Source: Eledone cirrhosa (Eukaryota). From it: a stretch of DNA of 64,000 bases. The stretch lies in NCBI GenBank assembly GCA_964016885.1, contig OZ024742.1, positions 58,466,001 to 58,530,000 on the forward strand. Reading direction: 5' to 3'. Every line of letters starts with the position of its first letter. Position 1 is the first letter of the stretch. Of the stretch, positions 1 through 64,000 are shown one piece after another. The notes under the pieces are model-generated. The model was not told the DNA's origin, ran no database searches, and saw only the letters and a list, made by a program, of their open reading frames with translations. The translations under genes and the position numbers were made by a program.

Positions 1-429
1 TATTTAAGACCTACTTTGTCCTTTATTACTAAATTTTCTGGGTTGGCAATTTTAAAAGGCAATCCTACAGAATGGCGTCGTAAATCGCTGGCAATAGAAA
101 TAAAATAAAAATCCTCAGTAAAATGAATTTAAAGTAATTATTTTGCTCATATCACTTAAATTACTTTTTATTTTAATGCTTATTTATAACAAAAAATTCA
201 CAAAGAAATCATATGGAATTTAGCAGAAAATCAGTTGCGTGTTTCATAACAACCTGGTTCTGGGTTTAGTCCCACAGCGCAGCACCTTGGGTTGACAAAT
301 GTGTAAAATTTAGTAGATGGAAACTGCAGACGTCTATTTAGTGTATATGCACCCCCGTGTTTATGCTCCGTAACACAAAAAAAAAAAAAAAAAAAAAAAA
401 AGAGATCGATAATATACTCTCAGGTCCCG

Positions 430-650
430 AATAATGATTTCTACTATAGGCACAGGGCCAGCAATTTTTGGGGCGGGGGAAAGTCGATCAGATCGACTCC
501 AGTGCATTTCTGGTGCTTTATTTTATCGACCCCGTAAGGATGAAAGACAAAGTTAACCTCGGTGGGATTTGAACTCAGATCATAAAGGGGCGTAACTATG
601 CTTCAAAGCATGGTGTCCGACGCTCTACCAATACTCCCAATCCACCGTCT
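430..650 (-). mobile_element. tRNA-derived SINE with Deu/Nin-like core (family S1)
   Basis: Minus strand: A-box-like head, B box GAGTTCAAATCC, core TTTCATCCTTACGGGGTCGATAAAATAAAG.ACCAG, tail ..TGTGCCTATAGTAGAAATCATTAT. Flanked by the near-direct repeat AGGTCCC(G/A)AATAA. Confidence 0.85.
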
Positions 651-677
651 AGGTCCCAAATAATAAGGGGGTAGAAT

Positions 678-958
678 CAGAGGGGTAACTAGGGCATGGA
701 AAGCATGGCACGTGCCACGGGCGTCACTTGGACTAGGAACACGTTTTATTAAAGTCAAATAAGTTTCGCCGGAGAGTGAAAAAAGAAACTCCTTAAATGT
801 GTGATCTGTCTCTTATTATCATGGGTGAGAACACTATGGTGGTTGAATCATTAAACCATTTATATAAATTATTAGGCTCATAGGTAAAAATACAGTGCTG
901 GACAGAGGCGGAATTTCACTGCTTCCCATAAGCGCTATTTTTCCATGTTATGCCTCTA
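678..958. mobile_element. Decayed hAT-type MITE
   Basis: The ends AGAGGGGTAAC... and ...GTTATGCCTCT are imperfect inverted repeats; no coding capacity. Confidence 0.35.
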
Positions 959-1261
959 GGTAGAATAAGTAGTGGGTTGGAAAATCGAAAATTTTTCTAG
1001 GTCGTCTCCTTGGATTTTTTAAAACCAGAATTAGTCGTTAAGTTTACACATTGAGACCTCAACCCATCCTATTTATTTCATAATGTATGAGATTTCTTGT
1101 AATGTTCTTTTTTTTATCATATATAATGTTTATCAATTTCTAAAGAAAATTCATTTTCGCAGGCAATGCTACCACTTAAAATAAAATTTCGCCGGAAATA
1201 AATTAGCAAAATTTAATAAACGGGACGATTATTCAAGACCCGAGAGTAAGTATAAGAATTA

Positions 1262-1402
1262 TTATAATAATAATAATGAAATTATTCTGTACAATGCTCA
1301 GGTGCACTACAACTCATCAAAGGTGCATGTATAGTACATAGAATAATGTACAAATGTCAGAAAAGTGAACAGTGTATGAGTCATGATATACATGTGTGCG
1401 TG
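1262..1402 (-). mobile_element. 3' tail fragment of the CR1 family seen at 8460-10780
   Basis: Closely matches 8462-8590 and ends in (ATT)n on the minus strand. Confidence 0.75.
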
Positions 1403-4056
1403 TTATGGGTTGATATGACCGTCACATGAAGGTGGTAAACCGGAATGGCCTCAGTCTAATGACTGAAACCAGTAAAACATGAAAAAGAGAAATATTAAAC
1501 CAATAAAAGAATAAAAGCATATATATTGGGGGAGGGGGGTTCAATTGGAAATTGTTTAAAATCTGTAACTGCCTGTCAAGTTTTCAATTCAGCTAAATAA
1601 ATAAAAAGCAGAATTTATGAAAGTTAGCGGCTTCATAGAATTTTTTTGAAAATAGAAAAATAGTCTGAATAATAGGACATATAAACCCCTTTAACGGAAA
1701 AAATAGACAGCACCAGCGGGCTTCGAACCCACTTCTTCATGCTTGTCGGGCTGATATGCTATCATTATACCTCTAACTTTCAAATTTCGCTCATCGTTTC
1801 TAAACACGTTCGTAGATAAAAACAATTTGAAGTGTTAATGTATTTTTTTTCTCTAAGACAGTAATGAGAACACGTAACGATGTAACGATGAATCAAGGAA
1901 CCGGATTAAGTAACTTTAGATTTCCTATACAATAAGACTGCCGGTAAAAGGGCGAAAAAGATCCGCCGTACACTCAATCTAATAATCTAAAATTTATGTT
2001 AACCATAAAAAAAAATCTAAATAAGATTTAAATAGTGTATTCGTTTTTTTAAAGTAAAAGATAATTATATAGACATGGTGGTTTTTACGAAAAGAACAAG
2101 TGCAGAAACTAACAATAACTGTGTCAGTAAAGACAACACCATCTCCGGTTACTTTACTTGCACGTTCACATTGCTAATGTCCTTGAGAAAGACATACATG
2201 CCACGCCATCACCTTCCCTATAAAACGCTTATTCTTTTATACAATCTAAAATAATTTTTTTTTTTCAGTTTTATTTTATTGTAGCTTGCCATTTTCGTAA
2301 GACAAAGCAAAACATGTTAATGCAAAACGGACATTACTTTTTTGTTTTTGTTTTGTTTAAATCTTTAATTATGATTAATATGTAATTGCAGTAAATGCAG
2401 GGAATCGAAACCGCCATCTAACTAATAATGCCTGAAGACGTCAGTATTACACACAAAAAAGCGATATAAAATATGTGAAAGCCATGTTGGTAAGCGATCT
2501 ACGTTGAATTTACTTCACAGCACAAAAAAATAAAATAATAATATATATATATATATAGTCGAGAAAGAAATCTTTACTGAAGAACTGGCATTTCTTTCTC
2601 TTTATTTTCTTCTCCCGAAGACTATTTGGGGATTTGTGCTATATGTCAAATCTGCATTAAAAAAATAAATAAAAAGAAAAAATAACTTTCACTTTACAGC
2701 AAGTCCTTGACATTAGTCAAGGTTAAGGTAAAAACCTTCATTGGAATAAAGTACTGCTCACATATCTAAGGCGATGTTGATACTATATTACGTTATCCAA
2801 ACTGATTGGTAAATATGTCTCGCAGACATTATTGCTTCTCGTCTACTATAATAACCGAACTACCGAGCTGCTGCATACCACTTCCATTCAAGGCCATACA
2901 TTGCACCTGAATCTCATCCCCTCTTTCTCTCTACTTACTCAATAAATCTAACACAAAGCACTTTCATAACCATTTCAGCAAAGAATGCATCCAGATGGTA
3001 TTTCCTTTTTCCCTATAGCAGTAACAATTTGCCCTGTGGTCGATCAAATTCACCATCTCTTCTCCGATAAATTAATTTTAAAATAATCCAGCTCTTTATT
3101 TAAACACAAACAGACATCACAACAAAAACACTAATTGTTTAACCGAAGGAAGTGTGCATGCCTTTTCTTTCTAATTTATATTGTTATATACTGTTTAAAA
3201 AACAACATAATTTTATTTATCAAACTCAGAAAAAAAAAGCCCTGTCAGATTATGAACAGATTGTGAATGCGAGTTGTCAGCTTTCTTAACCAAATACGAA
3301 GAACAAGAAATGTGATTTCGGTCGCCACAGGCATCCCTGTCCCTTTTTCCGTTTCCAAAGGCAATCCGATCTATTCAACTATGAGTTATAACTATCAATT
3401 ATTCGTCATAATTGCATTGTGGCTAACCTTTTCAAACTGAATAAAAACTTTTCTAAAAATCCCAATACTGCCTTATTTCTTAGAACATTAGGCAGTATTG
3501 AAATAGCTTCAATTATTTGAAAGAACATGAGGACGTCACCAGTTAAAAGAGGAGACAAAATGAGTGAAATATTTCATGAGATTCCGTTATGACTGTCTCG
3601 CACAGTCAATATAGATAGTTGAAAAGTTAACTGAAGACAACACCTAGGGGTTGTTTAAAATCTAAAAACAGCAAGCAAGAGAGATCACTCCAATAACATC
3701 AGCTGATCCAAATTTTTGGAAGATAAAGGCCATGCAGTTAGATTTTGTGTTTAAAGCCAACTGGGAGAAAAAGAAAAACGGATAAATTCTGATTTTGTTA
3801 CATCTAAACCAGTGAAACTTATCCACTTAATTTGGCCTTGGTGATATTGGAGTTATCTCGCTTGCTTGTTTTTGTCTTCAATTCCAGATATAAACTTCCC
3901 AACTCACTATATTACACACACACACATTGCACAGACCACACCTCGATGTATTTTTCCTCGGTCGTGGTGTGTGTGTGTGTGTAGAACGTAAACGGAAACA
4001 GCAATGCAAACAGTACAATGAAGAAATATATTAGTTTAACGCTCATGCAGATATAT

Positions 4057-4147
4057 TAAAACCATGTCCACACAGACCTATCAAGTAAAAAACAAAAACA
4101 ATAAAACCATGTCCACACAGACCTATCAAGTAAAAAACAAAAACAAT
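4057..4147. repeat. Tandem duplication of about 45 bp in TPI intron 1
   Basis: AAAACCATGTCCACACAGACCTATCAAGTAAAAAACAAAAACAAT occurs twice, head to tail. Confidence 0.9.
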
Positions 4148-5510
4148 ATGAAACATTATCTGTAATAGAGTTCGAGAAGTTGACGGAGACTAAACTTTCG
4201 ATTGAATCCCGCTTCTTGAACTTTATAATTTCATGACTATGAACGTTAACTTAGATCAGATGTGGTTGTTTATCCTTAGATCAGATGTGATTGAGTAGAT
4301 CTATGATCAAAATCATTCCAGCTATGGTTATCCCATCTTTTTATATGAGGGACCACACTGTCCAACGTATTCGAAATTTATAACAATAGGGTTATGCTTT
4401 AAGGGAGATTTTTGCTGCTATTTCTAGCAGGTCGAGCGACTGCGAAGAGTAGCAATGATTCTGAACATGGAACAATTTGAATATTGAGTTCGTGGGAGAA
4501 GAGGTAGTTTTTGTTTCTAAATTTCATACATCTTTATAACATCAAACATTTTTACATTGAGGGTGCGAAACTCCGAGAGTCCCTCTCCACTCAGTTTGCT
4601 AAAACAAAAACAAAAAAGGCGATTCCGACTGATTTGGAGGTCAGATTCGTTAGAAATACAGTAAAAAGGAAAAGGAACAATTTCCCAGGGAGCGGCTGAG
4701 GGGTGTTTTTCTGTAAATATCCCGAATCAAATACTTTGAGATGTGATGGTGGAACATGGGTTTAAAATGGTTAAGAACCGTTGGCGAAGAGTCTCCCCTC
4801 CTCGCTGGCTTGTGTAGTGCTACTGTGTGAGAAGCATATTTAACACACATAACTTTATATATATATAGACTGGTGCAGGACTAGACATATATATATATAT
4901 ATATATATAAGGGGAAGATATGGTGGAGCGTTTATCACTTTTGGAAAGATATTTAACGCAGATTGAAATGAAATGGCTACGGTAACGAAGAATTAATACG
5001 GGAATGTAGATCGATATCGTAACGGAATAACTTTATACTGAATCCCTACCCACCACCACCACCTTCCAGCCCCCAATGTCCACTGACAATGTGGTTCGAC
5101 TAAATACATCAGGATATTAACGTTTAGTTCTCTTCGTTGCAGGTTCAAATTCTGCCGGTACTGATAAAATAAAGTATAGTAATAAACCGATAGAACGCTG
5201 AAGTAGAAATCAACTAATTAAATCGTCTACGCCCTCCACCTCTAAATAAATTAACCTTGAGACTCTGAAAGAATCTTTACACACACACAAAGAACTAAGT
5301 AAATATGAAAAATACTTTAAAAAGATAAAACATGGTCGTTTTCTTAATGTAACATGTTTGAAAAAGAAAAACAGTTCCGTATTTACACAAATGAATAAAT
5401 AAATATGTGTGTGCTTATAAGGACACCGAGAGCATACTTCTTTCCTTTACCTTTTCTATGGAAATACTTAACACACACACAATATATATATATATATATA
5501 TATTTTTTTT

Positions 5511-5693
5511 TTCAATGATATTAAATAAATGGAAACTATATTTATAAAACCATAAAATATGGTTTTATAAATATAGTTTCCATTTATTTAATATCATTGA
5601 ATATTATACTCCAGAAAACTTGTCGAGTGCTTTGAATCAGTTATAAACATTTATATTTGTTGAATTACCAACAAATTAAATATCCCCTTTGCT
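5511..5693 (+). mobile_element. PLE terminal fragment with a perfect fold-back hairpin (44-bp arms, 5511-5601)
   Basis: Perfect palindrome with a 3-nt loop, flanked by (TA)n. The body resembles the reverse complement of 32539-32668, which adjoins a hammerhead motif. Confidence 0.65.
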
Positions 5694-5852
5694 TATATAT
5701 ATATATATATATATAAACGGTTGAACAAATGTCCGTGAACATTTGAATATTTATTATAGCAATCAATCAATCGATAAATAAACAGAACAGTTAAACACAA
5801 AAATCTGTTTAGATTGTAACGGTTAGAAGATGATTCAATGTTGAGTAGAAAG

Positions 5853-5904
<52 letters not shown>

Positions 5905-5988
5905 AATACAGTATATAGAGAAGAAAACCCCCAAAAGTATGTTTTCAATTACGTGGGGTGAAGAACTATATATATATACTAAACTAAC

Positions 5989-6097
5989 CTGTGTCAGCAT
6001 TGATAGGTCCGGCATTCATAAATGCAACAATTGTATCAATACTTTTCTTGTTGCCATTTAATTTCCAGTTGCCTCCAACGAAGAATTTTCTGCCCAT
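5989..6097 (-). CDS. TPI: Triosephosphate isomerase, first coding exon (gene continues leftwards, probably out of the window)
   Basis: The minus strand from ATG at 6097 reads [36 protein letters not shown] plus one G, then a GTTAGT donor. FVGGNWK carries the TPI catalytic Lys, and a phase-1 intron after ..DT|E is the conserved animal TPI intron 1 position. I did not find exon 2 (EVV..PP..Y / AQNC / GAFTGE) in 1-5988. Confidence 0.95.
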
Positions 6098-6338
6098 GAT
6101 GTTTCTTCTCTTTTAAAACAGTTAACAATGGTTGAGGAATCAGACTGTATTTTTAAGCGACTGTCGTGATAGAGAGAGGAGGACAGAATGAGAGAAATGC
6201 TCTTGCTCGAGCAGAGAGAGGAAGACAGAATGAGAGAGATACTGTATCGAAGACAGAGAGGGGAGGTGAGAGAGATACTGTATCTCAGAGAGAACAAAGT
6301 AAGAGAGAGTGTTGCTCAGACAGCGAGGAGGCAGAGTA

Positions 6339-6380
<42 letters not shown>

Positions 6381-6479
6381 AGAGAGAAAGTGGCAAAAGC
6401 AGGATGAGGAGAACTCAGTGAAGAAGAGAGAGTGACAGAGAGTGAATGTTACTGAAGGAGAGACTGAGGGGTGTGTGTG

Positions 6480-6525
6480 ACAAGGTCGTTTGACGCTGAA
6501 CGTCCTTGACGTCTTATCAAGGTCA
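6480..6525. promoter_or_regulatory. Cluster of nuclear-receptor extended half-sites (ERR/SF-1 type) upstream of TPI
   Basis: Perfect TCAAGGTCA at 6517-6525, ACAAGGTCG at 6480-6488 and GTCCTTGA (reverse TCAAGGAC) at about 6502-6509, roughly 400 bp upstream of the TPI ATG. Confidence 0.4.
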
Positions 6526-8271
6526 AATTTATAAATAAAATTACCGATAATATTCAAAGGTAGGCAACATAGACCTAGACCAGATTTTTAATATTAAGAT
6601 GGTCAGACAAACTCAGAGAAAAGAAAAATCGCTTTTTGAAATTTAAATATAAAAAAAGAGGAAGAAATTACAAGCCTAAAACTATATTAAATAATAAAAT
6701 GAAAAATGCGAAAATATTTAAACATAAATGTTTATATTATATTCTCTCGTGATTTAAGTGATCTGGTTTTACGAACCCCCTTCCCTCAAAGTCATTATTA
6801 TCAACTTCAGTTTCGTCAACCTCGTCACCATTAGTCTCAATTTCATTATAATCAATTTTAATTTCGTTATCGTCAACTCCAATGTCCTTACTGAACGATG
6901 GAGCCAACTTTTATTATTATTATTATGAAGAGCGAAACATTAACACCGATGATTACTTGTAGATTGTTTTGTATAAAGAAATTTTCGTACTCTACATTCC
7001 CGTAAATACACAGTTTATTTACAGTAAAACTACATACTATACTATATGCAACACGAGAAAGACAAAAATGAATTACACCGATTTAACGTTTTATTCATTA
7101 TTCACATTTCTCAACTCACTTCACATATTCCTTTTAAAAAATCATCACATTCGTCTTCAGTGAACAAAATCAGCGCTGTGTTGATTAAGAATATTTCGGT
7201 CTCCTCCTTTGCTTCGCGACTCAGAGGCAATATCATTCTTTTCTGACATCCCTCTTCAATTATCTTCTCTCATCTCTCCAGTTACCCATCCCCGCCGACG
7301 TTGAACACACAGTCCCCCGTGGATGACACGAAACATCTCCGTGACCAAATCAAATGCATGTGCTGTCTTCAAACGACACAGTCCTCCAGCCCTCACCGGT
7401 GGTCCTAGTCACTTTCCACCTGAAACAGCCAAACCTCCCGAACGATATTAGAGACATCGAAACTCCAATGAGAACATGATAGCTGCTCTTAGATTTTTCC
7501 AGTATAAGAATGCCTGGAGACCAAACAAGCTAAGTTAGGAAGGATAACAGAAATTGCGCCTCATCAGACCGCATTCTACACCCTTCTTTCCGAGGAACTG
7601 TTTAGCAATAGGCGAAACTCCCTGTGAGGTTCGGAGGCATTAAATGACATCATCAGCCAGCTTCCCATCACAACCGGAGCCTGTCGGCTTTGGAAGAGAG
7701 AATAATCCTTTTCCAATTCAAAGGGAGGCAAATCTCTCTAAGATTGGTAAATTTATAGAACATCTCCACCCCCTCGATTTCAGTGGGGGAAAATGTTTTT
7801 TCCTTATTTTGTTTTTTCTTTGTGTGTGCTATCAACTAATATAACTTCTAATATGCTTGCAATCGACTTTTTTCCAGGACAACGTAGGGGATGGAGTAGT
7901 CGCCTCTCCCATTTTCGGAGTTTTCTTTACGATTTTTATTTCACGTGTTATCCACGAATATGACCTCCGAACCAGTCAGAAACGACTAGCTTTCTAGGAA
8001 AAGGAGAGGGAAAGACCATCGGAATTTCGCAGATCTACCCACCGCCCTCTCGTTTGGTGAGAAATTTTTTTTTTTTTTCGTGCGTTATCAACAAATTTGG
8101 CCTCGAAGATGTTCGCATTTGACCCTTTTACCTCTGGAAAACAGAAACCATTACCATAACCCTAACAATAACTCTAAACCTTAACCCTAATCTGTGGAAA
8201 AAATGTCGATTGTCAGCATCTTTAAGGTCCGATGTAGATCTGCGAAATTCCGATCGATTTAAAATAATAAT

Positions 8272-8453
8272 TGTTTCTACTATTGGCACAAGGCCAGCAA
8301 TAACCTAGTACATTACTGGTACTTTATTTTATCGACCCTGTAAGGATGAAAGGCAAAGTGAACCTCGGCGGGATTTGAACTCACACTATAAAGGGGCGTA
8401 ACTCTATGCTGCAAAGTATGGCGTCCAACCTTCTACTGATACTGCCAATCCGC
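8272..8453 (-). mobile_element. S1 SINE with a target-site duplication (TSD) of about 17 bp
   Basis: Same head and core as 430-650; flanked by CGATTTAAAATAATAAT on both sides. Confidence 0.85.
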
Positions 8454-8459
8454 GATTTA

Positions 8460-10780
8460 AAATAATAATGAAAATTATTGTGCACAGTGCTCATAAGGTG
8501 CGTGTATAGTACATAGAATAATGTACAAATGTCAGGAAAGTGAACGATGTATGAGTCACGATATGCACAGACACATACACATGCGTGTGTGTGTATGGCG
8601 GGGGAATATCAGGTGTAGTGTTGGTAAATTTAGGGAAGCATGGAAGTGTTGAAGGATACAGTGTCCTGACAGCTAACAACTGATGCAGGTAGTTTTTTCC
8701 ATGCTTTAGCAACTCTGAGCGTGAAAAAATGTTTCCGAAAGACATGGGAGCTGTACTGTTTTCTGATTTTGTAAATATGTCCGAGGTGTTAGACACATGG
8801 GATTCAAAAAGGTGCTCAGGGTTGTTATTGGCAAGATGGTTAATAATCTTGTGGGTATCTACCAAGTCAGTTACCAGACGTCGGGGGCTTTAATGCATCC
8901 ATACCTAGGAAAGCTAGGCGTTCGAAGTATGGTAGACGCCTGATGGAGGGTATTCGTTTGGTTGCACCTCTCTGAACAATTTCCAGGAGATCAATATTCT
9001 GAGCAAGATAGGGGTTCCAGGCTGGTGATGCAAATTCTAAGTGTGGACGCACCATAACTATATACAGATTTAAATAGACTAGCAGAAAAACCAACCTAGG
9101 GTTGTTTTCTGCTAGCATGTGTCGTGTGTATATTGATATTATACATGTAGATATGATACATCAAATAAAATCGTAATTGACAATATACACAGAAATTGAA
9201 TGAAGTCTATGTTACACTGTCTTCTGTAATCAGTAAAATAATCCATGATACATTTAAAAAAGACGATATTATATATAAACTGAATTAGGAGAAAATTAGC
9301 GACGGAAATATATGCGATATTTTTATAAGTGTTATAATATAATGGCCGCTAACCGGAAGTGTTGACATTTGAAAATTTTAAGGAAGTGAATCTTTAAATA
9401 AGCTATAAAATATATTTAATCAACAGCCACGAAATTTAGCACATAAATTATGTAATATTCATTCATTATTTATTCAAATTAATCCAACTTATTTTACAAA
9501 CGGGGCAAAAAGATATATTCTGGACGCAGTCCCGCACTCCTTTCTTTATTATAGTTAAGATAGCTGGAGAGCGGCTGACAAAGGTCTTACTGAGTGATGC
9601 TAAGACACCCTCAGCCTTCTTGATAATTTTAGAGATGTGCTTTGTCCAACGTAAATTATTGTTGACAATAATGCCCAGGTCACGTTCACAAGAAGACATC
9701 TTGAGATAGGTATTGTGAAGGAAGTATGTGAACGCTGCCCCCCCCCCCCCAATGCATGGTGGTACTCGTGTCCTCAGCCAGCTTGAGTTGCCAGTCCGTA
9801 ATCCATTGCTGCGTTGTGTCCAGGTCTGATTGCAGGAAAGATCGTACAGGATCTGTCCTTTTTATCTAAAGTTTGGCATCTATGTCATTAATATATGCAA
9901 CAAACAAAAGGGGACCAAGAACAGATCCCTTTGGTACACCAGATGTCATCTCATAGAATGAAGAATGCTGTCCTAGTACCGTGACTACCTTTTTTTCGAC
10001 TGAAAATGAAGGACTTCAATCAGTTATAAAGATTATCTCTCACATCCATTGCAGAGAGTTTTGCCATAAGTCTTTTGTGTGGCATAGAACCACCATTAGC
10101 GATTCGGGTAATATCTTCAAGAAACTTGATGAGTTGATCACAGCAGCTGGAGTAAGGGATAAATTCAAATTGCGAGGGTCGGATAAGGCTGTGAGAGTTC
10201 CAGAAGTTCCAGAGTGTTTCTCTGACACAGGACTCCATCAGTTTGGCGTTGCTGTAAGTAAGACTGACTGGACAATAGTTGACAGGCGACGTGCAATCAC
10301 CTTTTTTGAACAGAAGAATGACAATGGCAGTTTTCCACTGCTCTGGGGTAACATTGTTGTTAAGGCAGAATTAAAACAAGAGTGAAAACTGGAACAGAAG
10401 AAAGTACCCACCACGCTTGAGAAACAGGTACGTAACACCATCAAGGCCAGGAGAGGCATAGTTGCGCTTATTCTTAAGGTGGCGTTGCAATATTGCAGGT
10501 GTAATTGTTGCTACAGAATATGTCAGAGGTAGTGGAGATGGTATATTTTGATTTTCGACAGTAAAAATGCCTGCATAGCTTTCAGCAATAAATTCTGCGC
10601 ATTCTTTGGGATCGTCACTAATCTGGCCTGTGTGGGGATTGCGAAGAGGACCAACTGGAAAGTGATGTCTCTGCTTTGAACGTACATGTTTCCAGAACAC
10701 TTTGTTGTCAGGGTTGGTTGCTATACACTGTTCAAGCACTGCTTTTTTGCCACCTGCTTGAGATGGTTAGATGATCTATT
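8460..10780 (-). mobile_element. Decayed, 5'-truncated CR1-clade LINE (RT to 3' end), interrupted by a Helitron
   Basis: Frameshifted fragments: SPGLDGVT, GVPKGSVLGPLLFVAYIND, ERDLGIIVNNNLRWTKHI, VRPHLEFASPAWNPY..IDLLEIVQRGATK..LPYFERL. Ends in an (ATT)n tail. Confidence 0.85.
9079..9560 (-). mobile_element. Non-autonomous Helitron inserted in the CR1
   Basis: The minus strand starts TCTTAACTATAATAAAG and ends in a hairpin plus CTAG. It sits between host A and T with no TSD, and removing it rejoins the CR1 peptide (..VSRSPAI/YLNLY..). Confidence 0.85.
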
Positions 10781-11075
10781 GCGCCTTTTTTCTATTTTCC
10801 GCCTCCTTTCTCCTTCCTTGTTTTTTTTTTTATAAAGCTAGTTGTTCCCGATTGTTTTGGAAGTCATATTCGTTGATAATTTACGAAAAAAAAAAAATGA
10901 TAGGGAAAACTCCGAAAAGGGGGGGGGGGGTATCCGGGGGAAGGGGGGACATTCCCCTCCATTTTCCTGGGGGGAAATGTCGATTGCGAGCATCTTACAG
11001 ATTAGATTAGTTGATAACACAAAAAGAGGAACAAATATTTCCTACTGAAATCGAAGCGGATGTTCTATAATAATG

Positions 11076-11497
11076 AATTTTTTTTATATAGGCACAAGGC
11101 CAGCAATTTTTGGGGAAGGGAAAGGCGATTAAATCAACCCCAATGCGCGACTGGTACTTTATTTTATCGATCCCGTAAGGATGAAAGGCAAAGTTAACCT
11201 CGGCGGGATTTGAACACAGAACGGGGAGGATGGTGTCCGACGCTCTACCGATACTGCCAATCCACCGCCCTACGGGTGTTCCCAGATAATGGTTTCTTAT
11301 ATAGACACAAGGCCAGCAATTTTTTTTTGTGGGGGGGCACAGTCGATTAAATCGACTCCAGTGCGTGACTGGTATAAATAGTAATTGTTTCTACTCTTGG
11401 CACAAGGTAAACAATTACACCAGTACATTACTGGTACTATGTTTTACCGACCCCGTAAGGATGAAAGGCAAAGTTGACCATGACGGTATTTGAACTC
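11076..11497 (-). mobile_element. Stack of two to three S1 SINE copies at one target site
   Basis: Successive S1 tails and cores separated by the recurring flank G(A/G)TGTTC(TATA/CCAG)ATAAT at about 11059, 11274 and 11499. Confidence 0.75.
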
Positions 11498-12059
11498 AGG
11501 TGTTCTATAATAATACCCTAAGATATTACGGGCTGCAACTCGTTCTCCGTCTCCAACCTTATCGCTTCGGCCACAAACCTAGGTAAAACCGTAACACAGA
11601 TGAGCGAAAAGTAATTAAATACCGAGACAGGACCTGACTGACCACTTCCTTTTTGCGTCGGTTGCTTCAAATACCTCTGGTGTCCTCGGTCTCGGCCAGC
11701 CGTTTTCTTCCACATAATTGGGAAGTGTAATCCCGTCCGAAGAAGGAGTCCCATGGGGTGGAGTGGCTGATGCAGCGGGTGTCGCTTGTTGTTCTATGCA
11801 GTAACGCTTTCGGTATCTTGTCTGCGAGGTACAGCTGGAATATACCGCCTGTCTCTTTCCTCTTTCCCTTTCTAAAAATTATTTATTTTAAAATATATCT
11901 TTATTTTACTTTCTTCCTGTTTATTATGCGCAATATTTATGTAAATAAAATTTTATTCTCTCGTTTAGTTAGTTTTGTTACATCGTTGACCGAAAAAAAT
12001 AACAGAGTTATTCCCCTTGCATTTATTCACAATTTTTCGTGAAGCATTAAGCTGACAAC

Positions 12060-12247
12060 CGGTGAATTGGCAGTATCGGTAGAGGGTTGGACGCCATGCT
12101 TTCTAGCATAGTTACGTCCCTTTACAGTCTGAGTTCAAATCCCGCCAAGGTTAACTTTGCCTTTCATCCTTACGGGGTCGATAAAATAAAGTACCAGTGA
12201 TGTACTGGGTAATTGCTGGCCTTGTGCTTAAAGTAGAAATAATTATT
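12060..12247 (+). mobile_element. S1 SINE
   Basis: TGGCAGTATCGGTAG A box, GAGTTCAAATCC B box, Deu/Nin-like core. Further full or partial copies at about 19698-19782 (15-bp TSD TCTTACATAAAATTA), 41875-41950, 44365-44430, 45705-45782, 53540-53645, 55935-56158, 58778-58970 and 59097-59222. Confidence 0.85.
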
Positions 12248-12859
12248 TCTGCTATCTTATATAGTAGTTTATATGTGTAACAGATGGGATAATTTTATTC
12301 ACTGTTGTATAAATAACATTACAAATTGTTCACAATTCTTTCAGAATGAAAATATAAACACATAATAAATACAATTAACTATGAACCTTACAAATACAAT
12401 GTACCAAAATATATGATCAAAGCAAGAGAAAGAAAAAGAAAGGGGAACAAAAACAAAAACGACCAACAATTCACAACCAAATGCGACAATCGACCATGCA
12501 TGACATAGATCAACGGAAATTTTTTAAAGCCTAATTACGGTTTAGGGACCCCCCTCCCCTACACACACACATAATACTCGACTTTATTTCCTCATAGCTT
12601 TCTTATTAATGCCTATATGCATGAAATTTTACAGATATATGATTTCAAAGCACTAGAATATTTATTCAGATTAAAATAAATATATATTTATATTTTTTTC
12701 GCAATTCAGAGTCGTTGAAATGTCATTACGTTGTCATGTAAAATCTATGATTCAAAGACAAAATAAAATTGGAAGGCAGGATAAAAAAAAAAAAACCATG
12801 TTAATTACAACAAACTCAGAAAAGTATTCAGTAATAAAAGCATTAACGAACGGAAGGAA

Positions 12860-13163
12860 ATTGACACTCTCTCGGTTACGACGACGAGTGTTCCAGTTAA
12901 TTCGATTAAAAGAACAGCCTGCTCGTGAAATTAACGTGCAAGTAACCGAACATCCACAGACACGTGTACCCTTAACGTAGTTCTCGTGGAGATTCAGCAT
13001 GACACAGAATATGACAAGGCTAGCTCATCGAATTACAGGTACAACACATTTTTGCCAGCTGAGTGAACTGGAGCAGCGTGAAATAAAGTGTCTTGCTCAG
13101 GGATACAATGCGCTGCCGGGAATCGAACTCACAACCATACGATCATTAACCATGCACCTTCAC
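12860..13163 (-). mobile_element. tRNA-derived SINE family S2 (core CCTGAGCAAGACACTTTATTTCAC, non-RTE tail)
   Basis: B box GAGTTCGATTCCC and a V/Meta-SINE-like core. A diverged copy lies on the + strand at about 52365-52640. Confidence 0.75.
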
Positions 13164-13329
13164 ACGAACAGAAGTATACAATAAGGAAAACACACTAACA
13201 TTACCGATTTTCTGGCACCTCTGCTTCCAGATCCATGCCTAATTATCCATTTTGCCAGACTAACAAAAAGTCAGGTAATAATAATTCATGGGAGAGGTTG
13301 TTATATACTTGACCAGACTGGAGAGTCCT

Positions 13330-14230
13330 TTCTAGTTTATATTGACCCCTCTCAATTGCCATGTAGCATTGCAGTTTGCATGCAGACATCATACAGTCTA
13401 CTTTTCACACTGAGATAGAAGCCCTTTGTTGTCAGCAGAGGTACAATCACCCTAAAGTTCTTCCACTCTGTTCTTATCCTGGCTATCACACTTCCAGAGC
13501 ATCCTCCCTCACTGCTGATTAGGTAACAAAAGCTGTCAACAAATTCTAAGGAGCCTCCCTGTCAACTGAGCGTATTTATTGCACATGAGAGCTTAGTGCT
13601 TACTTCTATGCATCTGCTGCACACAAAGTCTATCTTTTCCATTAACCTGCCTAAAATCCAACTATATCTCTTGTGCCACCATAGATTATACTATGTACAC
13701 CTTCTAGAATTTCTGCCCACTCCTTTCTGACATTGAGCATGGCCACTTCCCTGATGGTATCAGCATCTTGTCCATCCCTACTTTGCTAAGTTCACTTCCA
13801 GACCTTTCAATTCTAGGTTTTTTTTTTTCCATACTTGAAATTTTGCTTCTAGCTCTCTCAGAGATTATAAGGACTAGGTAATCAGCATACAGGAGTTCAC
13901 ATGGAGTGCCAGTTTTAAATTCTTCAGTGATGGCTTGAAGGACAATGACAAACAGAAGTGGACTGAGGACTGAGCCCTATTGGACCACTTCGTTGCCAAC
14001 TCTCATTTTGCTGGATTATGTGGCCCTCATAAGCAATTTGTTCACACCTAGCTTCATAAGTGCCCACCATATTACAGAGTGTAGGACTCTGTCAAAGCTT
14101 TCTCTAGATCCACAAATGCCAAATACAGTGACGTACACTCGACTAAGTACATTTGCTGTAGTTGTTTCACTAAACAGAGGGCATTATTAGTACCTCTACC
14201 TAGCATAAATCCAAACTGCATCTCATCTAA
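13330..14230 (-). mobile_element. Old decayed RTE LINE fragment (PHD-containing family)
   Basis: Remnants of MQFGF, GSVLSPLLFVIVLQAITEEFKTG and PSGKWPCS.C, collinear with the 21373-24393 ORF. Confidence 0.75.
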
Positions 14231-14419
14231 CCATTTTGTGGGTCTGAGAAAAGTATTAAATTGATGAGATCACCAAAGCATTGCAATATGGCTAGACACA
14301 ATAAAGGCAGTCATACTGCATTGTCTTTTGCATTCATGGATGCATTCAGACCTTAGATAGCGAGTCCTGTTTGAAAAATATATTGGAGTCTCCTCCCAAT
14401 GCTGCAAACTCTAGTGGGG

Positions 14420-16710
14420 TCCTCTGTTGTGTCCTGGGAGAGGTGGGATGGAAGCACAAAAATTACATATGTCGAGACTCCAGAGATGTTCTGAAAGGGA
14501 GCAAACTTTAACAATTGGTAATTGGAACATTGCAACCCTTACAAGCAAGGTGCAAGAACTAGTAGAGGTAGCCAGATGCTACTGGCTAGATATAGTCCAG
14601 GTTTCCTCAAGAAAGTTCCATGGCTCTGGTACTGTAGATTTGGATGTAGGATGGAAACTCTGCTATTCAGGTGTGGCACCAAAGATGACTGCACAGACAA
14701 GAGTGAAGATACTCAAAAGTCCCCTGCTGCCAGAATGTGTTATGAACTGGATCCCGTTGGGAGGGAGGATTTGCCTCTTGAAGCTTAGGCTGAAAGAAAG
14801 GTCTTTGTGGATGGTGCAAGTTTATGCACCAAACCGAGAGCCAAAATATGGATCCTTCCTTGATGAAGTCACTGCAGTGATAGATGTAATTAGGACTGAG
14901 TTATATATACTAATGGAGGACTTCAATTCACAGGTTGACGTTGACTACCTGACATAGAAAAGAATGATTGGAAGAAATGGTGACTCCAATCTGAATACGA
15001 ATGGAAAGGCCTTATTAGACTTCTGTTCTAGTAACGGGCTACCTATTTGAGTAACTTCTTCCAGCACAAAGACAACCATAAATACATATGTCAGAAGAGG
15101 AATTGGGGACAGAGAAAAATAATTGATTTTGTAATTGTATCTGATCTCTTCAATTCAATGTTGGATGTTCGTGTAAAGAGAGGGGCTGTGCTGTCAACTG
15201 ACCACCATCTAGTTATCTGCAGCCTGAAACTACCTAAAGCCAAGAGAGTCCACAAAACTTGTAGGTTCAAGTTGACCTACAGGATAAAGTGGGAAGTGAT
15301 GGCAGATAAGGAAGTCAGGAACAGGTTTGCGGATACTATTGCATCCCAATTCAGAGAATTCCCTGAGCAAACTGAGGATGTTGAAACAGTGGAGACTGTT
15401 CAGCTCTGCAGTTTCTGCTTCAGCTGTTAAATGCTGCAGGCGATGTGTGGTGCCGGTTGGCAGGAGAACCCCTTGGTTCAATCAAGTTGTCAAAGGAGGA
15501 GGTTTACAAAGCTTGGCTTGGAAATAATTCCTCCTTCTTGCAGTACAAGCAGCCATGAAAAGTTGCAGCAGACCATCCACCGACTTCATAATAAGACATC
15601 CCCCTTCATGCCTACTATTAGGAACACATCTGAGGTTCTCTCTTCAATGAGGTGCATCCTTGCAAGGTGGAGAGAATACTTTGCTGATTTCCTAAACCTG
15701 CTCACAATAGTATATTTTAATGTACACAATGTGCATCTGAGAGCAATGATAAACCTCTCAGAGGTAGAGGTCACAAGAGCAATGAAAGAGCTCAAATGTG
15801 GCAAGGATGCTGGGAAGGATGAAATTCAGCCTGAGATGTTAAAAGCCTTAAATAGAGAAAGTATTCTCTGGCTGACACATGTATACTGGGTGGTCTGTAT
15901 CTCTGAAAAGGCACCTAATTCCAATTTTCAAAAAGAAAGAGATTGCTCCAATTATAGAGGGATCTCCCCAGCAAAGCAATGTCTATGCTAAGTGTCTGGC
16001 AAAGAGATGTAGGGATATTGTTGAGTCCAAGCTAGCTGATGAACAGTATGATTTTTGTCCTGGACACAGTAGGTCTTTTAGAAATCGTGAGAATATTAAC
16101 ATGAGGTGTTGTTCTTGTATGGTAGACCTCGAAAAGACATATGATCGCATTCCATGAGACATGCTGTGAAAGCTTCTGCAGGATTATGGGATTGATGGAT
16201 AGCTTCTTGTTGCCTCGACATCTCTATATAAATGCCCTAGTATTTATATTTGGATAAATAGTGCTAAGTTGAAACCATTCAATACTGATGTCGGACTCTG
16301 CCAAGTGTGCATACTGTCACCTCTCCTGTTCATAATCTTTATGGACAGGATTGACATGCACAGCCAGTTTGGAAGTATTGAGACTGGCAGATGAAGGATC
16401 AGTCGACTGAAATTTGTGGAAAACATGGTACTATTTAACTCAGAAAGTGATTTCTGACATGCACTTGATAGGTTTGTTGCCTGTGCTGCACAGCAGGATT
16501 GAAAATTTGTCCCACAAAGACTGAGACATTCCTCCTCTCAAGGAAGTCTGTGCAGTGCAGTCTACATGTGAGTGGAGTTCTACTGAAGCAGGAGGAGAAG
16601 TTCAAGTATCTTGAGGCTGTATTCACAAGTGATGGAAGGCAGGAGGCTGGATTAAGTGCAAAAATTGCAGGAGCTGGTGCAGTAATGAGCTAGCTTCAGC
16701 ATTCGGTAAT
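14420..16710 (+). mobile_element. Decayed RTE-clade LINE of Expander/Rex3 type (APE + RT)
   Basis: LTIGNWNI..L..K.QELVE, VQVYAPN, DFNSQV, VRVKRGAVLSTDHHLV, GKDAGKDEIQPEMLKAL, VDLEKTYDRIP, LSPLLFIIFMDRI, FKYL..VFTSDGRQ. Many stops and frameshifts. Confidence 0.85.
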
Positions 16711-16725
16711 CTGAACAGTGTGATG

Positions 16726-17970
16726 CATGGGGTTGCAGAACAATAATATGAGAGAACAATAATATGAGAGACGTAAAATAAGAAAATTATAAAATGAACT
16801 TACTTACTAAAATATCACTTCCAACTAATTAGTTTCTGAAATGGAATAAATATATTTTCCGAAGAAAACATACAGAATCATTTCGTCGTCAGGGAAGACT
16901 ATTCTCATCTAAGTATCCAGGCAAAGCGTGGACTCTGGAAACTTATTAAAAAATAATTCAGTGGATAGAAAATAGCAAAGCGTGGACTGAATTCCTAGCC
17001 ATTGAGAAAATCACTGCCTCTGCGTCGGTGGCAAATTCAAAAAGAATCAATCACGTGACATCGAGGTCAATCAGTGGAAAGTGGTTTGCTAATAAGACAG
17101 CAGCCTGCCTGCTACCATAGCAGCAGTCTTGGCTAATATTGCCCGACAAATAATTTGGAGATAATTATAAAGAATTAATATCTAGTAACATATATATGCA
17201 TACAGGTGATTTTCTCAATGGCTAGGAATTCAGTCCACGCTTTGCTATTTTCTATCCACTGAATTATTTTAAAATAAGTTTCCAGAGTCCACACTTTGCC
17301 TGGATACTTAGATGAGAATAGTCTTCCCTGACGACGAAATGATTCTGTATGTTTTCTTCGGAAAATATATTTATTCCATTTCAGAAACTAATTAGTTGGA
17401 AGTGATACTTTAGTAAGTAAGTTAATGTTATAATTTTCTTATTTTACGTCTCTCATATTATTGTTCTGCAACCCCATGCATTGAACCACAAAGTTACTAA
17501 GACAAAACCTATATATTTGCTAGCATTGATATGCATCTGTATGTATATATATGTTACAAGATATTAATTCTTTATAATTATCTCCAAATTATTTGTCGAG
17601 CAATATTAGCCAAGACTGCTGCTATGGTAGCAGGCAGGCCGCTGTCTTATTAGCAAACCACTTTCCACTGATTGACCTCGATGTCACGTGATTGATTCTT
17701 TTTGAATTTGCCACCGACGCAGAGGCAGTGATTTTCTCAATGGCTAGGAATTCAGTCCACGCTTTGCTATTTTCTATCCACTGAATTATTTTTGAATAAG
17801 TTTCCAGAGTCCACGCTTTGCCTGGATACTTAGATGAGAATAGTTTTCCCTGACGACGAAATGATTCTGTATGTTTTCTTCGGAAAATATATTTATTCCA
17901 TTTCAGAAACTAATTAGTTGGAAGTGATACTTTAGTAAGTAAGTTAATGTTATAGTTTTCTTATTTTACG

Positions 17971-17980
<10 letters not shown>
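16726..17980. repeat. Tandem and inverted array of a unit of about 480 bp, PLE pseudo-LTR-like
   Basis: The unit at 16726-17205 is followed by near-identical inverted copies at 17206-17481 (partial) and 17536-17980. It contains CTGACGA-stem-GAAA-ATATAT (e.g. 17328-17376) and ends in (TA)n. Confidence 0.75.
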
Positions 17981-18002
<22 letters not shown>

Positions 18003-18003
<1 letters not shown>

Positions 18004-18141
18004 GTAATAATAATAAATTTGAAGACTAAAAGATTTTTTGAAATATTCATTTCCGCGTTCACAGATTGACTTTGTTAGTTTCAGAAGATCCCGTTAAGGG
18101 TGAAAGCAGCGATTCTTTGCTTAAACTTTAATCTGTTATTT
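18003..18141 (+). mobile_element. Short PLE pLTR fragment (family of 26626-27235 and 35682-35838) with inverted 5' piece
   Basis: The first ~27 bp are the reverse complement of the family tail at about 27197-27226; the rest matches 27022-27129. Confidence 0.75.
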
Positions 18142-18884
18142 CATAAAATTATAATTGTTTCTACTTTAGGCACAAGGCCAGATGGCTGAAACAGGTAAAA
18201 GAGTAATATATATATATACACACACATATATATATATATATATATACATATATACACATATACACACATACACATATATATATATATTTAGGAGAGAGAG
18301 AGGTGGGTGGAGAGATCAAAGGGAGAATGAATATAATCAACGGCAGAAAAATATAAAAATACAAAAAGAAAACACACCTCAAAACCAACAAAGTTAAAAA
18401 CTTTACACAATTTTCAGCCACTTCAAACAGCTATTATATCTGTAGATAATGTTATCTTTGTTGCTTCCATTACCAAAAGTCATTGACTTGTAAAAAATAC
18501 AGTATTTTCTCCTTTTTAATTCTAAAACTAGATAATTATTGTTTTCGAATAACGGTCTCTTTCTTTTTTGTTTTTCTTTATGATAAATATTGATGTAGGC
18601 ATGTACGAGAGTCACCTGAAAAATTCATAGGCTAACTATGAAGGAGAGATGCTAGAGTCGAGAAATCTTGCATGCAATAATTTTACTTCTTCTTATTAGG
18701 AACAGCATTGTTTCCTTCCAGGGACTATGTTGAAAAATAAACCTCATTCGGTTACCCATGAGAGTGTTTTGGTCAGCCTATAAACTTTTCAGCTGACCCT
18801 CTTATGTTGCGGATGTTAAGAAGCTTGCTTTGTAATCATGTGGTTTTGAGTTCATTAGTCAGGTATGGATTAAGGGGTGGGAGA

Positions 18885-19440
18885 AAGCCCCAAGAAGTTT
18901 CAGAAATACCAAGGAAAACTTAAGACTCAGGAAGATCCAAGAAGACCCACCCAGGGAGATAAATGAAGATCTAGGAAGAGTCAAGTAAATCTAGGAAGAC
19001 TCAAGAAGATCCAAAAAACATCAGGAAGACCTAAGAAGATCAAAGAAGATCCAGGGTCAAGAAGATCAAAGAATATCCAGGCTCAAGAAGATCTAGGAAA
19101 ACCTAGAAATTCTCAGGAAGATCAAGAAATATCCAAAGAGACTTAGGAAGACCAAGAAAGACCCACGTAGACTAAAAAAGTCTATGAAGACCCAAGAAAA
19201 CTCAGGACATTCCAAGAAGACCCTGGAAGATCAAGAAAGAGACAGGAAACTCAGGAAGATCCAAGAAGACCCCAAGAGACTCAGAAAGATCCAGGAAGAT
19301 CTAGAAAGTCTCAAAAAATTTCAGAAAGATCCAGAAATATCCAGGAAGACCCCAAAGTCTCAGGAAGTCTCAGGAAGAACAAGAAATATACAGGAAGACC
19401 AACAAAAACCTAGGCAGACTTAGGAAGATCTGGTGAAGAA
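18885..19440 (+). repeat. Degenerate purine-rich minisatellite, unit about 10 bp (CAGGAAGACC / CAAGAAGATC)
   Basis: The 10-nt periodicity is visible by eye over about 550 bp. Confidence 0.8.
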
Positions 19441-19849
19441 CATTCCAGGAGGATTTGCAGCAGATGGACATTAATTTGGAAGATATGGGGAATATAGCAA
19501 GTCAGTGTGTCAGCTTAGTAATTTTTTATTCTAATGAAAAATTCTACTTATGTTTTGAAAATAATCAAAAATTTGGAGGGATTTAGTAATTTAGAGATGG
19601 AGGCAGTGACAGTGGGAGTTTGGTTCCTTTGTGTTCAGACTTAACTTTCTTGTTATTAAACTGGTATTTGGAAAATAAATTTTCTTACATAAAATTATAA
19701 TTGTTTCTACTTTAGGCACAAGGCCAGCAATTACTGGTACTTTATTTTATCGACCCCGTAAGGATGAAAGGCAAAGTTAACCTCTTACATAAAATTACAA
19801 TGAAAGGTGTTTAGATAAATATAAGCATGTTAAAATAAATATTCTTGGA

Positions 19850-20266
19850 GAGGTGATAAAAGCCGACCTTACCCAATTACACCTCTCAAAGGCGGTGACA
19901 CACGACCGTGACCTTTGGCGTCACGCAGTAATACAGAGTACTCGACCTCCCATGGGTACAAGCTGAAGCATATAGACAATATGCCCCCACTCCCCCCACT
20001 GCAAGGTGGTCGTGGAGGTGCCACGGCAAAAAAGCACCCACCCACACTGTAAAGTGGACGTGTAGGCGCCACGAAAAAGCACCCAGCACTCACTGTAAAT
20101 GAGGTTGGTGTTAGGAAGGGCATCCAGCTGTAGAAATCAAGCCAAATCAGTTCCTGTATGAGCAAGGCATGGTCAGCCGACCAGACACTGCATACAACAG
20201 GGCAACCCGTCTAACCCAGGCTAGCGTGGAAGAACGGACGTAAAACGGTGATGATGATGATGATGA
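19850..20266 (+). mobile_element. 5'-truncated RTE LINE, subfamily B 3' end
   Basis: Near-identical to 25592-26009; (GAT)n tail. Confidence 0.9.
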
Positions 20267-20551
20267 TTCTTGTATCATAAAACCAAGGCCATTTTCAGGT
20301 TGTTTGTTATCAAAATGGTTAATTTTTATTTGGTAGGTTTAGAGTAAGTGGCAGTGAACATTGTTTTCACAGCCCCCCCCCCGGAACCAAAGAGATTGAT
20401 GCTGTTAATGTTTCAGTTAAACAGTTGTAAGACACTGATAGGTACAGGGTTTATTTTCAACTTATCAAATAAGTTCTGACAGTAGAATTGGAAATATTGT
20501 TCATGTCAGAGACATACCAGGCCTTAACACTGCAAAGGAATGAGAGAGAGA

Positions 20552-20625
<74 letters not shown>

Positions 20626-20830
20626 AGAACGCTGACTTCCGGCATGAATAGAAACAACATTTTAGAATAGTTTTGTTAGATAATCAGCATTTATGTGATA
20701 GAAACAGACAAATAAATTTGACAGATTTGAAGGCAAAATGAGGAGATATTTGGAAGATTTTGAAGATGAAAGTAAGAAACATGACCAAGTAGAACTCTCT
20801 ATACAACATTCTAGCAACTGACATTATTAA

Positions 20831-20868
<38 letters not shown>

Positions 20869-21372
20869 ATCATCATCATCATCATCAGGTTTAGCGTCCG
20901 TGTTCCACGCTTGCATGGGTTTGGACGGGGGTTTTCCCACTTGAGGCAAGAGTGGTTGTCTTGCTTGCATAAGACTGTCTGGCGGGTTTTCTACAGTTGG
21001 ATGCCCTTCCTAACACCAACCACATTTACAGTGTGGGGCTGGGAGGTTTTTACCGTGTTGCCTACACGGCCACATTACAGCGTGGACTGTCTGGCGGGTT
21101 TTCTACAGCTGGATGCCCTTCCTAACACCAACCACATTTACAGTGTGGGGCTGGGAGGTTTTTAACGTGTTGCCTACACGGCCACATTTACAGCGTGGAC
21201 TGTGTGTTTTTTTGTCGTGACACCTACACGATCTCATTTGTTTCGGCCTGGATGTTGTGGGACCAACATAACTTTACATTGAAAGGGGCGGTGTGGATGG
21301 GGTGGAGGTGGTGGGACGGGGGGGTGTTTTGATAGAGATGCCTACTGACTGTAGTAGGTTTTTACTTTGTAT

Positions 21373-24300
21373 TTAGGTAAGGCGGGTCTTCTCTATTACT
21401 GAGTACCGCCAAAGGTCTCGGTCCAGTGACATTGTCTTGGAGAGGTGTAAGCGTGTGAGGTCGGAATTTATCAGCTCGTCCCATGTTTTTCTGGGTCTGC
21501 CTACTCCGTGGCTACCGTCTATCTTTATTGCCCTGCACTTTGTTATACAGCTGTCGTCTTTCATGCGCATCACGTGACCGTACCAACGTAGCCTTCTCTC
21601 GAGTAAACAACATCGGATCCCTCTTATTTTTAATTTTTTCCTTAGTTCGTTTATGCTTTGCCGTTCACGTATATTACTATTGCACATCCAGCGGAGCATG
21701 CAAGCTTCGTTCCTCTCTAGTCTGCGTATATCCTCTGCACACAATGCCCAGGTCTCACTGCCATGCAGCATTGCTGTTCGTATGCAGGCATCGTATAACC
21801 TGCCTTTCATTTTTAGGGAGAACCCTCTAGCGGCTAATAGTGGTATAAGCTCTCTGAACTTTTTCCATCCAGTTCTGACTCTAGCTACTGTACTTTCAGA
21901 GCACCCTCCCCCACTGCTGATTTTGTCACCCAGGTAACGGAAGCTGTCCACTATTTCTATAGAACCCTCTGCGCAGTTGAAGGAGCTAGTATTTTGTGGG
22001 CACTTGCTGCTACTTATTGCACCAGAGCACCGGCCACATGTAAAATCTATGTTCTTAGTTAGCTTACCTGTGATCCCACTACATCTTTTATGCACCCATA
22101 CTTTGCATTTGGGACATAAAATGGAGTTTCTACCTACGCCTTTCCTACACACTGAGCATGGCCATTTCCCAGATGGGACTGCCGCCTTATTTTCTTTCCT
22201 ACAAACTAGAACTTTAGTCTTAGCCAGGTTAATTTTAAGGCCTTTTGATTCTAGGCCGTGCTTCCATGTTTGGAATTTCTTCTCTAGTTCGGTCATTGAT
22301 TCAGCTATGAGCGTTAGATCATCTGCGTATAGGAGTTCCCATGGGCAGCCGGTCTTGAACTCCTCTGTTATAGCCTGAAGGGCAATAATAAATAGTAGGG
22401 GGCTAAGAACAGAGCCCTGATGGACACCAACTTTTACGCTAAACTCTTCACTATATTCGTTGTTAATTCTAACCTTACTGACTGTTTCTTTATACATGGC
22501 TTGTATAGCTCTCACAAGCCATTCGTCAACACCTAGTTTTCTAAGAGACCACCAGATAATGGAACGGGGGACTCTGTCGAAGGCTTTCTCCAAGTCGACG
22601 AAGGCTAAGTATAGGGGTTTACTTTTAGCTAGGTACTTCTCCTGTAGTTGTCGTACAATGAAAAGAGCGTCTGTGGTACTTTTGCCTGACACAAACCCGA
22701 ACTGCATTTCATCTAGATCAATTCTCTCTCTGATTAGTTGCGCTATTACTTTTTCCGTGACCTTCATGACCTGGTCGATTAATTTAATGCCTCTATAGTT
22801 ACTCCTATCTAGGGCATCTCCTTTTCCCTTATAGCAGTTAACGATGATGCTGCTACGCCAGTCCTTCGGAACAACCCCATTCTGTACGACTTGGTTAACT
22901 ATCCGGGTGACCATGGTGTGTCCCACCGAACCAGATGCCTTCAGCATCTCAGCAACTATTTCCGAAGGACCAGCCACCTTAGCCGTCTTCATATCTTTGA
23001 TTGCCTTGCTTATTGTACTACCCTGGACTAACACTACTGGTCCCTCTATTGGGTCGATGTGGTGGAGACTGTCTTTCTCCCATTTGTTCTCCTCATTTAG
23101 AAGCCTTTCGTAGTGACACTTCCAAGCTACCTTCTTATCAGCGTCGGTGATGGCAAGTATGCCATCATCGTTAAGTACACACTTCTCCCCGACAATATCA
23201 CGGTTTTCCTTGACACATTGCCTGGCAATCCTGAACACCTCACGTTTTTGGTCCTCACGTTGTAGAACATGCTTGAACTTTCTTTCCTCTGCTTCCCTTC
23301 TTGCGAAGTACACTTGTCTCCTAGCTTCCCTCCTGGCCACTTGATAGTCTTCTCTACTTCCCCCATCCCGCCATGCTTTCCAAGCCTGCTTTTTGGCCTT
23401 AATTGACCCCTCCACCTTACTGTTCCACCACCATGTTACTCTCCTCCTACCTACAGGCCTGCTCCAGCCACAGACTTCGTCTGCCGCCGTCAGCAGGTTT
23501 GCTCTCAGGAATTCCCACTGTTCCTCTATATTATACGACTCTAATTGCTCTTCCTTACTGTCGAAAGCATCAAGTAATATGCTTTGAAATTTATTTCTGG
23601 CTATGGGGTCCTTTAGCTTCCATATTTTTCTCCTGAGGATAGTCCTCTTCCGCTGTCTAGTACGTCTCGTCCTGACTATGAGGTCGCTAATTATCAGTCT
23701 ATGTTGGGAGGTGAATTCTTCATGGGGGAGGGATTTAGTGTTAACAACAGACGCTCTGTCACGTCTTCTGGTAAGGATATAATCTACCTGGCTTGTGTGT
23801 TCCCCCGATCTATAGGTGATCAAGTGATTGTCTCGTTTTTTGAAGTTAGTGTTACAGATAGTTAAGTTATTTGCGTCACAGAATTCCAGGATTCTGGAGC
23901 CTTCCTCATTTCTAGTACCGAACCCATAGCCTCCATGGATTCCGTCATAGCCGTCACAATGTTGTCCAACGTGACCATTTAGGTCGCCTGCAATAACTAT
24001 ATAGTCACTGTCGGTTATTTGGGAGGTAGCGAGCATCAGTGTCTCGTAGAATCTGTCTTTTATAGCGCCGGGCAGTCCGGATTGTGGTGCGTACGCAGAT
24101 ATTACTGTCACCGTAGTTTTATTGAGGACAAGTCTTATTTTAATTATTCTGTCGTTCACTCTATTTACGTCTATTATCTTATCTGCCCACTTTTCTGCTA
24201 CCATGATTCCTACCCCACCCAACCCATTGTCATTTCCCACCCAGAAAAGCTTATAGCATCGTTTTTTACCCACGATGAATCTAGCCGACCCTCCCCTCCA

Positions 24301-24393
24301 CCTGGTCTCTTGAATACAACAAACATCGACCTCCTTACGTTCAAGCATTTCTACAACCTCGTTAGAGCGACCCTTTAAGGTGCCTACATTCAT
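21373..24393 (-). CDS. RTE retrotransposon polyprotein: APE endonuclease, reverse transcriptase, PHD-type zinc finger
   Basis: APE motifs CIQETRW, SAYAPQ, GDLNGH, QVDYIL, SQH. RT motifs NYRGIKL, QFGF, FVDLEKAFDRV, GVHQGSVLSP, YADD. C4HC3 motif CSVC-CPKC-HKRC-CGRC. RTE C-terminus RLRWYGHV..GRPRKTW. No stops. Confidence 0.95.
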   Translation of the reverse strand: MNVGTLKGRSNEVVEMLERKEVDVCCIQETRWRGGSARFIVGKKRCYKLFWVGNDNGLGGVGIMVAEKWADKIIDVNRVNDRIIKIRLVLNKTTVTVISAYAPQSGLPGAIKDRFYETLMLATSQITDSDYIVIAGDLNGHVGQHCDGYDGIHGGYGFGTRNEEGSRILEFCDANNLTICNTNFKKRDNHLITYRSGEHTSQVDYILTRRRDRASVVNTKSLPHEEFTSQHRLIISDLIVRTRRTRQRKRTILRRKIWKLKDPIARNKFQSILLDAFDSKEEQLESYNIEEQWEFLRANLLTAADEVCGWSRPVGRRRVTWWWNSKVEGSIKAKKQAWKAWRDGGSREDYQVARREARRQVYFARREAEERKFKHVLQREDQKREVFRIARQCVKENRDIVGEKCVLNDDGILAITDADKKVAWKCHYERLLNEENKWEKDSLHHIDPIEGPVVLVQGSTISKAIKDMKTAKVAGPSEIVAEMLKASGSVGHTMVTRIVNQVVQNGVVPKDWRSSIIVNCYKGKGDALDRSNYRGIKLIDQVMKVTEKVIAQLIRERIDLDEMQFGFVSGKSTTDALFIVRQLQEKYLAKSKPLYLAFVDLEKAFDRVPRSIIWWSLRKLGVDEWLVRAIQAMYKETVSKVRINNEYSEEFSVKVGVHQGSVLSPLLFIIALQAITEEFKTGCPWELLYADDLTLIAESMTELEKKFQTWKHGLESKGLKINLAKTKVLVCRKENKAAVPSGKWPCSVCRKGVGRNSILCPKCKVWVHKRCSGITGKLTKNIDFTCGRCSGAISSSKCPQNTSSFNCAEGSIEIVDSFRYLGDKISSGGGCSESTVARVRTGWKKFRELIPLLAARGFSLKMKGRLYDACIRTAMLHGSETWALCAEDIRRLERNEACMLRWMCNSNIRERQSINELRKKLKIRGIRCCLLERRLRWYGHVMRMKDDSCITKCRAIKIDGSHGVGRPRKTWDELINSDLTRLHLSKTMSLDRDLWRYSVIEKTRLT

Positions 24394-24607
24394 GGTACCA
24401 ACTCTGAAGTTTTGGATTGCGTTTGGAGGGTGGGAGCGGTGGGGCGCGGGGGGTGGATGGGGTTATGTTAGCCATCCTGGGCCGAAACAAGGAGGAGTGC
24501 TTGCATTCTCGTCCACGAGGTGAATTTGGCTTTATCTTTGGCATTGTCGCTGAGCGTCCACATTTTTCTCTCTTCAACTCTCCAGAATTCCGTAGTCCAT
24601 CCATCAT
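24362..24607 (-). CDS. Short upstream ORF overlapping the RTE main ORF
   Basis: 81-aa basic, Pro-rich ORF overlapping the main ATG by 32 nt in another frame. Short overlapping uORFs are known in RTE-1-type elements. Confidence 0.4.
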   Translation of the reverse strand: MMDGLRNSGELKREKCGRSATMPKIKPNSPRGRECKHSSLFRPRMANITPSTPRAPPLPPSKRNPKLQSWYHECRHLKGSL

Positions 24608-25357
24608 ATCGAAAAGTAACCAGTTAAGCGATAGTATGGGCCTCTGACTTATGATTGGTCCACGTAATAATGGTGGTGCGTGGGGGCGGGTGGGAGGGAT
24701 GATGGGTTGTTAGCGAGAATGTAAGGTTTAAGATAAGATCGCCGTATTTTGGGCATAATTTAACAATAAACGAAAATACAAGATTTGTTTTGTTTAAGAA
24801 AATACGATAGAGAAAATGCGGTGATAGGGAAAATATGATTTTTAGAGAAAAAAATATGATATAGAATGGTGAAAATATGATATAGTGTGAAATTAGGACA
24901 TAGAATAGTGATTGAATGAATGGATTCGAATGGAGAGAAGAGTCGAGAAAAATATTTGAACGTTACTTTATACCGCAGGAACAGCCATCCCAGGAATAGC
25001 GAGTTGGCGATTTTGACTAATTTTGGTAGGGTTTATCTTATATGTATAGAGAGGGGGGGGGGGAGACCAGCATGATGTATGGGTAGGGGGGTAGAAGATG
25101 GGATGGAGCAGAGGTTAAGAGTTTAAATAGGTACTCGAAGTTTTGCGTAAAACTTAGCAAGTTTAACAAAATATATTTAAGGAATATATAATAGTGATTT
25201 GTTTTGTTATGAAAATACGACAGAATATGAAAATATGACATATATATATATATATATCATCATCATCTTCCTTTAACGTCCAGCGTGGAAGATGGACGTT
25301 AAACGAAGATGATGATGATGATGATATATATATATATATATAATATAATATATAATA

Positions 25358-26009
25358 TAACGAAGCCTGTATGCTCCGATGGATGTGTAACAGTAATATA
25401 CGTGAACGACAAAGCATAAATGAATTGAGAGAGAGACTGAGCATAAGAGGAATCAAATGCTGTGTGCAGGAGAGGCGGTTGCGCTGGTATGGACATGTGA
25501 TGCGTATGAAGGATGACAGCTGCATAAAAAGGTGCAGAGCACTAGAAGTTGATGGAAACCGCGGAGTGGGGAGACCCAAGATGACCTGGGATGAGGTGAT
25601 AAAAGCCGACCTTACCCAATTGCACCTCTCAAAGACAATGACACACGACCGTGACTTCTGGCGTCACGCAGTAATACAGAGTACCCGACCTCCCATGGGT
25701 ACAAGCTGAAGCATATAGACAATATGCCCCCCCCCCCCACCGCAAGGTGGTCGTGGAGGTGCCACGGCAAAAAAGCACCCAGCCCATACTGTAAAGTGGA
25801 CGTGTAGGCGCCACAAAAAGCACCCAGCACTCACTGTAAATGAGGTTGGTGTTAGGAAGGGCATCCAGCTGTAGAAATCAAGCCAAATCAGTTCCTGTAT
25901 GAGCAAGGCATGGTCAGCCGACCAGACACTGCCCACAACAGGACAACCCGTCTAACCCATGCTAGCATGGAAGAACGGACGTAAAACGGTGATGATGATG
26001 ATGATGATG
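25358..26009 (+). mobile_element. 5'-truncated RTE LINE, subfamily B
   Basis: ORF end MLRWMCNSNIRERQS..RLRWYGHV..GRPKMTW, then 3' UTR and (GAT)n tail; TA-rich flanks. Confidence 0.9.
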
Positions 26010-26041
26010 AATATATATATATATTATATATATATATATAT

Positions 26042-26082
<41 letters not shown>

Positions 26083-26088
<6 letters not shown>

Positions 26089-26576
26089 CGTAGTTTAGAA
26101 AGCCACAACAATGCAGAGGGAAATCTCGAGGTAGGAAGTGAATGATAGATAGGAGAAATAGGATAAAGTGAAAATTGAGAGAGACAAAGATGAAAACAAA
26201 ACAAAGGTAGAAGGGTTACCATAGTGGAGATTTAATCCCAATATTTCGGGCTCACGCCCATCAATGGGGGAAAGTTCCAAAAGGGAGGGAACAGGCTAAG
26301 CGGAGAAAGTTGTGATGTCGTTAAAACAGGAATGCTTTTTGGAACTTTCGCCCGTTGATGGGCGTGAGCCCGAAATATTGGGATTAAATCTCCACTGCGG
26401 TAACCCTTCTACCTTTGTTTTGTTTTCATCTTCGTCTCTCTCAATTTTCACTTTATCCTATTTCTCCTATCTATCATTCACTTCCTACCTCGAGATTTCC
26501 CTCTGCATTGTTGTGGCTTTCTAAACTACGTATTTTACACATTTCACAATGCTTCAAGCAAACTTTAACACCCTCT

Positions 26577-26578
<2 letters not shown>
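26083..26578. mobile_element. PLE pLTR-like fold-back: arms of about 200 bp (26083-26283 / 26336-26536) around a spacer of about 50 bp
   Basis: Few mismatches between arms; degenerate hammerhead-like TTGATG-GGCGTGAGCC-CGAAATATT; (TA)n on both sides. Confidence 0.7.
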
Positions 26579-26607
<29 letters not shown>

Positions 26608-26625
26608 TATATTATATATATATAT

Positions 26626-27235
26626 AATATTTATTAAAATAACAGATTAAAGTTTAAGCAAAGAATCGCTGCTTTCACCCTTAACGGGATCTTCTGAAAC
26701 TAAAAAAAATCAATCTGTGAACGCAGAAGTAAATATTTCGAAAAACGTGGTTTTGTCTTTGCGTGTAATTGTTCTCATCGTTCCACATAACGACGTATTA
26801 TCTTCGTTTTTTCCATTCATTGCCAGAGAACGTCTCCACGAACCACCTAATAGAATATTAGTCTATGACTTCATTTATACCATAAACGTGGTTTTGTCTT
26901 TGCGTGTAATCGTTTTCACCGCTCCAAATAATGACGTATTATCTTCGTTTTTTTCCGTTCTTTGCCAGGGAACGTTTCCACGAACCAAAGTATCGTCTTC
27001 CTGTCTTCCTTCGGTTGCAACGTTTTTCGAAATATTTACTTCTGCGTTCACAGATTGATTTTTTAGTTTCAGAAGATCCCGTTAAGGGTGAAAGCAGCGA
27101 TTCTTTGCTTAAACTTTAATCTGTTATTTTAATAAATATTTGCACTACGGTTCTTATATATTTGATATATATTTATCCTTATCGAGCCCTCTTTGGATTT
27201 TAGTCTTCAAATTTATTATTATTACTATATATATA
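26626..27235 (+). mobile_element. PLE pLTR fold-back (arms 26626-26748 / 27020-27140) of the Neptune family at 35682-36750
   Basis: Inverted arms, an internal direct repeat (26744-26845 / 26884-26985), and near identity with 35682-35838, which adjoins the GIY-YIG ORF. Confidence 0.8.
27065..27115 (+). ncRNA. Variant type I hammerhead ribozyme motif (core CAGAAGA)
   Basis: Stem I AGTTT/AAACT, core CAGAAGA, stem II CCC/GGG, GAAA, stem III AGCA/TGCT, triplet CUU. Also at about 18077-18127 (+), 26651-26701 (-) and, with a further core change, 35702-35752 (-). Confidence 0.45.
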
Positions 27236-27248
27236 ATATATATGTATA

Positions 27249-28538
27249 GGCATACGTCAAAACGGCCGGTCGCAAAAGTGAAACTAATTTTTGACGACAG
27301 TTACGTACGTCATTATTTTCAATTTGGATTGTGAATTTGTTTGTTTTTTTACAACAGGTCTCAATAGTGAAAGTGAATTTTGTTGATGGTGTTAGTTAGT
27401 ATTGCGTGTACGTGATAATTTTTTTAAATTCTTTTTTTGTGTATTGTGTGTACGGAAATTTTTTTTAAAAATAATGACATTGTGTGTTGAAATAAATAAA
27501 TATTGAAAATCCTTATTTAAATAATGACATTGTGTGTTGAAATAAATAAATATTGAAAATCCTTATTACACCCTATAAATAGCTGAAATACAGTTGATCA
27601 TCTCGCCAAACTTGTTGGCACCAACTCTCTGTCGCCAAAGAAATTAAAGTAGGGTCATAAGAAGGACAGAGAATGATAAGGGATTTGGGTCAGAGGGGCA
27701 GCTTGGGGTCAGAAAGGCAGATTGGCGTCAGAAGGGCTGGGAAATTTTTTTTTTTTTTTTTAAACGAAGCACTGAAGGGCTGGATTGTAATACAGTGTCA
27801 CATCAAATATGGCTGGACGAGTGTATGGTCGCGTTACCTTAGTTGAAGATATTTTGGATACCAATGCTATTCTTAATCGTTTTGAAACAGTGTATACACT
27901 GTTCCCGGCGATACACGGTGACACGTTGTGTATGTTACAGTGGTTGGCGAGTCGGCGTCTGTTGGCGAACAGTATGAATTGTCCTGTCTGCAATGAGGCG
28001 TGCACATTGCAAAGAAATTCTGAGGGGATTGATAAATGGAGATGGCGATGCGCCCGCGACAAATTTAGTCAATCGGTGCGACGGAATTCTTTATTTTATC
28101 GAAACCGTGTTCGACTCGAACACCTTAATGGCATTATCTATATGTGGTGCTACGATCATGCCCAAACTGAGATGATGAGAGAAACAGGACTTAGCAAGCC
28201 GACAATTATAGACTGGCGCAATTTCCTTAGAGAAATTTGTGAGCAGTATTTGGAGGCGAATCCTCAACAGCTTGGAGGATTCGATGAGAAGGGTGCCAAC
28301 AAGTTTGGCGAGATGATCAACTGTATTTCAGCTATTTATAGGGTGTAATAAGGATTTTCATAAGGTACGTCAATTTATATTTTATATGCAACAAACGTAT
28401 AACTATGTAGTTATCACTTTCACTATTGAGACCTGTTGTAAAAAAACAAACAAATTCACAATCCAAATTGAAAATAATGACGTACGTAACTGTCAAAAAT
28501 TAGTTTCACTTTTGCGACCGGCCGTTTTGACGTATGCC
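27249..28538 (+). mobile_element. Merlin/ISXO2 (IS1016-like) DNA transposon, internally deleted
   Basis: Terminal inverted repeats (TIRs) of about 125 bp starting GGCATACGTC; 8-bp flanks TATGTATA / TATATATA; a second inner inverted repeat at 27554-27622 / 28292-28360. Confidence 0.85.
27809..28348 (+). pseudogene. Truncated Merlin/ISXO2 transposase (Zn ribbon + HTH; DDE domain deleted)
   Basis: CPVC..WRWRC..SVR.NS.F..TIIDW.NFLREIC..LGG. Similarity breaks off where the VEIDE catalytic motif should follow, and the ORF reads into the inner inverted repeat. Confidence 0.8.
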
Positions 28539-28565
28539 TATATATATTATATATATATATAATAT

Positions 28566-28597
<32 letters not shown>

Positions 28598-28728
28598 ATA
28601 TATATATATAATATATATATATATAATATATATATATAATATATATATATAATATATATATATATATATAATATATATATATAATATATATATATAATAT
28701 ATATATATATATAATATATATATATAAT

Positions 28729-28760
<32 letters not shown>

Positions 28761-28762
28761 AT

Positions 28763-28794
<32 letters not shown>

Positions 28795-28796
28795 AT

Positions 28797-28830
<34 letters not shown>

Positions 28831-29411
28831 ATATATATATATAATATATATATATAATATATATATATAATATATATATATATATAATATATATATATAT
28901 AATATATATATATATAATATATATATATATAATATATATATATATAATATATATATATATATATAATATATATATATATATAATATATATATATATATAA
29001 TATATATATATATAATATATATATATATATAATATATATATATATAATATATATATATATATAATATATATATATATATAATATATATATATATAATATA
29101 TATATATATATAATATATATATATATATAATATATATATATATAAAATATATATATATATATAATATATATATATATATAAAATATATATATATATATAA
29201 TATATATATATATATTATATATACATATATATATATAAAATATATATATATATATATTATATATACACACACATATATATATATATATATATATTATACA
29301 TATATATATATATATAATATATATATATTATACATACATATATATATATATATATAATATATATATATTATACATACATATATATAATATATATTATACA
29401 TACATATATAT

Positions 29412-29443
<32 letters not shown>

Positions 29444-29562
29444 ATATATATATATTATACATACATACATATATATATATATAATATATATATATTATAC
29501 ATACATACATATATATATATATAATATATATATATTATACATACATACATATATATATATAT
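28539..29562. repeat. Interrupted (TA)n satellite of about 1 kb
   Basis: Direct observation. Similar tracts at 31760-32538, 34293-34950, 35147-35681 and 59339-59459; (GA)n at 20542-20619. Confidence 0.97.
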
Positions 29563-29636
29563 AAGTATTGAAATTTCCGTTGGAAACAGAAAAGGTCATA
29601 GAAATGAAGAGTGCTCTATGTAAATATATATAATAC

Positions 29637-29673
<37 letters not shown>

Positions 29674-29708
29674 ATATAAAATCAAAAGATGGTTAAAAGA
29701 GTTCCATG

Positions 29709-29779
29709 TATTTTATTGTGCACATTTCAAAAACAAATATTATCATGGGATGATATTTGCGTTCTCATCAGATAAAATA
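29709..29779 (-). ncRNA. Degenerate hammerhead motif in a PLE-like pLTR
   Basis: TATTTTAT-CTGATGA-long stem II-GAAA-TGTGCACA-ATAAAATA. The NUH cleavage triplet is missing, so it is probably inactive. Confidence 0.45.
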
Positions 29780-30140
29780 GGGAGACATGATATGAAGCTT
29801 AAAAAACACTTGTGAGCAGTGAAGTGTTAAATAAACATATGAAAAATAAAATAAGATGGATATATGAGATTGGGAAAAAAAAGGAAAGGAAGGGGGGAAG
29901 GAAAAGGTAAGGAAGAGGAAGAAAGAATATAAGAAAAAAAAAATAATAATAAGGAAAGGATGACGGAGGAGGAGTATAAGAAGGAAGGATGAAAGAGGAG
30001 GAGAAAATGAGTGAGAGGGAGAGAGAGATAACCTTTAATACTGAGAAACGCTGTCCCACAGAGAGAAATAAAAAAAAAACCGTTGTAAGATAATACATAA
30101 TTTTTAGAAAATTTAGAAATTAAAAGTTAATGAGGTTTTT

Positions 30141-31690
30141 AACCTTGCTGACTATTTCTTTATACATGTATAAAGAAACAGTCAGCAAGGTTAGAATTAA
30201 CAGTCAGCCAGGTTAGAATTAACAACGAATATAGTGAAGAGTTCAGCGTAAAAGTTGGTGTTCATCAGGCTCCGTTCTTCGCCCCCTACTATTTATTATT
30301 GCCCGTCACGCTATAACAGAGGAGTTCAAGACCGGCTGCCCATAGGAACTCCTATACGCAGATCATCTAACGCTCATAGCTGAATCAATGGCTGAACTAG
30401 AGAAGAAATTTCAAACATGGAAGCATGGCCTAGAATCAAAAGGCCTTAAAATTAACCTGTCTAAGACTAAAGTTCTAGTCTGTAGGAAGGAAAATAGGGC
30501 ACCTGTCCCATCCGGGAAATGGCCATGCTCAGTGTGTAGGAAAGGAATAGGTAGAAACTCCATTTTATGTCCCAAATGCAAAGTATGGGTGCATAAAAGA
30601 TGTAGTGGTATCACAGGTAAGCTAACTAAGAATATAGATTTTATATGTGGCCGATGCTCTGGTGCAATAAGTAGCAGCAAGTGCCCACAGAATACTAGCT
30701 CATTCCATTGCACAGATGGTTCTATAGAAATAGTGGACACCTTCCGTTACTTGGGTGACAAAATCAGCAGTGGTGGAGGGTGCTCTGAAAGTACAGTAGC
30801 TAGAGTCAGAACTGGATGGAAAAAGTTCAGAGAGCTTATACCACTATTAGCCGCTAAAGGGTTCTCTCTAAAAATGAAAGGCAGGCTGTATGATGCTGCA
30901 TACGAACAGCAATGTTACATGGCAGTGAGACCTGGGCATTGTGTGCAGAGGATATACGCAGACTGGAGAGGAACGAAGCTTGCATGCTCCGCTGGATGGA
31001 TGTGTAATAGTAATATACGTGAACGGCAAAGCATAAATAAACTAAGGGAAAAATTAGAAATAAGAGGAATCAGATGTTGTTTACTCGAGAGAAGACTATG
31101 TTGGTATGGTCACGTGATGCGCATGAAAGACGACAGCTGTATAAAAAAAGTGCAGGGCAATAAAAATAGACGGTAGCCACGGAGTAGGCAGACCCAGAAA
31201 AACCTGGGATGACTTGATAAATTCCGACCTCACACACTTACACCTCTCCAAGACAATGTCACTGGACCGAGATCTTTGGCGCTACACAGTAATACAGAAG
31301 TCCCGCCTTGCCTAAGTACAAAGCGAAACCTACAGTCAGTAGGCACCTCTAACAAAAATACACCCCCGTCCCACCACCCCATCCACACCACCCCTTTCGA
31401 TGTAAAGTTATGTTGGTACCACAACATCCAGGCCGAAACAAATGAGGTCGTGTAGGTGTCACGCAAAAAAACACAGTCCACGCTGTAATGTGGCCGTGTA
31501 GGTAACACGGTAAAAACCTCCCAGTCCACACTGTAAACGTAGTTGGTGTTGGGAAGAGCACCCAGCCGTAGAAAATCCGCCACACAGTCCTATACGAGCA
31601 AGACAACCAATCTTGCCTCAAGTGGGAAAATTCCCGTCCAAACCCATGCAAGCGTGGAAGATGGACGTTAAACGATGATGATGATGATGA
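30141..31690 (+). mobile_element. 5'-truncated, frameshifted RTE subfamily A copy
   Basis: Highly similar to the 3' third of the full-length element, including the PHD finger; (GAT)n tail; hairpin at the 5' junction. Confidence 0.92.
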
Positions 31691-32123
31691 TATATATAAT
31701 ATATATATATATAAATGAAAGGTATAGAAATTGTTTTAGCGAGAAGCTAACAGTATTCTATAATATATATATATATATAATATATATATAATATATATAT
31801 ATATATTATATATATAATATATATATATATAATATATATATTATATATATATATATATTATATATATAATATATATATATATAATATATATATTATATAT
31901 ATATATATTATATATATATATAATATATATATATATTATATATATATATAATATATATATATACATATATATATAATATATATATATACATATATATATA
32001 ATATATATATATACATATATATATAATATATATATATACATATATATATAATATATATATATACATATATATATAATATATATATATACAATATATATAT
32101 ATATATATATACAATATATATAT

Positions 32124-32261
<138 letters not shown>

Positions 32262-32267
32262 TATAAT

Positions 32268-32342
<75 letters not shown>

Positions 32343-32350
32343 TATATAAT

Positions 32351-32433
<83 letters not shown>

Positions 32434-32668
32434 ATATATATATATATATAGAATATATATATATATTATATATATAATATATATATATACATATATATAT
32501 AATATAATATATATATATATATATATAATATATATATGCAAAAGTTTTATTTAAAATTGTTGGGTTACAACGAGTAAATATTTTATAACTGATATAAAAG
32601 CACTCAACAGTTTCTGGAGTAGGTTTACGATATTAAACAAATGGAAACTATATTTATAAAACCATATT

Positions 32669-32734
32669 TATTTCGTTATATATATTTCTGGGATATCATA
32701 TTAAAAATATGGTATGCCTTCCTCAGACAAAATA
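32669..32734 (-). ncRNA. Minimal type I hammerhead ribozyme in a PLE pLTR (about 32539-33110)
   Basis: Stem I TATTTTGT/ACGAAATA, core CTGAGGA, imperfect long stem II, GAAA, palindromic stem III TATATA, AUA triplet. Confidence 0.6.
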
Positions 32735-33234
32735 CAATACATAAGCTGTTTTATAAATAATTTTGACATACCTTATAATAATGCAACTTCCATTTAAAAA
32801 GTTGATTTGGTAGTGAAACTGTTATGACAGTTATATAGAAAGAAAAACGAAGATGAAAAGAAGAAGATGAAGAGATGTATGTAAATAAAAAAAGAAGAAG
32901 ATGAAGAGATGTATGTAAAGAAAAACAACAGAGCGAGATAGAGAGAGAAGGAGATATGGGAGAGAGAAATACATTGAGGAAGTGAAAAAATATAGTAGGC
33001 AGCTTTTGGACAGATGATCATCGTATATGTGAGAGGTTAAGGAGGGAAGGGGTACAGTTAAACTAGCCGACACATAAATCACGTCCAGTGTAGAGGAGAA
33101 AAAGAAAGAAAGATGATATATTTAAAATATATTAAAAATATATATTATGTCTCATCCATTTGAATTATCAATTTTTATGAATTAGGTATTATAATGTAAA
33201 TATCAGTATTCATGAATGAGACACATATCCATAT

Positions 33235-33584
33235 TGCTTAGTTGGAGATATAGTGTGCAACTGTGGTGTTGAAACTGATTTAGATTCTTTTTGTGTTGGT
33301 TCCGCCTCGACGGAATTTGGACTTCGCTGTAGTAGTCACGGGGGTTCTTTCACGGATCCAGATAGAGGGTCTTCGGCATCGCTGTCGGGCTTGCTCTGGC
33401 AGCTTGGGCATGGTGGGGTTGGATATTCGATGGTTTGGAATGTGGTCTCAGGGGGGATTCCTTTTGGTTCCTCTTCTGAGACATGTGACCTCTGCGCGGA
33501 GGAGATGTTCTTTGTGCTAAAGTCTAGAGGTTCCCTTAATTTACGAGCCGGTTTGTTCAGCTGCTGCGGACATGGATTGAACTC
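33235..33584 (+). pseudogene. Neptune-type PLE GIY-YIG endonuclease fragment, A-to-G hypermutated
   Basis: Collinear with the Neptune ORF at 36043-36750 (CL..xIVxxC, xxG, F..R, H..SF, SLS..W.L, CDLC, LN, C.H.L). The conserved Y/I/T/K residues are changed by A>G. Confidence 0.85.
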
Positions 33585-33784
33585 NNNNNNNNNNNNNNNN
33601 NNNNNNNNNNNNNNNNNNNNNNNNNNNNNNNNNNNNNNNNNNNNNNNNNNNNNNNNNNNNNNNNNNNNNNNNNNNNNNNNNNNNNNNNNNNNNNNNNNNN
33701 NNNNNNNNNNNNNNNNNNNNNNNNNNNNNNNNNNNNNNNNNNNNNNNNNNNNNNNNNNNNNNNNNNNNNNNNNNNNNNNNNNNN
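33585..33784. other. Assembly gap (200 N)
   Basis: Run of N. Confidence 1.
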
Positions 33785-34208
33785 ATGTAACAAGTCTTTA
33801 ACTGGTTGCTTTACTGTGAGCACCCAGCTATTCTGTATGTAAACACACAGACAAACCGGTTTTTAGAGTCATACTGGTTTTTGAGGGAACACCTTCCCTC
33901 TATTCTCCAGAAAGCCAGACAAGGAATATTGAACTAGTTTCGTTGTTGTTACAACTCATCAGCAATATTTACCTATCTACCGGCCCTTCTGGAGAATTGT
34001 CCAGAAGGGCCGGTAGATAGGTAAATATTGCTGATGAGTTGTAACAACAACGAAACTAGTTCAATATTCCTTGTCTGGCTTTCTGGAGAATAGAGGGAAG
34101 GTGTTCCCTCAAAAACCAGTATGACTCTAAAAACCGGTTTGTCTGTGTGTTTACATACAGAATAGCTGGGTGCTCACAGTAAAGCAACCAGTGAAAGACT
34201 TGTTACAT
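33785..34208. repeat. Near-perfect palindrome (209-bp arms, 6-nt loop) of a PLE pLTR
   Basis: The arms differ at one position that I could see; centre TTCTGGA-GAATTG-TCCAGAA. The left end abuts the gap. Confidence 0.9.
34024..34068 (+). ncRNA. Minimal type I hammerhead ribozyme (mirror copy at 33925-33969, minus strand)
   Basis: Stem I AATATTG/CAATATT, CTGATGA, stem II GTTGT/ACAAC, GAAA, palindromic stem III ACTAGT, GUU triplet. Stem I is extended by TCCAGAAGGGCC / GGCTTTCTGGA. Confidence 0.85.
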
Positions 34209-34334
34209 ATACATATGTATAAGTGTGTGTATTCATATACACACTAGTATTTCAGTATGCATATGTAGATGTAATTTTTTTAACTTAATTGTTTATATAT
34301 AAATATATATATATATATAAATATATATATAAAT

Positions 34335-34365
<31 letters not shown>

Positions 34366-34600
34366 AATATATATATAAATATAAATATATATATAAATAT
34401 ATATATAAATATAAATATATATATAAATATATATATAAATATAAATATATATATAAATATATATATAAATATAAATATATATATAAATATATATATAAAT
34501 ATAAATATATATATAAATATATATATAAATATATACATAAATATAAATATATATATATATAAATATATATAAATATATACATAAATATAAATATATATAT

Positions 34601-34938
<338 letters not shown>

Positions 34939-35149
34939 TATATATATAAATATAACAAGATAAGCAGAACAAGTAAAATTCAACCAATTTTTCAAAATAA
35001 ATCAAAATTAATATACAATTAAAATTAATCAAAATTAAAAAATATAATATAAATATTTACCTATTCAAATGGCCCTAACTGTACAGTTTCACGGTGCAAA
35101 ACATTAAATATCACGAGGATATTAATGGAAAAGCAACGATCATCAATAT

Positions 35150-35184
<35 letters not shown>

Positions 35185-35681
35185 CATATAAATATATATA
35201 TAAATAAATATATATATATATATAAATATATATATATATAAATAAATATATATATATATAAATAAATATATATATATATAAATAAATATATATATATATA
35301 AATAAATATATATATATATAAATAAATATATATATATATAAATAAATATATATATATATAAATAAATATATATATATATATAAATATATATATATATAAA
35401 TAAATATATATATATATAAATAAATATATATATATATAAATAAATATATATATATATAAATAAATATATATACATATAAATAAATATATATATATATAAA
35501 TAAATATATATATATATATATATAAATAAATATATATATATATAAATAAATATATATATATATAAATATATATATATATAAATATATATATAAATATATA
35601 TATAAATATATAAATATATATATAAATATATAAATATATATATAAATATATAAATATATATCTAAATATATATATATATAT

Positions 35682-36750
35682 TTATTAAAATAACAGATTA
35701 AAGTTTAAGCAAAGAATCGCTGCTTTCACCCTTAACGGGATCTTCTCAAACTAACAAAGTCAATCTGTAAACGCAGAAGTGGATATTTCAAAAAACGTTG
35801 CAACCGGAGGAAGACAGGAAGACGATACTTTGGTTCGTATACACATAGCCAAACCATATGTACCAGAATATATAAAATTATACGCCATAACATAAACAAT
35901 CAAATATACGTACGAGAAGGTATACGTACCTTCACAAAACATACGGGTCATATATACTTACCTATGCAAATAAGTAATGGTATAAACAAAACATATACTT
36001 AGCTCCCACATCAAGACGTAAAATATCCACGTATAAATCGTACTATCCGTTAGAGTATAACGTGGGGCTGTAATACAGGAAAGTTTTGTGCAATTTATGT
36101 TTACAAGCCGAAATTGCCTCAGATTTTTTGTTTAAGATGTGGTCTGTAGCGTAGAGTATTGCCAGGGCCTCAGCGGCGCAGAGGTCACATCGTCTTTTAT
36201 TTCCGTTATACGATCTAGCCCTAGCTAGGATCTCTCAGTGTAACTTATATTGGGTGTGGTTGTCTTTTAGACTCCAGATATAAGCTGAAAGTGACGTCAT
36301 ATTCCTTCTTAGAGGGTAACGAAAAGAATGGGTATGCATGTAAAGACGCTGCTTGAATCTATTGGCGGTTAACCCTATGTAGGCCCTACGGAACGTGGGT
36401 GTTACAACCTTACATTTGTAGACAATGTTACTCGAGAGGCATTTCCCGGATAGGGGGCAATCAACCCGATTCCTACAATTACAGTTAGTACTAACTACAG
36501 GGTTGCACGTGTTCCTACGGCTAGGTAGTTTAGCTAAATTTGAAGCTGTGATGTTATGTGCAAGGTTAGGAGTCGTAGAGTAAGAAATTTTAATAGTATT
36601 TCTATTAAAAACTTTACTATATTTATGTGTAGGGGGAAAATGCTTCGTAATAAGGGAAAGAAAGATCTTAGCTAATGGTGTGGCCACCTCCATATTATAT
36701 GGTGGGTTATACCAACAAATGTGACGGGATCTATTTCTTCTAGGTCTATT
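35682..36750 (-). mobile_element. 5'-truncated Neptune-clade PLE (RT thumb/linker, Cys-rich motif, GIY-YIG, pLTR)
   Basis: WYNPPY, FPPTHKYSKVFNRNTIKISYS, CNC..CPLSGKC..NIVYKC..YIGLT..FKQR..H..SF..TSLS.Y.W.LK. One TGA replaces a Trp, then CDLC..LN..CKH to the stop at 36043. Confidence 0.92.
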
Positions 36751-37422
36751 TTCCTACTCTGTATATAAATGAAAAGTATAGAAATTGTTGTAGCTAGAAG
36801 CTAACAGTATTCCATAACAGTATTCCATATATAGAGAGGGGGGGGGGGGATAATGAGAGAGAGGGGGGGGGGAGAGACTACTTCAAATAACCCCAACTGT
36901 TTATATGATTGAAATTACCATTAAGGATAAGAAAGCAGAGAAAATGCTGAAAATATCTGAAGTAGTACACATCTTGTTACTCAGTCAATCAGGTAGTACA
37001 GGAAGGTATTGTTCCCTATTACTGGAATAGCAGTATAATCAACAACTGTTATAAGGGGAAAGGTTATTCTCTAGAATAAAGGTTCTCAACGGGGGGGGGG
37101 TTGAAGCTTAGGGGGGCGCTGGAAGCCCCTTTAGTTTTTTTAGTTTGGTAAGTTTTATAAGTGAGTATTTGTATGTCTCTTTGACAGCCAGTGTAATGCA
37201 TTTGAATGAAGAAAACGAAGAAAATAAATAAAATAAGCTTGTCAACGAATTCCCTAGGGAGATAAAAAAAAACCAGAAAGAAATCAAAGAAAATGAACAT
37301 AAGGATGTCAACTTTGACAACAGTTACAAGAACAACTTCAACAGAAATGACAACAAAAAGAAGCAATGGTGATGAAAGATGTGGGTGTATACATATACAT
37401 ACATACGAACATACACACATGC

Positions 37423-38035
37423 ATGGTGGCTGCCAACTCGTTTTCGAGTACGGCCACTACTTTATATCCATGTAGGAGGACTCCTACCGATGCGCTGAAC
37501 GAGTGTGACTTTTCAGTCCGGCCAGCGACTTGAAAACTTTGGTACAAACACTACACATGTGACAATTATTGACACATAGTGCTGGGCCCATGGTACCATG
37601 TGACGACAAGTGCAGAGAGATCTCCAGATATAAAGCAATGCCTGTGCCGTGAAGTTTTTATAGTGAGCAAAGGCACTGCACAAAGCCAGTCCCACTCTCT
37701 TAACCAAGATGATATTTACCAAAAAGAAGAACAAGTCAACATCATTGGATATCATCAGGGTTGCAGGTGTGATATCAGAGTTTTCCTTCTCCTAGAATTC
37801 TGCCTTGACAAAAGCTAAGGGGTCATCTCTCCCGGTGATTTTGGATGGCCATTGACTCTTAAGAGCTCCTTTGCCCTTTGACAGGTTTTGTTTTTAGTCC
37901 TGCAGGATGTCCAAAGTCACCCTCCTCACCAAGAAACCTTGGTGGGGTTGCCAGTTTAGTCGCCAACGACCCGACCATGGGACAGGTTGTACTGGGATAC
38001 ATGTTACCAGTAGCACCAACTGGTGACCTGACATA
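37423..38035 (-). mobile_element. Bipartite non-autonomous RTE (5' UTR fused to 3' end), copy 1
   Basis: Carries the RTE 5'-UTR motif CTAGGAGAAGGAAAACTCTGA, a remnant C2H2 finger (CSVCTKVFKSLAGLKSHTRSAH) and the tail TGGCCGTACTCGAAAACGAGTTGGCAGCCACCAT. No tRNA head. Confidence 0.75.
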
Positions 38036-38287
38036 TACACATGCATACGTACATACAGACATACATACACACACACACACACACACAGACCTGCGTTAGT
38101 GTTTGATGAGGTTGAGAACCTGGTCAGCTTTCAGCCAGAACTGTGGTATTTAATCTCCCTAGGTAAAAAAATCTGGAGACAGAATTTTCTCCTTACCCCC
38201 CAAAAAAATAAAATAAAATAAATGCATGTATATATACAAATGTATAAATGCATAGGTATATACATATGTAAATGTATGTATGTATGT

Positions 38288-38852
38288 ATGATTGCTGCTG
38301 ATTGTAATAAATGGAGAAAGACTGTATATGAGGGAAAAGTTGCCTTTGAGGCATCTCGAATCGCATACGAGAAAGTAAAGCGGGATGTGAGGAAGGGCAT
38401 TGCTGTTGCACTTCCAGACGGCGAGGGTCCTCCTATGGTGCTGACATGCAGCGTCTGTGCGAGACTCTGCCTAAGCAAAGCTGGACTCGAAAGTCATCTT
38501 CGCAGTCATAAAGTAAGACCAGTGGTTGACTACCAGGCTGCTGTTGGAGATGCTACTCATCATGCTTGCCAAACATGTGGTAGAGAATGTAGATCAGCAG
38601 GAGGGCTCAAGCGACATGCAAAAGTACATGAACTCCAACCACAGCCGACTATTCCCAGTGAATGTTTTGGTTGCCGACTCTGTGCAAGACATTTTCGATC
38701 ATTGGCTGGGCTAAAAAGCCACATTCGATCGCAGCGCTGTTAGTTGCTATCATGTGTGTGTGTGTGTGTGTGTGTGTGTATAAATATGTTTATGTGTGTG
38801 TGTGTATGTGTATATATATATATGTATATGTATATTATTATTGTTGTTGTCG

Positions 38853-38883
<31 letters not shown>

Positions 38884-39027
38884 ATATGTGTGTGTGTGTA
38901 TATATATGTGTGCGTATATATATATATGTTTCTTTTTTTATTTTATTTTTTATTTATTTATTAATTTTTTGTTTTTTTCTCCTTGTGCAATGGCCATACT
39001 CGATAACGAGGGGGCAGCCATCATCAT
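38288..39027 (+). mobile_element. 3' end of a BovB/RTE-like LINE with three C-terminal C2H2-type fingers
   Basis: AAD..KWR..V..G...FE..R, then CSVC..H..H, CQTC..H..H and CRLC..H..C; stop at 38743; microsatellite-expanded 3' UTR; tail TGGCCATACTCGATAACGAGGGGGCAGCCATCAT. Confidence 0.8.
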
Positions 39028-39162
39028 GTATGTATGTATGTATGTATGTAGATATATATATATATATATATAATGGAAAGAGAGATATATTTTAATTTTA
39101 ATTATATCATATAAAATAATACAACTTATAGATGTGTGTATAATATATATATATATATATAT

Positions 39163-39601
39163 ACACCTCTCCAAGACAATGTCACTGGACCGTGACCTTT
39201 GGCGGTACTCAGTAACAGAGAAGACCCGCCTTGCCAGTAGGCATCTCTAACAAAATACACCCCTCCCGCCGCCACCCCCACCCCATCCACACCACCCCGT
39301 TCTATGTAAAGTTATGTTGGTGCCGCGCCATCCAGGCCGAAACAAATGAGATCGTGTAGGTGTCACGACAAAAAAACACACAGTCCACGCTGTAATGTGG
39401 CCGTGTAGGCAACACGGTAAAAACCTCCCAGACCCACACTGTAAATGTGGTTGGTGTTAGGAAGGGCATCCAACTGTAGAAAACCTGCCAGACAGTCCTA
39501 TGCGAGCAAGACAATCACTCTTGCCTCAAGTGGGACTACCCCCGTCCAAACCCATGCAAGCGTGGAACACGGACGTTAAACGTTGATGATGATGATGATG
39601 A
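39163..39601 (+). mobile_element. RTE subfamily A 3' fragment in (TA)n
   Basis: Matches the 3' UTR of the full-length element; (GAT)n tail. Confidence 0.9.
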
Positions 39602-39629
39602 TATATATATTCATTATTTGTTTAATATG

Positions 39630-39662
<33 letters not shown>

Positions 39663-39703
39663 TGTATGTATAATATATATATATATATATATATAGATGT
39701 ATG

Positions 39704-39743
<40 letters not shown>

Positions 39744-39834
39744 TATATATATAACTTTGACAACTTTCAACCAGTATTGGCCCTGGCCATGTCTAACTTA
39801 ATAGCACCACCTGGCGAAGTCTTACAAATCAGTG

Positions 39835-39865
<31 letters not shown>

Positions 39866-40002
39866 CACACACACACACATATATATTTTCTTTTTTCAGT
39901 CTGGTCTACCATGTTTGAGCCCCCTGTTGGAGATAGAGATATAGACGTTTACCAAACACACACACATTTCTTACTCTCTCTGTCTCCCCTCTTTCTCTCT
40001 TC

Positions 40003-40054
<52 letters not shown>

Positions 40055-40680
40055 TTGTTATTTGGTGTTGTTGAAAAGAGCAGTGGCCTTTGACCTGGGA
40101 ATAAAAACTGGAGACAAAATTCTTTCTGTACCAAAACCAAGGTACACACACACAGTTTGTGCATGTATGTGTGTGCGTGTGCATGTTTATGTGTGTGTGT
40201 ATATCTATGTATATATATATATAAGGGATATCTATGTATATATATATAAGGGATACAGATATTGCTTTCTCAGTCACCAAGCTTCTCAATTCATTCCTTG
40301 TTACTAAGTATTTTATTTTGCTATGAGGTATATTATTTTGCAAGGTACTATTTTTCCCCTGAGTTTATGATTTCAGAGAAAGGTAAGAAATTCTTCATAT
40401 TTTGCATCTTTTGTATTTTGACTTTACAGTTTCAATTGTCTATCCACTCAAAATATTACAACAGCTAACAGTGAAATATAGAATTAAAAAAAAAAAAGCT
40501 TTTTTAACTGAGATCAAATCTTTTTTTTTTTTTAATTTCAAAAATATATAATTTGAAATAGCTAGCTTTTGTTTTGGACTGAAACATTTTTGTATTTAAT
40601 TTGTACGAGTATTTTTTAAAGATTCTAAGATAACTTGATTTGGCCCAGTAGTCTACTGATATCAAAATCAGTAGTCTATT

Positions 40681-40865
40681 GAAAAATGGAAAAATAGGGT
40701 AGGGGGCGTTATGTGATTTCGAGAGGCAAAATGGGGATTTGGCCGAAATGGGTTGAGAAGCTTTGCTCTAGAAAAATGGAAAAATAGGGTAGTGGGCGTT
40801 ACGTGATTTTGAGAGGCAAAAGGGGCGTTTGGCCGAAATGGGTTGAGAACCTTTGCTCTAGAAAA
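40681..40865. repeat. 90-bp tandem duplication of a hAT-MITE-like end
   Basis: GAAAAATGGAAAAATAGGGTAG..GGTTGAGAA(G/C)CTTTGCTCTA twice. Another hAT-type MITE lies at about 45504-45679. Confidence 0.7.
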
Positions 40866-41059
40866 CAGCAGCTATATAAGCATGAAACTGATTGACCAGT
40901 TATGAAAGTAATAGAAATAGTTATAACACAATTAATAAAGAAGCTTAGATGTGATGCAGTTGGGATTTGTGCCAATTCAGAGAATTTATCATGCTGGTAG
41001 GTATCCAAAAAGGTTTGGTTCCCTCACCACAACTCCCATTTGTTCCACTTCAGGTCATA

Positions 41060-41830
41060 AAGGAGTTTAAGATCTGGTTGTCCATGAGAATTTCTATATA
41101 CTGACCTAATTCTCATAGCTGAAAGATACTAATTCTTATAGCTGAATCTGTCAAAGAATTGAAGCAAAGCCTAAAGATCTGAAAATAAACCTAGCAAAGA
41201 CATTATCTATATTGATTGCCTGGTTGCCTATTTGTCTTTACACGTGCCCTTCAATGCTCTCTATAAATCATCAGCCTTCTGAGCTCTCTTGCATAATCCA
41301 CTCTGGTATCTTTCAGCAGGCTATCAATGTAATTGTTTTTCTTCTACTCCTATTTATGTATCCCACTGATGGTTCCCACAAAACACGATCACTTGCTATC
41401 TCCTCATAGGGACAAACACTGACCTGCAAGTTTCATTCTTCTATACTTTATCTTTTATGTTAACAGGAAAGAAGACAGGACTCCTCCAGTCATCTTGTAA
41501 ATAGCCATTCTCAATATTCCAAAAAGAAAGAGGTAACAATGTTATACAGTCTACAAAATATAAACTACGAATGCACAAGAGATGCAGTGGGGTCACAGGC
41601 AGATTGGTAGAAAAAAAGATGTGTATGTAGTAGATACACAAAGGTAACCAGTAGTAAGAGTATTTATAATAAAATGTTTAGAGGGTTCCCTAGAAATAGT
41701 TGGTGGCTTCCTTTTACAGAGATAACCAAATTAGCAGTGGAGGAAGACATCCTGAAAATATAATAACCAGAGTAAGAACAGGGAGGAGAAATGTTCAGAG
41801 AGCTATTATCCTTACTTGTAACAAAGGAAT
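41060..41830 (+). mobile_element. Ancient RTE (PHD family) remnants
   Basis: Decayed GCP.E.LY.DDL.LIAES, HKRCSG and DQISSGG motifs. Similar relics at about 43690-44065, 48830-49190, 60715-60990 and 61400-61640; old RTE tails at about 49500-49975, 50350-50470, 51290-51960, 52703-52843 and 60540-60670. Confidence 0.6.
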
Positions 41831-42410
41831 TAATGTCAGATTAAAAATACCTTGGTATTTCTTCCAACTCACTGAGCTCTGAGTTCAAATCCTGCTGAAG
41901 TCAACTTTACCTTTCATCCTTTTGAGGTTGATAAATAAAGTTCCTGTTCTGTACAGTGGTTGGTTTTTCCTCTTTAAGTATGTGTTCAGTCACGGAGAGG
42001 GATGGGCTCTGCCAGGTTTAAAATACTCAAAACACACTGTCAGGTTGGTGTCCTGAAGACTCCTTCTGGAGTAATGAGTACTTTATTTTTACTTTATACA
42101 TTATATTGTATATATGCAAACAAAACAAAAATTTTAAAGCCATTTAGTCTGTTAAAACAATTGTATGTACGTTCTCAATGTATATGTGTGAGTGTGTCTT
42201 CACATTTGACATAGCTAGTTCAGGTGGTGAGGTTTGTTTATGATCTGCATAAAGAAAAGTCTTGTGGTTCAACAGTTAGACATGTGAAGATCCATACCCT
42301 ACTTAAAACCAAGTGAGGGCTGGTATTAGGAGGAGTATCCAAACATAGAAACTACCTTAAAAAGCCTAATCCAATCTAGGCTAGCATGGAAAAACAATGA
42401 CAATGATGTA

Positions 42411-42756
42411 TCATCATTCATCATCATTTCATTTTACGTCTGCTTTTTCCTTGCTTGCAAGGGTGGGACGGGAACTGATTCTGGCTTGATTTCTACAGCT
42501 GGATGCCCTTCCTAACACCAACCCCATTTACAGTGAGTGCTGGGTGCTTTTTTGCCGTGGCACCTCCACGACCACTTTGCAGTGGAATGATAGGGACCCC
42601 AGTCCCTATCATCTCATTTCTACAGCTGAGTAAACTGGAGCAATGTGAAATAAAGTGTCTTGCTCAAGGAAACAACACATCACCCGGTCTGAGAATTGAA
42701 CTCACAACCTTTTGATTGCAAGGCCAATGCTCTAACCACTAAGCCATGTGCCTCCA
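42411..42756 (-). mobile_element. tRNA-derived SINE with an RTE subfamily B tail (S3)
   Basis: A box TGGCTTAGTGG, B box GAGTTCAATTC and the S2-type core, then about 110 nt nearly identical to the RTE-B 3' UTR and a TGA-repeat tail. Confidence 0.9.
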
Positions 42757-44502
42757 TGAAAATATACATATAATTACACACACAATTCTGTTTAGAATAT
42801 GTTTTAGAATATTTGTACATATAATTTATCGAAGACATCATGACTAGGATGGCGCTTGGAAGTCTTTTATATTTGCATTTAATTAAGCAATTGCTTTTGC
42901 AGTTCTACAACCAAGTAAGTGGGAATGCTATTGTCAAACAGACACTTTGGAACAAACAGAAATATAGAATCTGTCAGCAGTCATAAGACAATTGTTTTAT
43001 GCCTTGGCTGACAAGGAAGTTCAATCATTATCATCATCACCATTTATACATCTGCTTTTCTATGAAAGCATGGTTTGGACACAACTATTTGAGGCAGTTT
43101 TTCTATGGTCAAATACTCTTACTGATGCCAACTGATACTGATATATGTGGTATATACCATTCATCAACCACTATGCCACAGAACAACTGTTACCATCTTT
43201 TTTAAAACCCTTTTGTAACAATATATATTATGGAAGACACTGCCCATGTATTTCAAATCATTTGGAAAATAATCAAAAATTTGGAGGGATTTAACAATAT
43301 AATTGTTTCATTATTGAGTTAGTGTTTAGAGCATAGTTAAAAAAAATCTTTTTATATAAAATTATGATACAGGGTGTTTAAATAAATATAAAATCATGAA
43401 AACAAACAGTTTTGTATTATAGAACAAGGACCAGTTTCAAGTGGTTTGGTATCAAACGAGTTAATGGTAGTTATGAAGAGACATGTAGTTAACTGATACA
43501 CACACACACGTTTCAGGTTCAATCTCACTGCCTAGAAATGTCATAGTGTATCCAGCATAAACCATGGATGCATAGAGTTCTGTGGGACCACAGAGAAGTC
43601 GACAGAATAGTACTTCTTATGTAGCAGGTATACGGGAGTAGTTATCAATAAGAACACTCATAAAAAACAACAACATCCTTTTAGATGCTTAAAGGGCTCC
43701 TTAGAAGTAGTTGAGATCATCTGTTACTGAGGTGACATAATTAGCAATGGAGGAGGGTGCTCCAAAAGCACAGGAGCTGGAATAAAAAAAAGAGTAAAAA
43801 TATTTTGTGGAGCTATTTTCTGATAACAAAAGGATTCTCTATATGAGTGAAAGGCAGACTGTATGATGGCTGTATACACAATATTGCATGATTGTTGTAT
43901 ACACAATATTGCATGATGGTTATATACATAGAACATGGGCAGTGAATGTCAAGAATATGTGAAGGATGGCTGAAAAGAAATGAGACAAGCAGGTACCATT
44001 GAATGTGTAATGTTAATGTGGAACACAAATGAGATGAGAAACAAACTGGATATAAGAAAATTCAGATTTAGTTTTAGAGACACGAAAAGTATTACACCAA
44101 ATTATAGCGAGGAGAAACGCGTTGAAATAGCCATTCCACCCCACGGAACTCATTCCTATGGGTGGCTAACTCTGTCATAACAGCGAGTATACCTAGCTGA
44201 AAATGAGTACCAATAGTAGCTGGAGGTTTAACTCTGTGATGGACTGGCATCTCGACAAGAGGAGAGCTTTGTACTTTCAGTTACATAAAACCAAGGAAAC
44301 TAGGATAATCACCAGCCTGAAGGGGCTCCGAGCTTGAAATAGACTTTTGACTTTTATGCACTAGGAATTCAAATCCTGCGAAGGTCAATTTTGCTTTTCA
44401 TCCTTTCGAAGTCAATAAATAAAATACTGGAGATGACACTTCTTTTTCAATTTTCTGAGAAATGGGGAATATATCTGAAGTTTTAATATTTTAGTATTTA
44501 AA

Positions 44503-45076
44503 ATATTGTTATACTTTGGGAGGGTCATGTTGCCAATAAGAAACACACGCACCAGTTGCTTTCACTTCAATTTAATTTATTAAATATTTATAAATTTACA
44601 AATTTATAAATTTCTGGTTGGTTGGTTGGTTCCACAACCAGATAGTTGTTTATATATATATAGTCATAGTTCTTTCGTCACACACTCTGTGACCTCTTCA
44701 GTGACTGGGGATTTCGTTCTTCGTTTCTGTGTCTTTCCTTTCTTCTATCCTACGCCATTTGAAAAATGGCGTAGGATAGAAGAAAGGAAAGACACAGAAA
44801 CGAAGAACGAAATCCCCAGTCACTGAAGAGGTCACAGAGTGTGTGACGAAAGAACTATGACTATATATATATAAACAACTATCTGGTTGTGGAACCAACC
44901 AACCAACCAGAAATTTATAAATTTGTAAATTTATAAATATTTAATAAATTAAATTGAAGTGAAAGCAACTGGTGCGTGTGTTTCTTATTGGCAACATGAC
45001 CCTCCCAAAGTATAACAATATCGGTTTCAACACACGATTTCAGATAAAGAATCTTGCTAAACAAATTCAGAAACGA
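44503..45076. mobile_element. PLE pLTR fold-back insertion: perfect palindrome 44503-45021 (258-bp arms, 3-nt loop) plus a 55-bp tail, with a 12-bp TSD
   Basis: I saw no arm mismatches. AGTATTTAAAAT occurs at 44493-44504 and 45077-45088. Confidence 0.9.
44818..44862 (+). ncRNA. Minimal type I hammerhead ribozyme (mirror copy at 44662-44706, minus strand)
   Basis: Stem I AGTCA/TGACT, CTGAAGA, stem II GTCACA/TGTGAC, GAAA, very short stem III, CUA triplet. Confidence 0.75.
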
Positions 45077-46799
45077 AGTATTTAAAATGTTTTAGAGTAT
45101 AGTTTTTGTTTCACAATTCCATTACATAATGATTTTTTTTACTAATTTCCAATCATTTTGAAGACCATATTCATTCAAAACATAAACTACAATAGGAAGT
45201 ATGAATTTCATGTTGAAAGTGAAACCAGTGTAATATTCACTCGCAAAGTGAAACTAGTGTAATATTCACCTCCAAAGTGAAAATATTTTAACACCTCATT
45301 CAACATAAAATTTTGAAGTTGGTGAAAATTGGCAAAATATTGACCTTGAATATAAGCTACACCCCATTTTCCCATAGAATTTTTTTGTCATATTTTTCAG
45401 TTTATCTATGACTATATACGATGAATGTGTGTGTATATATATATACACATATATAAGATGAATTGGTAGAGTTGGTAGAATGTCAGATAGAGTGCTTTAC
45501 AGTAGGCATCCCAAACATGCGACCCGCAGCTCTTTACAAGCACACCTGCAGTTCGTACAAAGGTTTTTACAGTGCGAACATGTTTTATCTTCATAATATA
45601 AAATTTAAAAAATTAGTTGTAATGTGTGCAATTAGCTGTTATGTGTGGCCCTCGGGGGATCCTGAGTTTGACAGGCCTGCTTTACGGTATTTTTTCCAGC
45701 TCTTTCAGTTCAAATCTCGGCAAGGTCAACTTTGCCTTTCATACTTTCAAAGTTGATAAAAAATGTACCAGTCCAGTACATGAGAAGATTCTTTCACTGT
45801 ATATCTTTCTCACATCCCTTCTCTCACTCTCTGTACTTCTCTGGAAGAAATCAGCTATTTCCAAACCTGGAGAGGAGATATGTTCCACCATCTTTTAAAA
45901 TGCTCAAGAAATGCTGTATGTCAATATGGCGCACTTACGATTATGACAGGAGTTACAGTTAAAATAAATAAATATATATATATAATATTCTAATCAAACA
46001 TACAGGCTTCACACAGCAAAAGAACCAGTAAATGGGTATCTTGTCAAGCTTAGTCGGAAACAAGATATCACTTTCAGAAATGTAAAACCAATAATAACGA
46101 CTATAAAAACTGTTTAAAATCAGAATGTCATATGTGATTGGAGGGTGAAATATATTTTTAAAAAAAACAAAGGAAAAAAAAAAAAAAAAAAAAAATCAAC
46201 ATTTCAATAGCTTCCTTGTATAAGAAAAACACTAGCAGAGAACAAAAGGAGAAAAGTTTGAGTAGATATAACCTAGTTTGTCTCATCACACACAAGATCA
46301 AATGGTGGCTACAATGAAAGAGAACACCCATTTACTTACATACACATACACAATATTTCTCTCATATATATATATATGTAGATCCTGTGTAATATTGGGG
46401 GTTGGGGTGTGATCACAGTTAAAAAAGGTATTCAATACATTAGTAGAGTGTAAGGATCATTGATGATTTCATACAAATAAAGCAGTTCTAGTCCTATAGA
46501 AATCATTTCTATATTAAATAACGATACACACACATATATAGGCAAACTATGATGATGAACAGCGATGACATATAGTTATTTACATATACATTTATATACA
46601 AGATCAGGAGACAAACACCCTAACCACTAAGCCATGCACCTTCACATTATGTATGTAAACACACACATATGTATACACATATGCATATAATTACATACAT
46701 ATAGATGAAATCAAGAGAAACTTGTATTGCAAGTAACTTCAACTTAATATAAATCTATAATAGTTTCATTCTATTATATAAATCATCACTTGAGCTTGG

Positions 46800-47018
46800 A
46801 GTGCTGGTTGCATGGATTGCCACATTCCTCCTCCATCCATCTCAGTTATCCATTGCTTTCAGCAGGTCCTCCAGATTTCATTCAGCATCCTCACATAGTT
46901 GTTTAATGTATATTTTGTGAAGTCTGCCAACATTGGAATGCCTATGCTTTGATGTCCATAACAACAAATTACTGACAATTTCTTCCTCTGCTTTCCAGCA
47001 GTGTCAGCAAATCTGGTA
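46800..47018 (-). mobile_element. Decayed 3' end of an RTE/RTE-X-like LINE
   Basis: RFA.HCW...EEIVSNLLLW...GR..K.YI.QLCED...LEDL..AMD..DGWR. Confidence 0.6.
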
Positions 47019-47020
47019 TA

Positions 47021-48016
47021 TCTGTATATATATATATAAAATTAAGTATGTGTGTGTGTCTGTGTATTACCTATAGGGGCCTACATCTTACGACCGATTT
47101 TCATGAAACTTTACAGGCTCATAGATTAGTCATTGGGGAGTGTTTTCTATATATCAGCGTATCGTTTTTTTTATTCCGGGGTCATTCTGCAAATAAAAAT
47201 CGATGGGGGGGGGGGGGGGGGGTCACCTTTTTTTAGGTATCGAAAAATAAGATTTTTGGCTCTAGCTCCCACATTTTGCCACCAATTTCGTTCAAATTTT
47301 AAAGCAAAATAGAATTTATCATTGTACATCCTGTAATGGCTTTATACTTTGTATTTGTTGTTCAGGGACGGCGCGGCAGCCGCTTTAATATTCAAAAATA
47401 CCACATTTAGACTCAAATTTCCACTTTTTCGGCTCTAGCTCTCACATTAATCAACCTACTTTGTTCAAATTTTACACTACGCTAGATCTGATTATTTCAC
47501 GTCTTACAGTGTCTTTATATAATAAATATTCGAAAATACCACCTTTTCGGCTCTAGCTCCCACATTTTTCAACCGATTTCATTCAAATTCGAAACTTTGG
47601 CTCCACCTCACACATAAATCAATTTATTTGATTCAACATTTATACTACGATAGAACCTATCATTAGCTCCCACATTTTTCAACTGATTTCGTTCAAATTC
47701 GAAACTTCGGCTCTACCTCACACATAAATCAATTTATTAGGTTCAACTTTTATACTACGATAGAACCTATCATTGCACATCTTATAGTAGCTTACACTTT
47801 GCATTTTTTGTTCAGGGACGGCGTGGCAGCCGTTTAACTCTTCAAAATACGATTTTTTCCACCTCCCACATATTCCATACGATTTCACTCAACATTTCGC
47901 CATTTGCTACACCTTACGACCGATTTTCAAGAAACTCGCAGTCGCTAAGATAAACACCTTTTCATCAAAGCAGATATTATTTTACCTACCCAGGCATCGC
48001 TGGGTATTGCTGCTAG
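47021..48016 (+). mobile_element. Non-autonomous Helitron
   Basis: A|TCTGTATATATATATAAAA start; 3' hairpin ACCCAG-GCATCG-CTGGGT followed by CTAG|T; internal repeats of GGCTCTAGCTCCCACATTTT. Confidence 0.85.
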
Positions 48017-48137
48017 TTATATATAAATATATAGTGAAACATGTGTCATCAATAAACGTAATGAAGACATAACAAATCATCCTTGTATTATTATATGTGT
48101 GTGTGTGTATGTATGTATGTGTGTATATATATATATA

Positions 48138-48529
48138 TCATCATCACCGTTTTACGCCCGTTCTTCCACGCTAGCATGGGTTAGACGGGTTGTCCTGTTG
48201 TGGGTTAGAGCATTGGCCTTGCAATCGAAAGGTTGTGAGTTCAATTCTCAGACCGGGTGATGTGTTGTTTCCTTGAGCAAGACACTTTATTTCACATTGC
48301 TCCAGTTTCCTCAGCTGTAGAAATGAGATGATAGGGACAGGGGTCCCTATCATTCCACTGCAAAGTGGTCGTGGAGGTGCCACGGCAAAAAAGCACCCAG
48401 CACTCACTGTAAATGAGGTTGGTGTTAGGAAGGGCATCCAGCTGTAGAAATCAAGACAGAATCAGTTCCCCTCCCACCCTTGCAAGCAGGGAAAAAGTGG
48501 ACGTAAAATGAAATGATGATGAAATGATG
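48138..48529. mobile_element. Chimera: RTE-B tail (minus, 48138-48204) joined head-to-head to an S3 SINE (plus, 48203-48529)
   Basis: The left part is the reverse complement of 25932-26000. The right part matches 42411-42737 but lacks the first ~19 nt of the head. Confidence 0.85.
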
Positions 48530-48608
48530 CTTCAGCATTACGTGTGTGTGTGGGGGGGGGGGGGTCTTCTGTATTACTGCGTGACGACAGAGGTCACGGT
48601 CGTGAATG

Positions 48609-48670
<62 letters not shown>

Positions 48671-49970
48671 AGTGGAAGCTTAGTAAAATCGAAGCTTTGG
48701 CTGTGGCCAAGCAAAGTCGACCCACAATAGGAATGAGTTAGCAAAGCACTCAAGTCCTTAGAGTAATAACATACGTTTAAATAGCTTGACAAATTGATCA
48801 TTGCGGTAGGCAAAACCCAACCACACAATACCAAAGTAACGAAAATATAAGTAGTTGATTGCTTCTGTTACCTGGGTAACCAAATTAACAATGAAGTTGG
48901 GTGTTCTGAAAGTACAGTAGCCAGAGTGAGAATGGGATGGAAAAAGTTCACTGCAGGCTACAAAAGACTTTTCTCTCAAAATGAAAGGCAGATTGTATGA
49001 CACGTGTATGAACAACAATGTTGCATGGAAGTGAGACCTGGGCACTATATGCAGAGAACCTATGGAAACTGGAAAGAAATTAAGCTTTCATGCTCCGATT
49101 GATATGTAATAGAAGTGTGCATGAACAGCAAAGTGTCAATGAACTGAGAGAGAAATTGACCTTACCCAATTAAACCTCACAAAGGAGATGACACAGACTG
49201 TATTGCAGAAGACCCACCTTCCCATGTGCACACAATGAAACAAACACCATTCTTCTTTTTACTTCTCCCTAGTCTTAATATCCCATTTTCACCAGCTAAA
49301 TATCCCATGCACCTCGTCCATGTCGAACTTGCTAACTTGTACCTCCTCGAACCCTCACTTCTCATCACTGATACACCTCACCTGCCCAATGTATGCATGC
49401 AAGCATGAAAAGCTTGACACACTCCACATCTGATATCCCACAATGTTGCTTCCACGTCAAAAAAGCACTAAGTCCAGCAAGAATAGTGATCTGGTACTAC
49501 AACAACAAAAGCACCCAGTCTACCCTGTAAAGTGGTAGACTGGGTGCAGCACTCAATGCACCTTGTAAAGTGGTTATGATGGTGACACGGCAAAAAAGCA
49601 CCCAGTCCACTCTCTTAGATGGTTGTTTTGGTGCCATGATTAAAAAAGCACCCAATTCATACTGTAACATGGTTGACATTACGAAGGGCATCCGGCTGTA
49701 GAAACAAAGCTAAAATACAAATCTGTATGAGCAAGACGTGGGTCACCTGACCTGACTTCTTTCATAACATGACAACCCATCAAACACATGCAAGCATAGA
49801 AAAATAAATGTTAAATGATGATAATACTATGTGTACACCTATATCATCATCATCATCCTCGTTTAACGTCCACTTTCCACGCTAGCATGGGTTAGACGGG
49901 TGATCGTGTCTCACTCATATAGGACTATCTGGCAGGTTTTCTACGGCTGGATGCCCTTCCTAACAACAAC

Positions 49971-50017
<47 letters not shown>

Positions 50018-50648
50018 ATGATACATGGAAAAGGACACATGGAAAAAGGTAGTTGTTACACAATAGTTGTGTCAGAAAACAGCATAAAACTGGGATGACG
50101 ATTTCATACTATCTAACTGTAAATGAGCACACAAATGCACACACACACATACATACTCACAGTCATACATACATTCATGTGCTTTTGAACACAAATCATT
50201 AATGATGATTAGCGAAAAAAACAACAAAAACAAGTGTGGCCAGCTGGTAAAAACACTACATCATTCACACAAACACATACATATATATATACATACACAC
50301 ATACGTGTGCACACACAGGTACATAGACACACATGCACACATATACAAGGTCAGAAGACCATATTTTGCTCTTAATGTTCCATTTTTAGCTTGGTTTCTA
50401 AAGCTTGATACCCATCCTAAAGCTAACCACTTTACAGAGTGTACTGGGTGCATTTTTTCATGGTATCAGCACTACCAATTACACTATATAGATATGTGTG
50501 TGAATGCATATACACCACCACCACCACCACCACCACCACCACCACCACATATATATATACACATATATATACACACACATATCATGATAATGACATATAT
50601 ATATATTTGCGTGCATATACATATATAGGTAATATACATACACATATC

Positions 50649-51253
50649 ATGGTGGCTGCCAACTCGTTTTCGAGCTACTTATATCCATGTAGGAGAACCC
50701 CTACCGATGCACTGAACGAGTGTGACTTTTTAGTCCAGCCAGCGACTTGAAAACTCGGGTACAAACACTACACTTGTGACAATTATTGACACATAGTGCA
50801 GGGCCCATGGTACCATGTGACGACAAGGGCAGAGAGATCTCCAGATATAAAGCAATGCCTGTGCCGTGAAGCTTTTATAGTGAACAAAGGCACTGCACAA
50901 AGCCAGTCCCACTCTCTTAACCAAGATGATATTTACCAAAAAGAAGAACAAGTCAACATCATTGGATACCACCAGGGTTGCAGGTGTTATATCAGAGTTT
51001 TCCTTCTCCTAGAATTCTGCCTTGACAAAGGCTAAGGGGGTCATCTCTCCCGGTGATTTCGGATGGCCACTGACTCTTAAGAGCTCCTTTGCCCTTTGAC
51101 AGGTTTTGTTTTTAGTCCTGCAGGATGTCCAAAGTCACCCTCCTCACCAAGAAACCTTGGTGGGGTTGCCAGTTTAGTCGCCAACGACCCGACCATGAGA
51201 CATGTTGTACTGGGATACATGTTACCAGTAGCACCAACTGGTGACCTGACATA
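50649..51253 (-). mobile_element. Bipartite non-autonomous RTE, copy 2
   Basis: Highly similar to 37423-38035, with the same 5' and 3' ends. Confidence 0.8.
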
Positions 51254-54212
51254 CTACACATATCATACATATATATATACACACATAAATATATCATCAG
51301 CCTCGTCGATTAGCGTCCATCATTCATGGGTAGGATGGATTGACCCTTAGGGAAAAAATAGGTCAGAGAACCATGTTTAGCTCACCCGGGGCAGATTTTG
51401 GCCTAGTTTCTACAGCTGGGTGCCCTTCCTACAGTCAACCACATTCACAGTGTGTGCTGGGCACTTTTTGTCATGACACCTACACAACCACTTTACAGTG
51501 AGGACTGGGCACCTTTGTCATATTACTGACATGACCACTTTACAGTGGCGCCTGGGCATTTTTGTCTTGGGACTAGAGGGGATGAGGAAGCTTGGGGAAA
51601 ATGTGGACAGGGTAGTTGGGGAGGTATGGTTACACACACACACACACATATATACACACACACACACACACACATACATATATATACATATATACAGGCA
51701 TACATATATATATATATATACACATGCTTATATACATTCATACACATATCTACATATAATGTATGTGGTAATGCTGGTGCTATGAAAAAATGCACTTTGT
51801 GCACTCTGTAAAGTGGCTAACGTTAGGATGGGTATCCAGCTGTAGAAACCAAACTAAAAATGGAACACTATGAACAAAACATGGTCTTCTGACCTGTCTC
51901 ATCAAAGACTGTGATAAACAGTCACCCCATACCAGTATGGAAAATGGACATGAAATGATAATTGTATATGTGTGTGTGTTTGAGAGAATGTCGTTTATAC
52001 AAGACATGGCCAAATGGTTAAGAAATGTGCTTCTCAATAATGAGATCCCAGGTTTAATCTAAATGGTATCTAGAGTGTCTTCTAATATCACCTTGGCTTG
52101 GTCCAATCCTTTGGAATCGAAGTAAAGCAAAGCAGAAATTTTGTAGATGACCATTAAATGAAATGTAGCTGTAATTCATAGCTATGACAACCTGTGTCAA
52201 GCTGATTCTAACTGAGGGTTGTGTTATGAGTATCTGTGGAATACTCAGCCACTTGTATTATAATTCAATAAGTAGTTTAGTTGATCAAATATGCCAACAC
52301 TACCAATGTGAAATCCTAAAGGTTTCAAAGTTGGTTCAAACAGATGCTGATATGTAAATAGTAGGTGATTGGTGTAGTAGTTAAGGTGCTGGTCTCAATA
52401 TCAAAGTCATGAGTTTAATTCCTAGACTGGGCAGTGCATTGCTTTAGTTCACTCAGCTGGCAAAAATGAATAGAACCGGTAATTCAAGGGCCAGCCTTTT
52501 CACGTATTGTGTCACACTGAATCTCCCTTTGAACTATGTTATGGGTACACTTGTTTGTGGAAAGCTCAGCTACTTACACGTTAATTTCATGAGCAGGCAG
52601 TTCCATTGACTGAATCAATTGGAGCATTTGTCATCATAAACAAAAGGACCAACAACAAAAGTACAAATGAAGTATCAATAAATTTTGAAATTGTTTATTG
52701 AAAAGTGGTTGGTGTTAAGAGGACATCTTGCTGTAGAAGCCTCCCAAAGATTGAACATATGAGCAAGACATGGTCCACAGACCTATCTCAGACTGTGTTA
52801 AACCATGCCAGACTGGGAAACAAATGTAAAATGATGATGATGAACCAAGAAAGGAAGAACTATGCCCCTGACCATTTTAGGATCTCCAAAACTTAGGGGA
52901 TAGAGTTGGGGAAAAGTATCCTTCAACGGGAGACCTAATGCAAGTGGACTCTGCGAAACATGCAAGGTGGTGGTAAATAACATGACAGATTAAGTCTACC
53001 ATCCAAGTCGGCTACAGCAAAGTTTGAACTCGGCCCATGGGCTGGGACATTACTCTATCGGCCCTGAAAAGATGGAAAGATGATCTCAGCAGGAGTTGAA
53101 CTCAGAACACATTGAACTGAAAAAAGGACATGCAACGCTCTAACGTTGGTGATGTTTTATATATATATAACAGATGATTTTGCTGGTGAAGAATGTTTAG
53201 ACCCAGGTGAGTATTTATGAAGTAGAACAATGGTCGCTGAAAGGTGTTTTCGTCGTGACCTTCCCCTCTTATTCTTGGACTGTACCTACGAGCTCACATC
53301 GGTATGGTGTTAATTTGAGGGACATTTGTCTGTTATATTTAGCAGGCCAAACGATCTCATAGGCGGTCGTCACTAACCAAAGGTGAACAATGTCGACAAA
53401 CCTATATGATTTTCCTGACTGTAGGAAATCACAAGACATTTTAGATACAAAATGACTTGAAAAGGGCAGAGAAGCTGATGGTCAGCACATCACCATTATT
53501 ATTAATCCTAGTGGTCAATAAAGAAATCATTATTATTAGCTTTGCATTTCATCCTTATGGGGTCGATAAAACAAAGTACCAGTAACGCACTGAGGTCGAT
53601 TTAATCGACTTACCCCTCCCCCAAAATAGTTGCCCTTGTGCCTATTATTATTTACTTGTCTTTGTTATTACTAACCTTCCCGCTTCTGCTTCTTTTCCTA
53701 AGTATTTCGCTTTTGTACTGTCCCCTATGTTTTAGGCCCTTGTTGCCAATAAATGACATTTTTTAATTATCGTTATCATTATAATCATCATCATCATGCT
53801 ACCACAATCCAGTTTTTTGTTTTACAACGAACTCTGGGGTTGGCGAGAGAGAACATACATAGATGGCCTACCGATAGTAGCATCAACCAACAAAACCGAT
53901 AGACAAAACAGAAAAAATGGTAGATTTCGTTAGCGTGTAAGTGTCAGTTGTGTAGTCGGTTAAAATACCTTTTGCTAAGAAAGGAGGGGTGGCTGGATGA
54001 TATAGATGTTATAGGGAAGAAGCAAGAAAAACTGGAAGCTGGCCGAATTATACAGTCAACTGCTTCGATAAATGAACCATATATGATAGAGAGAACGGAT
54101 GGCTGCATCCATGTAGAAAACGGAACGAGATCTTTTCTTTTTTCTTGTTTGATCTGATATACGGCATACGGATGTGAATGCAACACACGTCATTATATAT
54201 ATATATATATAT

Positions 54213-54511
54213 ATGGTGGCTGCCAACTCGTTTTCGAGTACGGCCACTACTTTATATCCATGTAGGAGAACCCCTACCGATGCGCTGAACGAGTGTGACT
54301 TTTTAGTCCAGCCAGCGACTTGAAAACTCTAGTACAAACACTACACTTGTGACAATTACTGACACAGTGCTGGGCCCATGGTACCATGTGATGACAAGTG
54401 CAGAGATCTCCAGATACAAAGCAATGTCTGTGCCGTGAAGCTTTTATAGTGAGCAAAGGCACTGCACAAAGCCAATCCCACTCTCTTAACCAAGATGATA
54501 TTTACCAAAAA

Positions 54512-54512
<1 letters not shown>
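54213..54512 (-). mobile_element. Bipartite non-autonomous RTE, 5'-truncated copy 3 in (TA)n
   Basis: 3' half of the same element. Confidence 0.8.
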
Positions 54513-54560
<48 letters not shown>

Positions 54561-55371
54561 TACACAAACGTATATATAACCAATCGTGTCACTGGTATAC
54601 GATATCAATAATGTAATGATTATTCACCAAGAGCTATTTAGCTTCAAGCGAATAATAATAGACTTATTACATTCAGAAGCATATACAAACATGCAAGATT
54701 AGCTAGAAACAGGAAATTGAAAGACAATGAGGAGGATGTATTCAAAGATATTAACGATTGTAAGACAACGTTGGTTAATAAACAATAATTAAAAGTAATA
54801 TTAATAACCATAATTGTGGCTTAAAAGCTAGAATTCTATATATATCAACCATTCTTGCCATAGCCACTATATGTATGATATATTGCAAGGAAGATTGTAA
54901 ATGATCTGAAAATAGAGAAAGGAGTATAAGAAACATGATTCGGGGGTTATTCTGATCCTTTAGTGTCCTCCCTACTAAAGTTTATAGTAACACCAATTAG
55001 GAGAAGCATCTAGCATTTAAATAACAAAATACCACACACACACACACGTGTGTGTGTAAATTAATAATCATTTTGTTATTAATATAAATAGGCATCTAAA
55101 TTGTTGAGAAAATAAAAGTCCAAAAATACATAGATATGTGTGTGTGCGCGCGGTTAATACAGACATACATAATGAATGGAGGCGGTTTTTATTACCAAGT
55201 GTTGTGTTTTTTAATCTTAACGAGAAGGGAAAATATAGTACAGACGTAGATAGGGCAACGAACTTGGTACTTGTCTAACAATGGTGATAAATAAAACAAA
55301 ACCTGTGTTCGCTGTCTTTATAACCACACACACATACACACTAACGTTAGAGCGAAACCAGCGAAACATGG

Positions 55372-55570
55372 GAGCCTCTACCTGGTGACTAGACGTGCTA
55401 GAAATAACAACAAATCTCTATCAAATCACACCCTACCACTTTGAGACACGTTGAATAATGTGGTTGTTTGCACATACGAAATAAAAAAAAGTCGAGATGA
55501 TCGCGGTTGGAATGCTTTTAATCATAGATCAGTGTTTGATCACAGCTAAACCCTAGGGCTAAATAACAGC
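55372..55570 (+). repeat. Unclassified old interspersed repeat with an (AAC)-like tail
   Basis: Motifs GCTAGAAATAAC..AAATCAC..GGAATGC..ATCATAGATC..GGGCTAAA. Reverse copies at about 4262-4450, 53310-53365, 58540-58735 and 60098-60260. Confidence 0.55.
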
Positions 55571-55773
55571 TAAGAAATAATGTGTGGTGTGTCATATTTA
55601 CCAAATGTTATGTGGACATTAAATGAGTGACTTATTTTACATCGTTCAACCTAGTACTTTGAAGGCGTTCCTAACTATATATCGATCCCCCACTTTGTGG
55701 CACTGTCGTACAACCCACTCAGTCTCTCCCTCCCTGGTGTGTCTCTCTTTTTCTCTCTATATATATATTATAT

Positions 55774-55815
<42 letters not shown>

Positions 55816-56274
55816 GAGGTATTTTATATATTTTTATATATATATTATCCTGCAGATTCATAAGCTCTGCATGCCAAAACATTATTATTACTACTGTTAT
55901 AGCACCCTATTGACAAATAAAAGAAATAATTAGTGGCTTGGCAGAGTCGGTAGAGCGTCGGACAAATGCTAAGCAGTATTTATTCCGACTCTCTACTTTC
56001 CGAGCTGAGCTCAAATCCCGTCGAGGTCAACTTTGCCTATCATTCGTTCGAAATCTATAAAATAAAGTACCAGTCACGCACTGGAATGAATATAATCGAC
56101 TTCCCTCCCTCCACTCACAAAAACAAAATAGTTTGCCTTGTGCCTAAATGAGAAACTATTATGAAAGAACGTATTTATATTGATGGTATTTTGTGGTTTT
56201 TAGGGATGGAAGTGGTCAGAAACTGCGGAATCAATCTCAGTAGAACCACAAAATCTCGTTAAACACACACACAC

Positions 56275-56321
<47 letters not shown>

Positions 56322-56322
<1 letters not shown>

Positions 56323-56482
56323 CGAAGGAATTGTGGTAAGGAACCAGATGGACCATAACGCACCAGAGTACTCAATACTTAAGGTAGTAGAGTGGGTCAT
56401 AGGAAAAAGTATGACCCCGACGGCAGAGCTCAAGCCGTTTCGAGTCCAGAAATAGCCGTCGAAACGGCTTGAGCTCTGCCGT
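56322..56482. mobile_element. PLE-like terminal fragment with a 24-bp fold-back; second copy at 59226-59338
   Basis: ACGGCAGAGCTCAAGCCGTTTCGA / TCGAAACGGCTTGAGCTCTGCCGT. Both copies abut (TA)n at the same element end. Confidence 0.55.
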
Positions 56483-57169
56483 TCACTACTGTAATTATTA
56501 TATATGATGACCCAATGTTATATATATATATATATATATTTATGAGAACATTCGGGCATGTACATTGATTGCTCTTACCTCGTATATATTGTCCTTTCAT
56601 GTGTATGATACATACACACATACATATGTACATAGAATGTATGTGTGTGTGTGTGCCTTTGTTAATTATTAGCAGTGTGGCATAAGAGTGATGAAGAACA
56701 GAAGAAATATCAAGATTGAAAGGAAGAAGACAAGAATTGATAGAACAAGAATTAGATCTATAATAAATAATGGCAATAATTAATTCTTAGGTTTTGAAAT
56801 AATATAAAACATTTTTTTTTAACCTACCAACAAGTGATGTTATTTCCTCCAAGACTGGATGTTCATTCCTCATAGATTTACAAGTCTACTCCATACAGTA
56901 GACACAAATATTTCCTTTACTCCTTTCCACTCGATGACCGAAAGTATCCATGGTGTAGCTTACTCATTATTAGTCTTTTCTTCGTTATTATTAACATCAT
57001 CATTAATACTATTAATTAATTATTTATTATTAATAATAATAACAATACCAATTATATATTTTAATCCTTAATTTCCTTTTTGTGCTATTCGTTATTCATT
57101 GATAAATATTTTTTGTATTTGTTCGTTGTTATTTTCTAATATATTTTTGTTGGTAAATTTCATTTGTTT

Positions 57170-57219
<50 letters not shown>

Positions 57220-59344
57220 ATGCGTGTCTGTGTGTATGTATATCCTCACCGAATTACGAGAGTGAGTGCATTTTAGAAGTCGATGTGTGTTGCCAGGAAA
57301 TGAGAATATACACATATATCTAGCTATTTATACACTCACTCACACATGCGATTTTAATATTAGTCTTTTTATATGTGACACACACACCCATATATATACA
57401 TGGGTATATATATTTAAAAAGACGCAAAATAAAATACACACATACACACATATATATGTATATAAAAACAATAGATTGTGGCAGCAATAAGGACGGTGAC
57501 TACAACAATCAACACAGTTTATGTAAGAGTGTATAGCTGTATGTATATATATTCATATGTATATTAGAGAAGAGTATATTAATTATTATACCTACAACTA
57601 ATTTTCTACAAATGATAATGTTAATAATATTATTCCATGTTTGTTGTGGTTCTTCTTCAGTTAATCTTCTCCCCCATGGTATACAGCATCTCTGTCCCTC
57701 CGTCTACGTCTCTGCTATTTCTCTTTCCCTCTCTCTATAGCTATTTCTCTTTCCCTCTCTCTATTACTATACATATCTCTCTCGTACCCACAACTATATT
57801 TCTGTTTCTTTCTCTCTACGTATATTTCTCTCTCTCCTACCCTCTCTATCTGTTTCTTTATCTTTTCCTCTTTTTATATATATATATATATGTCTCTCTT
57901 TCCCACCTTTCTCTCTATGTATATATTTACAACCCTCTCTATGTATATATTACCCTCTTTGCGTGTGTGCGGTGTCTCCCTGTCTGTGTATGTATCCCTC
58001 TCCTTCCTCTCTACAACAACAATGACTGCTACTGCTGTTCACTCAGCACACGGCACGCCTCACGTGACTTACATGTAATAGACCAACTGACAGCGACAAC
58101 TTCGTTGTTGTTGTAGTAGTTGTGCTGTAAATATATTGATGATGATAGTGATGGTATTGGTGATGCTGGTGGAAAATTTATTGATGATGGTTGTAGTGTT
58201 GGTGGCGATGGTGACATTGGTGCATAAAAGAGAGCGGTAGAAATATGATGTTAACGACAGCGACGACTAGTAATGGCATAAAATTGTCACTATGTTGGTG
58301 TCTTCTGCCCCCACTGTGCCTCATGGCGGAGGTCTATTACATACAATACGTGTGTGGGCCAAGGAGTGAGGTGTCAATGATTGAGAGAGAGAACTAGAAT
58401 TGATGGCATCGTTGTTGTTGATAGAGCGGCGGTTTGTCTTTCTCCATACTCACCATTATATTATGACGGCCGTCTTAACTACTCTCTTTAACACTGTCCA
58501 TTCCACATATTGCTGACTGTGTGTTTGTATAGTGTTGATACTTTTAGCCCCAGGTCAGTCCTGATCGAGTCGATCTCTGATTAAAGACATTTAAGCCATG
58601 ACTATCTCATTTTTTGTAGGGTGGGAGTAGATATCAAAAACTACATTATATCTTGTGTGTATCTTTCCATTTTTCAAAACGGCAGAGTATAATATAGCCT
58701 GTTATTTCTAGCACGTAGAGCGACCATGTATAGAACACCCACATTCGGGTGTGTTTGTATGTAATTTAAAATAACGATTTCTAATTGAAGCACAGGGCCA
58801 GCAGTTTTTGAGGAAAGGAAGGTCGTCTTCAATATTTGACTGGTGTTTTATTTCATCGACGCCGGAAGGATGAGAGGCAAAATTAACCTCAGCGGGATTT
58901 GAACTCAGAATGTAGAGTACCATAACTAAATGCCGCAAAGAATTTTGTTCGACGCTCTAACGATTTTGCCAAAAATAATGACATTGAAAAAAATTTCCAC
59001 CGATGTCTTTCTTCGATGTAAAGAACATTTAGCGAAGAAGTGTACTACATAGAATTAAGCTCTTCGTGCGTAACATGTCGACTTGGGTTAATAATTCTTT
59101 CTAACATTGACACAAAGCCAGCAAATTTGGGGGAAGGGTAAAGTTGATTAAATCAATCCCAGTAGTTGATTGGTACTTTACTTCATCAACCCCAGAAGGA
59201 TAAAAAGCAAAGTTGACCTCTGTGAGCTTGAGCTCTGCCGTCGGGGTCATACTCTCTCCTATTACCCACTCTACTACCCTAAGTATTGAGTACTCTGGTG
59301 CGTTATGGTGCATCTGGTTCCTTACCACAACTCCTCCGATATAT

Positions 59345-59462
<118 letters not shown>

Positions 59463-61649
59463 GAGGTTATATTTAATTTGTTGGGATTCAACAAGCTTAA
59501 AAATTATATATATATGAGAAAGTACCGGTTAGTTGCCGATAATATCATGACCCGGTTTTGCCTCTTTCCGGCACCCCGGCTTGGCTGCTAGCTACTGTTA
59601 TTTTTGACTTCACCTATGTCACTAATTTGTCCTTGAAAGAGGCATGCATGTCACACAATCGCAAATACCTGCTTGTTTGTCAATAAAGTCACCGAATAGT
59701 TCATTAGGACACATACTTATACTTAACTGACCACCATCATTAAAAAATTGCTATCTCTCGCTCTAAGCTATGTTTATTTTATCGACCGAATTTGCAAGTC
59801 GTGTGTGTGAATCTATTTATCTTTCTTTCTTTCTGCCACTCCATCGTTATTTATTGCTGCCAAACAGTTTACTCAGACTTTCAAAATTTTAGCTATGATG
59901 ACCTCAACGTACATTTTACTAAGTGGAACTGTTTCAAGCTGCTAATCTCCATCGATGACATTATAAATGGGGCAAAAAGAGAAGTGTATTTATTTATTTT
60001 CTAAGTTTCTTTTATTCCTCTTTGAAAGACAAAACAAACTTCTATAGTGTAGTTGATGCTTATAATTGTGTTTGAACGGGGGAACATTTGTGAGCTGGTT
60101 GTTGTTGTTAAACCCTAGGTTGGACATGTTTGAGTAGACAGAATCCGCAGACCGACAGTTGGCCAATGTAGCTTTTAATACCAACAATTGTTAGTTGTTT
60201 AACCAGGTTAGTTTTACAGACCTGTGATCAACGATCTTCCAATCGTGACCATCCTGTATTTTTGTACTTCTAAAACTACATTATTCATCGTGTCTGTTTT
60301 AACACCAACAGTTGTTGCTTGCTGTTGTTTAATCCTCAGAACATCACCTCCCTGCTTATATTTTTCCAAAAAGAGTTGATCTGCAACACTCTAAGCAGAA
60401 CATCAACACTACTGTAATTTACAAGGTAAGACTCCCTTTTTTCCACGTGGGAGATAATTCTGTTTTGTGTGTATTCTGACCTCATCAGGAAAGTATACCC
60501 TTTACTATCCTGCAGAAATAATGATGGAATAACCACTGATTTCAAGTCACTGAAGCTCACAGTTGAGATAGCAAAAGACTGCAGTGAGTGGAGGGATCTG
60601 GTGTTGGAAAAGACCCATCCAACCCATGCAAGCATAGAAAAACAGACATAAAATGATGGTGCTGATGACAATAATGATGAGTTGCTAGGAAGAATGAATA
60701 TTAATCTCCTCTTCCTAGCATGACAACTACAGGAGAATTATTTAGGAGTAAGCCACTCTACTTAGCAATTGTTGACCTGGAGAATGCCTTTGACAATGTT
60801 CCAAGTTATGTAGTCTGGTGATTGCTAAGGAAACTAGGATAGATGAATGGTTTATGAGAGTTATGGAAGCTATGTACTCTTGTTCAGTATAGTCCTCCAA
60901 ACCATAACAAAAGAGTTTAAGATCAGCTGTCTATGAGAACTCTCATATGCTGATGACCTAATTCTCATAGCTGAATCTGTAAAACATTTAGTCCTTTTGA
61001 TATCAACCTGCCCAAAACTGCCTTTACTTCTATGAAACAGAACCACTCATTTTAAAGGGTTCCCATTTAAATTAAACTCTTCCAACATAATTTGATATAA
61101 GAAACTTTTCTTAAATTATTTTATGAATACTATCATAATAATGAAATAAATTATAATTTTAGTATAACCATTCAAATGCAGTGTATTTCATGAGAAATAT
61201 GCTAATGAAAGGGTTAGAGAAACAATGCTTAGAATAAAAAGGACTAATATAAGGCTTCCCTTTTTTTATCTCTCTTTCTGTCTTGGTTTTGTTTCTTAAC
61301 TGTAAGGGGTACTGGATACCTCCCCTAGTCTGCCATGGCTTACTAGCTCTATATAGATGTGTGAATTGATTAAATAAATAAATAGTAAGAGGACATGATC
61401 CTACTGCCATTAGGGAAATGACTGTGCTTAATACATAAATACATAGAAAAACAGAAGGGGAAAAATTCCATACAATGTACTCTGTGTAAACTATGGTTGC
61501 ACAAGAGGTCTAGTGCGATTACAGGCAGATGATAACAGAGAAGATAGATTTTGTGTGTGACAGATGCATAGGTGCAATTAGTAGTAAGAGGACATGTGAA
61601 ATAGATTATTTCAAATGCCCAGAAAGCTTCCTATAAGTAGATCTGGTGT

Positions 61650-61920
61650 ATTCAGCTACCAGCCCTGGCTTTGCTGCTCGGCAGACCTAAAAAGGCAAGC
61701 TGTCAAAGTATCAGCCACTCTCTAATAGGTTTGTGGTTGAGCCTGTGGCAGTGGAGACTTCTGACATTCTTGGCCCTCCGGACCACAACCCTACTCATTG
61801 CTATTAAAGCAGAGTTGGCAACCTGCAAGTAGAAGCCCTTGATGTTGAGTGTTTTGTTCTAGTGCTTCTCCCTCCCCATCCTCTGGGGCAATGGCTTCTT
61901 CACCCTGTTCGCTGGGACTA
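61650..61920 (+). mobile_element. C-terminal fragment of a CRE-like (restriction-like endonuclease) non-LTR element
   Basis: SATSPGFAARQT*KGKLSKYQPLSNRFVVEPVAVETSDILGP ... LF*CFSLPILWGNG resembles the CRE consensus SA..G.AA..AE..K..KY..L....F.P.AVET.G..G...QR.S.AI.RGN. Confidence 0.6.
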
Positions 61921-61938
61921 CGAAGTGAACTAACCCTT

Positions 61939-62218
61939 TGTGGTTAGAAAAAGCTATCTCACTTACCGCTTTTCACAGGCGCTGCTAAATTCCACTGCAG
62001 GTACTCCTCTTCCACGTGCGTCCGACTGCTTAACACCGGGAGCTGCCCAAAACGCGTCCTCACCGTATGCTGGTCACCACTAGAGAGAGGCCCTCTCCTG
62101 GCCCTTCCGGTCGAGCATCCTTCCGGTCAAAGACCTCTTCCGGTCGAGCACTCAAAAACCCCTTCCGGTCGAGCACTCCCCCCCGCCCCCGGCCACCGCA
62201 CGCCACACCATACCCACA
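61939..62218 (-). repeat. 3' LTR of a Ty3/Gypsy element (280 bp)
   Basis: On the minus strand, the polypurine tract AGGGGGGCG is followed by TGTGG...CCACA termini; four internal CTTCCGGTC repeats. Confidence 0.75.
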
Positions 62219-62231
62219 CGCCCCCCTGATC

Positions 62232-64000
62232 TCAAGGATCAATTTCCCCCTCGTCCCTCTGCGTATGAAAGTCTGCCGTCCAGGTCGGTGGTCTACGACT
62301 TCGTTGCGATCTTCGTAGTATTGGGGCAGGGCTCTGGGTTTCCACCTTATCTTGGGTTTCCTCTTCCTCGGAGTCCGTCGATACAGTGATTCTTCTTACA
62401 TCCAGGACATGACATGGTACCCCGTCCACGGACACATTGTTCTTTGAATTTACGGCCGTCACCGTTCCCCTTCCCCATTGAGATGTGCACCGTGCATCTG
62501 GGGGCTTAACCCAGACTTCTTCGACCACCTGCACGAATGCACTCTCTCTCCCCACTGGCCGTTGTGGTGGCGTGCACGGGTGCCGCCACTCGTATTTGAA
62601 TACTGCTCTGTGTGGCACCGATTCCTCGACCTGTCCAACCCGAGGGGACATATTGTACCAGAACACTGCCTCCATTGGTGAGATATGGCCCCGCTCCGCC
62701 ATTGCCTTGATCGTCCGGTGGTGTCGCTCCACGATTCCATTCCCACTCGGCCTGTGCGCCGCTCTGAAGAAACGGTCCACCTTCCATCCATCGAGCATCT
62801 CCCTCAGTGCCTCCGAGCGGAACGCTGCGCTGTTGTTCATCAGCAGTTCATCCACAGGGCCCCGCTCCAAGAACACCTCTCTCAACGTCCGCACGATTTC
62901 CTCGGCCGTTCCAGTTTCATCTCCCTCCATATCGCCATTCGACCTGGTCCACAGTCGACCATCGAGAGGTACGTTCCCTGCCGGTAGTGCGTCACATCCA
63001 CCGCTAATCGCTTCCAGTCGCGATCCACCGGGAGGCTTCCCGTTTCGTGTACACCTGGGGCGGGATCAATGGACTGACATCAGACGCAGCCTCTAACCAC
63101 CCCCCGAACACTGTGTCTGCTAATGTCCGAGTCGATTCTCCTGGCTAGGAACAGGCTCCTATCCACCCCCATGTGGTGCATGTCATGCAACCCCTTCAGG
63201 TCTAACTCGGTCAGCCGACACACGGCAGCTATCTCATCCTCTACCTCCTCCGGCGCTTCCATCCAGGCTTTCTTCACTCTAGTTAAGATGTCCACCCTAT
63301 TTTTCTCTGAGGGCACGAACACTACGCTCAGCTTCAAGTCGAACTCGGTGGCCAGCTCTCCTAACGTTCCAGGCGGCGCTTTATCAGCATCTCCGCCGCG
63401 CCTCTCGTTCGCACTCTCTTCTCACTGGTGAGCACTGATCTTACCCATCCGAGTACGGTAGCCGAATCGGTGCGTATCTCGATGGTGCGCAGCCCCCACC
63501 GCAGGGCGAGGTTCACCCCTCTCAACACCGCGTCCAGCTCGGCCACATTGATGTGGCTGCAGTTGTCCTTCTTTCTAAGCCAGGCTGCATCCTCGACTTC
63601 AACACCTCCTATCTCCAACGTGACACCCAGCGCTATGCTGCTGGCATCGCACCATACAGTCCCGCTCCGTGATTTGGGAACGTACCAGCGTCCCCGCACT
63701 GGGTCGTCGGCCTTCACCCTCCCCACGATCTCCTGCATCATGGCCACTGTTCTCTCTCCCACTCTGTCACTCCAAGTCACCCCTCCCGATCGTCTCTTGA
63801 CATAGCTGCATGCCGTCCGGAGCCACCCAGCGATCGGGTAGTGACCCACCAGCTTTCCACACACCGAGAAAAGCTCCCGCCTATTCATACTTGGGCCCAG
63901 TTCCGGAACTTCGTTTCCCCTCTGGAACACCAAAACGCCCGTCTTATCTCGCCGTAGCCTAAGTCCCAGCGCGGCTCCTCCCTCCAATGCTTCTGATGGC
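62232..64000 (-). mobile_element. Ty3/Gypsy pol region (RNase H + integrase), frameshifted, runs off the window
   Basis: RNase H WCDASS..INVAELDA..RTDS..VPSEKNRVD; integrase H..HH..C..C and core ELLMNN..F..SGNGIVER, with a catalytic D apparently changed to N; RH-then-IN order. Confidence 0.92.

What the first reader, a model, noticed from the sequence alone, without database searches (positions are those of the whole stretch)
33235..33584. Genomic Penelope/Neptune copy with a one-directional A-to-G hypermutation signature: a possible retro-inserted ADAR-hyperedited RNA
Seen: this GIY-YIG fragment is a G-rich, A-poor island in AT-rich DNA. By hand count, 33241-33584 has about 57 A and 109 G in 344 nt. 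Against the unmutated Neptune relative at 36043-36750, the losses at conserved motif positions I compared are reachable by sense-strand A>G alone: NIVY->DIVC (GAT, TGC), YIG->CVG (TGT GTT), T->A (GCC), FK->FG (GGA), TSLS->ASLS (GCA), W.LK->W.LG (GGG) and CKHKL->CGHGL (GGA twice). Reverting the Gs also gives the family-like RYNNHKSSF. There are no stops or frameshifts, which is unlike neutral decay. About 26 of the 57 remaining As follow a G, weakly in line with ADAR avoiding a 5' G. Known: ADAR hyper-edits long dsRNA, RT reads inosine as G, coleoid cephalopods edit RNA heavily, and APOBEC leaves the opposite mark (G>A). Inference: an edited PLE transcript was reverse-transcribed and fixed in the germline, which would make ADAR a heritable mutator and restriction mechanism for PLEs.
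Basis: partly seen in the sequence, partly recalled or inferred. Interest (0 to 1): 0.93.

Follow-up and report, generated by a model that had tools for sequence, protein, structure and literature searches.

The report
ADAR-edited Penelope copies in genomic DNA
A young jumping-gene copy has half of its A letters changed to G on one strand, as expected if its RNA was heavily edited by ADAR before being copied back into the chromosome; about twenty separate copies show the same mark, which also records which RNA strand these elements copy.

Summary
Confirmed and much larger than reported. Against five near-identical paralogues, window 33233-33584 differs by 60 A>G and no other substitution; As after G are spared (1/19 vs 59/99). 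Nineteen independent insertions in four sub-lineages show it (1472 A>G vs 61 other changes), about 1% of 1804 copies. One search for the opposite-strand mark (T>C) found none. Edits fill a roughly 1.5-kb domain, and inverted arms of one insertion share every edit (92/92, 60/60, 36/36). A read-derived contig carries the Gs; the genome encodes an ADAR2-like deaminase. Best reading: ADAR-hyperedited sense RNA was reverse-transcribed and inserted (0.87). This bears on the open question of the Penelope template strand. Not shown: restriction, population fixation, host taxon, the antisense partner RNA. A second family in the window showed no such copies. Ten paper searches found no description in genomic non-LTR or Penelope copies; unchecked notes of this scan report the same mark in an L1 and an ERV in other genomes.

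The parts
33233..33584 (+). 5'-truncated sense arm of a C-terminal-endonuclease Penelope-like element (endonuclease region; matches 5925-6279 of the open-frame copy L040), hyper-mutated: 60 A>G, 33 of 40 changed codons non-synonymous, one codon deleted near 33291; runs into the gap
32538..33233 (-). Inverted arm: 3' end (pseudo-LTR part, about L040 7070-7765) of the same family, unedited, 98-99% identical to the closest young copies
33233..33233 (.). Head-to-head junction of the two arms; 1-nt exact overlap (BLAST extends to 33236 through a mismatch); spanned by a contig of run X1
31690..32537 (.). (TA)n-rich tract abutting the element's 3' end, the likely target site
   Evidence: microsatellite bias of PLEs in PMC8557442
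33585..33784 (.). 200-N gap hiding the rest of the edited arm
36043..36766 (-).

Best explanation
A sense transcript of this Penelope-like element paired with an antisense RNA over about 1.5 kb (from just upstream of the endonuclease region into the pseudo-LTR). A host ADAR converted up to half of the adenosines in that duplex to inosine. The element's reverse transcriptase then used this edited sense RNA as template at a (TA)n site, reading I as G, and the insertion entered the genome with A>G on the sense strand only. Both inverted arms of an insertion come from that one molecule (the second arm copied from the same RNA or from the first cDNA). SHOWN: spectrum, strand, neighbour context, recurrence in independent insertions, bounded domain, arm identity, an ADAR2-like gene. 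INFERRED: that the enzyme is ADAR, that the substrate was RNA, the antisense partner, germline or early-embryo timing. RECALLED: reverse transcriptases read inosine as G.
For: 60 A>G and 0 other substitutions vs five paralogues. 19 events pooled: 1472 A>G vs 61 other. 5' neighbour: T 525/1085, A 638/1506, C 153/599, G 63/476; 3' G highest, 218/441; TAG 0.76, GAA 0.06; upstream G depletion is the shared ADAR motif in PMC5625713 (passages). Edited copies sit in four sub-lineages beside unedited relatives (tree) with non-nested site sets. All three codon positions hit alike, 24/42, 20/41, 16/35. Domain starts at L040 5675-5736 in 8 of 11 informative copies, three sub-lineages, and fades 300-600 nt before the 3' end in most copies. 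Arms share all edits: L034 92/92, L038 60/60, L049 36/36, none private. T>C-requiring motif 0 hits; A>G-requiring motif 14 hits. Contig of run X1 identical over 33204-33497; contigs matching edited copy L002 in X1-X3. PF02137 matches at four places; L127 matches the human ADAR2 catalytic domain at E 3e-102.
Against: No enzyme or RNA was observed. The antisense partner is inferred only from the edited domain. Three of 11 informative copies start elsewhere (5248, 6007, 6209). Family B, which also has inverted arms, gave 0 hits among 3179 copies with an equivalent motif of unknown sensitivity, and 7 of 7 fetched candidates were unedited, so the mark is not general. The strand test rests on one motif at one site. 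The run that holds the window copy is of unrecorded type and may be the assembly's own sample.
Confidence: 0.87

Rival explanations
1. Adenines were deaminated in DNA during integration: ADAR acting on the DNA strand of a persistent RNA:cDNA hybrid, or an ADAT2-like enzyme on single-stranded sense DNA. If the template were antisense RNA, this would give sense A>G and reverse the strand inference.
For: ADAR activity on DNA in hybrids is recalled, not from a call. Amphioxus ADAT2/3 deaminates A in DNA (PMC10354150, abstract). An antisense template was proposed for PLEs (PMC3846280, passages).
Against: Edits stop at a fixed position although the copied DNA runs on for up to 1.7 kb; a hybrid or single strand would be substrate throughout. 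The amphioxus enzyme prefers GAA and also makes C-to-U, whereas GAA is the least edited triplet here (2/34) and C>T is 14 of 1533 changes. Both arms share all edits.
Confidence: 0.06
2. Error-prone synthesis by the element's reverse transcriptase (G opposite T under a skewed dNTP pool, or adenine-directed mutagenesis as in diversity-generating retroelements).
For: One-directional, all-or-none per copy; As inside runs are hit more (0.54) than isolated As (0.32).
Against: Shared domain start across sub-lineages and unedited stretches in the same molecule; strong 5'-G avoidance; no excess at the 3' or 5' end of A runs (0.44 vs 0.41); only A>G, whereas such retroelements give A to any base (recalled).
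Confidence: 0.04
3. Assembly or sequencing artefact next to the gap, or RNA-derived reads leaking into the assembly.
For: The copy ends at a 200-N gap; only one of four runs holds it as a contig and its type is not on record.
Against: 18 other events lie on six other contigs plus this one; the nine fetched as 10-kb stretches contain no N. Arms differ by a few ordinary changes while sharing all edits. Short-read-derived contigs match two edited copies. The known clustered trace error was met among G-to-A clusters (PMC2873906, passages).
Confidence: 0.02
4. A G-rich subfamily that amplified, or ordinary decay.
For: Edited copies share 35% of sites on average.
Against: Sharing is the same within and between sub-lineages (0.354 vs 0.349), explained by site preference; neutral A>G is 38 of 297 changes; only arms of one insertion are identical.
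Confidence: 0.01

Closest known systems
ADAR-type A-to-G hypermutation of exogenous retroviruses (RAV-1, avian leukosis virus; HTLV-2/STLV-3 in culture), as cited in PMC8586724 (passage)
   Same: Clustered A>G ascribed to ADAR on a reverse-transcribed RNA.
   Different: Here a non-viral endogenous element, about 20 separate chromosomal insertions, a recurrent domain, and target-primed insertion.
APOBEC 'DNA editing' of LTR retrotransposons (PMC4866542, passages; PMC2873906)
   Same: Host deaminase leaves strand-specific hypermutation in integrated copies, in a small share of them.
   Different: That mark is G>A, on cDNA, in vertebrate LTR elements; the screen covered LTR elements (DNA transposons as control), required G>A direction and found 19 invertebrates devoid. 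Here A>G, ADAR context, a Penelope-like element.
RNA-level hyper-editing of repeats, including Penelope in lizard and very high levels in octopus (PMC5625713, passages)
   Same: Same enzyme signature (G depleted upstream), same element class.
   Different: Seen there in RNA reads against an unedited genome; here written into chromosomal DNA.
ADAR1 restriction of LINE-1 (PMC5224506, passages)
   Same: ADAR engages a retrotransposon RNA.
   Different: There editing-independent, with no edits found in more than 2.5 kb of L1 RNA; here editing is the mark and restriction is untested.
Retroprocessing of edited RNA in plant mitochondria (PMC4987113, search listing only)
   Same: Edited RNA copied back into a genome.
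   Different: Organellar, site-specific, not a mobile element, not ADAR.

Membership tests
Penelope-like element, endonuclease-positive | Single ORF with RT followed by C-terminal GIY-YIG endonuclease | tested here: met
   749-codon open frame in L040; Atlas look-alikes at 0.95-0.98 carry RVT_1, GIY-YIG and HTH_animal. Pfam scan and PDB search gave no hit, so the domain call rests on motifs and the Atlas.
Penelope-like element, endonuclease-positive | Pseudo-LTRs in direct and inverted arrangement | tested here: met
   L040 2953-4044 repeats 6676-7768 at 99%; 27 of 40 position-ordered copies have an opposite-strand arm.
Neptune clade | Cysteine-rich Zn-finger-like linker between RT and endonuclease | tested here: met
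   C-x-C-x5-C-x5-C upstream of the endonuclease motif; linker present in Neptune/Nematis, absent in Penelope/Poseidon per PMC8557442. Spacing differs from the paper's CX2-5CxxC notation.
Neptune clade | RT phylogeny grouping with named Neptune elements | not tested
   No named reference set was fetched; Neptune-like is the most that is shown.
ADAR hyper-editing | Clustered A>G only, on one strand | tested here: met
ADAR hyper-editing | G depleted 5' of edited A | tested here: met
   63/476 vs 0.42-0.48 for A and T; window p=7e-6
ADAR hyper-editing | Long double-stranded RNA substrate | tested here: inconclusive
   No long inverted repeat inside the element; inverted arms are common; partner RNA not observed.
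ADAR hyper-editing | Host encodes a catalytically intact ADAR | tested here: met
   HAE and PCG motifs present in the L127 frame; expression and activity untested
ADAR hyper-editing | Inosine in the RNA or loss of the mark without ADAR | not testable with these tools
   needs RNA or bench work
APOBEC DNA editing | Sense-strand G>A clusters | tested here: not met
   G>A is 7 of 1533 changes
Restriction factor action | Editing reduces successful or full-length insertion | tested here: inconclusive
   5' ends inside the domain 5/13 edited vs 5/40 others, p=0.052; rank test p=0.28

The most novel reading that the evidence does not exclude
ADAR is a heritable germline mutator of retrotransposons, and its marks work as a molecular barcode of Penelope replication: the template is the sense RNA, both inverted arms of an insertion are made from one molecule (at least once by copying DNA, flank included), and a family-specific antisense RNA of about 1.5 kb from the pseudo-LTR defines which part, the endonuclease region, is destroyed.
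Probability: 0.55. Interest if true: 0.92.

Novelty: new variant of a known kind. Interest (0 to 1): 0.83.

Why it matters
[quoted passage not shown] These copies are direct records of RNA edits becoming inherited DNA, with about half of the As changed in one step. A 2013 paper leaves open whether Penelope elements copy a sense or an antisense RNA and how head-to-head arms form (PMC3846280); the strand and sharing of edits answer both if ADAR acted on RNA. The mark is easy to screen for in any assembly, and screens built around G>A in LTR elements would have missed it.

Tried and rejected
Truncation as evidence of restriction: a first comparison looked strong (9/18 vs 2/26, p=0.003) but was biased by how copies were found; with motif-matched sampling it fell to 5/13 vs 5/40, p=0.052, rank test p=0.28. 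Low-level editing in ordinary copies: none; singleton A>G 8.9 per 10,000 As inside the domain vs 16.7 upstream, 54 copies. Frequency from similarity-ranked samples was inflated by choosing neighbours of edited copies; the motif counts replace it. An antisense poly(A) signal at the domain start: the hexamer is there (L040 5699) but 7 others in 5000-7000 exist, some with equally U/G-rich downstream sequence. Hammerhead ribozyme marking a boundary: Rfam gave only microsatellite matches. Family B: 0 motif hits, 7 of 7 candidates unedited. Arm comparison gave no usable alignment for L032, L033 and L035; 5 of 11 comparisons had no edit in the overlap, and L054 (17 shared), L051 (5) and L163 (3) had weak references or few sites. 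L009 gave no 3' profile. Sequencing runs: no RNA holder listed; X2-X4 do not cover the middle of the edited arm; neither is evidence. Pfam and PDB searches of the ORF were blank. PMC12910113 passages added nothing. Scan look-ups by place and by Penelope words were empty.

Full report
OBSERVATION. The window lies at G000:C3:58466001-58530000 in a 3.0-Gb assembly. A search with 33150-33584 returned 42 matches and 30 loci. Of the 29 non-self loci, 18 are young unedited copies that differ from 33233-33584 by 58-61 A>G and 0-3 other substitutions; five differ by 60 A>G and nothing else, apart from a 3-nt deletion private to the window copy. That is 60 of 117 aligned As. The other 11 loci are A>G-rich themselves. 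Lack of stops is uninformative, since sense A>G cannot make a stop from a sense codon.

ANATOMY. An open-frame copy (L040) has a 749-codon ORF at 4064-6310 and a direct pseudo-LTR (2953-4044 = 6676-7768, 99%). Atlas look-alikes carry RT and GIY-YIG families; Pfam and PDB searches were blank. A cysteine-rich linker precedes the endonuclease, which fits Neptune or Nematis rather than Penelope/Poseidon (PMC8557442, passages); no phylogeny was run, so I say Neptune-like. The window insertion is (TA)n, then an inverted unedited 3' arm (32538-33233), then the edited sense arm from 33233 into the gap. This head-to-head form is usual: 27 of 40 copies, taken in order from the first 47 places (skipped: the edited copy, four partner arms, two copies met earlier), have an opposite-strand arm. 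The window copy has 33 non-synonymous and 7 synonymous codon changes, spread over all codon positions.

RECURRENCE. A second search with an edited copy and a motif search brought the total to 19 insertions, plus one lightly edited copy (L163, 10 A>G vs 1 other). Each compared with its three nearest unedited relatives, they show 1472 A>G against 61 other changes in the ORF part. They fall in four sub-lineages next to unedited copies (tree on purine-collapsed sequence, 45 rows, rough supports). Site sets overlap equally within and between sub-lineages (Jaccard 0.354 and 0.349, maximum 0.58; 17 of the 19 events; one near-subset of 11 sites), so these are independent events. A motif needing three edited positions matched 14 places (13 insertions); with those positions free it matched 1804; it recognises 13 of 18 known edited arms and 0 of 90 unedited ones. 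That gives about 19 arms, about 1%. Ordinary copies show no low-level A>G excess: the mark is close to all-or-none.

SIGNATURE. Edited share by 5' neighbour: T 525/1085, A 638/1506, C 153/599, G 63/476; by 3' neighbour G 218/441, A 623/1516, T 342/1067, C 196/642. In the window copy 1 of 19 As after G is changed against 59 of 99 others (p=7e-6). TAG is the most edited triplet (13/17), GAA and CAT among the least. G depletion upstream is the ADAR motif shared by all species in PMC5625713 (passages), which also reports Penelope as heavily hyper-edited at RNA level in lizard. The genome has 12 PF02137 matches at four places; one frame matches the human ADAR2 catalytic domain at E 3e-102 with HAE, PCG and IESGEG motifs.

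STRAND, DOMAIN, ARMS. All 19 events are A>G on the sense strand, but they were found with A>G-biased queries. The fair test was a motif needing two T>C changes at positions that ADAR would favour on the antisense strand: 0 matches, although its free form fits 84 of 90 and 36 of 39 unedited copies. About seven hits would be expected if such copies were as common (my estimate, assuming about 50% sensitivity). Edits are confined: in 8 of 11 copies that reach far enough upstream the cluster starts at L040 5675-5736, in three sub-lineages; the others start at 5248, 6007 and 6209. It fades some 300-600 nt before the 3' end in most copies (L135 runs further, several are cut by reference coverage). 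The unedited inverted arm in the window fits this. A limit shared across sub-lineages points to a partner RNA with defined ends more than to chance arm lengths of donor loci; family B has inverted arms too yet gave 0 motif hits among 3179 copies and 7 of 7 unedited candidates. Where inverted arms overlap the edited domain they share every edit: L034 92, L038 60, L049 36, with none private to an arm; L054 17, L051 5 and L163 3 agree but are weaker; 5 of 11 comparisons had no edit in the overlap. The arms differ by a few ordinary changes. A hairpin transcript copied straight through would give A>G in one arm and T>C in the other; that is not seen. In L038 the duplication runs about 970 nt past the element into flank, so there one arm was copied from DNA.

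IS IT GENOMIC? A 294-nt contig of run X1 matches 33204-33497 without a difference, across the junction and the deletion. Contigs in X1, X2 and X3 match edited copy L002 by number and kind of differences. These runs are one sample of unrecorded type and may be the assembly's source, so this excludes a consensus error better than it shows inheritance. The nine edited loci fetched as 10-kb stretches have no N.

MECHANISM. Shown: spectrum, strand, context, recurrence, domain, arm identity, an ADAR2-like gene. Inferred: an antisense RNA pairs with the sense transcript over about 1.5 kb; ADAR edits it; the element's RT copies the edited sense RNA at a (TA)n site; the second arm is made from the same RNA or first cDNA. 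Recalled, from no call: RT reads inosine as G; ADAR can act on DNA in hybrids; diversity-generating retroelements change A to any base. Confidence 0.87. The main rival, deamination of DNA during integration (0.06), would reverse the strand inference but does not explain the fixed limits; the one metazoan DNA adenine deaminase I found prefers GAA and makes C-to-U (PMC10354150, abstract). Restriction is not shown: only about 1% of copies are marked, and the excess of 5' truncation inside the domain did not hold up with fair sampling (p=0.003, p=0.052 and 0.28). RNAs destroyed before insertion would leave no record.

COMPARISON AND NOVELTY. It works like APOBEC editing of LTR elements but fails that family's defining test (G>A is 7 of 1533 changes); that screen required G>A in LTR elements and found invertebrates devoid (PMC4866542, passages). 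ADAR-type hypermutation is known for exogenous avian retroviruses (PMC8586724, passage). For non-LTR elements a review calls ADAR's mutational role undetermined (PMC4982230, passage) and an L1 study found no editing (PMC5224506, passages). The template strand of Penelope elements is left open in PMC3846280 (passages). Ten searches listed no paper on ADAR-edited non-LTR or Penelope copies in genomic DNA; I saw listings only for most hits, read no supplements, and most subscription journals are missing. PMC2873906 and PMC12910113 were seen as passages. Two unchecked notes of this scan describe the same mark in an L1 and an ERV of other genomes; they are leads, not support. The host taxon was not tested.

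VERDICT. Real, recurrent and well controlled at sequence level; a new variant of a known kind (host-deaminase footprints in retroelement copies), with an unusual payoff for Penelope mechanism. Interest 0.83.

Noticed in passing
L038:786-1759 and 8257-9234 (G000:C2:384268000-384277999): The inverted duplication continues about 970 nt beyond the element's 3' end into flank (99.7% identical); the left side runs on seamlessly into another PLE frame, suggesting fold-back copying of DNA.
   Followed up: partly
L040:5696-5704: The edited domain begins right after a T6 run that reads as an ATTAAA hexamer on the antisense strand; conserved, but not unique among such hexamers.
   Followed up: partly
window 33785-34208: 424-bp near-perfect palindrome (99%) just right of the gap, unrelated to the edited family; no match in other fetched loci, yet very high summed contig depth in runs X1-X3.
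   Followed up: partly
window 33204-33497: The contig of the window copy has depth 2.6 in X1 while contigs matching copy L002 have 8, 9 and 5 in X1-X3; a lead that the window insertion may be heterozygous, not evidence.
   Followed up: no
window 36043-36766: Second PLE family, 3179 copies at one motif, young (98-99% identical), with no hyperedited copy found.
   Followed up: yes
L163 (G000:C1:35910800-35915000): Lightly edited copy: 10 A>G clustered from L040 6209 onward vs 1 other change.
   Followed up: partly
L127-L128 (G000:C6:13644405-13646174): ADAR2-like deaminase domain in only two exon-like pieces, against five or more at C1:146.45 Mb; three further PF02137 places exist.
   Followed up: no
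window 21376-24462 (-): 1029-codon open frame beginning with an endonuclease-like domain of a LINE (family not tested); other LINE, integrase and transposase fragments at 14415-15988, 27791-28345, 30346-31173, 62235-63999 (labels by inspection).
   Followed up: no
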